From: a virus
Length of the DNA: 42,667 nt
IMG/VR virus record: IMGVR_UViG_3300050202_000021
Location: 1-42,667 of that record
Reading direction: 5' to 3' (one strand)
Shown: positions 1-42,667 of the stretch, one piece after another
Layout of the letters: each line of letters opens with the position of its first letter
How positions within the stretch are numbered: the stretch's first letter is position 1
The notes under the pieces: generated by a model
Seen by the model: only the letters and a program-made list of their open reading frames with translations
Told to the model about the DNA's origin: nothing
Databases searched by the model: none
Position numbers and translations under genes: made by a program

Positions 1-90
1 ATCGAGCGTCTTGCGCCGGAAGCCCTTGAAGGCCACCGCAGGCACGACGTAAGCGCCAGGATAGAAATAATCCTTGCCCGCCTGCGCACG
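1..90. repeat. Terminal direct repeat, copy 1 (circular assembly overlap)
   Basis: Read by eye: nt 1..90 are identical to nt 42578..42667. The repeat lies inside the SSB coding frame. Confidence 0.9.
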
Positions 91-537
91 TGCATGTTCT
101 TCCGCCGCAATATCGATGATCTTGCCGCCTTCAAGCCGGGCAAGCTCGACGTCGAATTGCGACGACGCGGTGATGATCCCGGCATAAGGTTCATAGAGCT
201 TCGCGCGCGCTTCGGCTTTTTCGCGGATTTTGAAAGCCTCATCGGCAGATTTGCCTTGTGCGTCCAATTCCGCTTTTTGCAGGGCGCGTTTGCCTGCGGT
301 TTTGCCGCTCTGGCAAGCGAGGTAATAATCGCCGGGGTTGGTGAACCCGCCGGTTTCGGATTTGATGGCGGCGACCATGATTTCGATGATCTTCGTCATG
401 TCTTCCTGTTCGATCCCGAACGTGCCGGAAAATTTCGGCACGGCGTTCTGAACATTGCGCGGCGCGCTTTTCGCCGTGATCGACGAGTAGAGCAAACGCG
501 CGGGCTTGATAAGCGTGTAGCGGTGAGTTTCGGCCAT
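1..537 (-). CDS. ssDNA-binding protein, T7 gp2.5-like / DUF2815-like (N-terminal 179 codons; continues across the circular junction)
   Basis: Minus-strand ATG at 537 with AAAGGAAG upstream. The frame stays open to the window edge (MAETHRYTLIKPARLLY...FYPGAYVVPAVAFKGFRRKTLD). It is absent from the ORF track only because it is truncated by the window edge. It joins in frame to 42395..42577. Confidence 0.8.
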   Translation of the reverse strand, partial: MAETHRYTLIKPARLLYSSITAKSAPRNVQNAVPKFSGTFGIEQEDMTKIIEIMVAAIKSETGGFTNPGDYYLACQSGKTAGKRALQKAELDAQGKSADEAFKIREKAEARAKLYEPYAGIITASSQFDVELARLEGGKIIDIAAEEHARAQAGKDYFYPGAYVVPAVAFKGFRRKTLD

Positions 538-612
538 GTCAGATACTTCCTTTTGCCCGGTTAAAATTTCCTGATCCGACGCGGGGCGCAACGTCAGGGA
601 AAATCGATTGTG

Positions 613-1821
613 TCAAAATTCGGACTGTTGCGCAAGGGCGTGTTGCGCGAAAACGCCAGCATTGCCGGGCGGCTTGGCTTCAGGGCGGCGATCCGAGAGT
701 GGCGCGACGACAAGGCCCGCACTGTCGGGCTTGTAGCCGTATTCCAGCGCCAATTCCTTGCCCCGGCTGGACAGTTTTTCGACGCCGGCCGGCGACAGCG
801 GTTCTTTCGGTTTGTAAGCCTTTTCGCCAAATGCCGCTTCGATCGCAGCGATGCCGCCGGGCTTCCAGACGCGTGCCGTCTGTTTTTCGACCAGCTTTGC
901 GCTCGGGATTTTCCCGCCGGTAACAAGCCGTGCGTGCACCGTCGTTTCGAGCACTTTCATGAAACGCCGGGCATGTTCGCGCTGCGCATAAAGCCCGTCC
1001 AATTCCTCGTTCGTAAGCATGGTGATAAAATCCTCTGAAGCGTCCGCATAAGTGCGGAAAGCGCGCTGCATTTTGACGCAGGACAGCAGCACGGGGCAAA
1101 ACTGGCAGTGATCGCCGGGCACATGATCCGCGTCGGTCACGACCTCGCGGCGCGCATAAAGCGCTTCCATGCGAGGCAGCAATTCGTCATGCATCCAGTC
1201 GAGCACGAATCCGACCGTCACCTCCCAAACGTCGGCGTCTTCGAAAATGCCGTAGAAATTGGGCTGGACGATCCCAAGGTTCACCGGAATATCGCGGTGC
1301 TTCGGCTCGACAAAACCGACGTCCAGGATCAGCAGCGCGCCATAATAGAGCAATTGCTGATTATTGCCTGCGCCAACGCCGATGCCTTCGCCGTTTTTAT
1401 AATCGCGAAGCCACAGTTTGCGCGGCGTCACTGCACCGAAATCGATCGTGCCTTTGAAAAGCGGGTGGACGTCGGGGCGCTTGATCGTGCGTTCGATCAG
1501 CACCGCGCCATCCTGCGCTTGGTCAAGGATCGCACGGCATTCGTTCACGTAAACCTGAACCGCGTTCAAGCTGATACCGTCCGGCCAACCGACGCGATAG
1601 CCGTTGAATTCTTCGCCGATGAATTCGAAGGGCTCTGCGTCTTCAGCAAGGCACGTAGCGCCTAGCTCGTGCGCAGCGGTTCCGAGCGCGGCGAATTCGC
1701 TCGGCACGTCTTCAAATTGTCCGCTTTCGATTTGCTCCCGCTGTAGCAGGAAAGAGGCGGCACAATTCATGAAACGGTGCGCGCCAGAGCCGCCAAGCGG
1801 CGAATGTTCAAGGTCGATCAT
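613..1821 (-). CDS. PD-(D/E)XK exonuclease, Cas4/RecB-like (DUF2800 type)
   Basis: 402-aa ORF. N-terminal SPLGGSGAHRFMNC...GTAAHE, central nuclease-core-like region, C-terminal Cys cluster HCQFCPVLLSC. It sits next to the SSB, as in the DUF2800-DUF2815-PolA modules. Confidence 0.75.
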   Translation of the reverse strand: MIDLEHSPLGGSGAHRFMNCAASFLLQREQIESGQFEDVPSEFAALGTAAHELGATCLAEDAEPFEFIGEEFNGYRVGWPDGISLNAVQVYVNECRAILDQAQDGAVLIERTIKRPDVHPLFKGTIDFGAVTPRKLWLRDYKNGEGIGVGAGNNQQLLYYGALLILDVGFVEPKHRDIPVNLGIVQPNFYGIFEDADVWEVTVGFVLDWMHDELLPRMEALYARREVVTDADHVPGDHCQFCPVLLSCVKMQRAFRTYADASEDFITMLTNEELDGLYAQREHARRFMKVLETTVHARLVTGGKIPSAKLVEKQTARVWKPGGIAAIEAAFGEKAYKPKEPLSPAGVEKLSSRGKELALEYGYKPDSAGLVVAPLSDRRPEAKPPGNAGVFAQHALAQQSEF

Positions 1822-1908
1822 CGAAATTCCTTTGGCTGCTTACATGGATGGCAGACGCCCGATTTCTCGGCCCGGTCTGCCAGCGGGTGCGACCCTTACG
1901 GGACCCCG

Positions 1909-2625
1909 TTAGCCGGCGAATTCAATCCCGGCCTTGGCTTCGACAGCCTTTGCGAACGCGTCGCGCTTTTCGTCGGGAATGTTCCGGCTGTGCGGAACCT
2001 GCCCCTCGGGGACGTATTCGGCGATCAGCGCCTTGATCGGCGCGGGATCACCGAGCTTGACCGCCGCCTGATTGCAGATCGCGCCCAAATCGGCATCGGT
2101 CCACTTGCGCGCCGGGATCGAAGCCGCAGCCGCCGCGTCGGTGCCGTTGGCCTTGTCAGCCGCCGCACGGAACGCCGCGAATTCGTCTTCGTCTTCAGTC
2201 GAAGTAGCAGCCGCGACCAATGCAGAGGCGGAAGGTGCAGAACCCGCGCCATCGCTCGGCGTGCCAGTGGCTCCATTTCCCTCCGCTTTCGGGAACCCCG
2301 GCTTCGGATCGGGACGGCTCACGCCGACCTTCATACGCCAGAGACCATCTTTCGTCATGCCGCGCGTCGAAGCATGAAGCTCTGCCGACCAAGGCCAGCC
2401 GGCCGCGTCGATCGTGCCGTCGTCGGCAGGGATTTCGGTCACGCCCTGCGTGCTTTCAGCTTCGACAGGCACGAGATTTGCCGGCGGTGCGGTGTTCTCG
2501 TGTCCGTTGGTGCGCGGTGCAGCGGTGGCGACGGCCGCAGTGGATACACCACCGAGAAGCGCGCAGACGGCAACGAACATGCTGCGCGGAATTGGCATAT
2601 GGATAAAATCTTCGTTCACTTTCAT
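1909..2625 (-). CDS. Hypothetical protein with N-terminal hydrophobic segment and GWPWSAELH..GLWRMKVG motif
   Basis: 238-aa ORF with an ATGA overlap to the helicase stop. It has a hydrophobic stretch SMFVAVCALLGGVSTAAVATAA and a 38-aa motif shared with 25775..26194. Confidence 0.7.
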   Translation of the reverse strand: MKVNEDFIHMPIPRSMFVAVCALLGGVSTAAVATAAPRTNGHENTAPPANLVPVEAESTQGVTEIPADDGTIDAAGWPWSAELHASTRGMTKDGLWRMKVGVSRPDPKPGFPKAEGNGATGTPSDGAGSAPSASALVAAATSTEDEDEFAAFRAAADKANGTDAAAAASIPARKWTDADLGAICNQAAVKLGDPAPIKALIAEYVPEGQVPHSRNIPDEKRDAFAKAVEAKAGIEFAG

Positions 2626-5129
2626 TCTCCGTGTTCGGCGTCTAGCACGCGGTGGATTACGTTCATTTTTTCGAGCGCTCTAACTAGAATTTTCTCCGAT
2701 ATGGAGCCGGGCGCTACGAAAATCTCTGCATTGACTAAATTCTCTTGCCCGATCCGATCGAGCCTTGCCACAGCTTGTTCGTTTTGTGCTGGCACCCAGT
2801 CGGGCTCTGCGAGGTAGCAACGCGAACAAACTTTTTGTAAACCGTCCAAGCCGGTTCCTGCCGACTGAATATTTCCGATGAATACCCTCTTGTGCGCTAA
2901 CGCAATAAAATCGTCAACCGCCTGTTGGCGCGCATTTGCCGATTTTCTCCCGTCAACGCGAACCGTGCCAAATCGCGACAAGCCATTTTCGAAAAGCGTC
3001 AGCACGTCGATATGCCAGCCGAAAATGACTAATTTTTCTTCCGATCCTTCCAAGAAATCTATGGCGTAATCGATAATCTGCGGTGCGAGCGCCAGCCCCA
3101 TAAGCCGCCGCGCTTCGGCGATATGGCCTAGGATTTCAAAATCTTTCGGCGTCTGAATTTTTTCAACCGACAAGCCTAACATGCCTTCGACGTCGAGTGC
3201 GTCCTTGACCGTTCCGTTTTCTTCACAGGTAACGACTGAATAGCGCGGCGGTTTCATCCAGCGCAAAACATCTTTCTTTTCGTGCCGTGCCATGATGTTG
3301 ACGCGCAGCCGGTTCTGAAGCTCGCTTTCCAGGCTCGTGCTTTCGAGCTTGAAGCGCTTGCCTTCGATCGTCTTCATATCCGCCTGTTTGTTGTAACGGT
3401 CCTTGAATTGCTGTTCGCCCAAAAAATCGATCGCTTCATGGTCGAAGTGGCGAAAAAGCACGTAACAATTATGGGCAATCACAGGACCGTCTGCGCTCAA
3501 TATCGTGAACCGGCGTCTAGGCCCGGCATTTGCAATGTCGTAAACAGGCTCGGAGCATTTCGATTTCTTCCAAAGCGATATCCAACCGCCCCTGTAAATC
3601 CGCGACAATTCGCCGATTGCCCATATTTTCTTTTCGGGTGATAAATCGCAAATTTCCCGGCTCATAGCCGCGATTGTTGTCGGTGCGATCCAATTGTAAA
3701 CCCGAAATATCGTGGCCTGACAAAGAAACAAGATACGCCAACCAAGCCGGACGGTTTTCGAGCCATTCAGGCCAAACGTAGATACCCCGCCCACCATAAG
3801 ATTTCCACGCATTGTTTTTGGGATTGGTGCAGCGATCCCGGACGGATTGCATAATACCGAGCAAGCGTTGACGCAATTTAAGGTCGGGACAAATTTCGTG
3901 ATATTTTGAATTGGCTTTGATCGAGCCATCTTTTGCACCGCACGATCGACACCGCGTAACAGTGCCTTGCCGCAGTTTCTGAAGCGTAGTGCGGGTGAAG
4001 CCGCCGCACTGGCAATCACATTCGACAACCTTAGGGCCGCTCGGATGCCGGGTATTGCCACGCACGGTAAGATTTCCGAACCGCTCGCCAACACTTGCTG
4101 CCACAAAACCGTATTTAGGCGCGCCGCGTCGGCTGACGCCCATGTAGATTTGGCCCGGAAGCGGTGTGTTGGAGTTACTGAAATTTGTCCGATGCTCACC
4201 GTCTGTGCGCATCCTTGATACAAAAGGCCGCGATGCCCTACCCATTCAACCCCATCCCACAGTAAGTCAGTTTTCTTGACCCGCACGATAGGCACCCATC
4301 CGCGCTGCGTCAGCACTTGCGTTGAACCGGCCAGACACTCGCTCGGACGGTTCAAAAGCAACGTCCCTGTCAACGCTATTTTGCGCTTACAATAGTTTGC
4401 GATCGCAGGCATTTTGATATCGCCGTGCTGGTATTCGCCCCGGTTGTTTCCGAGCACGGCGCGCGTCGTCAGCGCGTCGATATTCTTCATTTTGTGTGCT
4501 TCGTCGCAAATCAGCACGTCCCATTTAATTTTGGAAATCGCTTTGATGATCGCCGGATTGCGGGCAGCGTCATAGCTTAAAACCTGATAATTTGCCGTGG
4601 GGTGAATTCCGTCTTTGACCTTCAACATCACAGCAATTTTGCAATTCGGTATGGTGCTCCATTCGCGGATACGCTCACCCCATTGGATACGCACCGATGC
4701 CGGCACGATCACCAGGACGCGCTGCGCTTCGACTTCGTTGCAAAACGCGATCGACGTGGGAGTCTTTCCCAAACCCGGCTGATCGCCGTTGATCCCGCCG
4801 CCGCGCGCCAGCAAATAATCAAGCGTGGCCTTCTGGTAATCCCAAAGCTCCAACCCCGGCGGCAGCTTGCGCGTGCCGATCCCGTCGAGCGCCCGCGACA
4901 AATCGATTTCCCGGCGATAGGCGGCAAGCTCGGGGCAGTCCCCTAGATCAGCGAGTGCGTAAGCATTCGGGCTGAACAACACCGCCTTTTCGCGGCTCGA
5001 TGCCGACGTGCTGAACACGAGACCGCGATAGGCCATGAGCTCGGCGACCTCGCCTTTGCGGGCGGCAGGCACCTCCAGGACGTAATGGCCGTTATTTGCG
5101 GAAACTTTCATATCATCTAATCCGTGCAC
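2622..5129 (-). CDS. SNF2-family helicase, intein-containing precursor
   Basis: 835-aa ORF. Motifs: GDQPGLGKT (motif I), LICDEAHKMKN (II), LTGTLLLNRPSE (III, interrupted), QSAGTGLDGLQ and QNEQAVARLDRIGQ (V-VI). ATG at 5111 is an alternative start. Confidence 0.9.
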   Translation of the reverse strand: MHGLDDMKVSANNGHYVLEVPAARKGEVAELMAYRGLVFSTSASSREKAVLFSPNAYALADLGDCPELAAYRREIDLSRALDGIGTRKLPPGLELWDYQKATLDYLLARGGGINGDQPGLGKTPTSIAFCNEVEAQRVLVIVPASVRIQWGERIREWSTIPNCKIAVMLKVKDGIHPTANYQVLSYDAARNPAIIKAISKIKWDVLICDEAHKMKNIDALTTRAVLGNNRGEYQHGDIKMPAIANYCKRKIALTGTLLLNRPSECLAGSTQVLTQRGWVPIVRVKKTDLLWDGVEWVGHRGLLYQGCAQTVSIGQISVTPTHRFRAKSTWASADAARLNTVLWQQVLASGSEILPCVAIPGIRAALRLSNVIASAAASPALRFRNCGKALLRGVDRAVQKMARSKPIQNITKFVPTLNCVNACSVLCNPSGIAAPIPKTMRGNLMVGGVSTFGLNGSKTVRLGWRILFLCQATIFRVYNWIAPTTIAAMSREICDLSPEKKIWAIGELSRIYRGGWISLWKKSKCSEPVYDIANAGPRRRFTILSADGPVIAHNCYVLFRHFDHEAIDFLGEQQFKDRYNKQADMKTIEGKRFKLESTSLESELQNRLRVNIMARHEKKDVLRWMKPPRYSVVTCEENGTVKDALDVEGMLGLSVEKIQTPKDFEILGHIAEARRLMGLALAPQIIDYAIDFLEGSEEKLVIFGWHIDVLTLFENGLSRFGTVRVDGRKSANARQQAVDDFIALAHKRVFIGNIQSAGTGLDGLQKVCSRCYLAEPDWVPAQNEQAVARLDRIGQENLVNAEIFVAPGSISEKILVRALEKMNVIHRVLDAEHGE
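3468..4337 (-). mobile_element. Intein (290 codons) inserted in SNF2 motif III
   Basis: In-frame insert between ..NRPSE and CYVLFRHF. It begins CLAGSTQVL (block A), has VTPTHRF (block B) and ends EPVYDIANAGPRRRF..GPVIAHN followed by +1 Cys (blocks F/G). Confidence 0.8.
3517..4245 (-). CDS. HNH-type homing endonuclease ORF nested in the intein, in a different frame
   Basis: 242-codon ORF on the same strand, offset by one nt from the helicase frame. Motifs: GERFGNLTV, CDCQCGG..CRSCG, WKSYGGRGIYVWPEW, LDRTDNNRGYEPGNLRFITRKENMGNRR. It is a paralogue of 17260..17784. Possible starts are 4245 or ATG 4143. Confidence 0.7.
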   Translation of the reverse strand: MGRASRPFVSRMRTDGEHRTNFSNSNTPLPGQIYMGVSRRGAPKYGFVAASVGERFGNLTVRGNTRHPSGPKVVECDCQCGGFTRTTLQKLRQGTVTRCRSCGAKDGSIKANSKYHEICPDLKLRQRLLGIMQSVRDRCTNPKNNAWKSYGGRGIYVWPEWLENRPAWLAYLVSLSGHDISGLQLDRTDNNRGYEPGNLRFITRKENMGNRRIVADLQGRLDIALEEIEMLRACLRHCKCRA

Positions 5130-5180
5130 GAACCGCAGCGGTCTTCTTTGCCTTCCGGCACCGCGCTTTGAAAATCACCG

Positions 5181-5408
5181 TCACAAATCAAACTCCGCCG
5201 GGGGCACGACGATATCGGCAACCTTCATTACCGGGATCGGGCCAATCCAACCGACGATCCCGCGATGCCAGGTGTGCCAGCGCCCGCTTGCCCATGTGAG
5301 AATAACCGGCTCAACCCATTCGCTCGCTTGGTGTGCAGTGATTTGCACAAGCGCAACATAGCGACCCTCGATTTTCGGATTACCCGTTTTGATATTGGCG
5401 GCGTTCAC
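5181..5408 (-). CDS. Small protein, DUF551-like (tentative), tandem paralogue A
   Basis: 75 aa. GTG start in a GTGA overlap. GNPKIEGRYV...WIGPIPV matches its neighbour. Ends PPAEFDL. Confidence 0.6.
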   Translation of the reverse strand: MNAANIKTGNPKIEGRYVALVQITAHQASEWVEPVILTWASGRWHTWHRGIVGWIGPIPVMKVADIVVPPAEFDL

Positions 5409-5620
5409 AGGTCAAACTCCATTGCAGGTGCTCCAAGCGTCGGCAGCGGCCCTATCCAAGCCTCAACGATCGTCGAACGCGACATAGGCGGCTCGCGCAG
5501 GTTCGCCGACCAACCAACGCCATCGATCCACAGCCGCACGACGGTAGCCAAACCATCGTCACCCATAAGATAGCAGACATAGCGCCCCGTCTCTGGCGGA
5601 TTTCCGCGTTGCACGATCAC
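5405..5620 (-). CDS. Small protein, DUF551-like (tentative), tandem paralogue B
   Basis: 71 aa. GTG start in a GTGA overlap. GNPPETGRYV...WIGPLPT. Ends APAMEFDL. Confidence 0.6.
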   Translation of the reverse strand: MIVQRGNPPETGRYVCYLMGDDGLATVVRLWIDGVGWSANLREPPMSRSTIVEAWIGPLPTLGAPAMEFDL

Positions 5621-5940
5621 AGGTCAAACTCCATTGCGGGTTGGGGCAAATTTTCCTGAAGGCGGATCGCCGCGCGCGCCTGATCCAAAAGACGTTGCAT
5701 CAACGCTTCATAGACCTCTGCGTCATATTCGGCGATCATTTTCTTTAGCGTCGCCAAATCAAATCCGCCGAATTGCCCGGCGGCGATGATTTTGGCGCGC
5801 CGAATTTGCTCATCGGTGTAGCGTCGCGTATCGCCGGCCGATCGACCGACCTCGCCTAGCAAACCCTCATCTTCCCAAAAGCGGACGGCGCGACGTGTTG
5901 CGCAACCCGCTCGGCACATATCATCCATTGAAAATTGCAT
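5617..5940 (-). CDS. MerR-family HTH regulator
   Basis: ATG at 5940 preceded by AGGAGGA. SMDDMCRAGCATRRAVRFWEDEGLLG...RRYTDEQI resembles the MerR N-terminal HTH. The ORF is open up to 6015. Ends PAMEFDL. Confidence 0.65.
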   Translation of the reverse strand: MQFSMDDMCRAGCATRRAVRFWEDEGLLGEVGRSAGDTRRYTDEQIRRAKIIAAGQFGGFDLATLKKMIAEYDAEVYEALMQRLLDQARAAIRLQENLPQPAMEFDL

Positions 5941-6325
5941 CGCATTCCTCCTGCGGCGCGTCGCGCCAATAGTGCACCCGCTCAACAATAAAATAGGTTT
6001 TGCCCGCAATTTCACGGTGCGGCAATCCGGCGAATTTCAATTCATTCGCCAGACGGTTCGCGCTTTTGAACGGGGCGGCGCGCATGGAAAAACCAAGCGC
6101 GATCGGCAGCACCCGCCAAATCGGTTCAAGCTCCGCAGCGGTATAAAACGGGCGCGCTTGCCAAAGAGCTAGCCAAGGCTTCACCGCTTCGACGTCCAGG
6201 CCGGACGTAGCGAATGCCCAAGCCTCGACACGCGCTTTCCACTGCGCGATGATCCCCGTCTGATTGCCTGTGGCCTTCATGGCTTTGACAATCTTGTAGG
6301 TGTCGGTTTTGTAAAAATCGGTCAC
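5921..6325 (-). CDS. Hypothetical protein
   Basis: 134-aa ORF with a GTG start inside the TTGTGA overlap with the upstream gene. Confidence 0.6.
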   Translation of the reverse strand: MTDFYKTDTYKIVKAMKATGNQTGIIAQWKARVEAWAFATSGLDVEAVKPWLALWQARPFYTAAELEPIWRVLPIALGFSMRAAPFKSANRLANELKFAGLPHREIAGKTYFIVERVHYWRDAPQEECDAIFNG

Positions 6326-6894
6326 AAATCATACTCGTGCTTAATGTGCACAAATTTATGCTTCGAAAAACGCCCTACTAAAATCGCGCCAAGGGCGACC
6401 ATTTCGGTGTGCGTGCGTGTGCGGGGTCCCGCCTTCCGCGCGACCATCCTACCTTGAATTTGAAACACGGGTTCAGGACTGGTTTTCCCTTTATACTCCC
6501 AATTATCCGCCCGGTAAATTGCACCTGTGTGCCCTTGCCACTCATCAGCATAAGTCACAAGGCAAGGCCAGCGAAGCCGATCGATCGCGCGACGGGACGC
6601 CGCCAATAGAAAGGATGCTGAATTTTTAGGGCATTCGGGATCAAGCACTAAGCGCGAAAGACACAAAACGCCGCCCCAATTGGTCCTGTAAGTGGCCTTT
6701 GCTGCGCTTTTTGTCGGCGGTATCCACCACGCTATTCCTCGGCAATTAGCGGAACCGCGACGAAAAAGGCCATGCCGATAGGTTGCCGTATTCGATCCAC
6801 CTCTGGTATAGTGTAGCCTCATCACAAAATCTTGCGCAACCGATAAAGGGATCGTGCGGATTTCCCATTCCGCTTTATGCAAAACTTCAGTCAC
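6322..6894 (-). CDS. GNAT-fold, Mom-like protein (putative DNA modification; tentative)
   Basis: 190 aa. Pattern VAQDFVMRLHY..(G)..GIAWW..P....L.LSRLVL....PKNSASFLL......LVTYADEWQGHTGAIYRADNWEYKG recalls the phage Mom/GNAT-like family. Ends HEYDL. Confidence 0.5.
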   Translation of the reverse strand: MTEVLHKAEWEIRTIPLSVAQDFVMRLHYTRGGSNTATYRHGLFRRGSANCRGIAWWIPPTKSAAKATYRTNWGGVLCLSRLVLDPECPKNSASFLLAASRRAIDRLRWPCLVTYADEWQGHTGAIYRADNWEYKGKTSPEPVFQIQGRMVARKAGPRTRTHTEMVALGAILVGRFSKHKFVHIKHEYDL

Positions 6895-8765
6895 AAGTCA
6901 TATTCCTGCGTCGGGATTTCCCAATTGTTGCGATCATGCAACCAAGCCAATTCGCCACTTTTCATAAGCTGTTGACGCACGACACTCGCGTCGATTCCTA
7001 GCCGTCCTGAAATTTCCTGCGCCAGCGTAGCAGTCGAAGCCTTGCCACCCATGCCTTCCAAAGTTTTCACGACCTCTTTAACGCTTGCCCACTCATAGCG
7101 CGATTTTCCCGGTCCCTGTATTTCTGCGGGCACGGTTTCCGCACGCGCAAGAATGATCGAACCGCCGAATTCCTTGACTTGAAAATAGCTGATTTCATCC
7201 GAGACGTCTGCGTCTTTTTGTTTCCTTACGCGAAGCTCTGTCCCCCCTTGACGCAATTTTGTCGAAATCACCGCGTCCATATTCGCATAAAATGCGCTCG
7301 ATCCGCGCGCGCCCTTGTTCTGATCCTTGCCGGTGTGATGGATAGCGAGCACAAAACATTCGTAATAGCGCGCAAGCTGCTCCATGAAATTCGTTATCAT
7401 GCTTGCATCTTTGGCGGAATTTTCGTCCATCCCGGTTAGCAGGCGCGTCATTGTGTCGATCACGATCAGCGCAGGCTTGGCCTTCAATAGTGTCAAATCC
7501 TCTTTGACGTGCTCCCAGGCTTGCGTATCGGTGAAGAAAGGCACGCGATCCTTTATGAAAAATCGGTGATCGTTTCGAAATTCGATCCCCTGCCATTCCA
7601 TCCACGCGGGCCAACGCTTTTTGCCGGTCGCAACCGGCCCTTCGCCTGCCATGAAAAGCACATCGTTTTTAACCGGCGGTGCGCCCCATTGACCGGGAAC
7701 GCCAAACGCAAGCGATAGTGCCATGTCGAGTGCAATAAAGGATTTGAATGATCCGCTCTCCCCGTAAATCATGCCCGTGCCGGTGCTCGGGATCATATTA
7801 GGGATCAACCATGCGGGATCACGCACGTTGTCGGCATAATCGTGGAGCGCTTGCACGCGGTCACGGTCGCGGGGCTCGGGTTCGGGTGGCTCAAATTCCT
7901 GCCCGACAAATGCGGCGAACGCGGTTTCGTTTTCCAGAAAACCTTTGACGCCGCCAGTATCCTCTCCGTAATTTGCGGCGTTGCGAATGAGACCTTCTAA
8001 TTCCCATTCATCCCATGGCGGCTGACAAGCGGCGTTCCAGTGCTCCCACATAAGATCAAAGCACATGCCCGGCGATATGGCTTTGTCCAGAATCGAAGCC
8101 GCCACCTGAAAGGCGAGATTATTGCCGCCGCGCCCTTGCACTGACACGCGTCCCGACTGCACATAGCCTTTGAGCAAATCGACTGCCCACGAAATATTGC
8201 GGGGCTTGTCGGCATCGGGGTTTTTCACAAGCCCTAAAGTATCGGTCTTTTTCCGCTCAGGCACGATGCCGATAATCGCGGCTGGTAACGGTTCGATCGT
8301 GCCCCCCGGCAAAGCCTCATAGCTGCCCTTATCGGTTTTCGATCCAGGCAAAAGCACATAGCCGCCCGAAATTATCTTACCGTCGCGCTTGATCCCGCCG
8401 CGCGTGTCGATCCCGTCCGCAATGCGGCTGGCGGTGCTCGGGCCTTCCCCCTTGAAATAGACGTGTAGACCACCCCTAGGCGTGCGGACCTGATAGGCGC
8501 GGTCAACCGCTGCCCTTATGTCTGCGTCGCGCGCTAGGAGCTTTGCCCACCAATCAAGCCCGGCCGGGTCAACGTCGATCACGAAAAGCCCGCTAAGGCC
8601 CGTCGCTACTGCCCAATTGAATTCAGGGTTAACGCGCTGCCATTGCGCGATTTGGGCGGGATCGTCGCTCGCTTCATGCCAGCCGTTCGGCGTGGCAGGG
8701 AGCTTGCCGCCCGGCACCACCGGAAAGACCTTGCATCCCTGTAATTGATCCGGTAAACTTTGCAT
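6891..8765 (-). CDS. Bifunctional primase-polymerase (PrimPol) fused to RepA/DnaB-like AAA helicase
   Basis: 624 aa. N-terminal VFPVVPGGKLP..GLFVIDVD..GGLHVYFKG..IDTRGG..GGYVLLPGS. C-terminal Walker A GESGSFKS and Walker B LIVIDTMT. Confidence 0.9.
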   Translation of the reverse strand: MQSLPDQLQGCKVFPVVPGGKLPATPNGWHEASDDPAQIAQWQRVNPEFNWAVATGLSGLFVIDVDPAGLDWWAKLLARDADIRAAVDRAYQVRTPRGGLHVYFKGEGPSTASRIADGIDTRGGIKRDGKIISGGYVLLPGSKTDKGSYEALPGGTIEPLPAAIIGIVPERKKTDTLGLVKNPDADKPRNISWAVDLLKGYVQSGRVSVQGRGGNNLAFQVAASILDKAISPGMCFDLMWEHWNAACQPPWDEWELEGLIRNAANYGEDTGGVKGFLENETAFAAFVGQEFEPPEPEPRDRDRVQALHDYADNVRDPAWLIPNMIPSTGTGMIYGESGSFKSFIALDMALSLAFGVPGQWGAPPVKNDVLFMAGEGPVATGKKRWPAWMEWQGIEFRNDHRFFIKDRVPFFTDTQAWEHVKEDLTLLKAKPALIVIDTMTRLLTGMDENSAKDASMITNFMEQLARYYECFVLAIHHTGKDQNKGARGSSAFYANMDAVISTKLRQGGTELRVRKQKDADVSDEISYFQVKEFGGSIILARAETVPAEIQGPGKSRYEWASVKEVVKTLEGMGGKASTATLAQEISGRLGIDASVVRQQLMKSGELAWLHDRNNWEIPTQEYDL

Positions 8766-8791
8766 CGCTTCCAGCCCGAAGCTCCAAAATG

Positions 8792-8825
8792 AAACCCGTC
8801 GCTTCCAGCCCGAAGCGGCGGGTTT
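8792..8825. other. 14-bp stem hairpin between the upstream gene and the primase gene
   Basis: AAACCCGTCGCTTC cagccc GAAGCGGCGGGTTT. On the plus strand it is followed by TTTTTGTTT; on the minus strand by CATTTTGG. Confidence 0.5.
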
Positions 8826-8837
8826 TTGTTTATCTGT

Positions 8838-9395
8838 CTAGGCGGAAGGTCTGAACGCATCCCCGCGAGCCGCCACCATTAGACCGCCGTCGAGGAACAT
8901 TGCAATAGAATACCAATCATCGCCGCAGCTTGTGGCTTTGTGATGGGCGCGAGCATTGTAATCGCCCACGCCGGTTGTGAGTTTGCTAGAAAAATCGCGC
9001 GAGGGGTATTCGGTGTTAAACCATGCGATGAGGGCGTATTTGCCACCGTGCAAATTGTCGATATCGAGCATCGCGCCGACGCCGTTAAGCGCAAAACGCA
9101 AAACGATTCCCGCCCCTGAATAGCCAGACATTGCCGCCGTGTCGCGGCGCTCAACGGTCGCGCCCCATGCGCCTGCAATTGTTGTGAACGCCAGAGCAAG
9201 CGCTTCCCGATCCGCTTTGCGACCGGCGTTCAAATCGTTAATCCAATCACGCTCGATCGTCGCGGACCTTTTGCCATCCGCACAAAGCACAACATGCGAA
9301 CCGTCGCGCACGGCAATCGCGGACATATCAGGCGCACTGGCGAAATCAGCGCCGATCAGCACGGGCTTGCCGTAGCTTCTGATTTCCTTATTCAT
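8838..9395 (-). CDS. Hypothetical protein
   Basis: ATG at 9395 with GGGAG upstream (MNKEIRSYGKPVLIG...). The longer ORF to 9572 is Arg-rich and overlaps the upstream gene. Confidence 0.6.
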   Translation of the reverse strand: MNKEIRSYGKPVLIGADFASAPDMSAIAVRDGSHVVLCADGKRSATIERDWINDLNAGRKADREALALAFTTIAGAWGATVERRDTAAMSGYSGAGIVLRFALNGVGAMLDIDNLHGGKYALIAWFNTEYPSRDFSSKLTTGVGDYNARAHHKATSCGDDWYSIAMFLDGGLMVAARGDAFRPSA

Positions 9396-9609
9396 AGCTA
9401 TAGACACTCCCGAAATTCCGTTCGAATTCTTCTGGCGACATGCGTGCCGTGCGCGCGATCCGCTGGCGTTGCCGCCACGAGTCCAACACGCCGTGCGCGC
9501 TCGCAAAAGGCCCGTGCAGCGCGCGCCGCCGTTGACGACTAAGGCGCGCTGCCTGCGCTTCGTGCGCGACATTGTGCACGATGGTGAAACCTTCCTTTAC
9601 GTAAGTCAT
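9388..9609 (-). CDS. Hypothetical protein
   Basis: 73 aa from ATG 9609, in an ATGA overlap with the stop of the upstream gene. Confidence 0.55.
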   Translation of the reverse strand: MTYVKEGFTIVHNVAHEAQAARLSRQRRRALHGPFASAHGVLDSWRQRQRIARTARMSPEEFERNFGSVYSYE

Positions 9610-10163
9610 GCGGGGATTTTCCAACCAAAACGCTTGGCCATCGTGGCGGCATAGCGCACACGATCCAGCACTTCGGCACGCTCGGGCCTATCAGCGACAT
9701 AGGCCAACGCCGCGTCGAGACGAAGCCAATGACAATCGCCTCCTATCCACGGCACGCCATCAATCTCAGCAAGCGTGATCTTGATGCCGTTAGCGTAACC
9801 AAGATCGTGAGGGTTGCGCGCCCATTCGCCGATGCGCGCCCCTTCGCCGATGCGCGCCCATTCGCCGATGCTCGCCCCTTCGCCGATGCGTGCCCGTGCG
9901 CCGATGCGCGCCCATTCGCCGATGCGCGCCCATTCGCCGATGCGCGCCCCTTCGCCGATGCGCGCCCCTTCGCCGATGCTCGCCCATTCGCCGATGCTCG
10001 CCCATTCGCCGATGCTCGCCCATTCGCCGATGCTCGCCCCTTCGCCGATGCGTGCCCGTGCGCCGCCGGTAATCCACTCAAGCCCAATCGGGGCGATTTG
10101 CCACCCATCAGCATCTTTTTCCCATGTGGCGGCAATCGCGCCGATGTCTGTCCATTTAGTCAC
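9606..10163 (-). CDS. Hexapeptide-repeat (left-handed beta-helix type) protein
   Basis: GTG at 10163 with AAAGGT upstream (MTKWTDIGAIAATWEKDADGW...). It contains 13-14 consecutive I-G-E-[WG]-A-[SR] hexads. Confidence 0.65.
   Translation of the reverse strand: MTKWTDIGAIAATWEKDADGWQIAPIGLEWITGGARARIGEGASIGEWASIGEWASIGEWASIGEGARIGEGARIGEWARIGEWARIGARARIGEGASIGEWARIGEGARIGEWARNPHDLGYANGIKITLAEIDGVPWIGGDCHWLRLDAALAYVADRPERAEVLDRVRYAATMAKRFGWKIPA
9815..10066. repeat. Tandem 18-bp repeat array (about 14 units) with a higher-order 162-bp duplication
   Basis: Units such as gcgcgcccattcgccgat repeat head to tail. The block gatgctcgccccttcgccgatgcgtgcccgtgcgcc occurs twice, 162 bp apart. Confidence 0.9.
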
Positions 10164-10188
10164 GATATTTACCTTTCTAAAGCAAAAT

Positions 10189-10653
10189 TTATGAAACGAT
10201 TTCAGGACCGTTGCCGCCCGACTGCCAAGGGATATTGCGAAACCGGAAAGCCTGATAGCTGGCACCGTCCAAGCCGGCACCCTTAGGCGGGACTTTTGCC
10301 CACACCTCATAAACCGACACCGCGTTTGCCTCAATCCGATCATAGCGGATAAGCTGAAAATGGTCGATCACGTCGATTGCCTCTTGCTGCCACCGATCCC
10401 AACGCTTTTTATAGCGTGGGCTTTGCAAGAGCTTCACGCCGGTTTCGTGAAGCTCTCCCGCGACGCGCGGCTTGAGATCAGCAATCATCCGCTCGACGGC
10501 GAAAAGCTCTTGTTCCGTCGCATTGCTGCGATTGCCAGGCCATCCGCGCCGCAAGCGCTCGATATGATTGATTGCTTTGCGAATTCCGATGATGTTCGTT
10601 TTTGTGACGCGCCCGGCGGCAATTGCGTCCAGGTGCTTTTGCATCGCGCTCAT
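10189..10653 (-). CDS. Hypothetical protein
   Basis: 154 aa from ATG 10653, in an ATGA overlap with the upstream stop. Confidence 0.6.
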   Translation of the reverse strand: MSAMQKHLDAIAAGRVTKTNIIGIRKAINHIERLRRGWPGNRSNATEQELFAVERMIADLKPRVAGELHETGVKLLQSPRYKKRWDRWQQEAIDVIDHFQLIRYDRIEANAVSVYEVWAKVPPKGAGLDGASYQAFRFRNIPWQSGGNGPEIVS

Positions 10654-10892
10654 ATTGAAAGCTCCCAATTCACGTTGCAGGATCGCAAATGTTCCACAAC
10701 GTCCTGCGTTTGATAGGGTTCGACGATATAGCCCGCTTCACCGCCAAGCGGTGCGATCGGTGCAGGCGGTTCGCCGAAAAATTCGTGCAGGGCTTGGCTC
10801 CCGGCCGCGTCGAGTGGAACAAGCCATCCGCCACCGAAACCGGACGCTGTGGCGCGCACGCCGGGCGTTTGTGGATCGAATATGCCGCTCAC
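10650..10892 (-). CDS. Hypothetical protein
   Basis: 80 aa. GTG start with GGGGAG 9 nt upstream. Confidence 0.6.
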   Translation of the reverse strand: MSGIFDPQTPGVRATASGFGGGWLVPLDAAGSQALHEFFGEPPAPIAPLGGEAGYIVEPYQTQDVVEHLRSCNVNWELSI

Positions 10893-10990
10893 TTGCTTTT
10901 CTCCCCGTGCAGCGCGGCAAGCGCGTGCTGCGTCACCAAATCGGCAAGCTCTTTCGCTTGCTTGGCCTTCATTTCGTCGAGTGTCTGCAT
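10889..10990 (-). CDS. Small hypothetical protein (33 aa)
   Basis: ATG at 10990 with GGAG 8 nt upstream (MQTLDEMKAKQAKELADLVTQHALAALHGEKSK). Its stop is in a GTGA overlap with the next gene. It is below the ORF-track size cutoff. Confidence 0.45.
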   Translation of the reverse strand: MQTLDEMKAKQAKELADLVTQHALAALHGEKSK

Positions 10991-11029
10991 GTCCGTCGCT
11001 CCATTTAGAGTGTATGATGTTACCTAGCG

Positions 11030-11614
11030 TTACAAATCCAACCCCGCAAGCTCTTTTTTCGCAAAATACTGAATTTCATTGCGTGCGCCGATCGACACTG
11101 ATTTCCAGTATCCGGCGAATTCAGGAAGCCTGCGCACGTTCAAAAGCGCAAGCGTGATCCAGGGCGCATTTTGCTCCCTTAGGAACGCGTTAAGCGGCGA
11201 TAGCAGGCGCGCCGCAATCCAGTGATAGGAAACCGTGCGCTCGTCCGGCAAGACGTTCATAAGCCACTGTGCCAAGACCAGCGCCGCGTCGGCATTACCC
11301 TTGCTCGCTTCCTGAATTTCGGCCGTGACGTCGATTGGCGCGCCTGTGGCTTTCACGTCTCCGAGCGTGCGTAATTGCGCTTCAGCGCGTTTCGCATAGG
11401 TTCCACTGATATAACCTAGCTCGTCGATCAACGCGGGATCGTCGATCAGCCATAGCAGCATAGGCAACGTAAATTTCATGTTGCCTCGCATATGGAAAAG
11501 CAATTGCGAAATTTGCTCGCTTTCCTTATCTACTTTCAGCGCGCCGAATTTTTCGATCCTGCGCAAAGTTTTGAGGGGCACGCGCGCTTTTCGCGCCAGT
11601 GTGTAAATATCCAT
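11030..11614 (-). CDS. Hypothetical protein with N-terminal HTH-like segment
   Basis: 194 aa. MDIYTLARKARVPLKTLRRIEKFG. Ends AGLDL. Confidence 0.6.
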   Translation of the reverse strand: MDIYTLARKARVPLKTLRRIEKFGALKVDKESEQISQLLFHMRGNMKFTLPMLLWLIDDPALIDELGYISGTYAKRAEAQLRTLGDVKATGAPIDVTAEIQEASKGNADAALVLAQWLMNVLPDERTVSYHWIAARLLSPLNAFLREQNAPWITLALLNVRRLPEFAGYWKSVSIGARNEIQYFAKKELAGLDL

Positions 11615-11817
11615 TATATCTTACCCTCTTTTTCAAGCCTGCGATAAATTGCACGCGCGCGACCAGTAGAAGCTGTGCCAAGGATAATTTCTATAAGCTC
11701 CCGTTTAGAAAGCATGATAGCCCATTGCCAAAATTCAGGATCTTGCGCGGCTTTCGCGCCTAATCTTTCCGCCTTTGCAAAGCTCGCTTTTCGCCCGTCG
11801 CGATTGGTTTCACTCAC
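11614..11817 (-). CDS. Hypothetical protein
   Basis: 67 aa. GTG start in a GTGA overlap. TAATG overlap with the next gene. Confidence 0.55.
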   Translation of the reverse strand: MSETNRDGRKASFAKAERLGAKAAQDPEFWQWAIMLSKRELIEIILGTASTGRARAIYRRLEKEGKI

Positions 11818-12056
11818 TGCACAAGCTCCTGACTAATCTCACTATAGTTGCTCCACAACGCAGCGAACGCAGCGTACCGATCGAGCGCGCGCGGCCCGTT
11901 TATCAACGCGCCTATTTCGCTTTCGAATTCGATCGCGTCACCGCCTTGAAAATAGACGTCGCGCCCTGCGTCCAGATTTATAAATGCATAGGCACTACCG
12001 TTGCCATAGCTGATTAGTCGAAATGGTGCGCGATCATAAACAATTGTCGAACGCAT
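11814..12056 (-). CDS. Hypothetical protein
   Basis: 80-aa ORF in the tightly packed leftward operon. Confidence 0.55.
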   Translation of the reverse strand: MRSTIVYDRAPFRLISYGNGSAYAFINLDAGRDVYFQGGDAIEFESEIGALINGPRALDRYAAFAALWSNYSEISQELVQ

Positions 12057-12058
12057 AA

Positions 12059-12232
12059 TTATGCCTTTCTGCTAAGGGTTGCCAGACGCAGCGACTCCGC
12101 GTCGCATTTGCGCCAGTCGTCTAAATCGCCGCGAGCGCGAGCTCGGCGCGCGGCTTGATCCTCTTGCAACGCCATCGTCGCAAGGGTGCTGGCATCGAGC
12201 TTGCCAGCCTCTTTCAGCGTGCTGATAGGCAT
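12059..12232 (-). CDS. Hypothetical protein (57 aa)
   Basis: ATG at 12232 with GAGGGG 8 nt upstream (MPISTLKEAGKLDAS...). Confidence 0.5.
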   Translation of the reverse strand: MPISTLKEAGKLDASTLATMALQEDQAARRARARGDLDDWRKCDAESLRLATLSRKA

Positions 12233-12233
12233 A

Positions 12234-12314
12234 TCAATTCCCCTCACTGGCGGTAGCACCAAAATCACGTGCGAACGCGGTGTATCCGGTCGGCAAGATA
12301 AAACGTGGTGGCAT
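12234..12314 (-). CDS. Possible 26-aa leader ORF
   Basis: ATG at 12314 with GGGAG 8 nt upstream (MPPRFILPTGYTAFARDFGATASEGN). Its stop and the next ATG form TGAtATG. Confidence 0.3.
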   Translation of the reverse strand: MPPRFILPTGYTAFARDFGATASEGN

Positions 12315-12369
12315 GTCGAAAGCTCCCGTTGCGATGAATGAGAATTAGTGTGGAAAGATTGAGAAAGCG

Positions 12370-12561
12370 TTAAAGCTCTTGCCGATTAAGATAACCGACA
12401 GTGCGATATGTTGCAACGCAGCGACAAATTCGCAGATAGCGCGGCGTTGTGTAAATATGCGCAGTTTCACGCGCCCATAGCTTTCCGCCCGTCAAACGGT
12501 TTTGAATGCTTGCAAGCACTTCGACACGGTAAAAATGTTGGCGTGCGTGAAACTGGCGCAT
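12370..12561 (-). CDS. Possible small basic protein (63 aa), first gene of the leftward block
   Basis: ATG at 12561 with GGAG 9 nt upstream (MRQFHARQHFYRVEVLASIQNRLTGGKLWARETAHIY...). It overlaps a long inverted repeat, so a non-coding role is equally possible. Confidence 0.3.
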   Translation of the reverse strand: MRQFHARQHFYRVEVLASIQNRLTGGKLWARETAHIYTTPRYLRICRCVATYRTVGYLNRQEL

Positions 12562-12564
12562 ATT
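12453..12564. repeat. 112-bp imperfect palindrome (arms of about 22 bp, centred on a 12-bp perfect palindrome)
   Basis: The arm AAATATGCGCAGTTTCACGCGCC (12453..12475) pairs with GGCGTGCGTGAAACTGGCGCATATT (12540..12564), with two small bulges. The centre TGCTTGCAAGCA lies at 12507..12518. Confidence 0.8.
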
Positions 12565-12590
12565 GAAAATCTCCTGTCTAAAACTGATAA

Positions 12591-12616
12591 GGAAGCAATT
12601 CTTATAAACCGCTTCC
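12591..12616. promoter_or_regulatory. 26-bp operator-like element, copy 1 (GGAAGC-N14-GCTTCC)
   Basis: ggaagcaattcttataaaccgcttcc. 24 of 26 nt are identical to copy 2. The arms are inverted and the core is AT-rich and TATA-like. Confidence 0.5.
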
Positions 12617-12685
12617 TTGCCTGCTAAGGCGTTAGGCGCGATAAAAAGCACTGGCAAGCCGAAAAACAACGCAGATACTAGCGAA

Positions 12686-12711
12686 GGAAGCAATTTATAT
12701 AAACCGCTTCC
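12686..12711. promoter_or_regulatory. 26-bp operator-like element, copy 2
   Basis: ggaagcaatttatataaaccgcttcc. It lies 95 bp from copy 1. Confidence 0.5.
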
Positions 12712-12940
12712 CTTGTTCTCGCGTTATGCGCGCGCGCGTTAGTGGTCGCTAGCTCGCTCGCAGCCGCGCCTTCGGCGCTGCTCGCTCCGCTTGCTCCCCG
12801 ACTCGCCCTCAATAGATGACTGAAAAAATATTCAAACTTCAAAAAATTAAAATCGCCGAAAATGCCGACGCGGGCTGATCCGGACAATCCGTGGCATTTA
12901 TGCTATTCACCCGCGCCCGGTATATGCGCGTTTACCGGAC

Positions 12941-12969
12941 TTTAACGCATGATCGCTATCAGATATAAC
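12941..12969 (+). promoter_or_regulatory. Candidate sigma70-type rightward promoter
   Basis: TTTAAC, then 17 nt, then TATAAC. It lies about 25 nt upstream of the ATG at 12994. Confidence 0.3.
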
Positions 12970-12993
12970 ACTGCGGAACATAGGAGCACGACG

Positions 12994-13110
12994 ATGAACG
13001 CCGAAATTCTGGAAGTTATGCGTTTATTCGGTATCACTGAGCTACAGGCGCGCCGCCACGTCCAGGCACGCCGCGATTATCTGCGCCGTCCGCGCGCAAC
13101 CTTGCATTAA
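12994..13110 (+). CDS. Small hypothetical protein (38 aa)
   Basis: ATG with GGAG 7 nt upstream (MNAEILEVMRLFGITELQARRHVQARRDYLRRPRATLH). It is below the ORF-track cutoff. Confidence 0.45.
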   Translation: MNAEILEVMRLFGITELQARRHVQARRDYLRRPRATLH

Positions 13111-13379
13111 GTATGTAACGCAACGTAATATCAATGCGTTAATATGCGTTAAGATATGACGCTGCGTCACGTATCGGCGCAAGAACCCCGCCAAGGGGAC
13201 CCGCCAGAGATTTTCGCGCCGAGAGGGGGGTATGGTTCGGAGCGGGGCGTGGAATGCCGGGCCGGGTGCCTGCTCGAACCAGATACCAAATTTCCCAATC
13301 CCTCACGCTGCGAAACATCGCACTTTGCAATCGCTCAAAACCATGCCACTAAATTCAAACCATCGCAAAGGCTCACCAC

Positions 13380-13667
13380 ATGAAAAAACTCCCCGCCCTC
13401 ACCAAACCCCGCAAGCCCCCAACCCGGCACCGGGACAAGAAACCCGCCACCTCACCCAAAGCACCAATCCGCAGCCAGAACCTGCTCGACCATTCATTCG
13501 ATCCCGAAACGGGACAGCTAACTGTCACTTTCGCCGGGGGCCGACGCTATCGCTACGCTGGTATCGACGCCGACTTATTCGCGAATTTCGAAGGTGCAGA
13601 CAGCAAAAGCAAATTCCTGTCCCGCTCGATCATTGGTAAATTCGACTGCAACAAAATTGACGATTGA
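13380..13667 (+). CDS. KTSC-domain protein with basic N-terminal tail
   Basis: 95 aa. LLDHSFDPETGQLTVTFAGGRRYRYAGIDADLFANFEGADSKSKFLSRSI fits the KTSC domain pattern. Confidence 0.65.
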   Translation: MKKLPALTKPRKPPTRHRDKKPATSPKAPIRSQNLLDHSFDPETGQLTVTFAGGRRYRYAGIDADLFANFEGADSKSKFLSRSIIGKFDCNKIDD

Positions 13668-13719
13668 CGGCTAGCGCGTGGCCTATAAAAGTTTACCCGG
13701 TTTTAACGGAGAAAATACC

Positions 13720-14058
13720 ATGTCCGACCCAAAAATTAACCCGGCCCCGATCGAATTCGAGCCTGAACAATTGAACGTCGATCCGATCCTGCGCTTCTTC
13801 CACTACACCCATCTGCCGATGGCGCTTCGGGCGGTCTCCGAACCCTTCTGCGCCCTCGCCGACAGGATCGTGCGCAGCCTTCCTCGCAACGCCGAACGCA
13901 CCGTGGCGCTACGCAAACTGCTCGAAGCCAAGGACGCCGCTGTGCGCGCCAATATCGGCCCGGCTTTGTGGGAACAGAAAAAGCCCGACGACCAGGGCAT
14001 CATCGAAACCCGCACGACCGGCGGCGGATCGGACGAAACCCCGGTGCCCTTCAAGTAG
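13720..14058 (+). CDS. Small helical protein resembling the Acb2/Tad1-hairpin family (tentative)
   Basis: ATG at 13720 with GGAG upstream. FFHYTHLPMALRAVSEPFCALADRIVRSLPRNAERTVALRKLLEAKDAAVRA matches the widespread phage helical-hairpin pattern. Confidence 0.45.
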   Translation: MSDPKINPAPIEFEPEQLNVDPILRFFHYTHLPMALRAVSEPFCALADRIVRSLPRNAERTVALRKLLEAKDAAVRANIGPALWEQKKPDDQGIIETRTTGGGSDETPVPFK

Positions 14059-14125
14059 CGGGAACCATCCTGCGCAACCCGGCGTTTTGCGCCTTAGCGG
14101 CGTTGGGCTGCGCAGGAGATTTACG

Positions 14126-14368
14126 ATGAGCGACAAATCCACAAAAACCGCCGGCGGCACGCGTGGCGTCGATAACGCCGATCCCGCCGTCAGCAATTCA
14201 GGTCTTGACGTCCAGGGACAATTCCGCATCGGCGACCGCATCACCCTCGGCGTGCGCGGCGAAGGGTTGGTGCTCACGCAGAGCCATTCCGGGCGCGAGG
14301 TCGAAGTGACGCAAGCCGAATTGTCCGGCCTTCTCGACAACGAATATTTCGTGGACAAGCGCGGCTGA
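14126..14368 (+). CDS. Hypothetical protein (80 aa)
   Basis: ATG at 14126 with AGGAG upstream. Confidence 0.55.
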   Translation: MSDKSTKTAGGTRGVDNADPAVSNSGLDVQGQFRIGDRITLGVRGEGLVLTQSHSGREVEVTQAELSGLLDNEYFVDKRG

Positions 14369-14424
14369 TCCCGATATCCACGGGCCAGACGCATTCGATT
14401 CCTCTCCTGTGCGTCAAACTTTAC

Positions 14425-14458
14425 GGCTCCCGGCAAACCCCCGCCGGGAGCCTTTTTT
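14425..14458 (+). terminator. Rho-independent terminator
   Basis: GGCTCCCGGC aaaccccc GCCGGGAGCC followed by TTTTTT. Confidence 0.85.
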
Positions 14459-14518
14459 ATGTCTTGCTTTCCGAAACAAACCGTGTCACCACCATGCACG
14501 GCCAGATGGAGACAGCCG

Positions 14519-14611
14519 ATGAGCAAGCGCGCAGTGATCGAATGGACTATCGCTCTCGCGTCGCCGTGGGTGCTTCTCACTTTTGTGATTTGGAAATTCT
14601 ATTATGCTTGA
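14519..14611 (+). CDS. Small hydrophobic peptide (30 aa)
   Basis: ATG with GGAG 7 nt upstream (MSKRAVIEWTIALASPWVLLTFVIWKFYYA). It overlaps the next start by 8 nt. Confidence 0.4.
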   Translation: MSKRAVIEWTIALASPWVLLTFVIWKFYYA

Positions 14612-14819
14612 ACATATCCACGGCATTTCGCAGCGCATCGCCGCCTTGAAAGTGAAGCTGAAAGCGCGCGAGGGCAAAACCGAATTTCAGGAAAATTGCG
14701 AAGCGATCCGGGCCGAAATCGAACGGTTGGAAGGTGCGACCAAGCGCCGCGAGGTTCTGGAAGAATTCGTAGCGGGCGAAACGCTGGCATCGAGCGAAGA
14801 TCAGGAACCGAGAGCATGA
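14604..14819 (+). CDS. Hypothetical coiled-coil protein
   Basis: 71-aa ORF with an ATGA overlap to the next gene. Confidence 0.55.
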   Translation: MLEHIHGISQRIAALKVKLKAREGKTEFQENCEAIRAEIERLEGATKRREVLEEFVAGETLASSEDQEPRA

Positions 14820-15121
14820 CAGCGGGATATTCCCCTACAATCGAATTCCTGCGCCGGTTGAAAAAGATCGACGCGGAAGATTTGCGGACGCGCGACATTC
14901 TCGTGCTATGGGCTATCAGTCGCCAGGGCGGTATGATGGGCTTAGAGCTTTCGCGCCAGCTTGGTTATCCGTCGCGCTCGCACGTTCAAATCTGTATCGA
15001 GCGGCTTATCCGCCACGGCTTCATCGAAGATCGCCGCAAGGTGGTCAATCAGCTTACGCCGAACGACCTCTACATTTTGCCGGCCGGGATCAAGTTTCTG
15101 GCAGAGGTTGTGCCCGCATGA
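14816..15121 (+). CDS. MarR-like winged-helix regulator
   Basis: 101 aa from the ATGA overlap. ILVLWAISRQGGMMGLELSRQLGYPSRSHVQICIERLIRHGFIEDRR. Confidence 0.6.
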   Translation: MTAGYSPTIEFLRRLKKIDAEDLRTRDILVLWAISRQGGMMGLELSRQLGYPSRSHVQICIERLIRHGFIEDRRKVVNQLTPNDLYILPAGIKFLAEVVPA

Positions 15122-15143
15122 CAACCAGCGGGGGGCAACGGAT

Positions 15144-15888
15144 ATGAAACAATTGAGCGGTATGCGCCCTGCGTCAAAAGCAATGGGAGACGATTTGACG
15201 CGCACGCGTTTTGTGAAAACTGAAAAACGCCATCAGGGGCACAAAACTGCGTTGATGCCACAGGATGCCACGGGAACACGTTTTACGGGTCGAATTCTGC
15301 AACCCGACGCAAATATTCTCGTGTCCGGCTTCAACAATATAAAAATTGGCAAAATCGTGCGTAAGGGCCGGCTGCGCGGATATCATATTTTCACGCTGTC
15401 GCTTGAAGAACGGAAAACCTGTCCGACCTCGTGCCAGCATTGGCAGACGTGCTATGGTAATAACATGCCGTTTGCTAAAAGGGTCGATCATACACACCCC
15501 GATTTTCTGTCGTTGCTTGAAGCGTCGATCGCTAAGCTCTGCGCGACGGCGAAAAAGCGAGGGTCGGGCATTCTTGTGCGACTGCACGCGCTCGGGGATT
15601 TTTTTCAGTACGCACTACGTCAATTTCTGGTGCACGATGCTGGCGAAATTTCCGAACCTGTCGATTTACGGCTATACCGCGCGACAGTCAGGAACCGCGA
15701 TCGGCTACCAGGTCAACGAAATGAACGTGATGTTTCCGCGCCGCTCCATGATCCGATTTTCGGACGGTAAGGGTAAACGCATGAACACCGCATCGATCGG
15801 CTCGGTGGCGTCGAAGCCTAGCTATGCCTTTGTCTGCCCGGAACAAACCGGCCAGACGCTCGGCTGTGACACCTGCGCGCTGTGTTAG
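15144..15888 (+). pseudogene. GP88-family protein gene interrupted by a +1 frame change in a T7 run
   Basis: One frame reads ...KTCPTSCQHWQTCYGNN...ILVRLHALGDFF. The family continues in the +1 frame as STHYVNFWCTMLAKFPNLSIYGYTAR...GCDTCALC. The switch point is the T7 run at 15599..15605. Confidence 0.65.
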
Positions 15889-15934
15889 GGCACCGAAAAA
15901 ACCGTGGCTTTTCTCGAACACTAAAGGCGCAAAA

Positions 15935-16228
15935 ATGTCTGAAGATAACATCACCAACCTGAACGCGGCACGGTTCAAGCGCGCGGACGAGCCCTCGAAA
16001 GTCCAGCCACGCGCCGCGCTCGACGCGACGATTGAATGGCTCAACGATCCGAACACTCCGCAACCGTCGCACATCATCGTGCTGATAGGCAGCGACGTTT
16101 TCGACGAGGGATGCGAAGGCGCGTCTTCGACCCTCTTTTTCCAGGCCGGCACCTATCGCCATCATGGGCAAATGGGGCTATGCCTTGAAGCCATGCACAT
16201 GATCCGGGAAAGCGGCTACAGTGGGTGA
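15935..16228 (+). CDS. Hypothetical protein (97 aa)
   Basis: ATG at 15935 (MSEDNITNLNAARFKR...). Confidence 0.55.
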   Translation: MSEDNITNLNAARFKRADEPSKVQPRAALDATIEWLNDPNTPQPSHIIVLIGSDVFDEGCEGASSTLFFQAGTYRHHGQMGLCLEAMHMIRESGYSG

Positions 16229-16553
16229 AGAATTGACGACCAGGACCGATATGCAGCAGCCGCCGCGCGACCTCGCGCGCCTGCCGATGATTAGCGCCGA
16301 ACAATATCAGCATATCGGGCGCTTCAGCGGCGCGCTCGTGCTGTCCTGCTTCGAACAAATCGGCGGTTTGCCGCGCATGGCGGCGTGGGCCGATCAGAAT
16401 CCAACGGATTTTTTTACCAAGCTGTTTCCGAAAATGATTTCCCGCTCGCAGCAAGTGGACGTGTCGGGCACGCTGACTATCGACGACGCAATCACGCGGC
16501 TGGAACGCATGGAAGACGCAGATTTCGACGAGGTGCCGACTTATGACCTATGA
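16221..16553 (+). CDS. Hypothetical protein
   Basis: 110-aa ORF (alternative ATG at 16251). Ends VPTYDL. Confidence 0.55.
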   Translation: MGEELTTRTDMQQPPRDLARLPMISAEQYQHIGRFSGALVLSCFEQIGGLPRMAAWADQNPTDFFTKLFPKMISRSQQVDVSGTLTIDDAITRLERMEDADFDEVPTYDL

Positions 16554-16719
16554 TCGTAAATTTGGGCAGGCTGAAGGCTTGCGCGAACGGCTCGTCATGT
16601 GGGCCGATCGGCTCGGCAAAGACAAATCCTTTCCGTGGATGGGCACCGGCTTGATCGACGACCTGCGCGCGGCAGCGGGCCAGCCGAAAAAATCTGAAAT
16701 TGTGGAGTTTGACCTGTGA
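16543..16719 (+). CDS. Small hypothetical protein (58 aa)
   Basis: ATG at 16543 (MTYDRKFGQAEGLRERLVMWADRLGKDKSFPWMGTGLIDDLRAAAGQPKKSEIVEFDL). Its stop is in a GTGA overlap with the next gene. It is below the ORF-track cutoff. Confidence 0.5.
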   Translation: MTYDRKFGQAEGLRERLVMWADRLGKDKSFPWMGTGLIDDLRAAAGQPKKSEIVEFDL

Positions 16720-16952
16720 CTGAACAAACCGACGCAAAAATCAAAAAAGGTTTGCCGCCCAAACGCAATCGCGTCTGCTACCAGACTTTGCAGGATATCG
16801 TTATCCCGGCTGGCACGATCCTGCGCGAATTCACCAAGCCCGGCCATGTCGAATTGCCGATCGCTTTGGGTAAGGATTTTACCGGCGATTTTGTCGTCCA
16901 GGTGCACGCCGATGCGGTGGCGTCGGGCTATTTCAAGCCGGTGGTCGCGTGA
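16716..16952 (+). CDS. Hypothetical protein
   Basis: 78 aa with GTGA overlaps at both ends. Confidence 0.55.
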   Translation: MTEQTDAKIKKGLPPKRNRVCYQTLQDIVIPAGTILREFTKPGHVELPIALGKDFTGDFVVQVHADAVASGYFKPVVA

Positions 16953-17257
16953 GCACGGCGCGCAACCGCAAAGAGGGTGCCAAGCGGCTCGGGATCGCCC
17001 TACACCAGCGTTACGAGCGCCTTGTGACGGCCAGCGGCGAGGATGCTATTGTCGTGGCGACGACGGACCTTGCGCAGTGCATGTATGAGAATGTCGAATT
17101 CATCATTTGGCTCTTGAAGGATTTTGGCGGGCTTGAACCGCCACTGCCCGATCCGCTGAAGCCGAACGCCACGATCATGCCGCACCCGCAGCCTGTCCCC
17201 ACCATGCCGGCAATTTTCAGCGCAGGTAGCGACACCGATTTGTTTCGGAAGAAATAA
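16949..17257 (+). CDS. Hypothetical protein (occupies the small-terminase position)
   Basis: 102-aa ORF directly upstream of the HNH-terL pair. There is no motif support for a function. Confidence 0.5.
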
Positions 17258-17259
17258 GC

Positions 17260-17784
17260 GTGCGGCGTTGGAAAAATTCTTCGGCTGCGACAAAAACCAC
17301 CTATCATTCATGGGCGGCAATGAAGCGGCGATGCCAAAATCCGGCGGACAAGGATTTTGCAAACTATGGCGGGCGCGGAATTACGGTTTGTGAGCGCTGG
17401 CGCGACGATTACGACGCTTTTTATAGCGATATGGGGCCGCGCCCTGCCGGAATGACTTTGGAGCGTATCGATGGCGACGGAAATTACGATCCTTTTAATT
17501 GTGCATGGGCAACCCGCATCGAGCAAGCGAATAATAGGCGGATCAACCGCCGCAGCGGAAACGAAACAGCTTCGCAAATAGCGCGACGTGTAGGCCGAAC
17601 ACGCCAATCGATCCTGTATAGGTTAAATAACGGATTACCGGTAGATTCATCTGCTAGGTTTCAAAAAATAGAAGCGGAGCACGGCACGGTTAGCAGGTAT
17701 TCAAGCGCGAAACATAAGTGTAGGTGTCAAAGCTGCACGGAAGCGTGGCGCGTTTATAATCAAGCAAAAAGGAATGCAAGGTAA
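17260..17784 (+). CDS. HNH-type homing endonuclease (free-standing)
   Basis: 174 aa. [27 protein letters not shown]...[28 protein letters not shown]. Same family as 3517..4245. Confidence 0.75.
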
Positions 17785-18128
17785 TGGACCTGCAAAAAAT
17801 TGCACTGAATTATGGAATGTCGATCGACGAGGTGCGCGAGCGCTGGTTGACGCTGCGCGTGGCGTTGTGGAAATCGGATTTTAAGCGTTTCTGCAAAGAG
17901 GCAATCAGGATTAGAACGAAGGAAGGCGACCTAGCGCCGCTCGAATTGAACGACGCGCAGGATATTTTGCACGCTGCTGCTGAAGAACAATTAGCCGAAG
18001 AAAAATGGGTGCGGCTGGCGGGGCTCAAAGGGCGGCGTCAAGGTTTCAGCACCATGGTAGCGGCGCGCGGTTATTGGCGTGCAACACTTTGGGACCGCCA
18101 AATATATATATTTTGTCGCACGAAATGA
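17784..18128 (+). CDS. terL: Terminase large subunit, N-terminal fragment (Walker A region)
   Basis: 114-aa ORF. ..LAGLKGRRQGFSTMVAARGYW... It stops 7 codons after an A3(AT)5 tract. Confidence 0.7.
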   Translation: MDLQKIALNYGMSIDEVRERWLTLRVALWKSDFKRFCKEAIRIRTKEGDLAPLELNDAQDILHAAAEEQLAEEKWVRLAGLKGRRQGFSTMVAARGYWRATLWDRQIYIFCRTK

Positions 18129-19561
18129 CTGCATCGACCAAATTGTTCGATATGGTCGATTTGATGCAGCAGAAGCATCCTTTTCCGCCCAAGGTCGGTG
18201 CCGACAACGCAAAGGAATTGGAATTTCCCAAGCGTGGATCGACATATACCGTGGCGACCGCCGGGCAAAAGGCTGGTGGACGCGGCGGCGGCATTTCGTT
18301 TTTCCACGGATCAGAGGTTGCTTGGTGGACCAACGCCGCCGATCACTTTTCAGCGTCGGTGCAGGCGGTGGACGAGGTGCGCGGGGTTTGGGGCGTCCTG
18401 TGGACCGAACCAGCAAACCCGCTGCCTTTTGAAAAAAGCAAAGGCGCGATCGAGGGGTGGGTGAAGCCGCCGTCCGAAATTTGGCTTGAAACGACGTCTG
18501 CGGGGCCAGTAGGCGAATTCCACAACCGTTATAAAGACGCGATGAAGAAAATCGGGCGGTATCGCGCAGCATTCGTGCCGTGGACGGTGCAGGCCGAATA
18601 TGTCGATAATTCCGGCGATTTTGTCGCGTCGCAGGAGTCCGACGAAGAAGGCGAGCTTTCCGAAGCTGAATATCAAGAGCTTTACAAGCTCACCGACGCG
18701 CAAATGCTCTGGCGACGTTCGAAAATTCACGAGCTAGGCACGCTCGGGAAATTTCGGCAGGAATACCCTATCGATGTAGTCGAAGCGTTTGCAGCGGCGG
18801 ATATCGAGGGGGTTTTCATCAAGCCCGCCTATGTGCTGAAGGCGCGCAAGCGCGTGCTCGATATTCCCGACGCTCCGCTGATTATCGGCGTCGATCCGGC
18901 TGGCAGCGGCGGCGATCGATTTGCGGTCGCCTTTCGCCGGGGCGACAGCATTTTCAAAGTGGTGCACCGTAATAAACTGGAACAGGCTGAAGCGGTAGCG
19001 TGGCTTTCGCAGATTATCGACGAGTGGGAGCCGAACCGCATGTGCATTGATCGCGGCTCGATGGGCCAGGCGATCATCGCGACATTGCGCAGCCTGAACA
19101 AAAAATATTCCGACGTCGTAAAAGGTATCGATTTCGGCGGCACTTCCAAAGCCAAGCTCGCTAATCCCAAGCGCGCAGGTCCATGGAATATTCGCGCTGA
19201 AATTTATGGCAAGCTGCTCGATTTTCTTATCGAGGGCGGCTCGATCCCCGATGACGACGACCTCGCCAGCGATATGAGCGGACCGAAGATAAAATATCGT
19301 GCGAACAATGATTGGCTGCTCGAAAGCAAAACCGACATGAAGGCGCGAGGGTTGCGGTCAAGTGATCTTTCCGACGCCTGCGCATTAACCTTTGCAGTCA
19401 CCGAATTTTTTGATACGTGGTCGAAGCCCAAGCCTGCAACAGGGTTCGGCACCGGGGCTCCTGCCATGATCGGACACAACGGGGGGCCGGCGCTGATCGA
19501 CCATACGGATTTCGGGCAGCATTTTGACGTCGGCGGCGGCGCGAATTCATGGATGGGCTAG
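18125..19561 (+). CDS. terL: Terminase large subunit, remainder (ATPase Walker B plus nuclease domain), in the -1 frame
   Basis: The frame is open from 18005. ..NIYILSHEMTASTKLF..ISFFHGSEVAWW..IIGVDPAGSGGDRFA.. The first ATG at 18125 forms an ATGA with the stop of the N-terminal fragment. Confidence 0.8.
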   Translation: MTASTKLFDMVDLMQQKHPFPPKVGADNAKELEFPKRGSTYTVATAGQKAGGRGGGISFFHGSEVAWWTNAADHFSASVQAVDEVRGVWGVLWTEPANPLPFEKSKGAIEGWVKPPSEIWLETTSAGPVGEFHNRYKDAMKKIGRYRAAFVPWTVQAEYVDNSGDFVASQESDEEGELSEAEYQELYKLTDAQMLWRRSKIHELGTLGKFRQEYPIDVVEAFAAADIEGVFIKPAYVLKARKRVLDIPDAPLIIGVDPAGSGGDRFAVAFRRGDSIFKVVHRNKLEQAEAVAWLSQIIDEWEPNRMCIDRGSMGQAIIATLRSLNKKYSDVVKGIDFGGTSKAKLANPKRAGPWNIRAEIYGKLLDFLIEGGSIPDDDDLASDMSGPKIKYRANNDWLLESKTDMKARGLRSSDLSDACALTFAVTEFFDTWSKPKPATGFGTGAPAMIGHNGGPALIDHTDFGQHFDVGGGANSWMG

Positions 19562-19572
19562 GGAGATAGACA

Positions 19573-21777
19573 ATGGCAGGTTTGAGAGACGCAATCGCCG
19601 CCGACGTCGGCCCGGCACCGACTAAAGTCACCCGCACGCCTACGGGGTTCGGCAGTATCGACGAATTTCTGAATGACATGCGCCAGAAATACGAATGGGG
19701 CTATTCGTTCAACGAGCACAATATTATTGCCGGCAAGGAAGACGCAAAATTTGCGGTGGGCAATCAATGGGACCCTGTGGTCAAGCAGCGACGCGAGGAT
19801 GCGAAAAAACCTGCACTGACATTTAACCGGCTGATCGCCTTTGTTGCGCAGATCGTCGGTAATCGTCTTATGAATGAGACGGAAATTCGGGTGCACCCCG
19901 ACAAGGCCGGGACCAAGGAAATTGCGCTGGTGCGCGAAGGTATTATCCGCAACATTTTCAAAAACGGTGGCGCGGATTTTGCCCGCGACGAAGCGCACAA
20001 ATACCAGGTTGTCGGCGGGCAAGGTGCATATTGCCTTGCGATGGAATACACGTCGGACGACGTTTTCGAGCAAGAAATCAAGCTGCAAGCCGTCACCGAT
20101 CCTTATTCGGCCGTGTTCGATCCGCTCGGGATCGAGCCGTCCGGCAAGGATTGCCAGTGGGCTTTCGTCGGCGACGACATTCCGCAGCAGGAATTCAAAA
20201 ACCGCTACCCGTGGGCGGCTGAAACGTCCTTCATGGATGAACGTAACTGGAACCAATCGGGCTTTTGGCTTCAGGACGATACCGTGCGGATCGTCAGTTT
20301 CTGGCGCATGGTCACGGAAGGTTCGCGGACGCTTGCGCTCTATCGCGATGGCACGGTGCACGACGTCACCGAAATGGAAGAATACGAGTATCTTCAGCTT
20401 GTCGAGGTGCGCTCGGACGGCTCGCCCTACGTGCGCGACGTGCCCAAGCGCTTTGCCAGGCTCTACATTTGCTCGGGCAACGCAATTCTTGAAGGCCCGT
20501 ATGATTATCCGGTTTCGTCGCTGCCGGTTTATCGCGTGCCCGGATGGGAATTGAACGATGGCGAGCGCGTGCATCGGTGGGGACTGATCCGCTTTTTGAA
20601 AGACCCCCAACGCTTGCACAATTACTGGCGTTCGACTGTTGCAGAACAGCTTATCGCCGCACCGCGCAATAAGTGGCTGACGACGCCGGAGTCCGTCAAA
20701 GGCCATGAAGTAAAATGGCGGCGCGCGCCGACGAGCGACGATCCGTTTTTGTATTACAATGATGGCGAGCAACCGCCGATCCATGTTCCGCCGCCCGGTA
20801 TTGACGCGGCGCTGGTCAACGAAGCAGGACTCGCGACGCAGGATTTGAAGGATATCTCGAATATCCACGAAGCTGCGCTCGGGATGCCGTCGAACGAAGT
20901 TTCGAAGGTCGCGATCCAGCAGCGCCAGGTAACGAGCGACGTGGGCACGTTCATTTATACCGATCGGTTGCGGATCGCAGACACGCGGTGCGCCGGCAAT
21001 ATCAACGAGTTAATCCCCTATATTTACGACACGCAGCGCACCGTTACCGTGATTGGTCGCGACGACAAGGCGACGCTCGCGATAATCAACGATCCGACAA
21101 ATCCGAATTCCGACGTCACGATGGGCAAATATGCCGTGTCTGTCAGCGTCGGTCCTGCGTCCGAAACCAAGCGCGGGCTCGCGGCCGAACAAATGATGGC
21201 GTTCGTGAATGCCGCGCCGCAAATTGCGGGCAATGTCATGGACCTCGTGGCCGAAGCGCAAGATTGGCCGAAATCGACCGAATTTGCGCGCCGCTTCAAG
21301 ATGCTGTTGCCGCCCGGCATGATCCCGGCCGACGAAATGACGCCGGAAATGCAGCAAGCGCAGCAGCAGAACCAGCAGATGCAGGAAATGCAGCAGCAGG
21401 TTGCGCAGGCGCAGGCGCAGGCCAAAATCGCGCTCGATCAGGCCAAGGCGTCCGATGCGGAAGCGCGCGGCAAATTGGCGTTGGCGCAAGCCTACAAGGC
21501 GGTTTCCGACGCACAGGCGCGGATGATGGACGTCGAAGCAAAGGGCGAAGAAAGGGATTTCAACCAAGTCCTGAAAACGCTCGATCAGCACAACGATATG
21601 CTGAAAGACGATCGCGAATTTGACCTGAACCAGAGCAAGCAGGAGCACGATCAGGAAAGCGCAGTCGTCAATTATTTGACGAACGCGGATCGTGACGAGC
21701 GCGATTTCTCGCTGCGGTCTCAACAGAGCGCAGCGGCACAAGAACCAACCACTGAAGAAAATGGAGAACAAGAATGA
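19573..21777 (+). CDS. Portal protein (P22 gp1-like, with long Q-rich C-terminal helix)
   Basis: 734 aa. AKFAVGNQWDPVVKQRREDAKKPALTFNRL.. The C-terminal MQQAQQQNQQMQEMQQQVAQAQAQAK coiled segment resembles the P22 portal barrel. It lies directly after terL. Confidence 0.8.
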   Translation: MAGLRDAIAADVGPAPTKVTRTPTGFGSIDEFLNDMRQKYEWGYSFNEHNIIAGKEDAKFAVGNQWDPVVKQRREDAKKPALTFNRLIAFVAQIVGNRLMNETEIRVHPDKAGTKEIALVREGIIRNIFKNGGADFARDEAHKYQVVGGQGAYCLAMEYTSDDVFEQEIKLQAVTDPYSAVFDPLGIEPSGKDCQWAFVGDDIPQQEFKNRYPWAAETSFMDERNWNQSGFWLQDDTVRIVSFWRMVTEGSRTLALYRDGTVHDVTEMEEYEYLQLVEVRSDGSPYVRDVPKRFARLYICSGNAILEGPYDYPVSSLPVYRVPGWELNDGERVHRWGLIRFLKDPQRLHNYWRSTVAEQLIAAPRNKWLTTPESVKGHEVKWRRAPTSDDPFLYYNDGEQPPIHVPPPGIDAALVNEAGLATQDLKDISNIHEAALGMPSNEVSKVAIQQRQVTSDVGTFIYTDRLRIADTRCAGNINELIPYIYDTQRTVTVIGRDDKATLAIINDPTNPNSDVTMGKYAVSVSVGPASETKRGLAAEQMMAFVNAAPQIAGNVMDLVAEAQDWPKSTEFARRFKMLLPPGMIPADEMTPEMQQAQQQNQQMQEMQQQVAQAQAQAKIALDQAKASDAEARGKLALAQAYKAVSDAQARMMDVEAKGEERDFNQVLKTLDQHNDMLKDDREFDLNQSKQEHDQESAVVNYLTNADRDERDFSLRSQQSAAAQEPTTEENGEQE

Positions 21778-22775
21778 GCGGCACGGATCAGGGCGCGGAC
21801 GAATTCGCTGAATTCGAAAAGGCTGGCGAAGTCGAGGTAGGCACCGACGCGATCGAAAGCAACGAAGCTGACGACGCGGAAAAACCCGCCAAACCAGCCA
21901 AGCCGAAAGACGCCAAAAAGCCCAAGGAACCGGCTGAACCTGCGTCCGACGATGACGAGGAAGACGCGGAAGCTGATGACGCCGACGATGGCGAGGAAGA
22001 TGAGGAAGAAGAAAAACCTAAAGGCAAAACCAAGCAAAAACCCTCGGAACGCATTCGCGAATTGAGTGCGCGTCTGCGGGCTGAAGAACGCTTGCGTCGT
22101 GCCGCTGATGAGCGCTTGACAAACCTTGAAAAAAATCTCTTGCCAGCAAATCGCACCGATGCTAATTCGAGCGGCGACAGGGGAAATACGCCAGCGCCCG
22201 ATCCTTCGGACGAAGACAAATACCCCCTCGGGCACCTCGACGACCGTTACATCGAGGATAAGCTCGATTGGCTCGCTACTCAAAAAGCAGCCGAAAGAGC
22301 CGATGCGGTCCTGCAACGTCAGCAGGAAAGCGAGCAATTGGCGCAGGCTGAAAAAGCCCATGCCGAATTGCTCGAAAAGGTCGATGATCTTTCCACGCGC
22401 GGCTCCGAACAATACGACGATTTCCAGGAAGCCGTGGTGGAAGCAGGGATGCGGGGCGATTGGCGTCTCGATCAGCCGACCTTCGAAGCTGCGCACGAGG
22501 CTGAAAACGGATCGCAAATTCTCTACGAGCTTTCGCAGGACAAGAAGGAAGCGGCTCGCGTTGCCGGGCTCTCCCCATACAACCAGCTAAAGTTTGTCAT
22601 GGAGCGCGACGCCGAAATTTCTGCCAAGGGCAAAGCTCGCAAGATTCCGGGGGCTGGCGCACCGCCTGCTACGCAGACCAGGGGCGCTAATTCCCGAACC
22701 CGGATCAGTCCGACGACCGACAACCTTGACGATTTCGAAAAGGCTTGGGAAGCGGACGCTAAGGGCAAGCGTTAA
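21774..22775 (+). CDS. Scaffolding protein
   Basis: 333 aa, highly acidic and coiled-coil rich, located between the portal and coat genes. ATGA overlap. Confidence 0.7.
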   Translation: MSGTDQGADEFAEFEKAGEVEVGTDAIESNEADDAEKPAKPAKPKDAKKPKEPAEPASDDDEEDAEADDADDGEEDEEEEKPKGKTKQKPSERIRELSARLRAEERLRRAADERLTNLEKNLLPANRTDANSSGDRGNTPAPDPSDEDKYPLGHLDDRYIEDKLDWLATQKAAERADAVLQRQQESEQLAQAEKAHAELLEKVDDLSTRGSEQYDDFQEAVVEAGMRGDWRLDQPTFEAAHEAENGSQILYELSQDKKEAARVAGLSPYNQLKFVMERDAEISAKGKARKIPGAGAPPATQTRGANSRTRISPTTDNLDDFEKAWEADAKGKR

Positions 22776-22829
22776 TTGGCGTCGTGAGGGAAATCCCGAT
22801 CGGCAAAACAAGCAGAAAGGGATTTCCTC

Positions 22830-24146
22830 ATGGGTGCCGTCACTACCGAACAGCAAAAGCTCGTTCTCAACGCCTTCGCCATGGTTCTTCAGAACAACCT
22901 CGTCACCGCGTCGGCTGTGACGTGGAACGAAATGGACGGCGAAATGGACGATCGCAACGGGCTTCAGGTGCTCGAACAGATCACGCCGCGCTACAATGTC
23001 ACGCGCACCGAAAACGGCGTCAAGGATTTGTCGGCCGGCACCGATGGCACTGTGTTTGGTTCCGAGCTTTTCGAAATCACCGGCACGTTCAACGCGAACA
23101 TGGGCTGGGGCGATTTCGTCAAGATAAAGTCGATCGGCAATGCGCGTGAAAGCAAGGCGCTGCTCGGCGCGGCAACCAGCATGGCGGAAAAAATCGACGC
23201 CTACATCATGCAGATTGCCACGCTGGCGTCGGCTGATTGGACCGGCACGCCGAACAACGCGGTTGCGCAGTGGACGGATGCGGTCGCGGGCTACACGCGC
23301 CTGAAGGAAAACGGCGTCGATGACGACGAGCTTTCCTACATCATGAATTATTTCGACATGCAGCAATTGGGCGACCAGGTGGTCAAGCTGCCCGCGCCCG
23401 ACGCGTTTTCGACCTCGACCTATCGCAAGGGCTTCTCGGGCGAAATCAACGGCATTCGGACGATGTTCACGAACCAGCTTCCGAACCTTACGGTCGGGAC
23501 GCGCGCACAGACGGCAGCGTCGGCGGTCGATGGCGCGGCGCAGGGCGTCAATTATGCCGCCGTTGCCAAGGCGGGCACGACCAATGGCCTACACATGACG
23601 CAGACGATTCTGTTGCGTGCTGCGGGCAATGCGCTGACGTTCAAGGCGGGTGAGGTGTTCACGATCCCCGGTGTGTTCGCATACGACAATCGCAAGCAGG
23701 CGCTCGTTTCGCCTGCACGGCTTCAGCAGTTTACCGTCTGCAACGATGCCGTTTCGAGCGCGGGCGGGGCGGTCACACTGCGGATTTTCCCGGCGATCAT
23801 CGTTCCGGGATCGGGTGCTGGCGACAACATCAACATCAACACGGCGCACGCGACGGTTTCCGCCGCGCCGGCCGATGGTGCGGTGCTGACGTTCATCGGG
23901 GCCGCGAGCGCCAATCTGTCGCCGCGTGTCGTGATCCAGAAGCAGGCGATCGTCGTCAACACGGTGCCGTTGATCCTGCCCGCGAGCGACACGTCAATGC
24001 GCCGCAAGCTCGCGAAAATCCCTTTGACTGTCCGTATGTGGCAGCACAGCGATTTCTATACCGGCGAGCATGGCGTCCGCTTCGATGTCGCGCTCAATGC
24101 CAACATTCGCGAGCGGATGCGGATTACCCGGATCAACGGCGCTTAA
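22830..24146 (+). CDS. Major capsid protein (P22 coat-like)
   Basis: 438 aa. Its position after the scaffold gene and its size match P22 gp5. A strong hairpin follows it. Confidence 0.7.
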   Translation: MGAVTTEQQKLVLNAFAMVLQNNLVTASAVTWNEMDGEMDDRNGLQVLEQITPRYNVTRTENGVKDLSAGTDGTVFGSELFEITGTFNANMGWGDFVKIKSIGNARESKALLGAATSMAEKIDAYIMQIATLASADWTGTPNNAVAQWTDAVAGYTRLKENGVDDDELSYIMNYFDMQQLGDQVVKLPAPDAFSTSTYRKGFSGEINGIRTMFTNQLPNLTVGTRAQTAASAVDGAAQGVNYAAVAKAGTTNGLHMTQTILLRAAGNALTFKAGEVFTIPGVFAYDNRKQALVSPARLQQFTVCNDAVSSAGGAVTLRIFPAIIVPGSGAGDNININTAHATVSAAPADGAVLTFIGAASANLSPRVVIQKQAIVVNTVPLILPASDTSMRRKLAKIPLTVRMWQHSDFYTGEHGVRFDVALNANIRERMRITRINGA

Positions 24147-24171
24147 AGCTCCCGCTTCGGGCTTCGTTGAT

Positions 24172-24205
24172 GGCCCGCCCTGTTTTCTCCATTTCAGGGC
24201 GGGCC
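24172..24205 (+). terminator. Stem-loop after the capsid gene (no U-tract)
   Basis: GGCCCGCCCTG, 12-nt loop, CAGGGCGGGCC. Confidence 0.4.
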
Positions 24206-24243
24206 TTAGCCATTGAAAGGCTCGGGCATTGAAAGGCAATAGC

Positions 24244-24498
24244 ATGGCAGTGAAAGAGCTTTACACGCCTACAGTTATCGGAATTAACAGTTTTGTAATC
24301 GTGGGCGGCGCAAATATTGGTGGATTTATCGCCAAAACGGCGGGCACCATCACTGTCACGGACGCCAGCGGCGCACTGATTATTGATGCGATCCCGTTGA
24401 CGGCCGGTGTCTATACGCCGTTGCCTTTCACCTCGGAGAGGTTTCGCGGTGCGCGAGTGCAGTTGGCTGGCGGCGCGAGCGGCGTTTTGGCGACGTGA
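24244..24498 (+). CDS. Hypothetical virion-module protein (84 aa)
   Basis: ATG at 24244 (MAVKELYTPTVIG...). Confidence 0.5.
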   Translation: MAVKELYTPTVIGINSFVIVGGANIGGFIAKTAGTITVTDASGALIIDAIPLTAGVYTPLPFTSERFRGARVQLAGGASGVLAT

Positions 24499-24635
24499 CG
24501 TGCTAATTTTTCAAGCCGCGACAATGTGGCAGATCATAAATTCGGGCGGGCCTGTGCAGACACCACAAGGCAAGCTCGATTTTTCAAAAGCGGATCGCAC
24601 AGTTTTCATGATGCTTTTCACAGAGGATTTTTGAT

Positions 24636-25763
24636 ATGCCAACGATTTCGGTAATCGACGCGCAAAACAATCCGCAGAACGTCGAATTACCGAACGGTAA
24701 TGGGCAGGCGACTATGGCGAATTCTCGCCCTGTCGTGCTCGCCAGCAACCATACCGCGATCCAGGTTGTGTTTGGTGCAGCACCAATCGTCAATCTCGGC
24801 ACGATCGCTGGCGTTGCGACGGAAAATACGCTGAATGCGTTAAACGCAAAAACGCCTGTGCTCGGACAGGCTTTGGCGGCGGCGTCGTCGCCTGTCGTGA
24901 TCGCCAACAACCAGTCTGAAATTCCGACCGCCACTGTCGATAGCGTGGTCGGGCCAACCAATATTACGACACAAAATCTTGTGCCGGCCGGTGCAGCTAC
25001 CGCCAATAGCGCGGTCGCACTTAGCCCGGCGGGACGCTCGGGCCTCACGATCCAGGTAACGGGTGTATATACCGGTGCGCTGACGCTGCAAGGCACCCTC
25101 GACGGGGTGGTTTGGGTCACGATCGGCGGCACGCCGCTTTTGAACGTCGCGACGGGTGCAGGATCGGCGACGATCGCCAGCGCGACACAAGGCATTTTTC
25201 AGGCTGAATGCGCAGGCTTTAGCCAAGTGCGCGTCACCGCTCTTGCCGCAGTTACCGGCACTGCCGTTGTGACTATGCGAGCAAATGCGGTGGCGGGCGT
25301 TACCAATATTGCTGATCCGTTGCCGTCCGGCGCAAATACACTTGGCGCGGTCAATATCGCGGCAGGGCAGACGCTCGGCACCGTTACGACGCTCGCCACG
25401 ATGACAACAGGTAACGTGCAGACAATTCCGCAGACGTCGCTTTTTGTGAATTCGGCCGCAAGCGTCAATAATACGCTCGTCAAGGGTGGTGCAGGGCAAT
25501 TGTTCACTGTCACAATTTCCAATAACGGCGCAGCGGCGGCATTCGTCAAATTTTACAATAAGGCGACGGCTCCGGTGGCAGGCACCGACACGCCGGTTAT
25601 GGTGATCCCGGTTCCGGCGACGGGCAATGTTTCGCTGCAATTTGGGACGGTGGGGCAACAATTCGCAACGGGCATCGGCCTTGCAATCACCAATCTGATC
25701 GCCGATGCAGATGCTACGGCGGTCGCAGCGGGGCAAGTCAAGGTCGCGTTGACCTTCAGATAA
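24636..25763 (+). CDS. Virion structural protein (unknown role)
   Basis: 375 aa, rich in A/T/V/G. AGAGGA lies upstream of the start. Confidence 0.6.
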   Translation: MPTISVIDAQNNPQNVELPNGNGQATMANSRPVVLASNHTAIQVVFGAAPIVNLGTIAGVATENTLNALNAKTPVLGQALAAASSPVVIANNQSEIPTATVDSVVGPTNITTQNLVPAGAATANSAVALSPAGRSGLTIQVTGVYTGALTLQGTLDGVVWVTIGGTPLLNVATGAGSATIASATQGIFQAECAGFSQVRVTALAAVTGTAVVTMRANAVAGVTNIADPLPSGANTLGAVNIAAGQTLGTVTTLATMTTGNVQTIPQTSLFVNSAASVNNTLVKGGAGQLFTVTISNNGAAAAFVKFYNKATAPVAGTDTPVMVIPVPATGNVSLQFGTVGQQFATGIGLAITNLIADADATAVAAGQVKVALTFR

Positions 25764-25774
25764 GGAGAAAAAGA

Positions 25775-26194
25775 ATGGACGACAAAATCCCGTGGCCGTC
25801 ATGGCGTTATGGCCCCAACGGCGAAAGCCAGGTTTTCGAAACCGCAAGCGCGGTGCCGGCCGGCTGGCAGGATCACCCGTCGAAGGTGGTCACAGCGGCC
25901 CGCTCGGGCAGTGAGCCCTTGCCGCCGCAGACGGACCAGGTGCCGCCGGAACAGCGCGGCGCAGCGCCTGTGCAGCAGCCGAACGACGCGACAGGCGAAC
26001 AGAGCGGCGGCGCGGCGCGCGATACGCAGATTTCCGACGTCAGCAACACGCTTGACGCGGACGGCTGGCCATGGTCGGCTGAATTGCACTCTGCGACGCA
26101 GAGCCAAACCAAGGCGGGCTTGTGGCGTATGAAGGTCGGTGCGAGCCGTCCCGATCCCAAGCCAAGCCATCTTAAGCCTGTGCTCGATTTGTAA
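25775..26194 (+). CDS. Hypothetical protein with GWPWSAELH..GLWRMKVG motif
   Basis: 139 aa with AGGAG upstream. It shares a 38-aa motif with 1909..2625. Ends PVLDL. Confidence 0.65.
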   Translation: MDDKIPWPSWRYGPNGESQVFETASAVPAGWQDHPSKVVTAARSGSEPLPPQTDQVPPEQRGAAPVQQPNDATGEQSGGAARDTQISDVSNTLDADGWPWSAELHSATQSQTKAGLWRMKVGASRPDPKPSHLKPVLDL

Positions 26195-26218
26195 TTTCGG
26201 GCGGTATGAGGTGCTTCC

Positions 26219-26986
26219 GTGACTTTGATTTCGTCGATCATCAACGATGCTTTTCGCGAGTGTAATATTATCGCGCTTGGCAAAGAACCGACACCAAATC
26301 AGAGCACGGAAGCGCTTCGACTGCATAATTCAATTCTGACAGCCGTTTACGGCGGCGAAGCAGGTGAGCGATTGGAAGATTGGCCTTTGGGCACCTTCAA
26401 TCGTGACGCCAGCGACGACAATTTCGAAATTCCCTACACCGAAGACCGTTTGCGCCAGCCGCCGATCAATCAACGGCTGATCGCGCTCAATTTGACCGCC
26501 ACGACGATCCGGTTCACGCTGACGCCACAGGACGGCGCGCGCATGGGGATCGCCGATCCTTTCAGCCGGCTCGCGACGGCACCGGTGACGCTCGACGGCA
26601 ACGGGCGACCAATTGAGGGCGCGGCGACGATTCTATTGAACGTCGATGGCACGTTTCGCGAATGGCTCTATCGGGCTGATCTTTCGGCATGGGTGCGGAT
26701 CACTGATTTGACCGAAACCGACGAAAACCCTTTTCCCGCCGCCTATGACACGATGTTTATAATTTTGCTCGCGATGCGGCTGAACCCGCGTTACGGGCGC
26801 GCGCTCGACGACCAGAGCATCGCGATGCTGAAGCAGAACAAGCGGGAATTTGTGGCGCGCTATCTTCAATCCCGGCCGCTCGAAATCGACGACAGCATTT
26901 CGTGGCCTTTCATGTCCACGCAAAGCTGGGACACGCAGCGCGCGTTTTCCTCAAATCGCGGTTTTAATCGCGGTAATTACGGGTAA
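26219..26986 (+). CDS. Head-to-tail adaptor (P22 gp4-like, tentative)
   Basis: 255 aa. The N-terminal SIINDAFRECNIIALGKEPTPNQSTEALRLHNSILTAVYG resembles the gp4-type adaptor N-terminus. Its position before a gp10-like gene fits. Confidence 0.45.
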   Translation: MTLISSIINDAFRECNIIALGKEPTPNQSTEALRLHNSILTAVYGGEAGERLEDWPLGTFNRDASDDNFEIPYTEDRLRQPPINQRLIALNLTATTIRFTLTPQDGARMGIADPFSRLATAPVTLDGNGRPIEGAATILLNVDGTFREWLYRADLSAWVRITDLTETDENPFPAAYDTMFIILLAMRLNPRYGRALDDQSIAMLKQNKREFVARYLQSRPLEIDDSISWPFMSTQSWDTQRAFSSNRGFNRGNYG

Positions 26987-26992
26987 TCGAAA

Positions 26993-28252
26993 ATGGCTGA
27001 CGTTCCTCTAGGTCGCGCGGATTATCACCGCAGCGTCGCCAAGGAAGCGCGCATTCAGACGCGCAACAGGTATTTCGAGCAAAACCCGATTCTCAACAAA
27101 AACAACACGGCGCTAATTTCCCGGCCGGGACTGCATCGGTGGATCAAAGTAGGCGACGGGCCGATCCGGGGCATCTATTCGCAGCCGGGGAGTTTCGACG
27201 GAGCCCTGTTCGTCGTCAGCGGCATTGAGTGGTATCGCGTCGATAGTAACGGGACGGTGACGTTCCTCATCGGGGGGCTTAATCCAGGCGGCGGCTCTGT
27301 CAGCATGGCGGGCACCGGTAATATCGGCGACACGCCGGCATTTATGTTTTTAGCCGATGGCCGTAGCCTTTATGCGTATATTGAAGATGGATATGCGCGC
27401 GGCACGATTTCGGGATCGCCGACGAATAACGCGCTCGTGCGTGTCGGCACGATGTATTACAAATTCACTAACGCTTCGGTGGATGCGGGAACGCCGGACG
27501 GCACCTTAGCTAACCCGTGGTTGGTGAAACTTAGTCTGATCGACGCAATTTCGTGGCAAAGCCTTAGCTACGCGTTCGGTGCGACGGGCGAAGAAGGTGT
27601 CGATTACTCGACAGGCTTGATCCTCAATCCCGACATTCAAGTTACCGACGTGCAGGCAAATTCGGTCTCGATCCGCGCCAATGCGATAGGGGTGCTCGGC
27701 AACGGCATTCCGACGACAGAGACCGGCGGGAGCATGGAGTGGGCCGCAGCAACCTTGACAGGCGGCGGAACGCCGTTCGTTTTTCCTGTGCAGATGCCCG
27801 ATGACGTTGGCGTCATTTCGCTCGGCTATATCGCGTCCTATGTCGTCGTTGTGCCTGCGCAAGGCCAGGGGATCAACGGGCGGTTCTTTTGGATCGATCC
27901 CGGCGAAACCACGATCGATCCGTTGGATTTTGCGACGGCAGAACGTGCGCCCGATCCGATTTTCAACGTCGTGGTTTTCGGCGATCAATTCTGGTTGCCA
28001 GGCGCGACCACGACCGAAGTTTGGTATTTTACTGGTAATACCGACAGCCCGGTTTTGCGGTTGCAGGGCGTCACTTTTGATCGCGGATCGTGGGACGGCA
28101 CGGCGCTTCAAGTCAAGGAAAGCATGATAATCGTCGATAGCGACGGTGGCGTCTTTCAAATTTCGGGCGGGTTGAAAAGGATCAGCAATCCGAGTATCGA
28201 AGAACGCGTGCGCAAAGCGATCCAGTTTCAGGCTTCCCGCATTCTCTATTGA
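26993..28252 (+). CDS. Tail hub / DNA stabilisation protein (P22 gp10-like, tentative)
   Basis: 419 aa. ..RNRYFEQNP...ISRPGLHRWIKVGDGPIRGIY...GALFVVSGIEWYRV. Confidence 0.5.
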   Translation: MADVPLGRADYHRSVAKEARIQTRNRYFEQNPILNKNNTALISRPGLHRWIKVGDGPIRGIYSQPGSFDGALFVVSGIEWYRVDSNGTVTFLIGGLNPGGGSVSMAGTGNIGDTPAFMFLADGRSLYAYIEDGYARGTISGSPTNNALVRVGTMYYKFTNASVDAGTPDGTLANPWLVKLSLIDAISWQSLSYAFGATGEEGVDYSTGLILNPDIQVTDVQANSVSIRANAIGVLGNGIPTTETGGSMEWAAATLTGGGTPFVFPVQMPDDVGVISLGYIASYVVVVPAQGQGINGRFFWIDPGETTIDPLDFATAERAPDPIFNVVVFGDQFWLPGATTTEVWYFTGNTDSPVLRLQGVTFDRGSWDGTALQVKESMIIVDSDGGVFQISGGLKRISNPSIEERVRKAIQFQASRILY

Positions 28253-28264
28253 GGGTTTTCGATC

Positions 28265-29302
28265 ATGCTTGTGCACATGGACAATTTCTCGCTTTACGGT
28301 TTGGGCGGCGAAACGCGCATGACTGAAGGCGTGTATGCTAACCGGTTCGGCACGGAAGTCGTCGCCGATCCCGATATCAACGCCCCGCTCGGAAGCCTTG
28401 CGGCAAAGCCCACGGATTTTTCATTTCTTTACAGCGGATTTCGTTTTGTCTTGCCGACGCCGCAGGCCATTGTCGGGGCCGGCTGGCGTTGGTGGGTCAA
28501 TAACATTCCAGTCGGTGACAACGATCGGCCGGGCGTGACGTTTTCCAATGCTGCAAACATTCCGATTGTGTCGGTCACGATCAATACGCTTGGCGGCTTG
28601 GTGCTGCGCACCGGCAACGCTTCGGGCGCAGCGATTGCGACCACGGAAGGTCCGGTAGTCACGGCATCGGGCTGGTATCATATCGAAGTGAAGCTCGACA
28701 CGCTGAACGGTGTTGAAATTCGCGTCGAGGGCCGCACTGTGCTGACGTATGCGAACAATTTTATTGCAGCCTGCCAGAACGTCTTTTTTGGCATGTATAG
28801 CAATAATGGCTCGCCGCGTGACTGCTATTACAAAGATATCGTTGTCTGGAATGGCTCGGGGCCGAACAACAATGATTTTCTCGGCGCGGTGGCGGTGGTC
28901 AATCTTTCGCCGACGAGCGACGTTGCGCTAAACTGGACACCATCAACAGGCACAACCGGTTTTGCGATCCTCGACAATATTCCACCGAACGACGGGCAAT
29001 ATATTCAGGCGAATTTACCCGCGCCTGCACCTTACCGGTGCGGACTCTCGGATTTGCCGCTGGAAATTACCAGCGTGCGCGCGGTGATGACTGTCGTGCG
29101 GGCTGCGAAGGTGGACGGCGGCGACGGGAGCTTGCAAAATGCCGTGGTGAGCGCAGGCGTCACGACGCTTGGAGCCGATCGGGCGATCAACACGTCTTCG
29201 ACATACTGGCGCGATATTTTCGAGCGCGATCCAGCGACGAATGCTCCGTGGCTTCCAAGCGCGGTAAATCTTGCCACCATGCAAATTAACCGCACAACCT
29301 AA
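28265..29302 (+). CDS. Virion structural protein (possibly a lectin-like beta-sandwich)
   Basis: 345-aa ORF in the tail module. Confidence 0.55.
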   Translation: MLVHMDNFSLYGLGGETRMTEGVYANRFGTEVVADPDINAPLGSLAAKPTDFSFLYSGFRFVLPTPQAIVGAGWRWWVNNIPVGDNDRPGVTFSNAANIPIVSVTINTLGGLVLRTGNASGAAIATTEGPVVTASGWYHIEVKLDTLNGVEIRVEGRTVLTYANNFIAACQNVFFGMYSNNGSPRDCYYKDIVVWNGSGPNNNDFLGAVAVVNLSPTSDVALNWTPSTGTTGFAILDNIPPNDGQYIQANLPAPAPYRCGLSDLPLEITSVRAVMTVVRAAKVDGGDGSLQNAVVSAGVTTLGADRAINTSSTYWRDIFERDPATNAPWLPSAVNLATMQINRTT

Positions 29303-29303
29303 C

Positions 29304-30101
29304 ATGGCGATCACTCCCACGATCCGCGTAGCGCAAGGGTTGCTGCTCGCGACCTATAATTTTCCGACGTCTTCGTTGCTCGCTTCGCAGGGCGGCATTC
29401 AGGTAGCTTTTCGGCAAACTGCAAAGGTCGAGGTATCGCAAGCGAGCGTTATGGTAGCGGCGCGCGGACGCGTCGGCGATCCTCGGCTGCGTGCATGGAC
29501 GTTCACTCTCGACGGCCACGATTTTTACGTGCTGCGGCTCGGAAATGATACGACGCTGCTTTACGACGTCTCGTCGGAACAATGGATTGAATGGACCAGC
29601 GGCAATTTGCCGATATGGCGCGCTAATACGGGAATTTCGTGGTTGGGGGCCGGTGGACTACCGCAGGAATATGGGTCAAACGTCGTCGTCGGCGATGACA
29701 CATTCGGGCTTTTGTGGTTCCTCGATCCGACACAGCCTTACGACGAAAACCCAAGTGCGGATTTGGAAACTCAACAGCTTGCTTTTCCAAGGATCGTTGC
29801 AGGCCAGGTTCTCGCCAAAGGCCGGCAGTATATTCCCTGCTACGCTATTTTTGTCGATGGCGACAATTACGGCTTGACCGCGATAGATTTCACGCCGGCC
29901 GTCACGCTGGAAACCAGCGACGACCAAGGCCGCACATTCATCACGCACGGCACGATCGAGGTTGAGAGCGACACAAGCGTCAACAATCCTTACGAGTGGC
30001 TTTCGCTCGGGCAAATCAATTCGCCAGGCCGCATTTTCAGGATCACTGACAACGGTATTTTCACGCGGATCGACAGCATGGAAATGAATGATGGCGAATG
30101 A
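29304..30101 (+). CDS. Virion structural protein
   Basis: 265 aa from ATG 29304, 1 nt after the upstream stop. Confidence 0.55.
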   Translation: MAITPTIRVAQGLLLATYNFPTSSLLASQGGIQVAFRQTAKVEVSQASVMVAARGRVGDPRLRAWTFTLDGHDFYVLRLGNDTTLLYDVSSEQWIEWTSGNLPIWRANTGISWLGAGGLPQEYGSNVVVGDDTFGLLWFLDPTQPYDENPSADLETQQLAFPRIVAGQVLAKGRQYIPCYAIFVDGDNYGLTAIDFTPAVTLETSDDQGRTFITHGTIEVESDTSVNNPYEWLSLGQINSPGRIFRITDNGIFTRIDSMEMNDGE

Positions 30102-31095
30102 GCTTCAGCCGCTTGTCAGCAATCAGAAAATTGCCAACCCCGATGGCACACCTACAGATTATTTTATTCGTTGGGCACAGCAACGGCAAATCGACATTCA
30201 AAATGGGATCAACGCGGAGCAAGCGCAGCAGCTTATCAACGATTGGGCAGCGCAGCGGGACATTATCGCGGGCAACGGTTTGAACGGTGGGGGGCCTCTT
30301 TCAAGCGACGTGACACTGAATGTCGGTGCAGGAATTGGGATCGATGTTTCGGCTAGTGCAATTAGTTTGGAAGACACAGCCGTCGTGCCGGGCGTTTATG
30401 GCGATGCCACCAATGTTGCTCAAATTACCGTGGATCAGCAAGGGCGAATTACGAACGTCGTCAATGTTCCGATCACTGGTGGGGGCGGCGGGGGCGCACC
30501 ACCGACACTGGTAGGCGCAACCGTTGTTTGGGTGAACAATTCAAATTCTGTCAACGTCGCTTTGCCTGCGGGCACGGTGGCGGGCGATCTTGTCGTCTAT
30601 GCAGCGAATAATGGTTGGAGCGTAAACACGCCATCTGGGTTTACCTCGCTTAGTAGTTTGCCCGGAAGCAACACCAATGGGGCAGCGAGCTACAAGACTC
30701 TGACGGCGGCAGATATTGCCGCAGGCTTCATTGTCGGGACTTTCTCGAATTCCTATTTCGGTGCCGCCGGCATCATGGTTTTTGCAGGTGCAACAGTGAC
30801 CCTAGTCACTTTGGGCGTCGATGCACGCAATACCGGCTCGACTGGCACCGTGCCGTTGGTGACGCCGCTATCGGTCAACCCGCGACAGACTGCGGTGATC
30901 TATGGGGGTGCGCGAGGCAACGGGGCAGTCAGCTTCGCCACGGCAACCAGTGCCGGCAACGTCGCCAATGTCGAGGGCTCGGCAGCGATGGGTTATTACA
31001 CCCCGACAGCGACAGCACCTTATGCGGACACGATCACTTTCGCCAACGATCCGAGCGGAAACTACGGGGTTATCATTGTCGTGACGGGGACGTAA
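30088..31095 (+). CDS. Tail fibre protein
   Basis: 335 aa. NPDGTPTDYFIRWAQQ and LEDTAVVPGVYGDATNVAQITVDQQGRITNVVNVPI are typical phage tail-fibre motifs. A Gly run follows. Confidence 0.7.
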   Translation: MMANELQPLVSNQKIANPDGTPTDYFIRWAQQRQIDIQNGINAEQAQQLINDWAAQRDIIAGNGLNGGGPLSSDVTLNVGAGIGIDVSASAISLEDTAVVPGVYGDATNVAQITVDQQGRITNVVNVPITGGGGGGAPPTLVGATVVWVNNSNSVNVALPAGTVAGDLVVYAANNGWSVNTPSGFTSLSSLPGSNTNGAASYKTLTAADIAAGFIVGTFSNSYFGAAGIMVFAGATVTLVTLGVDARNTGSTGTVPLVTPLSVNPRQTAVIYGGARGNGAVSFATATSAGNVANVEGSAAMGYYTPTATAPYADTITFANDPSGNYGVIIVVTGT

Positions 31096-31208
31096 AAATT
31101 CTTGACCTGTGCAAAAATCGCATCTAGCAAAGGTTCCGCCACCGCCGCTTTATGCGCCACCAGAAACAGGACCACCGGGGGTTTTAGGTTCGCTCTGAAG
31201 CCAGGCGC

Positions 31209-31601
31209 ATGTCCCGCGAAGAAACCTTAGTCATTGAAGCGATCAATACCAGTCCGCTTAATCGCGGATTGAAGGGTGCTGATTGGCTGGCTTCGCCGGG
31301 TAATATCCCAATTGTCATAGGCGATAACGTTGCGCTGTTCGACGATGGCGGTGAAGGGGTTTACGAGGTGCATTTCCTCTTTGTGTCGCGCGGCCGGGCG
31401 GCGATCATTGCGGCCCGCGAGAGCTTTCGTCGCATGTTCGTCGATCATGGCGCAGAATTGATTTTTGGGATGGTGCCGAAATTTCGGCGGGACGTGAATA
31501 TGCTCGCACGTTGGGCGGGCGGAAAATTGATTGGGGAGCGGCCCACCATCGAAGGGCTGTGTGATCTTTTTGTGCTTTCGCGCGAAATGTGGAGCCGCTG
31601 A
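31209..31601 (+). CDS. Hypothetical protein (moron-like position)
   Basis: 130-aa ORF after a 113-nt gap. Confidence 0.5.
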   Translation: MSREETLVIEAINTSPLNRGLKGADWLASPGNIPIVIGDNVALFDDGGEGVYEVHFLFVSRGRAAIIAARESFRRMFVDHGAELIFGMVPKFRRDVNMLARWAGGKLIGERPTIEGLCDLFVLSREMWSR

Positions 31602-31602
31602 A

Positions 31603-32334
31603 ATGTCGTTTCTGAAACCGAAGCCCGCGACCTCAACGCAAAGCTCGACAAATTCGTCGTCGTCGCTTTCGGAAAACGTCAACAACGGTATGTTGACGCA
31701 AGCCTATGGGGGGCAGATTGCACAAGGCACGCAGGCGGGAAATTTTCTCTCCTCGCTGTTGACCGGCCAGGGTGACACGGCCGCAGCAAATGGCGGCTAT
31801 CAAGGCTATTTGCAGAACGCAGGCTACGCGCCGGCAATGCGGCAGCTTTCACAAGGGATCACCGGACAAGGGGCGTCGTCGGGCTTGCTGCGTAGCGGAT
31901 CAACCGCCAAGGCGCTGCAATCGCGCGGAGCCGAATTGAACCAGGGCTTCTATAACAATTATCTTCAGCAGCTTACCGGACTGTCCAATACCGGGCTTCA
32001 GGCCGGCGGACTGCTCGCCAACACCGGGCAGCGCTCGACGAGCACGAGCACCGGCACAAGCACCGGATCGAGCACCGGCGGCGCGCCCTCGACGTTTGGG
32101 TCGATCGCGTCCACAGTCGGCGGCATCGCGTCGATTTTCTCGGATCGCCGCCTGAAAACCGATATCAAAAAAGTCGGGCAATATCCCGATGGTCTCGGCA
32201 TTTATCGTTTCCGTTATCGGGGCCAGAAAAACCGCGTGCTTGGCGTCATGGCGGATGAGGTGGCGGTTTTGCGCCCCCATGCGCTCGGGCCGAAAACGGC
32301 AGGCTATGCCACCGTCAATTATGGGAAACTGTAA
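31603..32334 (+). CDS. Tail-associated protein with C-terminal intramolecular chaperone (peptidase S74-like) domain
   Basis: 243 aa with GGAG upstream. The body is S/T/G-rich, followed by SDRRLKTDIKKVG..GIYRFRYRG..LGVMADEVAVLRPHAL..VNYGKL. Confidence 0.65.
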   Translation: MSFLKPKPATSTQSSTNSSSSLSENVNNGMLTQAYGGQIAQGTQAGNFLSSLLTGQGDTAAANGGYQGYLQNAGYAPAMRQLSQGITGQGASSGLLRSGSTAKALQSRGAELNQGFYNNYLQQLTGLSNTGLQAGGLLANTGQRSTSTSTGTSTGSSTGGAPSTFGSIASTVGGIASIFSDRRLKTDIKKVGQYPDGLGIYRFRYRGQKNRVLGVMADEVAVLRPHALGPKTAGYATVNYGKL

Positions 32335-33818
32335 TGGACCTGAATTTTCTTCAGCGCCTCACGCAGCCGCAAGGGCAGGCTGCAATGCAGCCCGGCCAGA
32401 CGCCGCCGTATCTTCCTGCACCGCAACCGGTAATGCAGGACGCGCCCGAAATCGCACCACGCACGCCGATCGATCTTTCGGGCGCGCTTGGTCCTGCACC
32501 AAATCTTCAGCCCGATCCGGCTCCGCAACCGCAGGCATCGGCACCGCCGCGCGAGCGCCGCTCGATCCTCGACACGATCGGAAGGCTTTCGGACGTTTTC
32601 GCCAAGGTTGGGGGTGCCGACGCGCTTTATCAGCCGACGCTCGACAGCCGCGAAGACCGCCAAATGCTGCGCGACGACCGTGCGCAGACTATGGACTTCA
32701 ACCGCCTGAAGCTCGCGTTGACGGGGCAACAAGTCCAAGCGGGCCAGGGCGAGCTTGGCGACGCGGAAAACGCACGGCTCGGGCAGGCCATTCGTGGCTT
32801 CCAGGCGATCGTCAAAGCCAATCCGAATGCTGACACGACGAAACTCTGGCCGCTGCTCGCACGGCAGGCCGGATTGAGCGACGAGCGCGCCGCAGTGATC
32901 GGAAGCGCGATCCACGATAACCCGGAATTGATTACCGGGCTTTCAAGAGCGAGCGGGGCTCCACAGGAATTCGGCTTGCAGCCTTTTTACGCCAAGGATG
33001 CCAAAGGAAATCTGCAAGCCTACCAAGTCGGAAAAGACGGCACCGTTCAACCGATCACGCTGCCGGACGGCACGACGCCGATCGATCCGTCAAAATTCGT
33101 CGATTTGGGCGACCGTATGGCGGGTGTGGGATCGCGCTCGGGCAACGTCACGACGGTTCTACCGAAAGGCGAGCGTCCCGGCAGTGGGGCCGATCGTGCC
33201 AGCCGCGAAAGAATTGCACGCGATGCCAACGCAACACGCACGACGATTGCCGGAATGCCGGCGCGTGGCAAGGCGGGCACGACGCCGGCCGGCGGGGATA
33301 CGCGTTCACCATCGCTGTTGCGCAATGCCCGCGATCTTGTGAGCGAGCTTAGCGGCCTTTACGACGACCTTGACCGGCGCGGCGCAATCGTCGGTGCCAA
33401 GGGAAATTCAGGCGTCGGCAATATTCTCGCACGGCTGGGATCGTCGGGCGCGGGACAAATCGTTGAAGGGACTATTGGCACTGAAGCGCAGGCAACACGC
33501 GACCGGATCAATTCAATTCGTCCGCTTCTGTTGCAGAATTTCGCCAAATTGCTCGGAGCCACTGGCAAGCAGCTTGATTCGAATTCCGACGTCCAGCTTT
33601 GGTTGAAAGCGTTGGGCGATCCTTCGCAGAATATCAGCGCCGTGCGCCGGGCAATCAATGGCCTTCAGGGGCAATTGCGGGAGGCGCGCGTAGCGGCAGC
33701 ACCGGCCGCTGATAAACCCGCACCACGGCGAAATCTGCCGCCGAAAATCACTGTGCCCGGCCGCACCGCTCCTGCGCAATCCGGCGGATGGGGTAAAGCA
33801 TCGGTGGTGGGTAAGTAG
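32334..33818 (+). CDS. Internal virion / ejection protein (putative)
   Basis: 494 aa with a Pro/Gln-rich N-terminus. TAATG overlap. Confidence 0.55.
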   Translation: MDLNFLQRLTQPQGQAAMQPGQTPPYLPAPQPVMQDAPEIAPRTPIDLSGALGPAPNLQPDPAPQPQASAPPRERRSILDTIGRLSDVFAKVGGADALYQPTLDSREDRQMLRDDRAQTMDFNRLKLALTGQQVQAGQGELGDAENARLGQAIRGFQAIVKANPNADTTKLWPLLARQAGLSDERAAVIGSAIHDNPELITGLSRASGAPQEFGLQPFYAKDAKGNLQAYQVGKDGTVQPITLPDGTTPIDPSKFVDLGDRMAGVGSRSGNVTTVLPKGERPGSGADRASRERIARDANATRTTIAGMPARGKAGTTPAGGDTRSPSLLRNARDLVSELSGLYDDLDRRGAIVGAKGNSGVGNILARLGSSGAGQIVEGTIGTEAQATRDRINSIRPLLLQNFAKLLGATGKQLDSNSDVQLWLKALGDPSQNISAVRRAINGLQGQLREARVAAAPAADKPAPRRNLPPKITVPGRTAPAQSGGWGKASVVGK

Positions 33819-36641
33819 ATGCCAACATACAGCATTCGGGCACCAAACGGTAAAACCTACCAAATCGACGGGCCGCAGGGCGCGACGGATGCACAGGTGC
33901 GCGCGCAGGTGCTGAAGCAATTTCCGGGTGCAGGCGGTGCGCCGCCACCGGCACCACCGAAACAGCCGGTGAAACCTGCGACGCCACCGGAAGGTATGGG
34001 AGCACGCAGGCTTCGCGATTTTGGCAAATTTGCCAACGCTACGCCGGAACAGGCGACTACGGCAATGGAATTTGCCGAAAATCGTTTCCGTGAAACGATG
34101 CGGACCAAGGGAATTCAGGGATCGACCCTCGACGCCGCTTTGCAGCGTTTCCGCAGCGATCCGGGATTTCAGGCGCTCGCAATGCGTGCGCAGGGCCGCA
34201 CTCCACAGCTTACCGAAGCCGGCCGGGCGCGGCTGACGGGTGTTCGCACGCCGCCGACCAAGCGCCAGCAAATCCGTGCTGCTGCCGAACAAGCCGCAGG
34301 CGCGCCGGGATCGAGCGGGGCGGGGGATTTCCTTACTGCGCTTAACGCCGGCGCACGTCGCTATATGTTCGGAATTCCTGAACGGCTCGCGGCGGCTGGC
34401 CTTTATGCCACACAAAAAGGCAATAACACCTATCAGGACGTTTTGCAGCTTGTGCGTGATAAAACCGACGTCGAAATGGAGCGCTCGACGGCTGGCACAC
34501 TGACGGGCGGCGTGATCGGATCGGTGGCGAGCGGACGCGCTGTCACGGGCGCGCTCGCACCGCTCGTCTCACGGGCGGCGGCATCGGCATCACCTCTGCT
34601 CGCGCGCGCCGGAAATTATCTTCAGACACTCGGGACATTCCAAAAAGGCCAAAAGTTTGCGAATGCGGCAAAACTGGCGGGAACCGGCGCGGCATTCGGC
34701 GCGGCGCAGGGTGCGGGCGACGGCAGCGGCGCGGGCAGAGGTGCAGCCTATGGCGCGGCCGGCGGCGTGCTGCTTGGCGGCGGTTTCAAGGCCGCACAGG
34801 TTATCACGCGCCCATTCCGGGATTTCTTGCGCCTGTCGAGTGCCAGCAAAATTTTAAGCCGACTCACGACCTCGACGACCGACGAAATTGCTGCCCGCGC
34901 CGCCGAATATCGGCAAGCCACCGGCGCAGAGCCCACGCTGTTCGAATTGCTCCCGCTGGTTGACCGCAACAAAATCTTGAAACAGGCGGTGGTTGGGCGC
35001 GATACCACAGTCGAGCAAGCGTCGAGGGCTATTCGCGAGCGTGCCGCAAATCTCGGGCCGGAAATGTCGCGCCGGGCGCAGACGATCTTGCAGCCGCAGC
35101 GCACTTTCGTCGAGCGCGGTATCCGGCGCGATTTGACGGCGGCGCGCGGCGGTGTAGTCGATCCAGCCGACGAAGCCGTTGCAGCGGCAGCTATCAAAAG
35201 CCCAACCGATATGTCGGCTTTGCGGGACGTCGAAGCGCGGCAGATTATGGCCCCGTTTGAGAATACGCGCGTCGTGGGAAATCTCGACGAGCTTTATCCG
35301 TCCGTGCCGGCACCAGGTGGGGCGGGCCGCATTGCCACCGATCCCGAAGTTTCGGCGGTTATCCGATCGGCAGCGGGAACGCTTCGGCAGCGCGCCGATG
35401 GCGCTGGCGTCACAGCAGGCGATATCACTGATATGATTTCGACATTGCGCAGCGATCTTTCACGCGGCGGTATCGAGGGGCGCACGGCCGAACGCGCGAT
35501 TAGTCATTTGCAACGCACATTGGACCAACAAGCACCCGACGCCGGGGCAGCAGCGCGTGCCATGACTGAAGCCTATGCGGCTCGATCGCGCATGGCTGAA
35601 GGAATGCAAGAGGGTGCGGCGACGCGGACGCGCGATAGCGTCCAGGTGGGCACCAGCCGCCGCGAAGCGCGTCGGGTGCGCAATGCCTATGATACGCCGG
35701 AAGGTGATGCAGGGCGTGTGCTCGGACAAGGAAATAAAATCCTTGGCGATCTTACGGGTTCGCCTGAAGAAGCCTTGCGGGCGACCGTAGGAATTTCGCG
35801 AAACAGTAATCGCGAACCGCTTAGGGCGAATTTGGGTGAGGATGCAGGCGATGCGATCCGTGCGGCCGCACGCGCACAGGATGAAAGCGCACAAGCCTTG
35901 GCGGCGGCATCGAAAACCGCGCAATCGGGTGGGCAGACTGCCGATGCAGAAACCCTTGTGTCGGCGTTGGCTGGCCTGCACCCGTCGTCGTTCATCACGA
36001 CAAAAGCCGGTGCCGTGCGCCAATTGCTCGACATGACCTATATTCCCGCCAACCGTGCGCGAACCATGGTCGATATGATTTTCTCGCAAGACCCTGCGAC
36101 CGTGGCGCGTGCGATCCGTGCGCTCGGAAACGAAAGCAACGGTGCAGCCGCTATGCGCGCGCTCACAGCGCTAGTAGGCCAGGGGGCGAGCGCTGGCACC
36201 ACCCCGCCGCCCGACGTCGATACCGGCGTTGCGGACGGTGGCGCTGATCCTGCGCTTGTGCCACCGCCTGAAGAAATTCCCGATCCGAATGCGGAAATCG
36301 ATCCACCTGTCGATCCGAATGTCGATCCGAACGCTGACCCCAACATCGATCCGAATTTGCCTTACGGGCACGCCGTCGTGTCGTCGATTTTCCCTGAAGC
36401 GGAAATTACCGAAGACGTGCGCGATCCCGACAGCGATTTGGGCCGGAAAAATCCCGGCAGCTATCATGTCAAATCACAAAACGGTGTGGACGTGCGCCCG
36501 ATCCCAGGCATGACGTTCGACGAATTTATCGCCCGGATCGAGGCGGAAGGCCATACGATTATCGAAGCCCGCGACGAAGTAAACAATCCGGTGAGTTACG
36601 CGACCGGGCCACACTGGCATGTCGTTATCGCGGATGCCTAG
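33819..36641 (+). CDS. Large internal virion / ejection protein with C-terminal LAS-type (M15-like) peptidoglycan peptidase
   Basis: 940 aa. The C-terminal SYHVKSQNGVDV...GPHWHV gives an H-x7-D ... H-x-H arrangement, preceded by DPN repeats. Confidence 0.6.
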   Translation: MPTYSIRAPNGKTYQIDGPQGATDAQVRAQVLKQFPGAGGAPPPAPPKQPVKPATPPEGMGARRLRDFGKFANATPEQATTAMEFAENRFRETMRTKGIQGSTLDAALQRFRSDPGFQALAMRAQGRTPQLTEAGRARLTGVRTPPTKRQQIRAAAEQAAGAPGSSGAGDFLTALNAGARRYMFGIPERLAAAGLYATQKGNNTYQDVLQLVRDKTDVEMERSTAGTLTGGVIGSVASGRAVTGALAPLVSRAAASASPLLARAGNYLQTLGTFQKGQKFANAAKLAGTGAAFGAAQGAGDGSGAGRGAAYGAAGGVLLGGGFKAAQVITRPFRDFLRLSSASKILSRLTTSTTDEIAARAAEYRQATGAEPTLFELLPLVDRNKILKQAVVGRDTTVEQASRAIRERAANLGPEMSRRAQTILQPQRTFVERGIRRDLTAARGGVVDPADEAVAAAAIKSPTDMSALRDVEARQIMAPFENTRVVGNLDELYPSVPAPGGAGRIATDPEVSAVIRSAAGTLRQRADGAGVTAGDITDMISTLRSDLSRGGIEGRTAERAISHLQRTLDQQAPDAGAAARAMTEAYAARSRMAEGMQEGAATRTRDSVQVGTSRREARRVRNAYDTPEGDAGRVLGQGNKILGDLTGSPEEALRATVGISRNSNREPLRANLGEDAGDAIRAAARAQDESAQALAAASKTAQSGGQTADAETLVSALAGLHPSSFITTKAGAVRQLLDMTYIPANRARTMVDMIFSQDPATVARAIRALGNESNGAAAMRALTALVGQGASAGTTPPPDVDTGVADGGADPALVPPPEEIPDPNAEIDPPVDPNVDPNADPNIDPNLPYGHAVVSSIFPEAEITEDVRDPDSDLGRKNPGSYHVKSQNGVDVRPIPGMTFDEFIARIEAEGHTIIEARDEVNNPVSYATGPHWHVVIADA

Positions 36642-36694
36642 AACCTTTAAGCCCTTGTATGCGTTGGCGTAATCCGTGATAAAGGATATTCGCA

Positions 36695-37018
36695 ATGCCT
36701 CCATCGAGAGACGAAATGAACGAAGATATCAAGACTTACATCGATCAAAGGGATACCGTGGTCGAGCAAAAGATTAAGCTGTGGATATTGTCGTCCCTGA
36801 TCGCGCAAATCGTGACGCTGCTTCCGATTATCTTTTTCTTGGGCGGTATCTATCAAAGCGCTAATTCGTCGCTCGAATTGCTGAAAAACCAGCAAGTCAG
36901 TGCCGATTTGGTTTTGCGGCGGCTCGACATGATCGAAGCGCGGCAGCTTGAAATGCGCTCGTGGGCCAAAACCAAAGGGTTTATTCCCTTCACTGCGGAC
37001 GTGCCGCTCAACAAATAG
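36695..37018 (+). CDS. Single-TM membrane protein (holin candidate)
   Basis: 107 aa. TM segment LWILSSLIAQIVTLLPIIFFLGGIY. Directly upstream of the endolysin. Confidence 0.4.
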   Translation: MPPSRDEMNEDIKTYIDQRDTVVEQKIKLWILSSLIAQIVTLLPIIFFLGGIYQSANSSLELLKNQQVSADLVLRRLDMIEARQLEMRSWAKTKGFIPFTADVPLNK

Positions 37019-37027
37019 GAGTAGATC

Positions 37028-37705
37028 ATGAACCTTCGCGATTTCCAAATGTGGCTCAACGCGCACGGCGCGTCGATCGCTGTTGACGGGAAGGGCGGTC
37101 CCGCCACGCGCGCAGCAGTGTTCAAGGTTTTCACCAATCTGAATGCGCCAGCCGTGACCTCACAGGAAATTGCGGCCTTCGCCAATCGGCTCGGGGGCAC
37201 CGCAAAGCAGGTGAACGCCGTCGCCAAGGTCGAGAGTGCGGGCGGCGGCTTCAATGACCAAGGCCAGCCGAAAGCTCTTTACGAGCGGCACTATTTTTGG
37301 CGGCGTCTGCGGATCATCATCCCGTTGTTCTCAAATCCGTCGCCGGGCGGATACACGATCGACGCGGATCGCGACGGGTTGAACGATAGCTGGGAAAAAA
37401 TCGCCGATGCCGCGATGCGCAACCCGATCGCAGCTTTCGAGAGCGCGAGCTTTGGAAAATTTCAGGTCATGGGCGCATGGGGGACCAAGCTCGGCTACAC
37501 CAATGCGATCGAATTTGCCTATTCGTTGTCGCGCAGCGAAACGGCGCACTATGAGGCGCTTGTTCGGTATATCGAGCGGTTCGGTCTCGTGCAGGCTTTC
37601 CGCAAAATTTCAACCGATTGGCGCGCCTGCACTGATTTTGCACGCGGTTACAACGGCAAGGGCCAAAAAGGCTATGATCGCCGTATCGCGGACGCAATGC
37701 GGTGA
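37028..37705 (+). CDS. Endolysin: PG-binding domain plus N-acetylmuramidase (DUF3380-type)
   Basis: 225 aa. FQMWLNAHGASIAVDGKGGPATRAAV (PG_binding_1-like), then AVAKVESAGGGF...YERHYFWR...FGKFQVMG. Confidence 0.75.
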   Translation: MNLRDFQMWLNAHGASIAVDGKGGPATRAAVFKVFTNLNAPAVTSQEIAAFANRLGGTAKQVNAVAKVESAGGGFNDQGQPKALYERHYFWRRLRIIIPLFSNPSPGGYTIDADRDGLNDSWEKIADAAMRNPIAAFESASFGKFQVMGAWGTKLGYTNAIEFAYSLSRSETAHYEALVRYIERFGLVQAFRKISTDWRACTDFARGYNGKGQKGYDRRIADAMR

Positions 37706-37935
37706 AAAATTTGCCCGTCTTTAACCTCGTCGCATTTCTCGCGGTGCTCGGGGCGATCGTCACGCTTTGCCTTGCCGGGAAAGCAACCGATTTGGCCGTC
37801 ATTACAGGGCTCGTCGGTGTGCTCGGCTCGTTCAGGCCATGGGGTGCAGCGACGCCATCGTCTGAAGCTGCTACGGGCAAGGCCGACGATCCGCTGAACG
37901 TGGCGGCGGCAGAAACAAAACCGCTTGATCTTTGA
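37702..37935 (+). CDS. Two-TM membrane protein (holin/antiholin candidate)
   Basis: 77 aa. GTGA overlap. Two hydrophobic segments. Confidence 0.45.
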   Translation: MKNLPVFNLVAFLAVLGAIVTLCLAGKATDLAVITGLVGVLGSFRPWGAATPSSEAATGKADDPLNVAAAETKPLDL

Positions 37936-37946
37936 AGGAAAAATCG

Positions 37947-38429
37947 ATGCTGAAAATTCTCAATCCTTGGAAATACGGCACGATCGGCCTTGGTATTGCG
38001 TTGCTACTCTGCATGGCATGGGCGCTGCGGCTCGACGGCTTGCGGGGTTCGTGGGAGAAAAAATTTAACACCCTCGACGGGCAGGCGCAGACGGTGCTTA
38101 TGGCGACGCGCCAGGCGACAAACAATCCGGACCTGAAATGGCCTGCGGTGCCACAACAGATTACTGAATTAGCGGCGGCCAATCTCGCGCTGAAATCGTC
38201 GATCAATCTGGCGAACAGTCGAGTCGACTCGCTCAACGCGGAGACCTTGCGCCTGAAGACGGCCGGCGACGGACTGCGTTTGCAGCTTGCCGACGCGCAG
38301 CGTGATCGAGCGGTATTCGTCGCGAAGCTCGACGCCTTGGCCGCGTTACCCGGTGATCGTGGATCGTGCCCGGCGCTGCTAAGTCAGACGCAGGACGCCT
38401 TGAACCTTGCATGGGAAGCAGGACTATGA
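37947..38429 (+). CDS. i-spanin (Rz-like)
   Basis: ATG at 37947 with AGGA upstream. N-terminal TM YGTIGLGIALLLCMAWAL, then a coiled coil. Confidence 0.6.
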   Translation: MLKILNPWKYGTIGLGIALLLCMAWALRLDGLRGSWEKKFNTLDGQAQTVLMATRQATNNPDLKWPAVPQQITELAAANLALKSSINLANSRVDSLNAETLRLKTAGDGLRLQLADAQRDRAVFVAKLDALAALPGDRGSCPALLSQTQDALNLAWEAGL

Positions 38430-38707
38430 AAAAGCTAATCATCTGCGCGCTGCTCGCGCTGTCGGCGTGCGCCACTACACCCTCTGTCGTCTATCGCGAT
38501 CGACCGGTCGAGGTGAAGGTGCCGGTGGCGCAACCCTGCGTCGTCGGCGTGCGGCCGGATGCGATAATCCCGCTCAACCGGCAATATACGCGCGAAGCGT
38601 GGAACCGGCTCGATCCGCGCCAGAAAGCCGCGATCGTCGGACGCCAAGCGCTCGTCCTGAAGACTTATGGCGAGAGCATCAACGGCGCGACGGCGAATTG
38701 CCCCTAG
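38426..38707 (+). CDS. o-spanin (Rz1-like lipoprotein)
   Basis: ATGA overlap with the i-spanin stop. MKKLIICALLALSAC carries a lipobox. The mature part is Pro-rich. Confidence 0.65.
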   Translation: MKKLIICALLALSACATTPSVVYRDRPVEVKVPVAQPCVVGVRPDAIIPLNRQYTREAWNRLDPRQKAAIVGRQALVLKTYGESINGATANCP

Positions 38708-39189
38708 AGGAATTTACGACCGTATAGGGCCAGGAGCGCAGCTTCAGCGATCCCGTCGTCTTTTGCGCGCGCCACGGCGTGCGCGATCCGGGGAAGCGTG
38801 TTGCGGACCTTCTCGCGACTGGCGTTCTTGTCCGCGCCCTTGGCTAAGCCCATTTTGCTTTTCCAGGTGCTCGGAGTGACGAATTCAATTCGGCAACCAA
38901 CGGCCGCAGCCAGGGCGTGCGCAAACCCGTAGCTTTTGCCAAAGGTGAACATGCTCGTTACACCCTGCCCCGGCCGCGCAGCCACTTGCTCGATGACGAT
39001 TAGATCGGGTGGCGTGAAGGCAAGCGCATTGCCCCAATTCGACGCCCACAACGCCCATGCCGGCGTTTCCTTGGGGAGCTTCACCAAGGGCACGGGAAAG
39101 GTGAGCGCCGCGTCGTCGGGAAAGAGGATCACCAACGCGCCGGTTTTGCCCGGATCGACGCCGGCGACGATCCTAGAAGGGTGCGTCAT
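38704..39189 (-). CDS. RuvC-like Holliday junction resolvase
   Basis: 161 aa. IVAGVDPGKTGALV...LIVIEQV...TPSTWKSKMGL...DDGIAEAALLA. Confidence 0.75.
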   Translation of the reverse strand: MTHPSRIVAGVDPGKTGALVILFPDDAALTFPVPLVKLPKETPAWALWASNWGNALAFTPPDLIVIEQVAARPGQGVTSMFTFGKSYGFAHALAAAVGCRIEFVTPSTWKSKMGLAKGADKNASREKVRNTLPRIAHAVARAKDDGIAEAALLALYGRKFL

Positions 39190-39706
39190 CGAAATTCTCC
39201 CAATTCGTCAAAAAAGGTTGAAGCCATGGGGGCGGGTTGCAGCACGGAACGCCGTCGTTTGATCGCGGCACTGATCGGTATTCTTCAAGCCCCTTTGTCA
39301 CGAAAGCCCAATAGCGTTTCGTGTCCAAATCCTGCAAAGCGCGACCAGGGCGCGCGTGCTGCAAAAAGCGGTTGATCGCTGCGGTTTCGGGCTTGACGTG
39401 CTCGACACAAAGCGTCGAGGGACCGGCCGGGCAACAATGATCGACCTGAAGATTGGTAATTTCAAAACCATGGATATGAATTGCCGCCCATCGGTGCGCC
39501 AGCCACATTTTTCCTTCAAACCAGAAATAGCCGTAAGGCTCATTATGGCCATGACCTCGCGTCATCGTGCCTACCCACATGACGCAGCCGGTGATCGGAT
39601 CGAAAGCGCATTTCTCCGCGAAGCGTTGCAACGCGTCAGTCGATTTCAGCCGTCCGGCCGCATCGCGCTCCGCCTCACGCACATAATGCCGGTTTGGTGC
39701 CGGCAT
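39173..39706 (-). CDS. HNH endonuclease
   Basis: 177 aa from ATG 39706 (TAATG overlap with polA). GCVMWVG...GYFWFEGKMWLAHRWAA...VDHCCPAGPSTLCVEHV. Ends FDDAPF. Confidence 0.7.
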   Translation of the reverse strand: MPAPNRHYVREAERDAAGRLKSTDALQRFAEKCAFDPITGCVMWVGTMTRGHGHNEPYGYFWFEGKMWLAHRWAAIHIHGFEITNLQVDHCCPAGPSTLCVEHVKPETAAINRFLQHARPGRALQDLDTKRYWAFVTKGLEEYRSVPRSNDGVPCCNPPPWLQPFLTNWENFDDAPF

Positions 39707-41709
39707 TATTTTCGGTAACGCTGCATGGATTCGACCTCGGCCTTGACCCTGAACCTGCGTTCGATCGCCCACGGCTCGACGTCTTCCATAAGCTGACGAA
39801 TTACCGTGCACAGGTCGGAGCGATCCTTTTCCTCGAAAACCAATTCATCATGCACCTTGAAAATCGTGTAAAAGCCCGCCGCTTCCGCACGCTTCAAAGC
39901 ACCCGTCATAAGATCGCGCGCGGATCCCTGCACGCAGTCGGCCGTCACCATGCCGTGCCAGGCTAAGTGCCGCCGGAATTTCTTGCCCTGATAGGACATG
40001 AATGACCAAGCGGGGTGTTCGTCGCCCGTGACCGGATTATAGCTTTTGGCCTTGCGCGGGCGGTGATACCAGATTTTGCGCCCGCTCGGCAGACGCATGG
40101 TGAGAAAATCATTTTCCTTGCGAAATTCAATCCCTGCGTAGAAATAGGTTTTCGCGTGATCGCACCAAACTGCATCAACGCTGGCTTGATAAAGCCCATA
40201 CCAAAATTTCGGCACCATCGGCGCGACCTCTTGCCGATATGTCGCGATGCAGATTTTGGCAAATTCGACACTCTCTTTTGGCGCGAAACGGGCGCGGAAG
40301 CCAAGCGGCCCCAAACCGTAGCCACTACCAAGGAACGTCTGTTTTCCGATATTGCCCATGATGGCGTGCTCGGGCAATTTGCGATTGATCGGGCGCTTGT
40401 AGATCATCGACGCAGTTTCGGAATAGACATCCTGCCCACTATGCATTTGGTCAACGCGATCGTGCTGCCCGGCGAACGACAAGAGGTTGCGCGCCTCAAC
40501 CGCAGCATAATCGCCCGACGCGATCACCTTGCCTTTTTCGGGCACGATGCACGAGCGCAGCGACGATATGATCGCGGTGAAGATATCCGAACCCCAAAGC
40601 TCGCGGATCGTGCCCAAATTGCGTGAAAGGATGGCTTCGGCAAGAATATCGGCAGTCAAGCCTTGCCGATCCCCAATTTCGCCGCGTGGGTAATTCTGAA
40701 TTTGGATCAGCCGCCCGCCGTCGCGTCCGGTGCGCGCTGCATGATATTGAGTCGTATAACGCACCCGATCGTCGGAGCCTGCACAGGCGAGCATTCTTTC
40801 GAGCTTGGCGACCGATGACGACGCCAACGAACGCCGCAACGTCAGCACCTCGTGGACGTGATAAGGCAAAGGTTCGTCGAGAGCTTCGATCCCGAATTCG
40901 TCATCGGGATCGAGGATCGCGTTGAGTGTCTGCTTGCGCATGTCACCAAGCGCGATGCCTTGATCGTTTACCCAATTCAGCACTTTTTCGCGCTGCGTCG
41001 GGCGCAAGCCGGTTAGCTCGATAAATCGCTCCGTCATCGGCACGCGGACCTGATCGAGCACGTCGATGCAAGCGTGCACGAATTCCTGATCGATTTTAAT
41101 TCCGCGCTGGTTCACGCGCTGATCGAGTATCCAGGTGTGGCGTTCGCTTGCACCAAGCCCCTGCGTCGAGACATAAACCCCATATTGCGCGTCAACGTCA
41201 GCGTTGCAGTATTCATAGAGCCGCGAAAGATTTTCCGATGTGTGATGCGACCAACCACCGTCGCGATCCGGCTTGCACATCATAAGCATGTGCCGGTGCC
41301 CGTCCATATCCTTCTTCACAGGCAATTCCAGCGCCGTGACGACGGCATCGAGACCAAGCGGCAACGCCTTCATGGCAGCAGCGGCCATTGTATCATGCCA
41401 GCGCTCGGGCGGCAGTGGGGCGTAGCCCATCGGCTCCATGTGAAAACGCCACATCGCTTGCTCAAAGCCCGCGTTGTGCGCGATGAAAATCACCTCGGGA
41501 TCGTTGACCAAATCAACCAGGCGCGGATCAAGCGCGTGCAGCATTTTTTCGGATAAGCAAAAGGCTTTTTCGGGCCGCTTATCGACGATGATTTTCAGCG
41601 ACAGACAGAGCGGAAACGTCGTCATGTCGGCGGCGTATTTCCACGCACCGATTTTTAGCAAGTCTGCACGGCTCGCTGTTTCGAAATCTGCGACAACGCT
41701 TTTCATCAA
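39706..41709 (-). CDS. Family-A DNA polymerase with 3'-5' exonuclease domain
   Basis: 667 aa. ExoI ADFET, motif A SGDYAAVEAR, motif C KVHDELVFE. Confidence 0.9.
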   Translation of the reverse strand: MMKSVVADFETASRADLLKIGAWKYAADMTTFPLCLSLKIIVDKRPEKAFCLSEKMLHALDPRLVDLVNDPEVIFIAHNAGFEQAMWRFHMEPMGYAPLPPERWHDTMAAAAMKALPLGLDAVVTALELPVKKDMDGHRHMLMMCKPDRDGGWSHHTSENLSRLYEYCNADVDAQYGVYVSTQGLGASERHTWILDQRVNQRGIKIDQEFVHACIDVLDQVRVPMTERFIELTGLRPTQREKVLNWVNDQGIALGDMRKQTLNAILDPDDEFGIEALDEPLPYHVHEVLTLRRSLASSSVAKLERMLACAGSDDRVRYTTQYHAARTGRDGGRLIQIQNYPRGEIGDRQGLTADILAEAILSRNLGTIRELWGSDIFTAIISSLRSCIVPEKGKVIASGDYAAVEARNLLSFAGQHDRVDQMHSGQDVYSETASMIYKRPINRKLPEHAIMGNIGKQTFLGSGYGLGPLGFRARFAPKESVEFAKICIATYRQEVAPMVPKFWYGLYQASVDAVWCDHAKTYFYAGIEFRKENDFLTMRLPSGRKIWYHRPRKAKSYNPVTGDEHPAWSFMSYQGKKFRRHLAWHGMVTADCVQGSARDLMTGALKRAEAAGFYTIFKVHDELVFEEKDRSDLCTVIRQLMEDVEPWAIERRFRVKAEVESMQRYRK

Positions 41710-41972
41710 AAATCTTCCGGGTTAAACGGAATTGCGTCGATCGCTCGGAGCGCTTGCCGCGCCCTTTGCGCGCCCTTCCCGGTGCCGGCGGCGCGAGCTT
41801 TCAAGTTTGCGTGGTTCAGCGCTTGGCGGGCTGGATCGGGCGTGCCCCGGTGGATAATCGCGCAGCTTGCGTGTTGAAGCCGCCACCCGGCACCAAACCG
41901 CTCAAAATGCCCTGCGCCGGTATCGACGGCGCAACCGCAACGGTAACATTTGCCGGGATATTGATTTCGCAT
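41706..41972 (-). CDS. Small zinc-ribbon-like protein
   Basis: 88 aa. GKCYRCGCAV...HASC. Ends NPEDF. Confidence 0.55.
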   Translation of the reverse strand: MRNQYPGKCYRCGCAVDTGAGHFERFGAGWRLQHASCAIIHRGTPDPARQALNHANLKARAAGTGKGAQRARQALRAIDAIPFNPEDF

Positions 41973-42331
41973 TACACGAGCACCGTAACTTGTCGAACAA
42001 TTCCAAAGCGGACAGTGCCGCCGGCATAATACAATACGTCATAGGCATGATTGGGGATCGTGCGGCGCACTACCGTCTCCCAATCATGCGGCAAAGCTAG
42101 AACAGGTTTCGGTAGCGAATATTTCAGAGATACATTGTTCAGCGCCAGACAAGCGGCAGTAAAATCCCGCTGAAACGCTTCCGCAAATTCCTTACTCTGC
42201 AAAAAGCCGATGCTGCCGTTGGCCTCACCTCGAAGGTTTACGCCCTGCGACGCCTCATTGCATTGATCAGCGAATTCACGGCGAAGCCGCGCAGCACGCT
42301 CCACGGCGTAACGGTGCTGTTCCCAAGACAT
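41972..42331 (-). CDS. Hypothetical protein (119 aa)
   Basis: ATG at 42331 with GGGAGGGG upstream (MSWEQHRYAVERAARL...). Confidence 0.55.
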   Translation of the reverse strand: MSWEQHRYAVERAARLRREFADQCNEASQGVNLRGEANGSIGFLQSKEFAEAFQRDFTAACLALNNVSLKYSLPKPVLALPHDWETVVRRTIPNHAYDVLYYAGGTVRFGIVRQVTVLV

Positions 42332-42346
42332 TATGATTCCCCTCCC

Positions 42347-42383
42347 AAAAGAAAAAATAGGGGCGGACACGAAAGCCCGCCCC
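42347..42383 (-). terminator. Rho-independent terminator downstream of the SSB gene
   Basis: Minus strand: GGGGCGGGC tttcgt GTCCGCCCC (9-bp stem including one G-U pair) followed by TATTTTTTCTTTT. Confidence 0.75.
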
Positions 42384-42394
42384 AAGATAATCAA

Positions 42395-42667
42395 TCAGAA
42401 CGGAATATCTGCGTCCAGCGCGTTGCTCGACGGCGCGTTGGCGAGAGGGTCGATATCGGAATATCCGGCATAGCTACCGAACACCTCGTTATTGTTCGGC
42501 CCGCCGCCGCCAGCAAGGCGCTCGCCCTTGCGCACGAACAGACAGTTTTGCAGGTAGGCGGTGCAGCCATCCTTGGCATCGAGCGTCTTGCGCCGGAAGC
42601 CCTTGAAGGCCACCGCAGGCACGACGTAAGCGCCAGGATAGAAATAATCCTTGCCCGCCTGCGCACG
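42395..42667 (-). CDS. ssDNA-binding protein, C-terminal part (same gene as 1..537)
   Basis: Continuation ...AKDGCTAYLQNCLFVRKGERLAGGGG...SNALDADIPF. The acidic tip ending in Phe is typical of SSB tails. The combined product is 239 aa. Confidence 0.8.
   Translation of the reverse strand, partial: RAQAGKDYFYPGAYVVPAVAFKGFRRKTLDAKDGCTAYLQNCLFVRKGERLAGGGGPNNNEVFGSYAGYSDIDPLANAPSSNALDADIPF
42578..42667. repeat. Terminal direct repeat, copy 2 (circular assembly overlap)
   Basis: Identical to nt 1..90. The unique genome length is therefore 42577 bp. Confidence 0.9.

Follow-up and report, generated by a model that had tools for sequence, protein, structure and literature searches.

Helicase gene and intein

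The window, a stretch of 42,667 nucleotides that makes up the IMG/VR virus record IMGVR_UViG_3300050202_000021, carries on its minus strand an SNF2-family helicase gene with an intein, and a second open reading frame (ORF) lies within the intein in another frame. The features are listed below.

2622..5129, minus strand: SNF2-family helicase precursor ORF, 835 aa from a GTG start
4338..5129, minus strand: N-extein, ending ...ALTGTLLLNRPSE, in the helicase motif III region
3468..4337, minus strand: class 1 intein of 290 aa when read in the helicase frame; it starts at Cys1 (CLAGSTQVL...), ends ...VIAHN and is followed by an extein Cys
4107..4337, minus strand: N-terminal splicing region, intein residues 1-77, with Cys1, the WDGVEWV motif and block B (TPTH)
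3591..4106, minus strand: helicase-frame linker, intein residues 78-249, 172 codons with zero stop codons
3468..3590, minus strand: C-terminal splicing region (intein residues 250-290), which holds the EPVYDI block and ends in HN
2622..3467, minus strand: C-extein, beginning CYVLFRHFDHE
3517..4245, minus strand: overlapping ORF of 242 aa, -1 frame with respect to the helicase; member of PHROG 374/3377, annotated 'HNH endonuclease'
4250..4258, minus strand: SD-like stretch GGGATGGGG, made up by the intein's W-D-G codons, 4-12 nt upstream of the ORF's ATG
3607..4095, minus strand: conserved, folded core (residues 51-213) of the protein encoded by the ORF
3529..3636, minus strand: long, coiled-coil-like helix at the C terminus of the ORF product (residues 204-239), overlapping the C-terminal splicing region with its 3' part
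17260..17784, plus strand: free-standing paralogue of the overlapping ORF, 174 aa, same protein family

The identity of the host gene was established by Pfam (SNF2-rel_dom, 1.3e-13, and also ResIII and Helicase_C). The precursor is read in one frame throughout, intein included; the database gene call, P0121, starts 6 codons downstream of the GTG and gives 829 aa. More than 100 intein-less helicase alleles of 538-542 aa read ...NRPSE/CYVLF... without a break, so that the insertion is in frame at a conserved helicase site and the uninterrupted alleles join exactly at the junction. A megablast search of GenBank phages with the helicase gene gave no match.

The first-residue nucleophile, Cys1 in the window, is invariant in an alignment of 31 intein sequences, as are T55 and H58 of block B (TPTH, intein residues 55-58). 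The C-terminal junction is ...VIAHN/C in the window, and in all 78 of the 84 related loci whose boundaries could be set the intein runs from C1 to HN/C or HN/S. A profile of the splicing blocks matched the solved inteins NEQ068 (E=6.3e-5) and the Spl DnaX mini-intein (E=1.8e-4). No Pfam intein model passed for the insert, the best being Vint (E=0.087), and a single-sequence search of the PDB with a mini-intein construct found no match. The AlphaFold (AF2) model of the helicase-frame intein, built from a 9-sequence alignment, had a pLDDT of 34, which is too poor for judging the Hint fold. Pfam and NCBIfam matched neither a nuclease nor an intein family to the insert in the helicase frame. This bears out a preliminary description of this DNA, made from the letters alone, which saw no endonuclease domain in the helicase frame of the intein centre; the 172 codons there (4106..3591) are also poorly conserved. 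Among the helicase alleles the linker DNA shows 31-54% identity in the helicase frame, and the same DNA shows 63-85% in the ORF frame.

Overlapping ORF and its start

The overlapping ORF extends from an ATG at 4245..4243 to a TAG at 3519..3517 and is nested entirely within the 835-aa ORF at 2622..5129 on the same strand, with an offset of +2 nt, equal to the -1 frame. It is matched by PHROG 374 (E=6.5e-34), 3377 and 2081, in a range down to 2e-20, all of which are annotated 'HNH endonuclease'. The gene at 17260..17784 is 36% identical to it over 80 aa (BLASTP E=1e-12), has 7 stops in its own +1 frame and lies just upstream of ORFs which we take to be terminase genes. The clean 242-codon ORF in another frame of the intein, the open helicase frame and the paralogy with this free-standing gene had all been proposed in the preliminary description and were confirmed here. 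Its caution that alternative-frame ORFs are common was also well placed, as the window contains a further six same-strand nested frames that stay open for 150 codons or more. None of these six had a match in PHROG. Codon shuffling of the window core gave P=0.021 for the helicase frame being open by chance. A chance open frame was considered and rejected, since the overlapping ORF has homologues and the six other nested frames have none. Searching text for motifs of the family, such as YGGRG, gave noise only.

A TGA at 4248..4246 closes the ORF frame directly upstream of the ATG. The start codon occupies one fixed place within the intein motif WDGxxWV (codons NNA TGG), after the SD-like G-rich stretch, and the same-frame stop is often 0-1 codon upstream of it. 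ATG, GTG or TTG stands at the homologous position in all scored loci but one, a count over related loci that are not independent samples. In all helicase-intein alleles with DNA (7/7) the ORF is intact and begins at nt 92 of the intein. At the ORF start the pairing energy with the anti-SD is -7.0 kcal/mol, against a background of -2.8 kcal/mol. A DGxxWV-like motif is also present in NEQ068, an intein without an overlapping ORF, and conservation of the W-D-G/SD-like stretch could therefore be structural.

Recurrence of the layout and selection on both frames

This helicase intein is represented by six further alleles from different samples (Logan SRR27946747, SRR29078116, SRR24198229 and SRR28285702; NCBI GCA_040384165.1; ENA ERZ19036836), which have identical frames and differ from the window at 15-37% of ORF-core residues. 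In 84/84 related loci the ORF-homologous stretch lies inside a 600-1280-aa ORF offset by +1, and the other frame is never open. A single-sequence search of IMG/VR loci gave 1 relative, and an alignment-based search was needed for the rest. The host ORF is single and never broken in two, in the window and in all relatives. The 84 loci are mostly in family-A DNA polymerases (7 of 8 host ORFs scanned with Pfam, the eighth being an SNF2 helicase) and include cultured Salmonella, Escherichia and Sodalis phages. The layout is also present in EBPR siphovirus 2, Salmonella phage Ent1 and Sodalis phage SO-1; in the last of these the existing annotation has the ORF as an overlapping CDS of its own, mislabelled as intron-encoded. 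Cultured members are known among Jersey-like Salmonella phages and in Dhillonvirus, which makes laboratory tests of splicing, internal initiation and homing feasible. To judge from these comparisons, the two-frame layout is real and is kept by selection in about 90 related sequences. One reading in the preliminary description, an independently translated ORF hosted by a mini-intein-like domain, is supported as a genuine layout. Its further suggestion of an intermediate between a free-standing gene and a fused endonuclease is not, because the layout persists in relatives whose ORFs share only 36-48% identity.

Substitutions were counted in 27 independent pairs as differences per site at codon positions 1, 2 and 3. 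The values were.19,.15 and.44 for the ORF core in the ORF frame,.22,.18 and.41 for the splicing-only N side in the helicase frame, and.19,.09 and.48 for the splicing-only C side in the helicase frame. The third-position peak is therefore in the ORF frame in the core and in the helicase frame in the splicing blocks. Within the helicase lineage, ORF-frame identity is 69% vs 39% for the helicase-frame linker. Stop codons in the helicase frame of relatives had been named beforehand as the mark of a decaying element; there were none in 65/65 unique sequences, vs 2.8 expected. In the third frame of the same 65 sequences 8.9 stops were observed vs 9.8 expected, and free-standing relatives have 4-19 stops in the frame equivalent to the helicase frame. 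The locus is a case of dense natural dual coding, with about 730 nt in two frames and measurable footprints of selection: one frame is constrained at the protein level and the other only against stop codons.

Product of the overlapping ORF

Within its core the ORF product has a 4-Cys ribbon (C78, C80, C99 and C102), a YGGRGI...W segment and a beta-beta-alpha unit, LDRTDNNRGYEPGNLRFITRKEN. The structure model in the ORF frame has a pLDDT of 82.6 (84-98 in the core), and the same DNA modelled in the helicase frame has 24-31. Strands at 184-187 and 199-202 are followed by a helix from 204, with pLDDT >90. The limits of an 'HNH core' in the preliminary description were accurate in that its edges fall within a few codons of the splicing blocks; the 'HNH' label itself found no support in Pfam, NCBIfam or the PDB. 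Foldseek comparison of the model with the PDB gave nothing at E<=0.001 and weak ribosomal-protein matches only, a profile search of the PDB with the ORF family gave a zinc-ribbon stretch (E=0.37) as the sole match, and Pfam and NCBIfam gave zero matches for the ORF, the paralogue, 38 relatives and 4 free-standing members.

There is no invariant histidine anywhere in the 38-sequence alignment of the ORF family, nor in the free-standing members. The end of the first strand, the expected place of the catalytic histidine, is taken by an invariant Asp186-Arg187 (LDR), and in a by-eye comparison with the HNH_3 pattern the invariant R187 falls at the catalytic His position. The name 'HNH' for this family has its sole basis in PHROG and GenBank annotation, and the annotations of relatives vary, including AP2/ERF and DNA-binding proteins. 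Lacking a conserved histidine in the 'HNH' core, the product has a nuclease activity that is putative only. The predicted beta-beta-alpha topology, together with the invariant Asp186 and Asn210, would fit a metal site. The family may be a homing nuclease, perhaps of a new type without the HNH histidine, or a non-catalytic homing factor.

Alternative explanations

The preliminary description had offered as its second reading a normal in-frame endonuclease intein, in which the change of frame is an assembly or sequencing artefact caused by compensating 1-nt indels in a T4 run (4105..4108) and a G4 run (3589..3592). Both homopolymer runs are present, and fusing the frames gives a plausible-looking protein. 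However, the comparison with related genomes that it called for gives the same frames in six other alleles taken from separate samples, with 63-85% identity in the ORF core, and in 84/84 more distant loci, finished genomes of cultured phages among them; in none is the HNH domain in frame. ORF-frame conservation also passes the second proposed indel, and the C-terminal helix reaches the ORF stop inside the C-terminal splicing block. Used as a query, the fused reconstruction had no end-to-end match among the 120 matches listed, only matches to its ORF part. This reading is refuted by the alleles and by the conservation beyond the second indel, and its remaining probability is negligible. A related idea is that an ancestral in-frame endonuclease was frameshifted and is now dead, and that the helicase frame alone is kept open because the helicase is needed. 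Decay does occur, as the ORF is interrupted in 2/84 loci (L060 and L076) with the host frame open, and the absence of the catalytic His from the family would agree with it. Yet the ORF is intact in 82/84 loci despite divergence down to 36% identity, its third positions hold most of the substitutions (.44 vs.19 and.15), its start codon position is conserved, its structure model is confident, and no in-frame ancestor was found among the matches listed for the fused reconstruction. We consider decay highly improbable. The ORF product might also arise by programmed -1 ribosomal frameshifting, as a fusion of N-extein, N-intein and endonuclease made with no internal initiation. The ORF is indeed in the -1 frame in every member, which is the frame reached by the commonest programmed shift, but a canonical X XXY YYZ heptamer occurs in the overlap in only 7/65 loci, at scattered positions and not in the window, and no slippery site is conserved across the 65 loci. 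A fixed start codon, often right after a same-frame stop, would be superfluous for a frameshift product, and we regard this mechanism as very unlikely.

It is also conceivable that the overlapping gene is real and selected and that its product is something other than a homing nuclease: a DNA-binding factor that recruits a nuclease, a phage gene regulator or a splicing helper. The arginine at the expected general-base position in place of a conserved His, the absence of an HNH family or structure match in Pfam, NCBIfam and the PDB, the AP2/ERF or DNA-binding annotation of relatives, and the combination of the 4-Cys ribbon with a bZIP-like C-terminal helix all point this way. On the other hand, the family is found in classic homing contexts (an intein, a split lysin gene, free-standing between genes), the distribution of the intein is patchy and mobile-like, and the predicted beta-beta-alpha topology with Asp186 and Asn210 would be compatible with a metal site. 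We hold a non-nuclease role to be unlikely, and an endonuclease-like product remains the preferred reading.

Distribution and proposed mechanism

Nine helicase alleles bear the intein and >100 do not, although they are 80-92% identical, and for 7/9 intein-bearing alleles the nearest extein neighbour is intein-less. The intein is thus sporadic, as expected for a mobile element. The patchy distribution may instead come from old vertical inheritance with repeated precise loss, since intein divergence among the helicase alleles (~25%) is similar to extein divergence. A member of the ORF family lies between the two halves of the lysin gene in Staphylococcus phage KSAP7, and in related staphylococcal phages that lysin site is occupied by the intron gene I-KsaI (PMC5618024). 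By this position the ORF family is presumably linked to homing.

The explanation that best covers these observations, and which we consider probable as a whole, is a selfish element whose two parts occupy different reading frames of a single piece of DNA. The helicase frame would encode a contiguous class 1 intein whose splicing blocks are bridged by a 172-residue filler, on which the sole demands would be that it has no stop codons and does not hinder splicing. The precursor would be translated through the filler, and the intein would then excise itself and restore the SNF2 helicase. The -1 frame would hold a separate gene, with its ATG built into WDGxxWV and the G-rich W-D-G codons before it, which crosses the filler and terminates within the C-terminal splicing block. 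The predicted product of this gene is a folded, endonuclease-like DNA-binding protein of ~190 residues with an unstructured 50-residue leader. In co-infection this product would recognise and cut intein-less helicase alleles (...NRPSE/CYVLF...), and repair of the cut would copy the intein and the ORF together. The main home of the intein family, and probably its origin, would be motif B of phage family-A DNA polymerases, and the window intein would be a lineage that moved into the SNF2 helicase.

A wider proposal, to which we give just under an even chance, is that there is a large, old and undescribed family of 'two-frame' inteins, in which the ORF is always in the -1 frame, its start and ribosome-binding stretch lie in a conserved intein motif, the layout is a stable end state and not a step to fusion, members occur in easily grown Salmonella and E. 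coli phages, and the product is a new type of homing nuclease or a non-catalytic factor. If this is true, the idea of 'splicing domain first, endonuclease invades later' becomes directly testable in those phages. On the main reading, splicing and homing can remain on separate polypeptides for long while sharing the same DNA, which would support the view that inteins arose from free-standing endonuclease genes invading splicing elements. Surveys of inteins in the host frame only would label such elements 'mini-inteins' or 'degraded', and gene callers would either overlook the ORF or, as happened in Sodalis phage SO-1, wrongly call it intron-encoded. A DUF559 case at locus L088 hints that further inteins carry alternative-frame nuclease ORFs.

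Comparison with known systems

Several known arrangements resemble this one in part. Antisense LAGLIDADG genes in inteins (Synechocystis DnaX; Gorbalenya 1998) likewise place an endonuclease in intein DNA but outside the intein polypeptide, there on the opposite strand and from a different family, as far as the account cited in bioRxiv 10.1101/2025.01.02.630785 goes. In-frame HNH inteins (1997; e.g. the dCTP deaminase intein of cyanophage CL 131, PMC6293099) share an HNH-type and not LAGLIDADG-type endonuclease, 'HNH' here being by annotation, and a place in a phage gene of nucleic-acid metabolism. In these inteins, however, the intein polypeptide itself includes the endonuclease domain, which Pfam HNH_3 matches, whereas the ORF described here would be a separate translation product in another frame and has no Pfam match. 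The fractured gene with a split intein (Dassa et al. 2009, PMC2677866) also has a free-standing-type endonuclease gene inside the intein coding region, and the 3' end of that gene overlaps the C-terminal intein part, by 6-69 bp. The host gene there is two ORFs that splice in trans; here the endonuclease gene is spanned in full by an open host frame, and the intein therefore remains one contiguous unit. 'Hidden' HNH insertions with a ShiLan domain in phage methylases (Arsenault et al. 2025, PMC11855218) also have an out-of-frame endonuclease ORF and an open host frame, but no splicing domain, and such an insertion therefore remains part of the host protein; the ORF here has clear intein blocks on either side.

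The closest likeness is to inteins with an out-of-frame, same-strand endonuclease of a different family, described in 2025 (bioRxiv 10.1101/2025.01.02.630785). There too the endonuclease ORF lies between the splicing blocks, in 'frame 3' (= -1), the host frame is open with no recognisable structure over the ORF, and the proposed origin is a free-standing endonuclease gene invading an intein. The endonuclease in that study is endonuclease VII-like (IPR004211), whereas the ORF here matches neither Endonuclease_7 nor any other Pfam family (E<=0.1-1). The exteins there are DNA polymerase (III alpha), minor capsid protein, the large terminase subunit and thymidylate synthase, and here they are family-A polymerase motif B and SNF2 helicase. 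The host range also differs, with phages of Proteobacteria and metagenomes here. We found no paper that mentions the ORF in the polymerase intein of Jersey-like phages, and this family of inteins with an out-of-frame endonuclease-like ORF appears to be undescribed so far. The 2025 study called the out-of-frame type rare and possibly unstable and did not mention a start codon; here, in contrast, the layout is fixed in 84/84 relatives, with an intein motif that holds the start codon.

Organization of the helicase, the insert and the ORF
The features under discussion are as follows.
2622..5129 (-), SNF2-family helicase ORF, 835 aa (Pfam SNF2-rel_dom 1.3e-13, ResIII, Helicase_C)
4337..3468 (-), insert in the helicase, 290 aa, first residue Cys (CLAGSTQVL), end ...VIAHN
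3517..4245 (-), overlapping ORF, 242 aa, in the -1 frame of the helicase (shift +2 nt)

The helicase ORF matches PHROG 62 'DNA helicase' (3e-69) and is interrupted by the insert between ...ALTGTLLLNRPSE and CYVLFRHFD.... The overlapping ORF has its ATG right behind a TGA of its own frame and its TAG within the final part of the insert, and it matches PHROG 374, 3377 and 2081, all named 'HNH endonuclease' (E=6.5e-34 to 2e-20). The free-standing gene 17260..17784 (+) is its paralogue (E=1e-12) and lies immediately upstream of the overlapping ORFs 17784..18128 and 18005..19561, which we take to be putative terminase genes. HNH proteins are commonly found upstream of terminase genes in cos-type phages.

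Every layout detail of the preliminary description was borne out, including the homopolymer runs T4 at 4105..4108 and G4 at 3589..3592. It had also cautioned that other long open frames are nested in genes of this genome, and correctly so: the window (57% G+C) has six more of at least 150 codons (156-272 codons).
19874-20554 (+), inside ORF 19570-21777
20805-21623 (+), inside ORF 19570-21777
680-1186 and 7195-7668 (-), same strand as the enclosing gene
22120-22590 and 34463-34963 (+), same strand as the enclosing gene
As none of the six matched a PHROG, they look like open frames due to chance.

The insert in the window helicase is an intein, whose splicing is predicted. Cys1, Thr55 and His58 of block B and the terminal His-Asn are invariant in the splicing blocks of 31 diverse relatives, and the extein residue that follows is Cys or Ser. 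The splicing-block profile matched the solved inteins NEQ068 (6.3e-5) and, over almost the full length, the Spl DnaX mini-intein (1.8e-4), with weaker matches to DnaB and RecA inteins; no Pfam intein model searched with the insert scored above threshold. More than 100 helicase alleles without the insert, 80-92% identical and 538-542 aa long, have the exact join NRPSE/CYVLF.

Recurrence of the two-frame arrangement
The preliminary description weighed a genuine overlap, with the ORF inside a mini-intein-like linker, against an in-frame HNH intein carrying two compensating 1-nt indels. Six further alleles of the same helicase intein came from different samples (four Logan runs, one NCBI assembly and one ENA assembly). 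All six have a helicase-frame intein of 286-290 aa and an intact ORF of 242-258 aa with its ATG at intein nucleotide 92, and since the ORF core is 63-85% identical among the alleles, they are independent and do not repeat a single error. Among GenBank phages, the ORF has its closest matches in EBPR siphovirus 2, Jersey-like Salmonella phages, Dhillonvirus and Sodalis phage SO-1; these matches fall within DNA polymerases that contain an intein, each time in the -1 frame of the open host frame. We then considered 84 loci, 80 from an IMG/VR search with the family alignment and four found earlier. In all 84 the ORF-homologous stretch lies within an ORF of 600-1280 aa at offset +1, and in none is the remaining frame open. 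Of eight host ORFs scanned against Pfam, seven are family-A DNA polymerases and the eighth is another SNF2 helicase (L058); by their junction motifs, almost all loci have the intein at polymerase motif B. The 120 matches listed for a three-piece fused query included no canonical in-frame relative, and they covered only the ORF part. The same two frames in independent alleles and in 84/84 loci rule out compensating indels. The genuine overlap is the correct reading.

Selection on both frames
Differences per site were counted in 27 non-overlapping sequence pairs.

Differences per site at codon positions 1/2/3, by region and frame
N-terminal splicing-only part, helicase frame:.22 /.18 /.41
N-terminal overlap, helicase frame:.22 /.21 /.32
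ORF core, ORF frame:.19 /.15 /.44
C-terminal overlap, helicase frame:.18 /.33 /.27
C-terminal splicing-only part, helicase frame:.19 /.09 /.48

Constraint at the protein level therefore passes to the ORF frame and then returns to the helicase frame; within the C-terminal overlap, variability peaks at position 2 of the helicase codons, the third position of the ORF codons. These substitution patterns indicate that both frames are under selection, each within its own segment. Over the same DNA, seven helicase alleles are 69% identical in the ORF frame versus 39% in the helicase frame, and their splicing blocks are 74-76% identical. The helicase frame nevertheless stays open, with no stop in the core (window 3607-4095, -) in any of 65 unique sequences, versus 2.8 expected on average from codon shuffles (window core, P(open)=0.021), and the third frame has 8.9 observed versus 9.8 expected. 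Free-standing family members have 4-19 stops in the corresponding frame; the window paralogue has 7 in its +1 frame, in contrast to the copy within the intein. We regard it as nearly certain that the dual coding is genuine and selected.

Expression of the ORF
The ORF starts at a single fixed place within the intein motif WDGxxWV, where it overlaps the 'xW' codons (NNA TGG to ATG G). The start codon, set by the base ahead of TGG, is ATG (about 45 loci), GTG (about 30) or TTG (about 7), with a single CTG locus. Many loci have an own-frame stop 0-1 codon upstream, which makes a longer product impossible there. The W-D-G codons (UGGGAYGG) form a Shine-Dalgarno-like stretch with anti-SD pairing of -7.0 kcal/mol, versus -2.8 at random positions of the same genes. 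This is consistent with ribosome binding, and the motif may also be kept for structure. Programmed -1 frameshifting from the helicase frame would be another way to make the protein; canonical slippery heptamers occur in 7/65 loci at unconserved positions, and none is present in the window. As they are so rare and unplaced, internal initiation is the better reading and is probably how the ORF is expressed.

The ORF product and the 'HNH' label
An AlphaFold model from a 38-sequence alignment had a mean pLDDT of 82.6, with 84-98 in the core (residues 51-213), about 50-67 for residues 26-50 and below 50 for residues 1-25; residues 1-50 lie over the N-terminal splicing block and are unconserved. The predicted core combines three parts. 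One is rich in beta strands and carries a ribbon of four cysteines (C78, C80, C99, C102), a second is helical and contains the invariant YGGRGI...W segment, and the third is a beta-beta-alpha unit, LDRTDNNRGYEPGNLRFITRKEN, running on into a long C-terminal helix (204-239), which scores as a bZIP-like coiled coil in 9/38 members. The helicase-frame model of the same DNA, poor overall and based on only 9 sequences, had pLDDT 24-31. The family alignments (A1, A4; PHROG 374/3377) contain no invariant histidine. They have an invariant Asp-Arg, presumably at the place expected for the Asp-His of an HNH_3-type motif. No Pfam, NCBIfam or PDB entry matched the family, and neither these searches nor that of PDB folds gave HNH support; BFVD structural neighbours carry mixed labels (HNH endonuclease, AP2/ERF, DNA-binding protein). 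The family name 'HNH endonuclease' may reflect customary annotation more than any tested assignment.

The minimal family unit, about 95-130 aa long, is also found in free-standing form as small phage proteins. A 142-aa member in Staphylococcus phage KSAP7 (LC492751, L095:907-1335), annotated 'putative AP2-domain transcriptional factor', lies between two lysin (amidase) gene halves, probably an intron site; related staphylococcal phages have the intron-encoded 'HNH homing endonuclease' I-KsaI at the same site (PMC5618024). Occurrence in inteins, in a split lysin gene and as free-standing genes ties the family to homing contexts. We consider the product an endonuclease-like protein with a putative nuclease role.

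Public annotations of cultured relatives disagree. In SO-1 (NC_013600) the ORF is listed as a separate overlapping CDS under the name 'HNH endonuclease, type I self-splicing intron', an incorrect attribution to an intron; in Salmonella phage Ent1 (HE775250) the intein is annotated as 'encoding splicing domains', without an endonuclease. The two-frame layout is absent from both.

Distribution and mobility
The nine helicase alleles with the intein are dispersed among more than 100 without it, and in seven cases the closest extein is that of an intein-less allele (up to 92.8% identity). This patchiness fits homing; ancient gain followed by repeated precise loss is a possible explanation as well. 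A same-family intein occurs in a second SNF2-type helicase with other junction residues (VLARNL/C...HN/CWDCIDFA; L058:1937-4474, IMGVR_UViG_3300050138_000151), which suggests that jumps from polymerase to helicase genes happened more than once. Two IMG/VR polymerase inteins (L060, L076) have an interrupted ORF, of 153 and 170 codons, and a polymerase frame that is still open; they probably represent decay of the ORF in this family.

A relative of the window phage (L088, Logan SRR29078154 contig 18042) lacks the motif-III intein and has a different one at helicase motif II (LICDE/C...VSN/CHKMKN) in its helicase gene (1501-4020). Inside it, on the same strand in the +1 frame, is a 226-aa ORF (L088:2330-3010, +) whose endonuclease domain is DUF559/Vsr-like (PF04480, E=1.8e-8, above cut-off). 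Judged by this predicted domain, the helicase family thus hosts a second out-of-frame endonuclease within an intein, unrelated to the first. The 2025 preprint places the Vsr-like ORFs of full inteins on the antisense strand only (bioRxiv 10.1101/2025.01.02.630785).

Comparison with known systems
In the mechanism we propose, the intein would splice, the ORF would start internally and its protein would drive homing. We think this whole chain likely, its nuclease step being the weakest. The finding reveals a large, stable and experimentally accessible two-frame intein family, of which we found no description in the literature. The layout is real but not the first of its kind. Relevant comparisons are inteins with LAGLIDADG or Vsr-like ORFs on the antisense strand (bioRxiv 10.1101/2025.01.02.630785), hidden HNH insertions that are out of frame and lack splicing domains (PMC11855218) and fractured genes, in which an intein is split by an endonuclease gene (PMC2677866). 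In 2025, an endonuclease VII-like ORF was described on the same strand, in 'frame 3', of actinobacteriophage inteins, an architecture its authors considered rare and previously unreported (bioRxiv 10.1101/2025.01.02.630785). Both systems have a same-strand endonuclease-like ORF that is out of frame with the intein. What sets the present family apart is its protein family, its exteins (SNF2 helicases and motif B of family-A polymerases), its hosts (Proteobacteria phages and many metagenomes), a layout fixed in every sampled relative, and a start codon embedded in an intein motif.

Follow-up and report, generated by a model that had tools for sequence, protein, structure and literature searches.

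The 42,667-nt genome segment of an uncultured phage analysed here (hereafter the window) encodes a set of otherwise unrelated proteins that end in the same few residues, an aromatic residue or leucine followed by Asp-Leu. The question raised by this recurrence is whether selection acts on a peptide, which a common partner might recognise, or on a nucleotide signal that couples the translation of adjacent genes and fixes the last residues in passing. We sought to answer it from the distribution of the tail in the window and in related phages, from the nucleotides that encode it, and from the known systems that it resembles.

Asp-Leu tails in the window

Of the proteins encoded in the window, seven have [FY]-D-L at the C-terminus and three others L-D-L (Table 1). 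Judged against the window's own amino-acid composition, 0.019 [FY]DL ends are expected by chance (P ~2e-16), and Asp-Leu ends as a whole occur in 10 of 65 genes where 0.31 are expected (P ~2e-12); among the 324 non-gene ORFs of at least 40 aa in the window, just one ends in this way. The genes were called with a simple codon-usage caller made for this analysis, which may miss small genes. An earlier note on this DNA had reported seven E[FY]DL-type ends with their codons, three LDL ends (stops at 11030, 26194 and 37935) and an excess of Asp-Leu ends far above chance; all of these are present as stated, and the observation is confirmed and is stronger than first described.

Table 1. Tailed genes of the window and the micro-ORF adjoining one of them (positions in the 42,667-nt stretch)
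Feature	Position	Strand	Domain or family	C-terminus and junction
PrimPol / AAA_25 helicase	6891..8720	-	Pfam PF09250 + PF13481	..PTQEYDL
Mom-like DNA-modification protein	6322..6894	-	Pfam PF25680, phrog_1384	..KHEYDL
MerR-type HTH protein	5617..5940	-	Pfam PF13411	..PAMEFDL
71-aa protein	5405..5620	-	GW[IL]GPLP family	..PAMEFDL
75-aa paralogue	5181..5408	-	Family 19	..PPAEFDL
Basic micro-ORF, 23 codons	5113..5184	-		GTG of TTGTGA is its start
Early protein, 194 aa	11030..11614	-		..LAGLDL; TAA stop, no overlap
100-aa protein	16251..16553	+		..VPTYDL; next ATG within the Tyr-Asp codons (TATGAC)
58-aa protein	16543..16719	+		..IVEFDL; CTGTGA overlap with next gene
Head-module protein, 139 aa	25775..26194	+		..KPVLDL
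77-aa protein adjoining endolysin	37702..37935	+		..KPLDL

The junctions downstream of these genes also agree with what had been noted. The stop lies within YTGTGA in six of the seven [FY]DL carriers, as in the PrimPol-helicase, where the overlapping GTG of TTGTGA is the start of the Mom-like gene; in the seventh, the 100-aa protein, the corresponding sequence is CTATGA and the next gene opens at an ATG 8 nt upstream of the stop codon. The micro-ORF that had been described after the 75-aa paralogue does exist: it is all that the overlapping GTG of that gene opens, it ends 1 nt ahead of the ATG (5111) of an SNF2 helicase gene, and from the sequence it is possibly a translational relay. Two carriers stand apart by their distribution. 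The Mom-like protein has no orthologue in five complete relatives, which marks it as an accessory gene that is yet tailed. The 77-aa protein likewise has no homologue in five relatives, and its membership in the tail set is uncertain.

Conservation of the tail across one phage clade

The tail is found in every relative examined, on 109 of 455 genes in non-duplicate related loci, and across the clade about a sixth to a quarter of genes carry it. These genes fall into approximately 35 families that are unrelated by BLAST, and the families with several members retain the tail at 100%: the MerR-type HTH family in 18/18 members, following a variable Pro-rich linker, the GW[IL]GPLP family in 12/12, the family of the 194-aa early protein in 10/10 (LDL in nine and EFDL in one, again after a variable linker), that of the 100-aa protein in 6/6 (all YDL) and that of the 58-aa protein in 4/4. 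Orthologues of the 139-aa head-module protein end in LDL in all five complete relatives. The close homologues of the PrimPol-helicase end in x[YFH]DL without exception (120/120), and its clusters P0123, P0124 and P0126 end in G[FY]DL; the homologues at no more than 39% identity stop just after W.LP and are tailless. Even a divergent lineage, L058, the PrimPol of which is ~45% identical, has the tail on 11 of 35 genes.

Outside this range Asp-Leu tails are missing in the outgroups L029/G010 and L030. In the outgroup G009 nine of 63 genes end in Phe, including the orthologues of three carriers (GMEF, PSIF and PSEF); here the orthologue of the 100-aa protein ends in ..DPSIF and that of the head-module protein in ..EPSEF, a lineage switch to Phe tails that rests on this one genome. 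Scans of contigs with the PrimPol of P0124, P0126 and P0131 returned nothing useful, and a scan with that of G009 matched G009 itself only. By blastn we found no cultured relative, and the best tblastn matches had at most 38% identity for PrimPol and 33% for the portal protein. The tail is restricted to one phage clade.

A comparison of orthologous junctions, which had been proposed along with the original observation, shows what is constant in the tail: [FY/L]-D-L is fixed, and the nucleotides, the stops and the overlap types vary. Among the 109 carriers, Leu is encoded by all six of its codons, Asp by GAT in 56 cases and GAC in 53, and all three stop codons follow the tail, with TAA or TAG in 18 carriers. 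Of 111 proteins with [FYHLW]D next to the C-terminal residue, 109 have Leu as that last residue and none has Phe. Inside proteins, [FY]DL shows no enrichment (31 copies, with 25 expected), and the nucleotide pattern of the tail is no commoner than in the outgroups; only its position before the stop is. These data establish that the tail is strictly C-terminal and is kept by selection at the protein level.

They also bear on the reading in which Shine-Dalgarno (SD) element, spacer and overlapping start/stop dictate the last four residues at the level of RNA only. GAG, Leu codons ending in a purine and TTT/TAT are enriched in the tail, and Glu at -4 tracks coupling, all of which such a cassette would produce. 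It accounts poorly for the occurrence of all six Leu codons, of TAA and TAG stops and of uncoupled carriers, for variation that falls on synonymous sites, and for a motif anchored to the upstream stop and not to the downstream start; moreover, with independent nucleotide positions ~3 TTY codons should have appeared where Phe is never found. Counting as coupled a downstream ORF of at least 40 codons with its start anywhere from 14 nt upstream to 40 nt downstream of the stop codon's end, 14 of the 109 carriers have no coupled ORF, and terminator-like hairpins lie 3' of the carriers L012 5382-5900 and L010 1-366. The earlier statement that the E[FY]DL motif always sits at a start/stop overlap holds in the window and fails in the clade, and of the two possibilities then considered, a docking peptide or degron and a pure coupling cassette, the peptide is supported and the purely RNA-level cassette is rejected, as the tail also persists without the overlap. 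The RNA-only reading is largely refuted by the orthologue comparison, and we regard it as very improbable.

We assign a similarly slight probability to the idea that the 12-15 nt shared by the gene ends provide micro-homology for the exchange of modules, with the peptide as a by-product. In its favour, 16 PrimPol junctions have 12 different downstream families with breakpoints directly after the stop; L002 5864-6574 is followed by another copy of the motif DNA that is out of frame, and three linkers hold tandem internal copies of the motif. However, conservation is at the amino-acid level, and the copies within a genome differ at synonymous sites, which lowers their homology. The idea was dropped because neighbours turn over equally at both kinds of junction, with 0.64 distinct neighbours per junction at motif junctions and 0.61 at non-motif junctions.

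Coupling of the tail to the next gene

The codon bias at the tail is tied to coupling. Most junctions show stop/start overlap or abutment with an SD element 5-10 nt upstream; a called downstream gene begins at a 4-nt overlap for 51 of the 109 carriers, and an ORF scan finds 56 carriers with a downstream start at -4 and 23 with one at -11. Glu occupies position -4 at 49 of 60 coupled junctions and at 4 of 14 uncoupled ones (p = 2.5e-4). Compared with the genome-wide shares, GAG rises from 35% to 68% at the motif, CTA plus TTA from 10% to 31%, and TTT from 38% to 75%. The GAG sits 8 nt ahead of the overlapping start, and both Glu at -4 and the preference for GAG over GAA track coupled junctions, in agreement with the earlier suggestion that the Glu codon supplies a Shine-Dalgarno element.

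These data show that the following gene takes its Shine-Dalgarno from the Glu codon at -4 (GAG, often after G). For Leu, codons with a final A or G are favoured, which lets ATGA or GTGA overlap the stop. Where the tail is encoded with TAT-GAY, this pair may provide a start ATG 8 nt ahead of the stop codon, at offset -11 counted from the last base of that codon. Codon usage at -4, -3 and -1 thus leans towards triplets that yield the SD, a spacer rich in A/T and the start. The results support the existence of both a protein layer and an RNA layer, which occupy different positions of the tail. The same 15 nucleotides serve the tail peptide and the RNA-level signals.

In a nascent-peptide effect on translation, the last residues would act in the ribosome at termination and favour re-initiation on the tightly coupled next gene, for example through an acidic penultimate residue that slows release at UGA. 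Carriers do use TGA more often than other genes (83% vs 56%), and 87% of them have a coupled downstream ORF; Bjornsson, Mottagui-Tabar and Isaksson reportedly found in 1996 that the last two residues modulate termination efficiency in E. coli. Against this, the 14 uncoupled carriers, some followed by a hairpin, keep the tail, and 4-nt overlaps at 62 non-motif genes indicate that coupling needs no tail. Such an effect also gives the long flexible linkers no role, and we know of no arrest or termination motif that resembles the tail. We therefore hold this explanation to be improbable.

A possible docking handle and its reader

Alignments of eight families display a conserved domain, a Pro-rich linker of variable length and an invariant tip, with the linker short in PrimPol and family 11. 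In the AF2 model of the MerR-type protein the fold extends to residue 96 and the chain ends in ~10 residues of coil, modelled with lower confidence (mean pLDDT 72 for residues 101-107). The tail is exposed, and the succession of domain, linker and invariant tip looks like the usual anatomy of a docking peptide.

We consider it fairly likely that the tail is a portable short linear motif that docks all its carriers on one shared partner. The motif consists of the last three residues (aromatic/Leu plus Asp-Leu) with the free carboxyl end, and the clade has placed it on ~35 unrelated, mostly early proteins, either via a flexible linker or straight after the fold. The carriers with recognisable function all act on DNA, namely the primase-helicase, the Mom-like modifier, cytosine and other methyltransferases, HTH proteins and an HNH nuclease; hence we infer that the partner most likely belongs to the replication fork. 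Within the phage, the family-A polymerase and the SSB would be candidates, for which the acidic tails of T7 gp4 and gp2.5 offer an analogy, and in the host the sliding clamp, the QL[SD]LF and QLxLxL motifs of which the tail resembles. That a head-module protein and numerous 50-80-aa proteins of no assigned function also have the tail counts against a replication hub, and the absence of a terminal Phe, of Pro-Phe and mostly of Gln against a reader of the clamp or SSB type.

Three known systems illustrate how such a hub might operate. 1) The tails of the T7 gp4 helicase-primase and gp2.5 SSB, which are read by T7 polymerase, and the bacterial SSB tip (D-D-D-I-P-F), which is read by SSB-interacting proteins, are also acidic-plus-hydrophobic C-terminal peptides behind a flexible linker, common to different proteins and read by one partner, and in T7 too a primase-helicase is among the carriers. 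However, they serve two families, as against ~35 here that include methylases, HTH proteins, tiny proteins and a head-module protein, and in place of an acidic run leading to I-P-F or a terminal Phe the present tails have an aromatic residue at -3, Asp at -2 and Leu at -1. Tails of the F type exist in this phage as well, on its SSB (..DADIPF), its exonuclease (..QSEF) and others. 2) Clamp-binding motifs, such as the QLVLGL at the C-terminus of Pol IV, recruit a range of unrelated DNA enzymes to a single ring, allow a hydrophobic-x-hydrophobic tip at a free C-terminus and tolerate Asp in mid-motif; a hydrophobic-D-L tip can be matched to positions 2-4 of QL[SD]LF or 4-6 of QLxLxL, and in uncoupled tails Gln ranks second among the residues at -4. 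They differ in that the present tails have no terminal Phe and mostly replace Gln by Glu (Gln at -4 in only ~6% of tails overall), and the phage's own polymerase is tailless. 3) In T4/RB69, gp43, gp33 and gp55 are unrelated phage proteins with hydrophobic/acidic C-terminal peptides read by one phage hub, the gp45 clamp; those phages encode the clamp, whereas no clamp gene is seen here, and the sequence differs. Ordinary ATGA/GTGA coupling with an SD in the upstream gene shares the overlaps and the bent codon choice, but leaves the amino acids free, whereas here they are fixed when the overlap type changes or vanishes.

Searches of ~40 of the 65 window proteins with Pfam and PHROG revealed no PDZ, TPR, clamp or protease domain that could make a phage-encoded reader, and no known peptide-binding fold was found among the phage proteins scanned. 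The AF2 model of a 134-aa core protein, the product of the one core gene in the chain without the tail, has no PDB match at E <=0.001, and this protein and a 236-aa core protein have only unnamed clusters in the ESM Atlas. On the host side, the only links are weak ones, to MAG bins of Erythrobacter, Sphingomonadales and Massilia; in the three MAGs the nucleotide pattern of the tail lies almost solely on phage contigs, and these weakly linked genomes gave no hint that the host has natural tail ligands of its own. As a lead only, the DinB of a Sphingomonadales MAG with a related phage contig ends in ..QGQFAFDHIEK.

A reader of a different kind would be a host or phage protease or adaptor (of the ClpXP, Lon or FtsH type) that would set a common limit to the lifetime of the early proteins. 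A strictly C-terminal, exposed, hydrophobic-x-hydrophobic peptide with a free carboxylate on mostly early proteins has the anatomy of the ssrA tag and the MuA tail, which are known C-terminal degrons, and PDZ class II/III ligands share the hydrophobic/acidic-x-hydrophobic free C-terminus. Yet the tail belongs to another sequence class and matches no known bacterial C-degron (LAA-like or RRKKAI-like), and the scanned phage proteins, as stated, contain no PDZ, TPR or protease reader. Furthermore, the essential replicative PrimPol-helicase and the head-module protein are tailed in every genome, and the orthologues of the sister lineage have acidic F-ending tails, a type known for docking and not for degradation. 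A degron is thus unlikely, though less so than the other alternatives to docking.

The docking interpretation can be extended, tentatively and with rather more doubt than belief, to an address system of small podovirus-type phages. In this extension a three-residue handle would bring together, on one hub at the replication fork, ~10 unrelated proteins per genome, namely the primase-helicase, enzymes that modify DNA, regulators and small accessory proteins. Handle and reader would switch together between sister lineages, as the Asp-Leu tails here and the Phe tails of the outgroup may reflect; new accessory genes would become functional by acquiring the handle, and its DNA would also provide the ribosome-binding site for the next inserted gene.

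Shared C-terminal docking peptides are known for few replication proteins: the SSB tip, T7 gp4/gp2.5 and clamp binders. Here a single tetrapeptide marks between a sixth and a quarter of all genes in an entire phage clade, and the majority of these genes have no assigned function; we found no published description of this shared tail in the literature. It looks like an undescribed docking handle, the DNA of which also provides the next gene with its ribosome-binding site. It is a clear natural case of dual coding, with three residues under selection on the protein, and the fourth residue and the codons under selection for translation of the following gene. Annotators can use the tail to recognise real small genes and to tell the clade from its sister lineages. 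If one partner reads the tail, a peptide pull-down would be a direct route to both the role and the site of action of dozens of uncharacterised early proteins.

Asp-Leu tails in the window and its relatives

Among the 65 genes called in the window by a simple self-trained codon-usage caller, the seven [FY]DL ends listed in the earlier note (PAEFDL, AMEFDL twice, KHEYDL, TQEYDL, PTYDL and VEFDL) proved exact, the codons quoted for them are correct, and the three further LDL ends are present. Such ends do lie far above chance: the window's own amino-acid frequencies predict only 0.019 [FY]DL and 0.31 DL ends (Poisson P of about 2e-16 and 2e-12, respectively), and just 1 of the 324 window ORFs of at least 40 aa outside the gene set ends in DL. 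The described layout of stops and starts was likewise recovered, with six junctions reading YTGTGA and the seventh carrying the next gene's ATG start inside TATGAC. A basic micro-ORF of 23 codons does open at the GTG that follows gene 5181-5408; it bridges the stop of that gene and the SNF2 helicase, has its own stop 1 nt ahead of the helicase ATG (5111), and is a possible translational relay between the two.

The virus record is complete, with 42,667 bp at 57% G+C, and combines late genes for a P22-type portal, terminase, scaffold, major head protein and endolysin with an early arm encoding a family-A DNA polymerase, a DUF2800 exonuclease, an SNF2 helicase, a PrimPol/AAA_25 helicase, a Mom-like protein, a MerR-type HTH protein, a RuvC-like resolvase and an SSB. 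Because minus-strand ORFs, including the SSB gene region, cross both record ends, circular permutation or a cut inside a gene is probable; among the complete relatives, three are assigned to the class with direct terminal repeats. No close cultured phage was recovered, as blastn of the window returned no match and the best tblastn similarities reach at most 38% identity for PrimPol and 33% for the portal. The host is a guess only, because the sole links to it are the MAG bins (Erythrobacter, Sphingomonadales and Massilia) that hold related contigs.

Using the PrimPol-helicase, we found relatives in 16 IMG/VR loci and 3 MAG contigs (62-75% identity), each of which carries the motif at the end of 4-9 genes. 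After removal of two duplicate loci, 109 of the 455 called genes in related loci end in [FYHLW]DL, and the carriers of these tails in relatives belong to about 35 families unrelated by BLAST. Retention within multi-member families is complete, namely 18/18 for PrimPol, 18/18 for the MerR-like protein, 12/12 for a 69-aa family, 10/10 for a 191-aa family (all LDL but one EFDL), and 7/7, 7/7 and 6/6 for three others; all 120 close PrimPol homologues listed from a set of 5.8 billion proteins end in x[YFH]DL. Six complete genomes have 7-12 carriers each, nearly all in the early and replication arms, and the head-module protein ends in LDL in all six. Every carrier with a Pfam assignment acts on DNA: the PrimPol-helicase, the Mom-like modifier, the MerR HTH protein, two cytosine-C5 methylases (loci L024 and L058), a SAM methyltransferase (L019) and an HNH-NUMOD4 nuclease fused to a MerR module (L003).

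Alignments of eight families revealed a common anatomy, in which a well-conserved domain is followed by a Pro-rich linker of variable length and sequence and then by an invariant tip. For the MerR-like protein AlphaFold predicts, from an alignment of 19 sequences and with a mean pLDDT of 91.5, a fold that reaches residue 96 and a coil over the last ~10 residues, residues 101-107 having a mean pLDDT of 72. A degron would have the same anatomy, but this interpretation fits poorly with constant carriers that include an essential helicase and a head protein. Three MerR-family linkers contain a second, internal copy of the tail (..VEHDL..QEYDL; ..VEFDLDQPQSYDL), and in locus L002 the motif DNA recurs out of frame, as GAATTTGACCTGTGA, 2 nt past the stop of a carrier. 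These remnant or duplicated copies suggest that the tail module is portable. That the tail DNA acts as a recombination linker is not supported, since neighbour turnover is equal at motif and non-motif junctions.

Peptide selection and a coupling overlay

The earlier note had offered two readings of the tail, a conserved peptide and a translational coupling cassette, and had proposed a comparison of orthologous junctions. In this comparison the last three residues are kept, while Leu codons, stop codons and coupling state differ. The last codon of the 109 carriers takes all six Leu forms (CTG 43, CTA 25, TTG 21, TTA 9, CTT 7, CTC 4), the Asp codons are divided between GAT (56) and GAC (53), and the stops comprise 91 TGA, 11 TAA and 7 TAG. 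Leu follows the terminal [FYHLW]-D in 109 of 111 cases, with Met and Asp once each and Phe never, against about three TTY codons expected under independent nucleotide positions. Internal [FY]DL is at chance level (31 seen, 25 expected), and TWYGAYYTN is no more frequent overall than in outgroup genomes; directly before a stop it occurs 6-10 times per genome versus 0-1 in the outgroups. Fourteen carriers are uncoupled, i.e. no downstream ORF of at least 40 codons has its start in the interval from 14 nt upstream to 40 nt downstream of the stop codon's end. One of these (in L012) has a terminator-like hairpin 3' of it on the same strand, and another (in L010) a hairpin with a 14-bp stem, which the scan places on the opposite strand. 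Ordinary 4-nt overlaps are also found at 62 non-motif genes. From the codon, stop, position and uncoupled-carrier data we therefore conclude that selection acts on the three-residue core, an aromatic residue or Leu followed by Asp and Leu, as a peptide, and that this core is tied to the C-terminus of the upstream protein rather than to the start of the next gene. An effect of the nascent peptide on termination agrees with the TGA bias of the carriers but leaves the uncoupled carriers and the linkers unexplained. A pure RNA cassette was rejected, the codon data being against it.

Superimposed on the selected peptide is an RNA layer that uses the same nucleotides. The rare codons CTA and TTA together account for 31% of motif Leu codons versus 10% genome-wide, and CTY for 10% versus 43%, an excess and a deficit that create ATGA or GTGA. 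Similarly, GAG makes up 68% of Glu codons at the motif (35% genome-wide) and TTT 75% of Phe codons (38% genome-wide). Glu precedes the last three residues at 49 of 60 overlapping junctions versus 4 of 14 uncoupled carriers (Fisher p = 2.5e-4); the divergent lineage L058 has Q, R, E, Y or D at this position. The ATG inside TAT-GAY is the downstream start in 23 cases. Both alternatives are partly true, at different positions: the peptide reading stands for the last three residues, which serve the protein, and the coupling reading only for the Glu and the codon choices.

The sole gene of the carrier chain without the tail often ends, with its orthologues, in ..EREFDxxx. Its last codons overlap the Shine-Dalgarno element and ATG of the MerR-like gene (GGAxxxxGATG), so that a ribosome-binding site embedded in a C-terminus can alone yield E-x-D-like residues. 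The AF2 model of its product is confident, yet has no PDB match.

Limits of the clade and terminal-Phe tails

Representatives of 50%-identity clusters that are 42-45% identical to PrimPol end mostly in EFDL or G[FY]DL, and those at or below 39% either stop a few residues past a conserved W.LP or bear acidic F-ending tails (e.g. ..NPEEF, ..RSEEF, ..QSDF). L058, whose PrimPol is closely related to a cluster representative at 45% identity, has [FY]DL tails on 11 of 35 genes. No such tails were found in outgroups with the same replication module (L027/G009, L029/G010 and L030). Outgroup genome G009 also has the structural module in common with the window phage, and there Phe is the last residue in the orthologues of three carriers (PrimPol ..QGMEF, family 16 ..DPSIF, head-module protein ..EPSEF) and in 9 of its 63 genes overall. 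In this one genome the tail type looks to have been switched on the same protein set. G009/L027 also has a recurrent ending of its own, on three ORFs.

Acidic tails with a terminal Phe form a second class on four window proteins, and the orthologues of the exonuclease and SSB in relatives end in F too. They may be a second docking code beside the Asp-Leu tails. The 236-aa core protein encoded between the exonuclease and the SNF2 helicase, without a Pfam or PHROG match, has an almost invariant end of another kind in 16 relatives.

Coordinates of the features discussed, with C-terminal sequences where reported
Record	Coordinates	Strand	Feature	C-terminus
Window	1-591; 42395-42667	-	ORFs crossing record ends	
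Window	613-1821	-	DUF2800 exonuclease	..QSEF
Window	1909-2619	-	236-aa core protein	..AGIEFAG
Window	5113-5184	-	Micro-ORF	
Window	5617-5940	-	MerR-like protein	
Window	5921-6325	-	Tail-less gene of carrier chain	
Window	6891-8720	-	PrimPol-helicase	
Window	16251-16553	+	Family 16 member	
Window	25775-26194	+	Head-module carrier	LDL
Window	39173-39811	-	HNH-like protein	..FDDAPF
Window	41706-41972	-	88-aa protein	..NPEDF
Window	42395-42622	-	SSB	..DADIPF
L002	5864-6574		Carrier	
L002	6572-6591		Out-of-frame motif copy	
L008	8524-8802		MerR family, internal tail copy	
L009	4019-4387		MerR family, internal tail copy	
L018	12248-12601		MerR family, internal tail copy	
L010	1-366		Uncoupled carrier	
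L012	5382-5900		Uncoupled carrier	
G009/L027	3591-4232		ORF	..MYQPA
G009/L027	5063-5155		ORF	..MYQPA
G009/L027	977-1159		ORF	..AAYQP

A proposed shared docking partner

Clamp-binding and SSB-tip motifs bring DNA-modifying enzymes and a helicase to one moving platform. We propose, with moderate confidence, that the tail would likewise dock its carriers on one shared partner, possibly at the replication fork. The tail resembles the sliding-clamp motifs QL[SD]LF and QLxLxL in its hydrophobic-x-hydrophobic tip and, in its acidic and hydrophobic character, the tails of T7 gp4 and gp2.5, without fully matching the sequence definition of either. A DinB from one MAG ends in ..QGQFAFDHIEK, a mere lead for the clamp-motif comparison. 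No recognisable peptide-binding domain was detected in the ~40 window proteins scanned, and ESM Atlas and fold searches with tail-less core proteins gave nothing informative. In the three putative host MAGs the nucleotide pattern of the tail occurs almost only on phage contigs. We found no description of the motif in the papers searched. With replication proteins among its carriers and a junction that is dual-coding, the tail offers an unusually tractable case.
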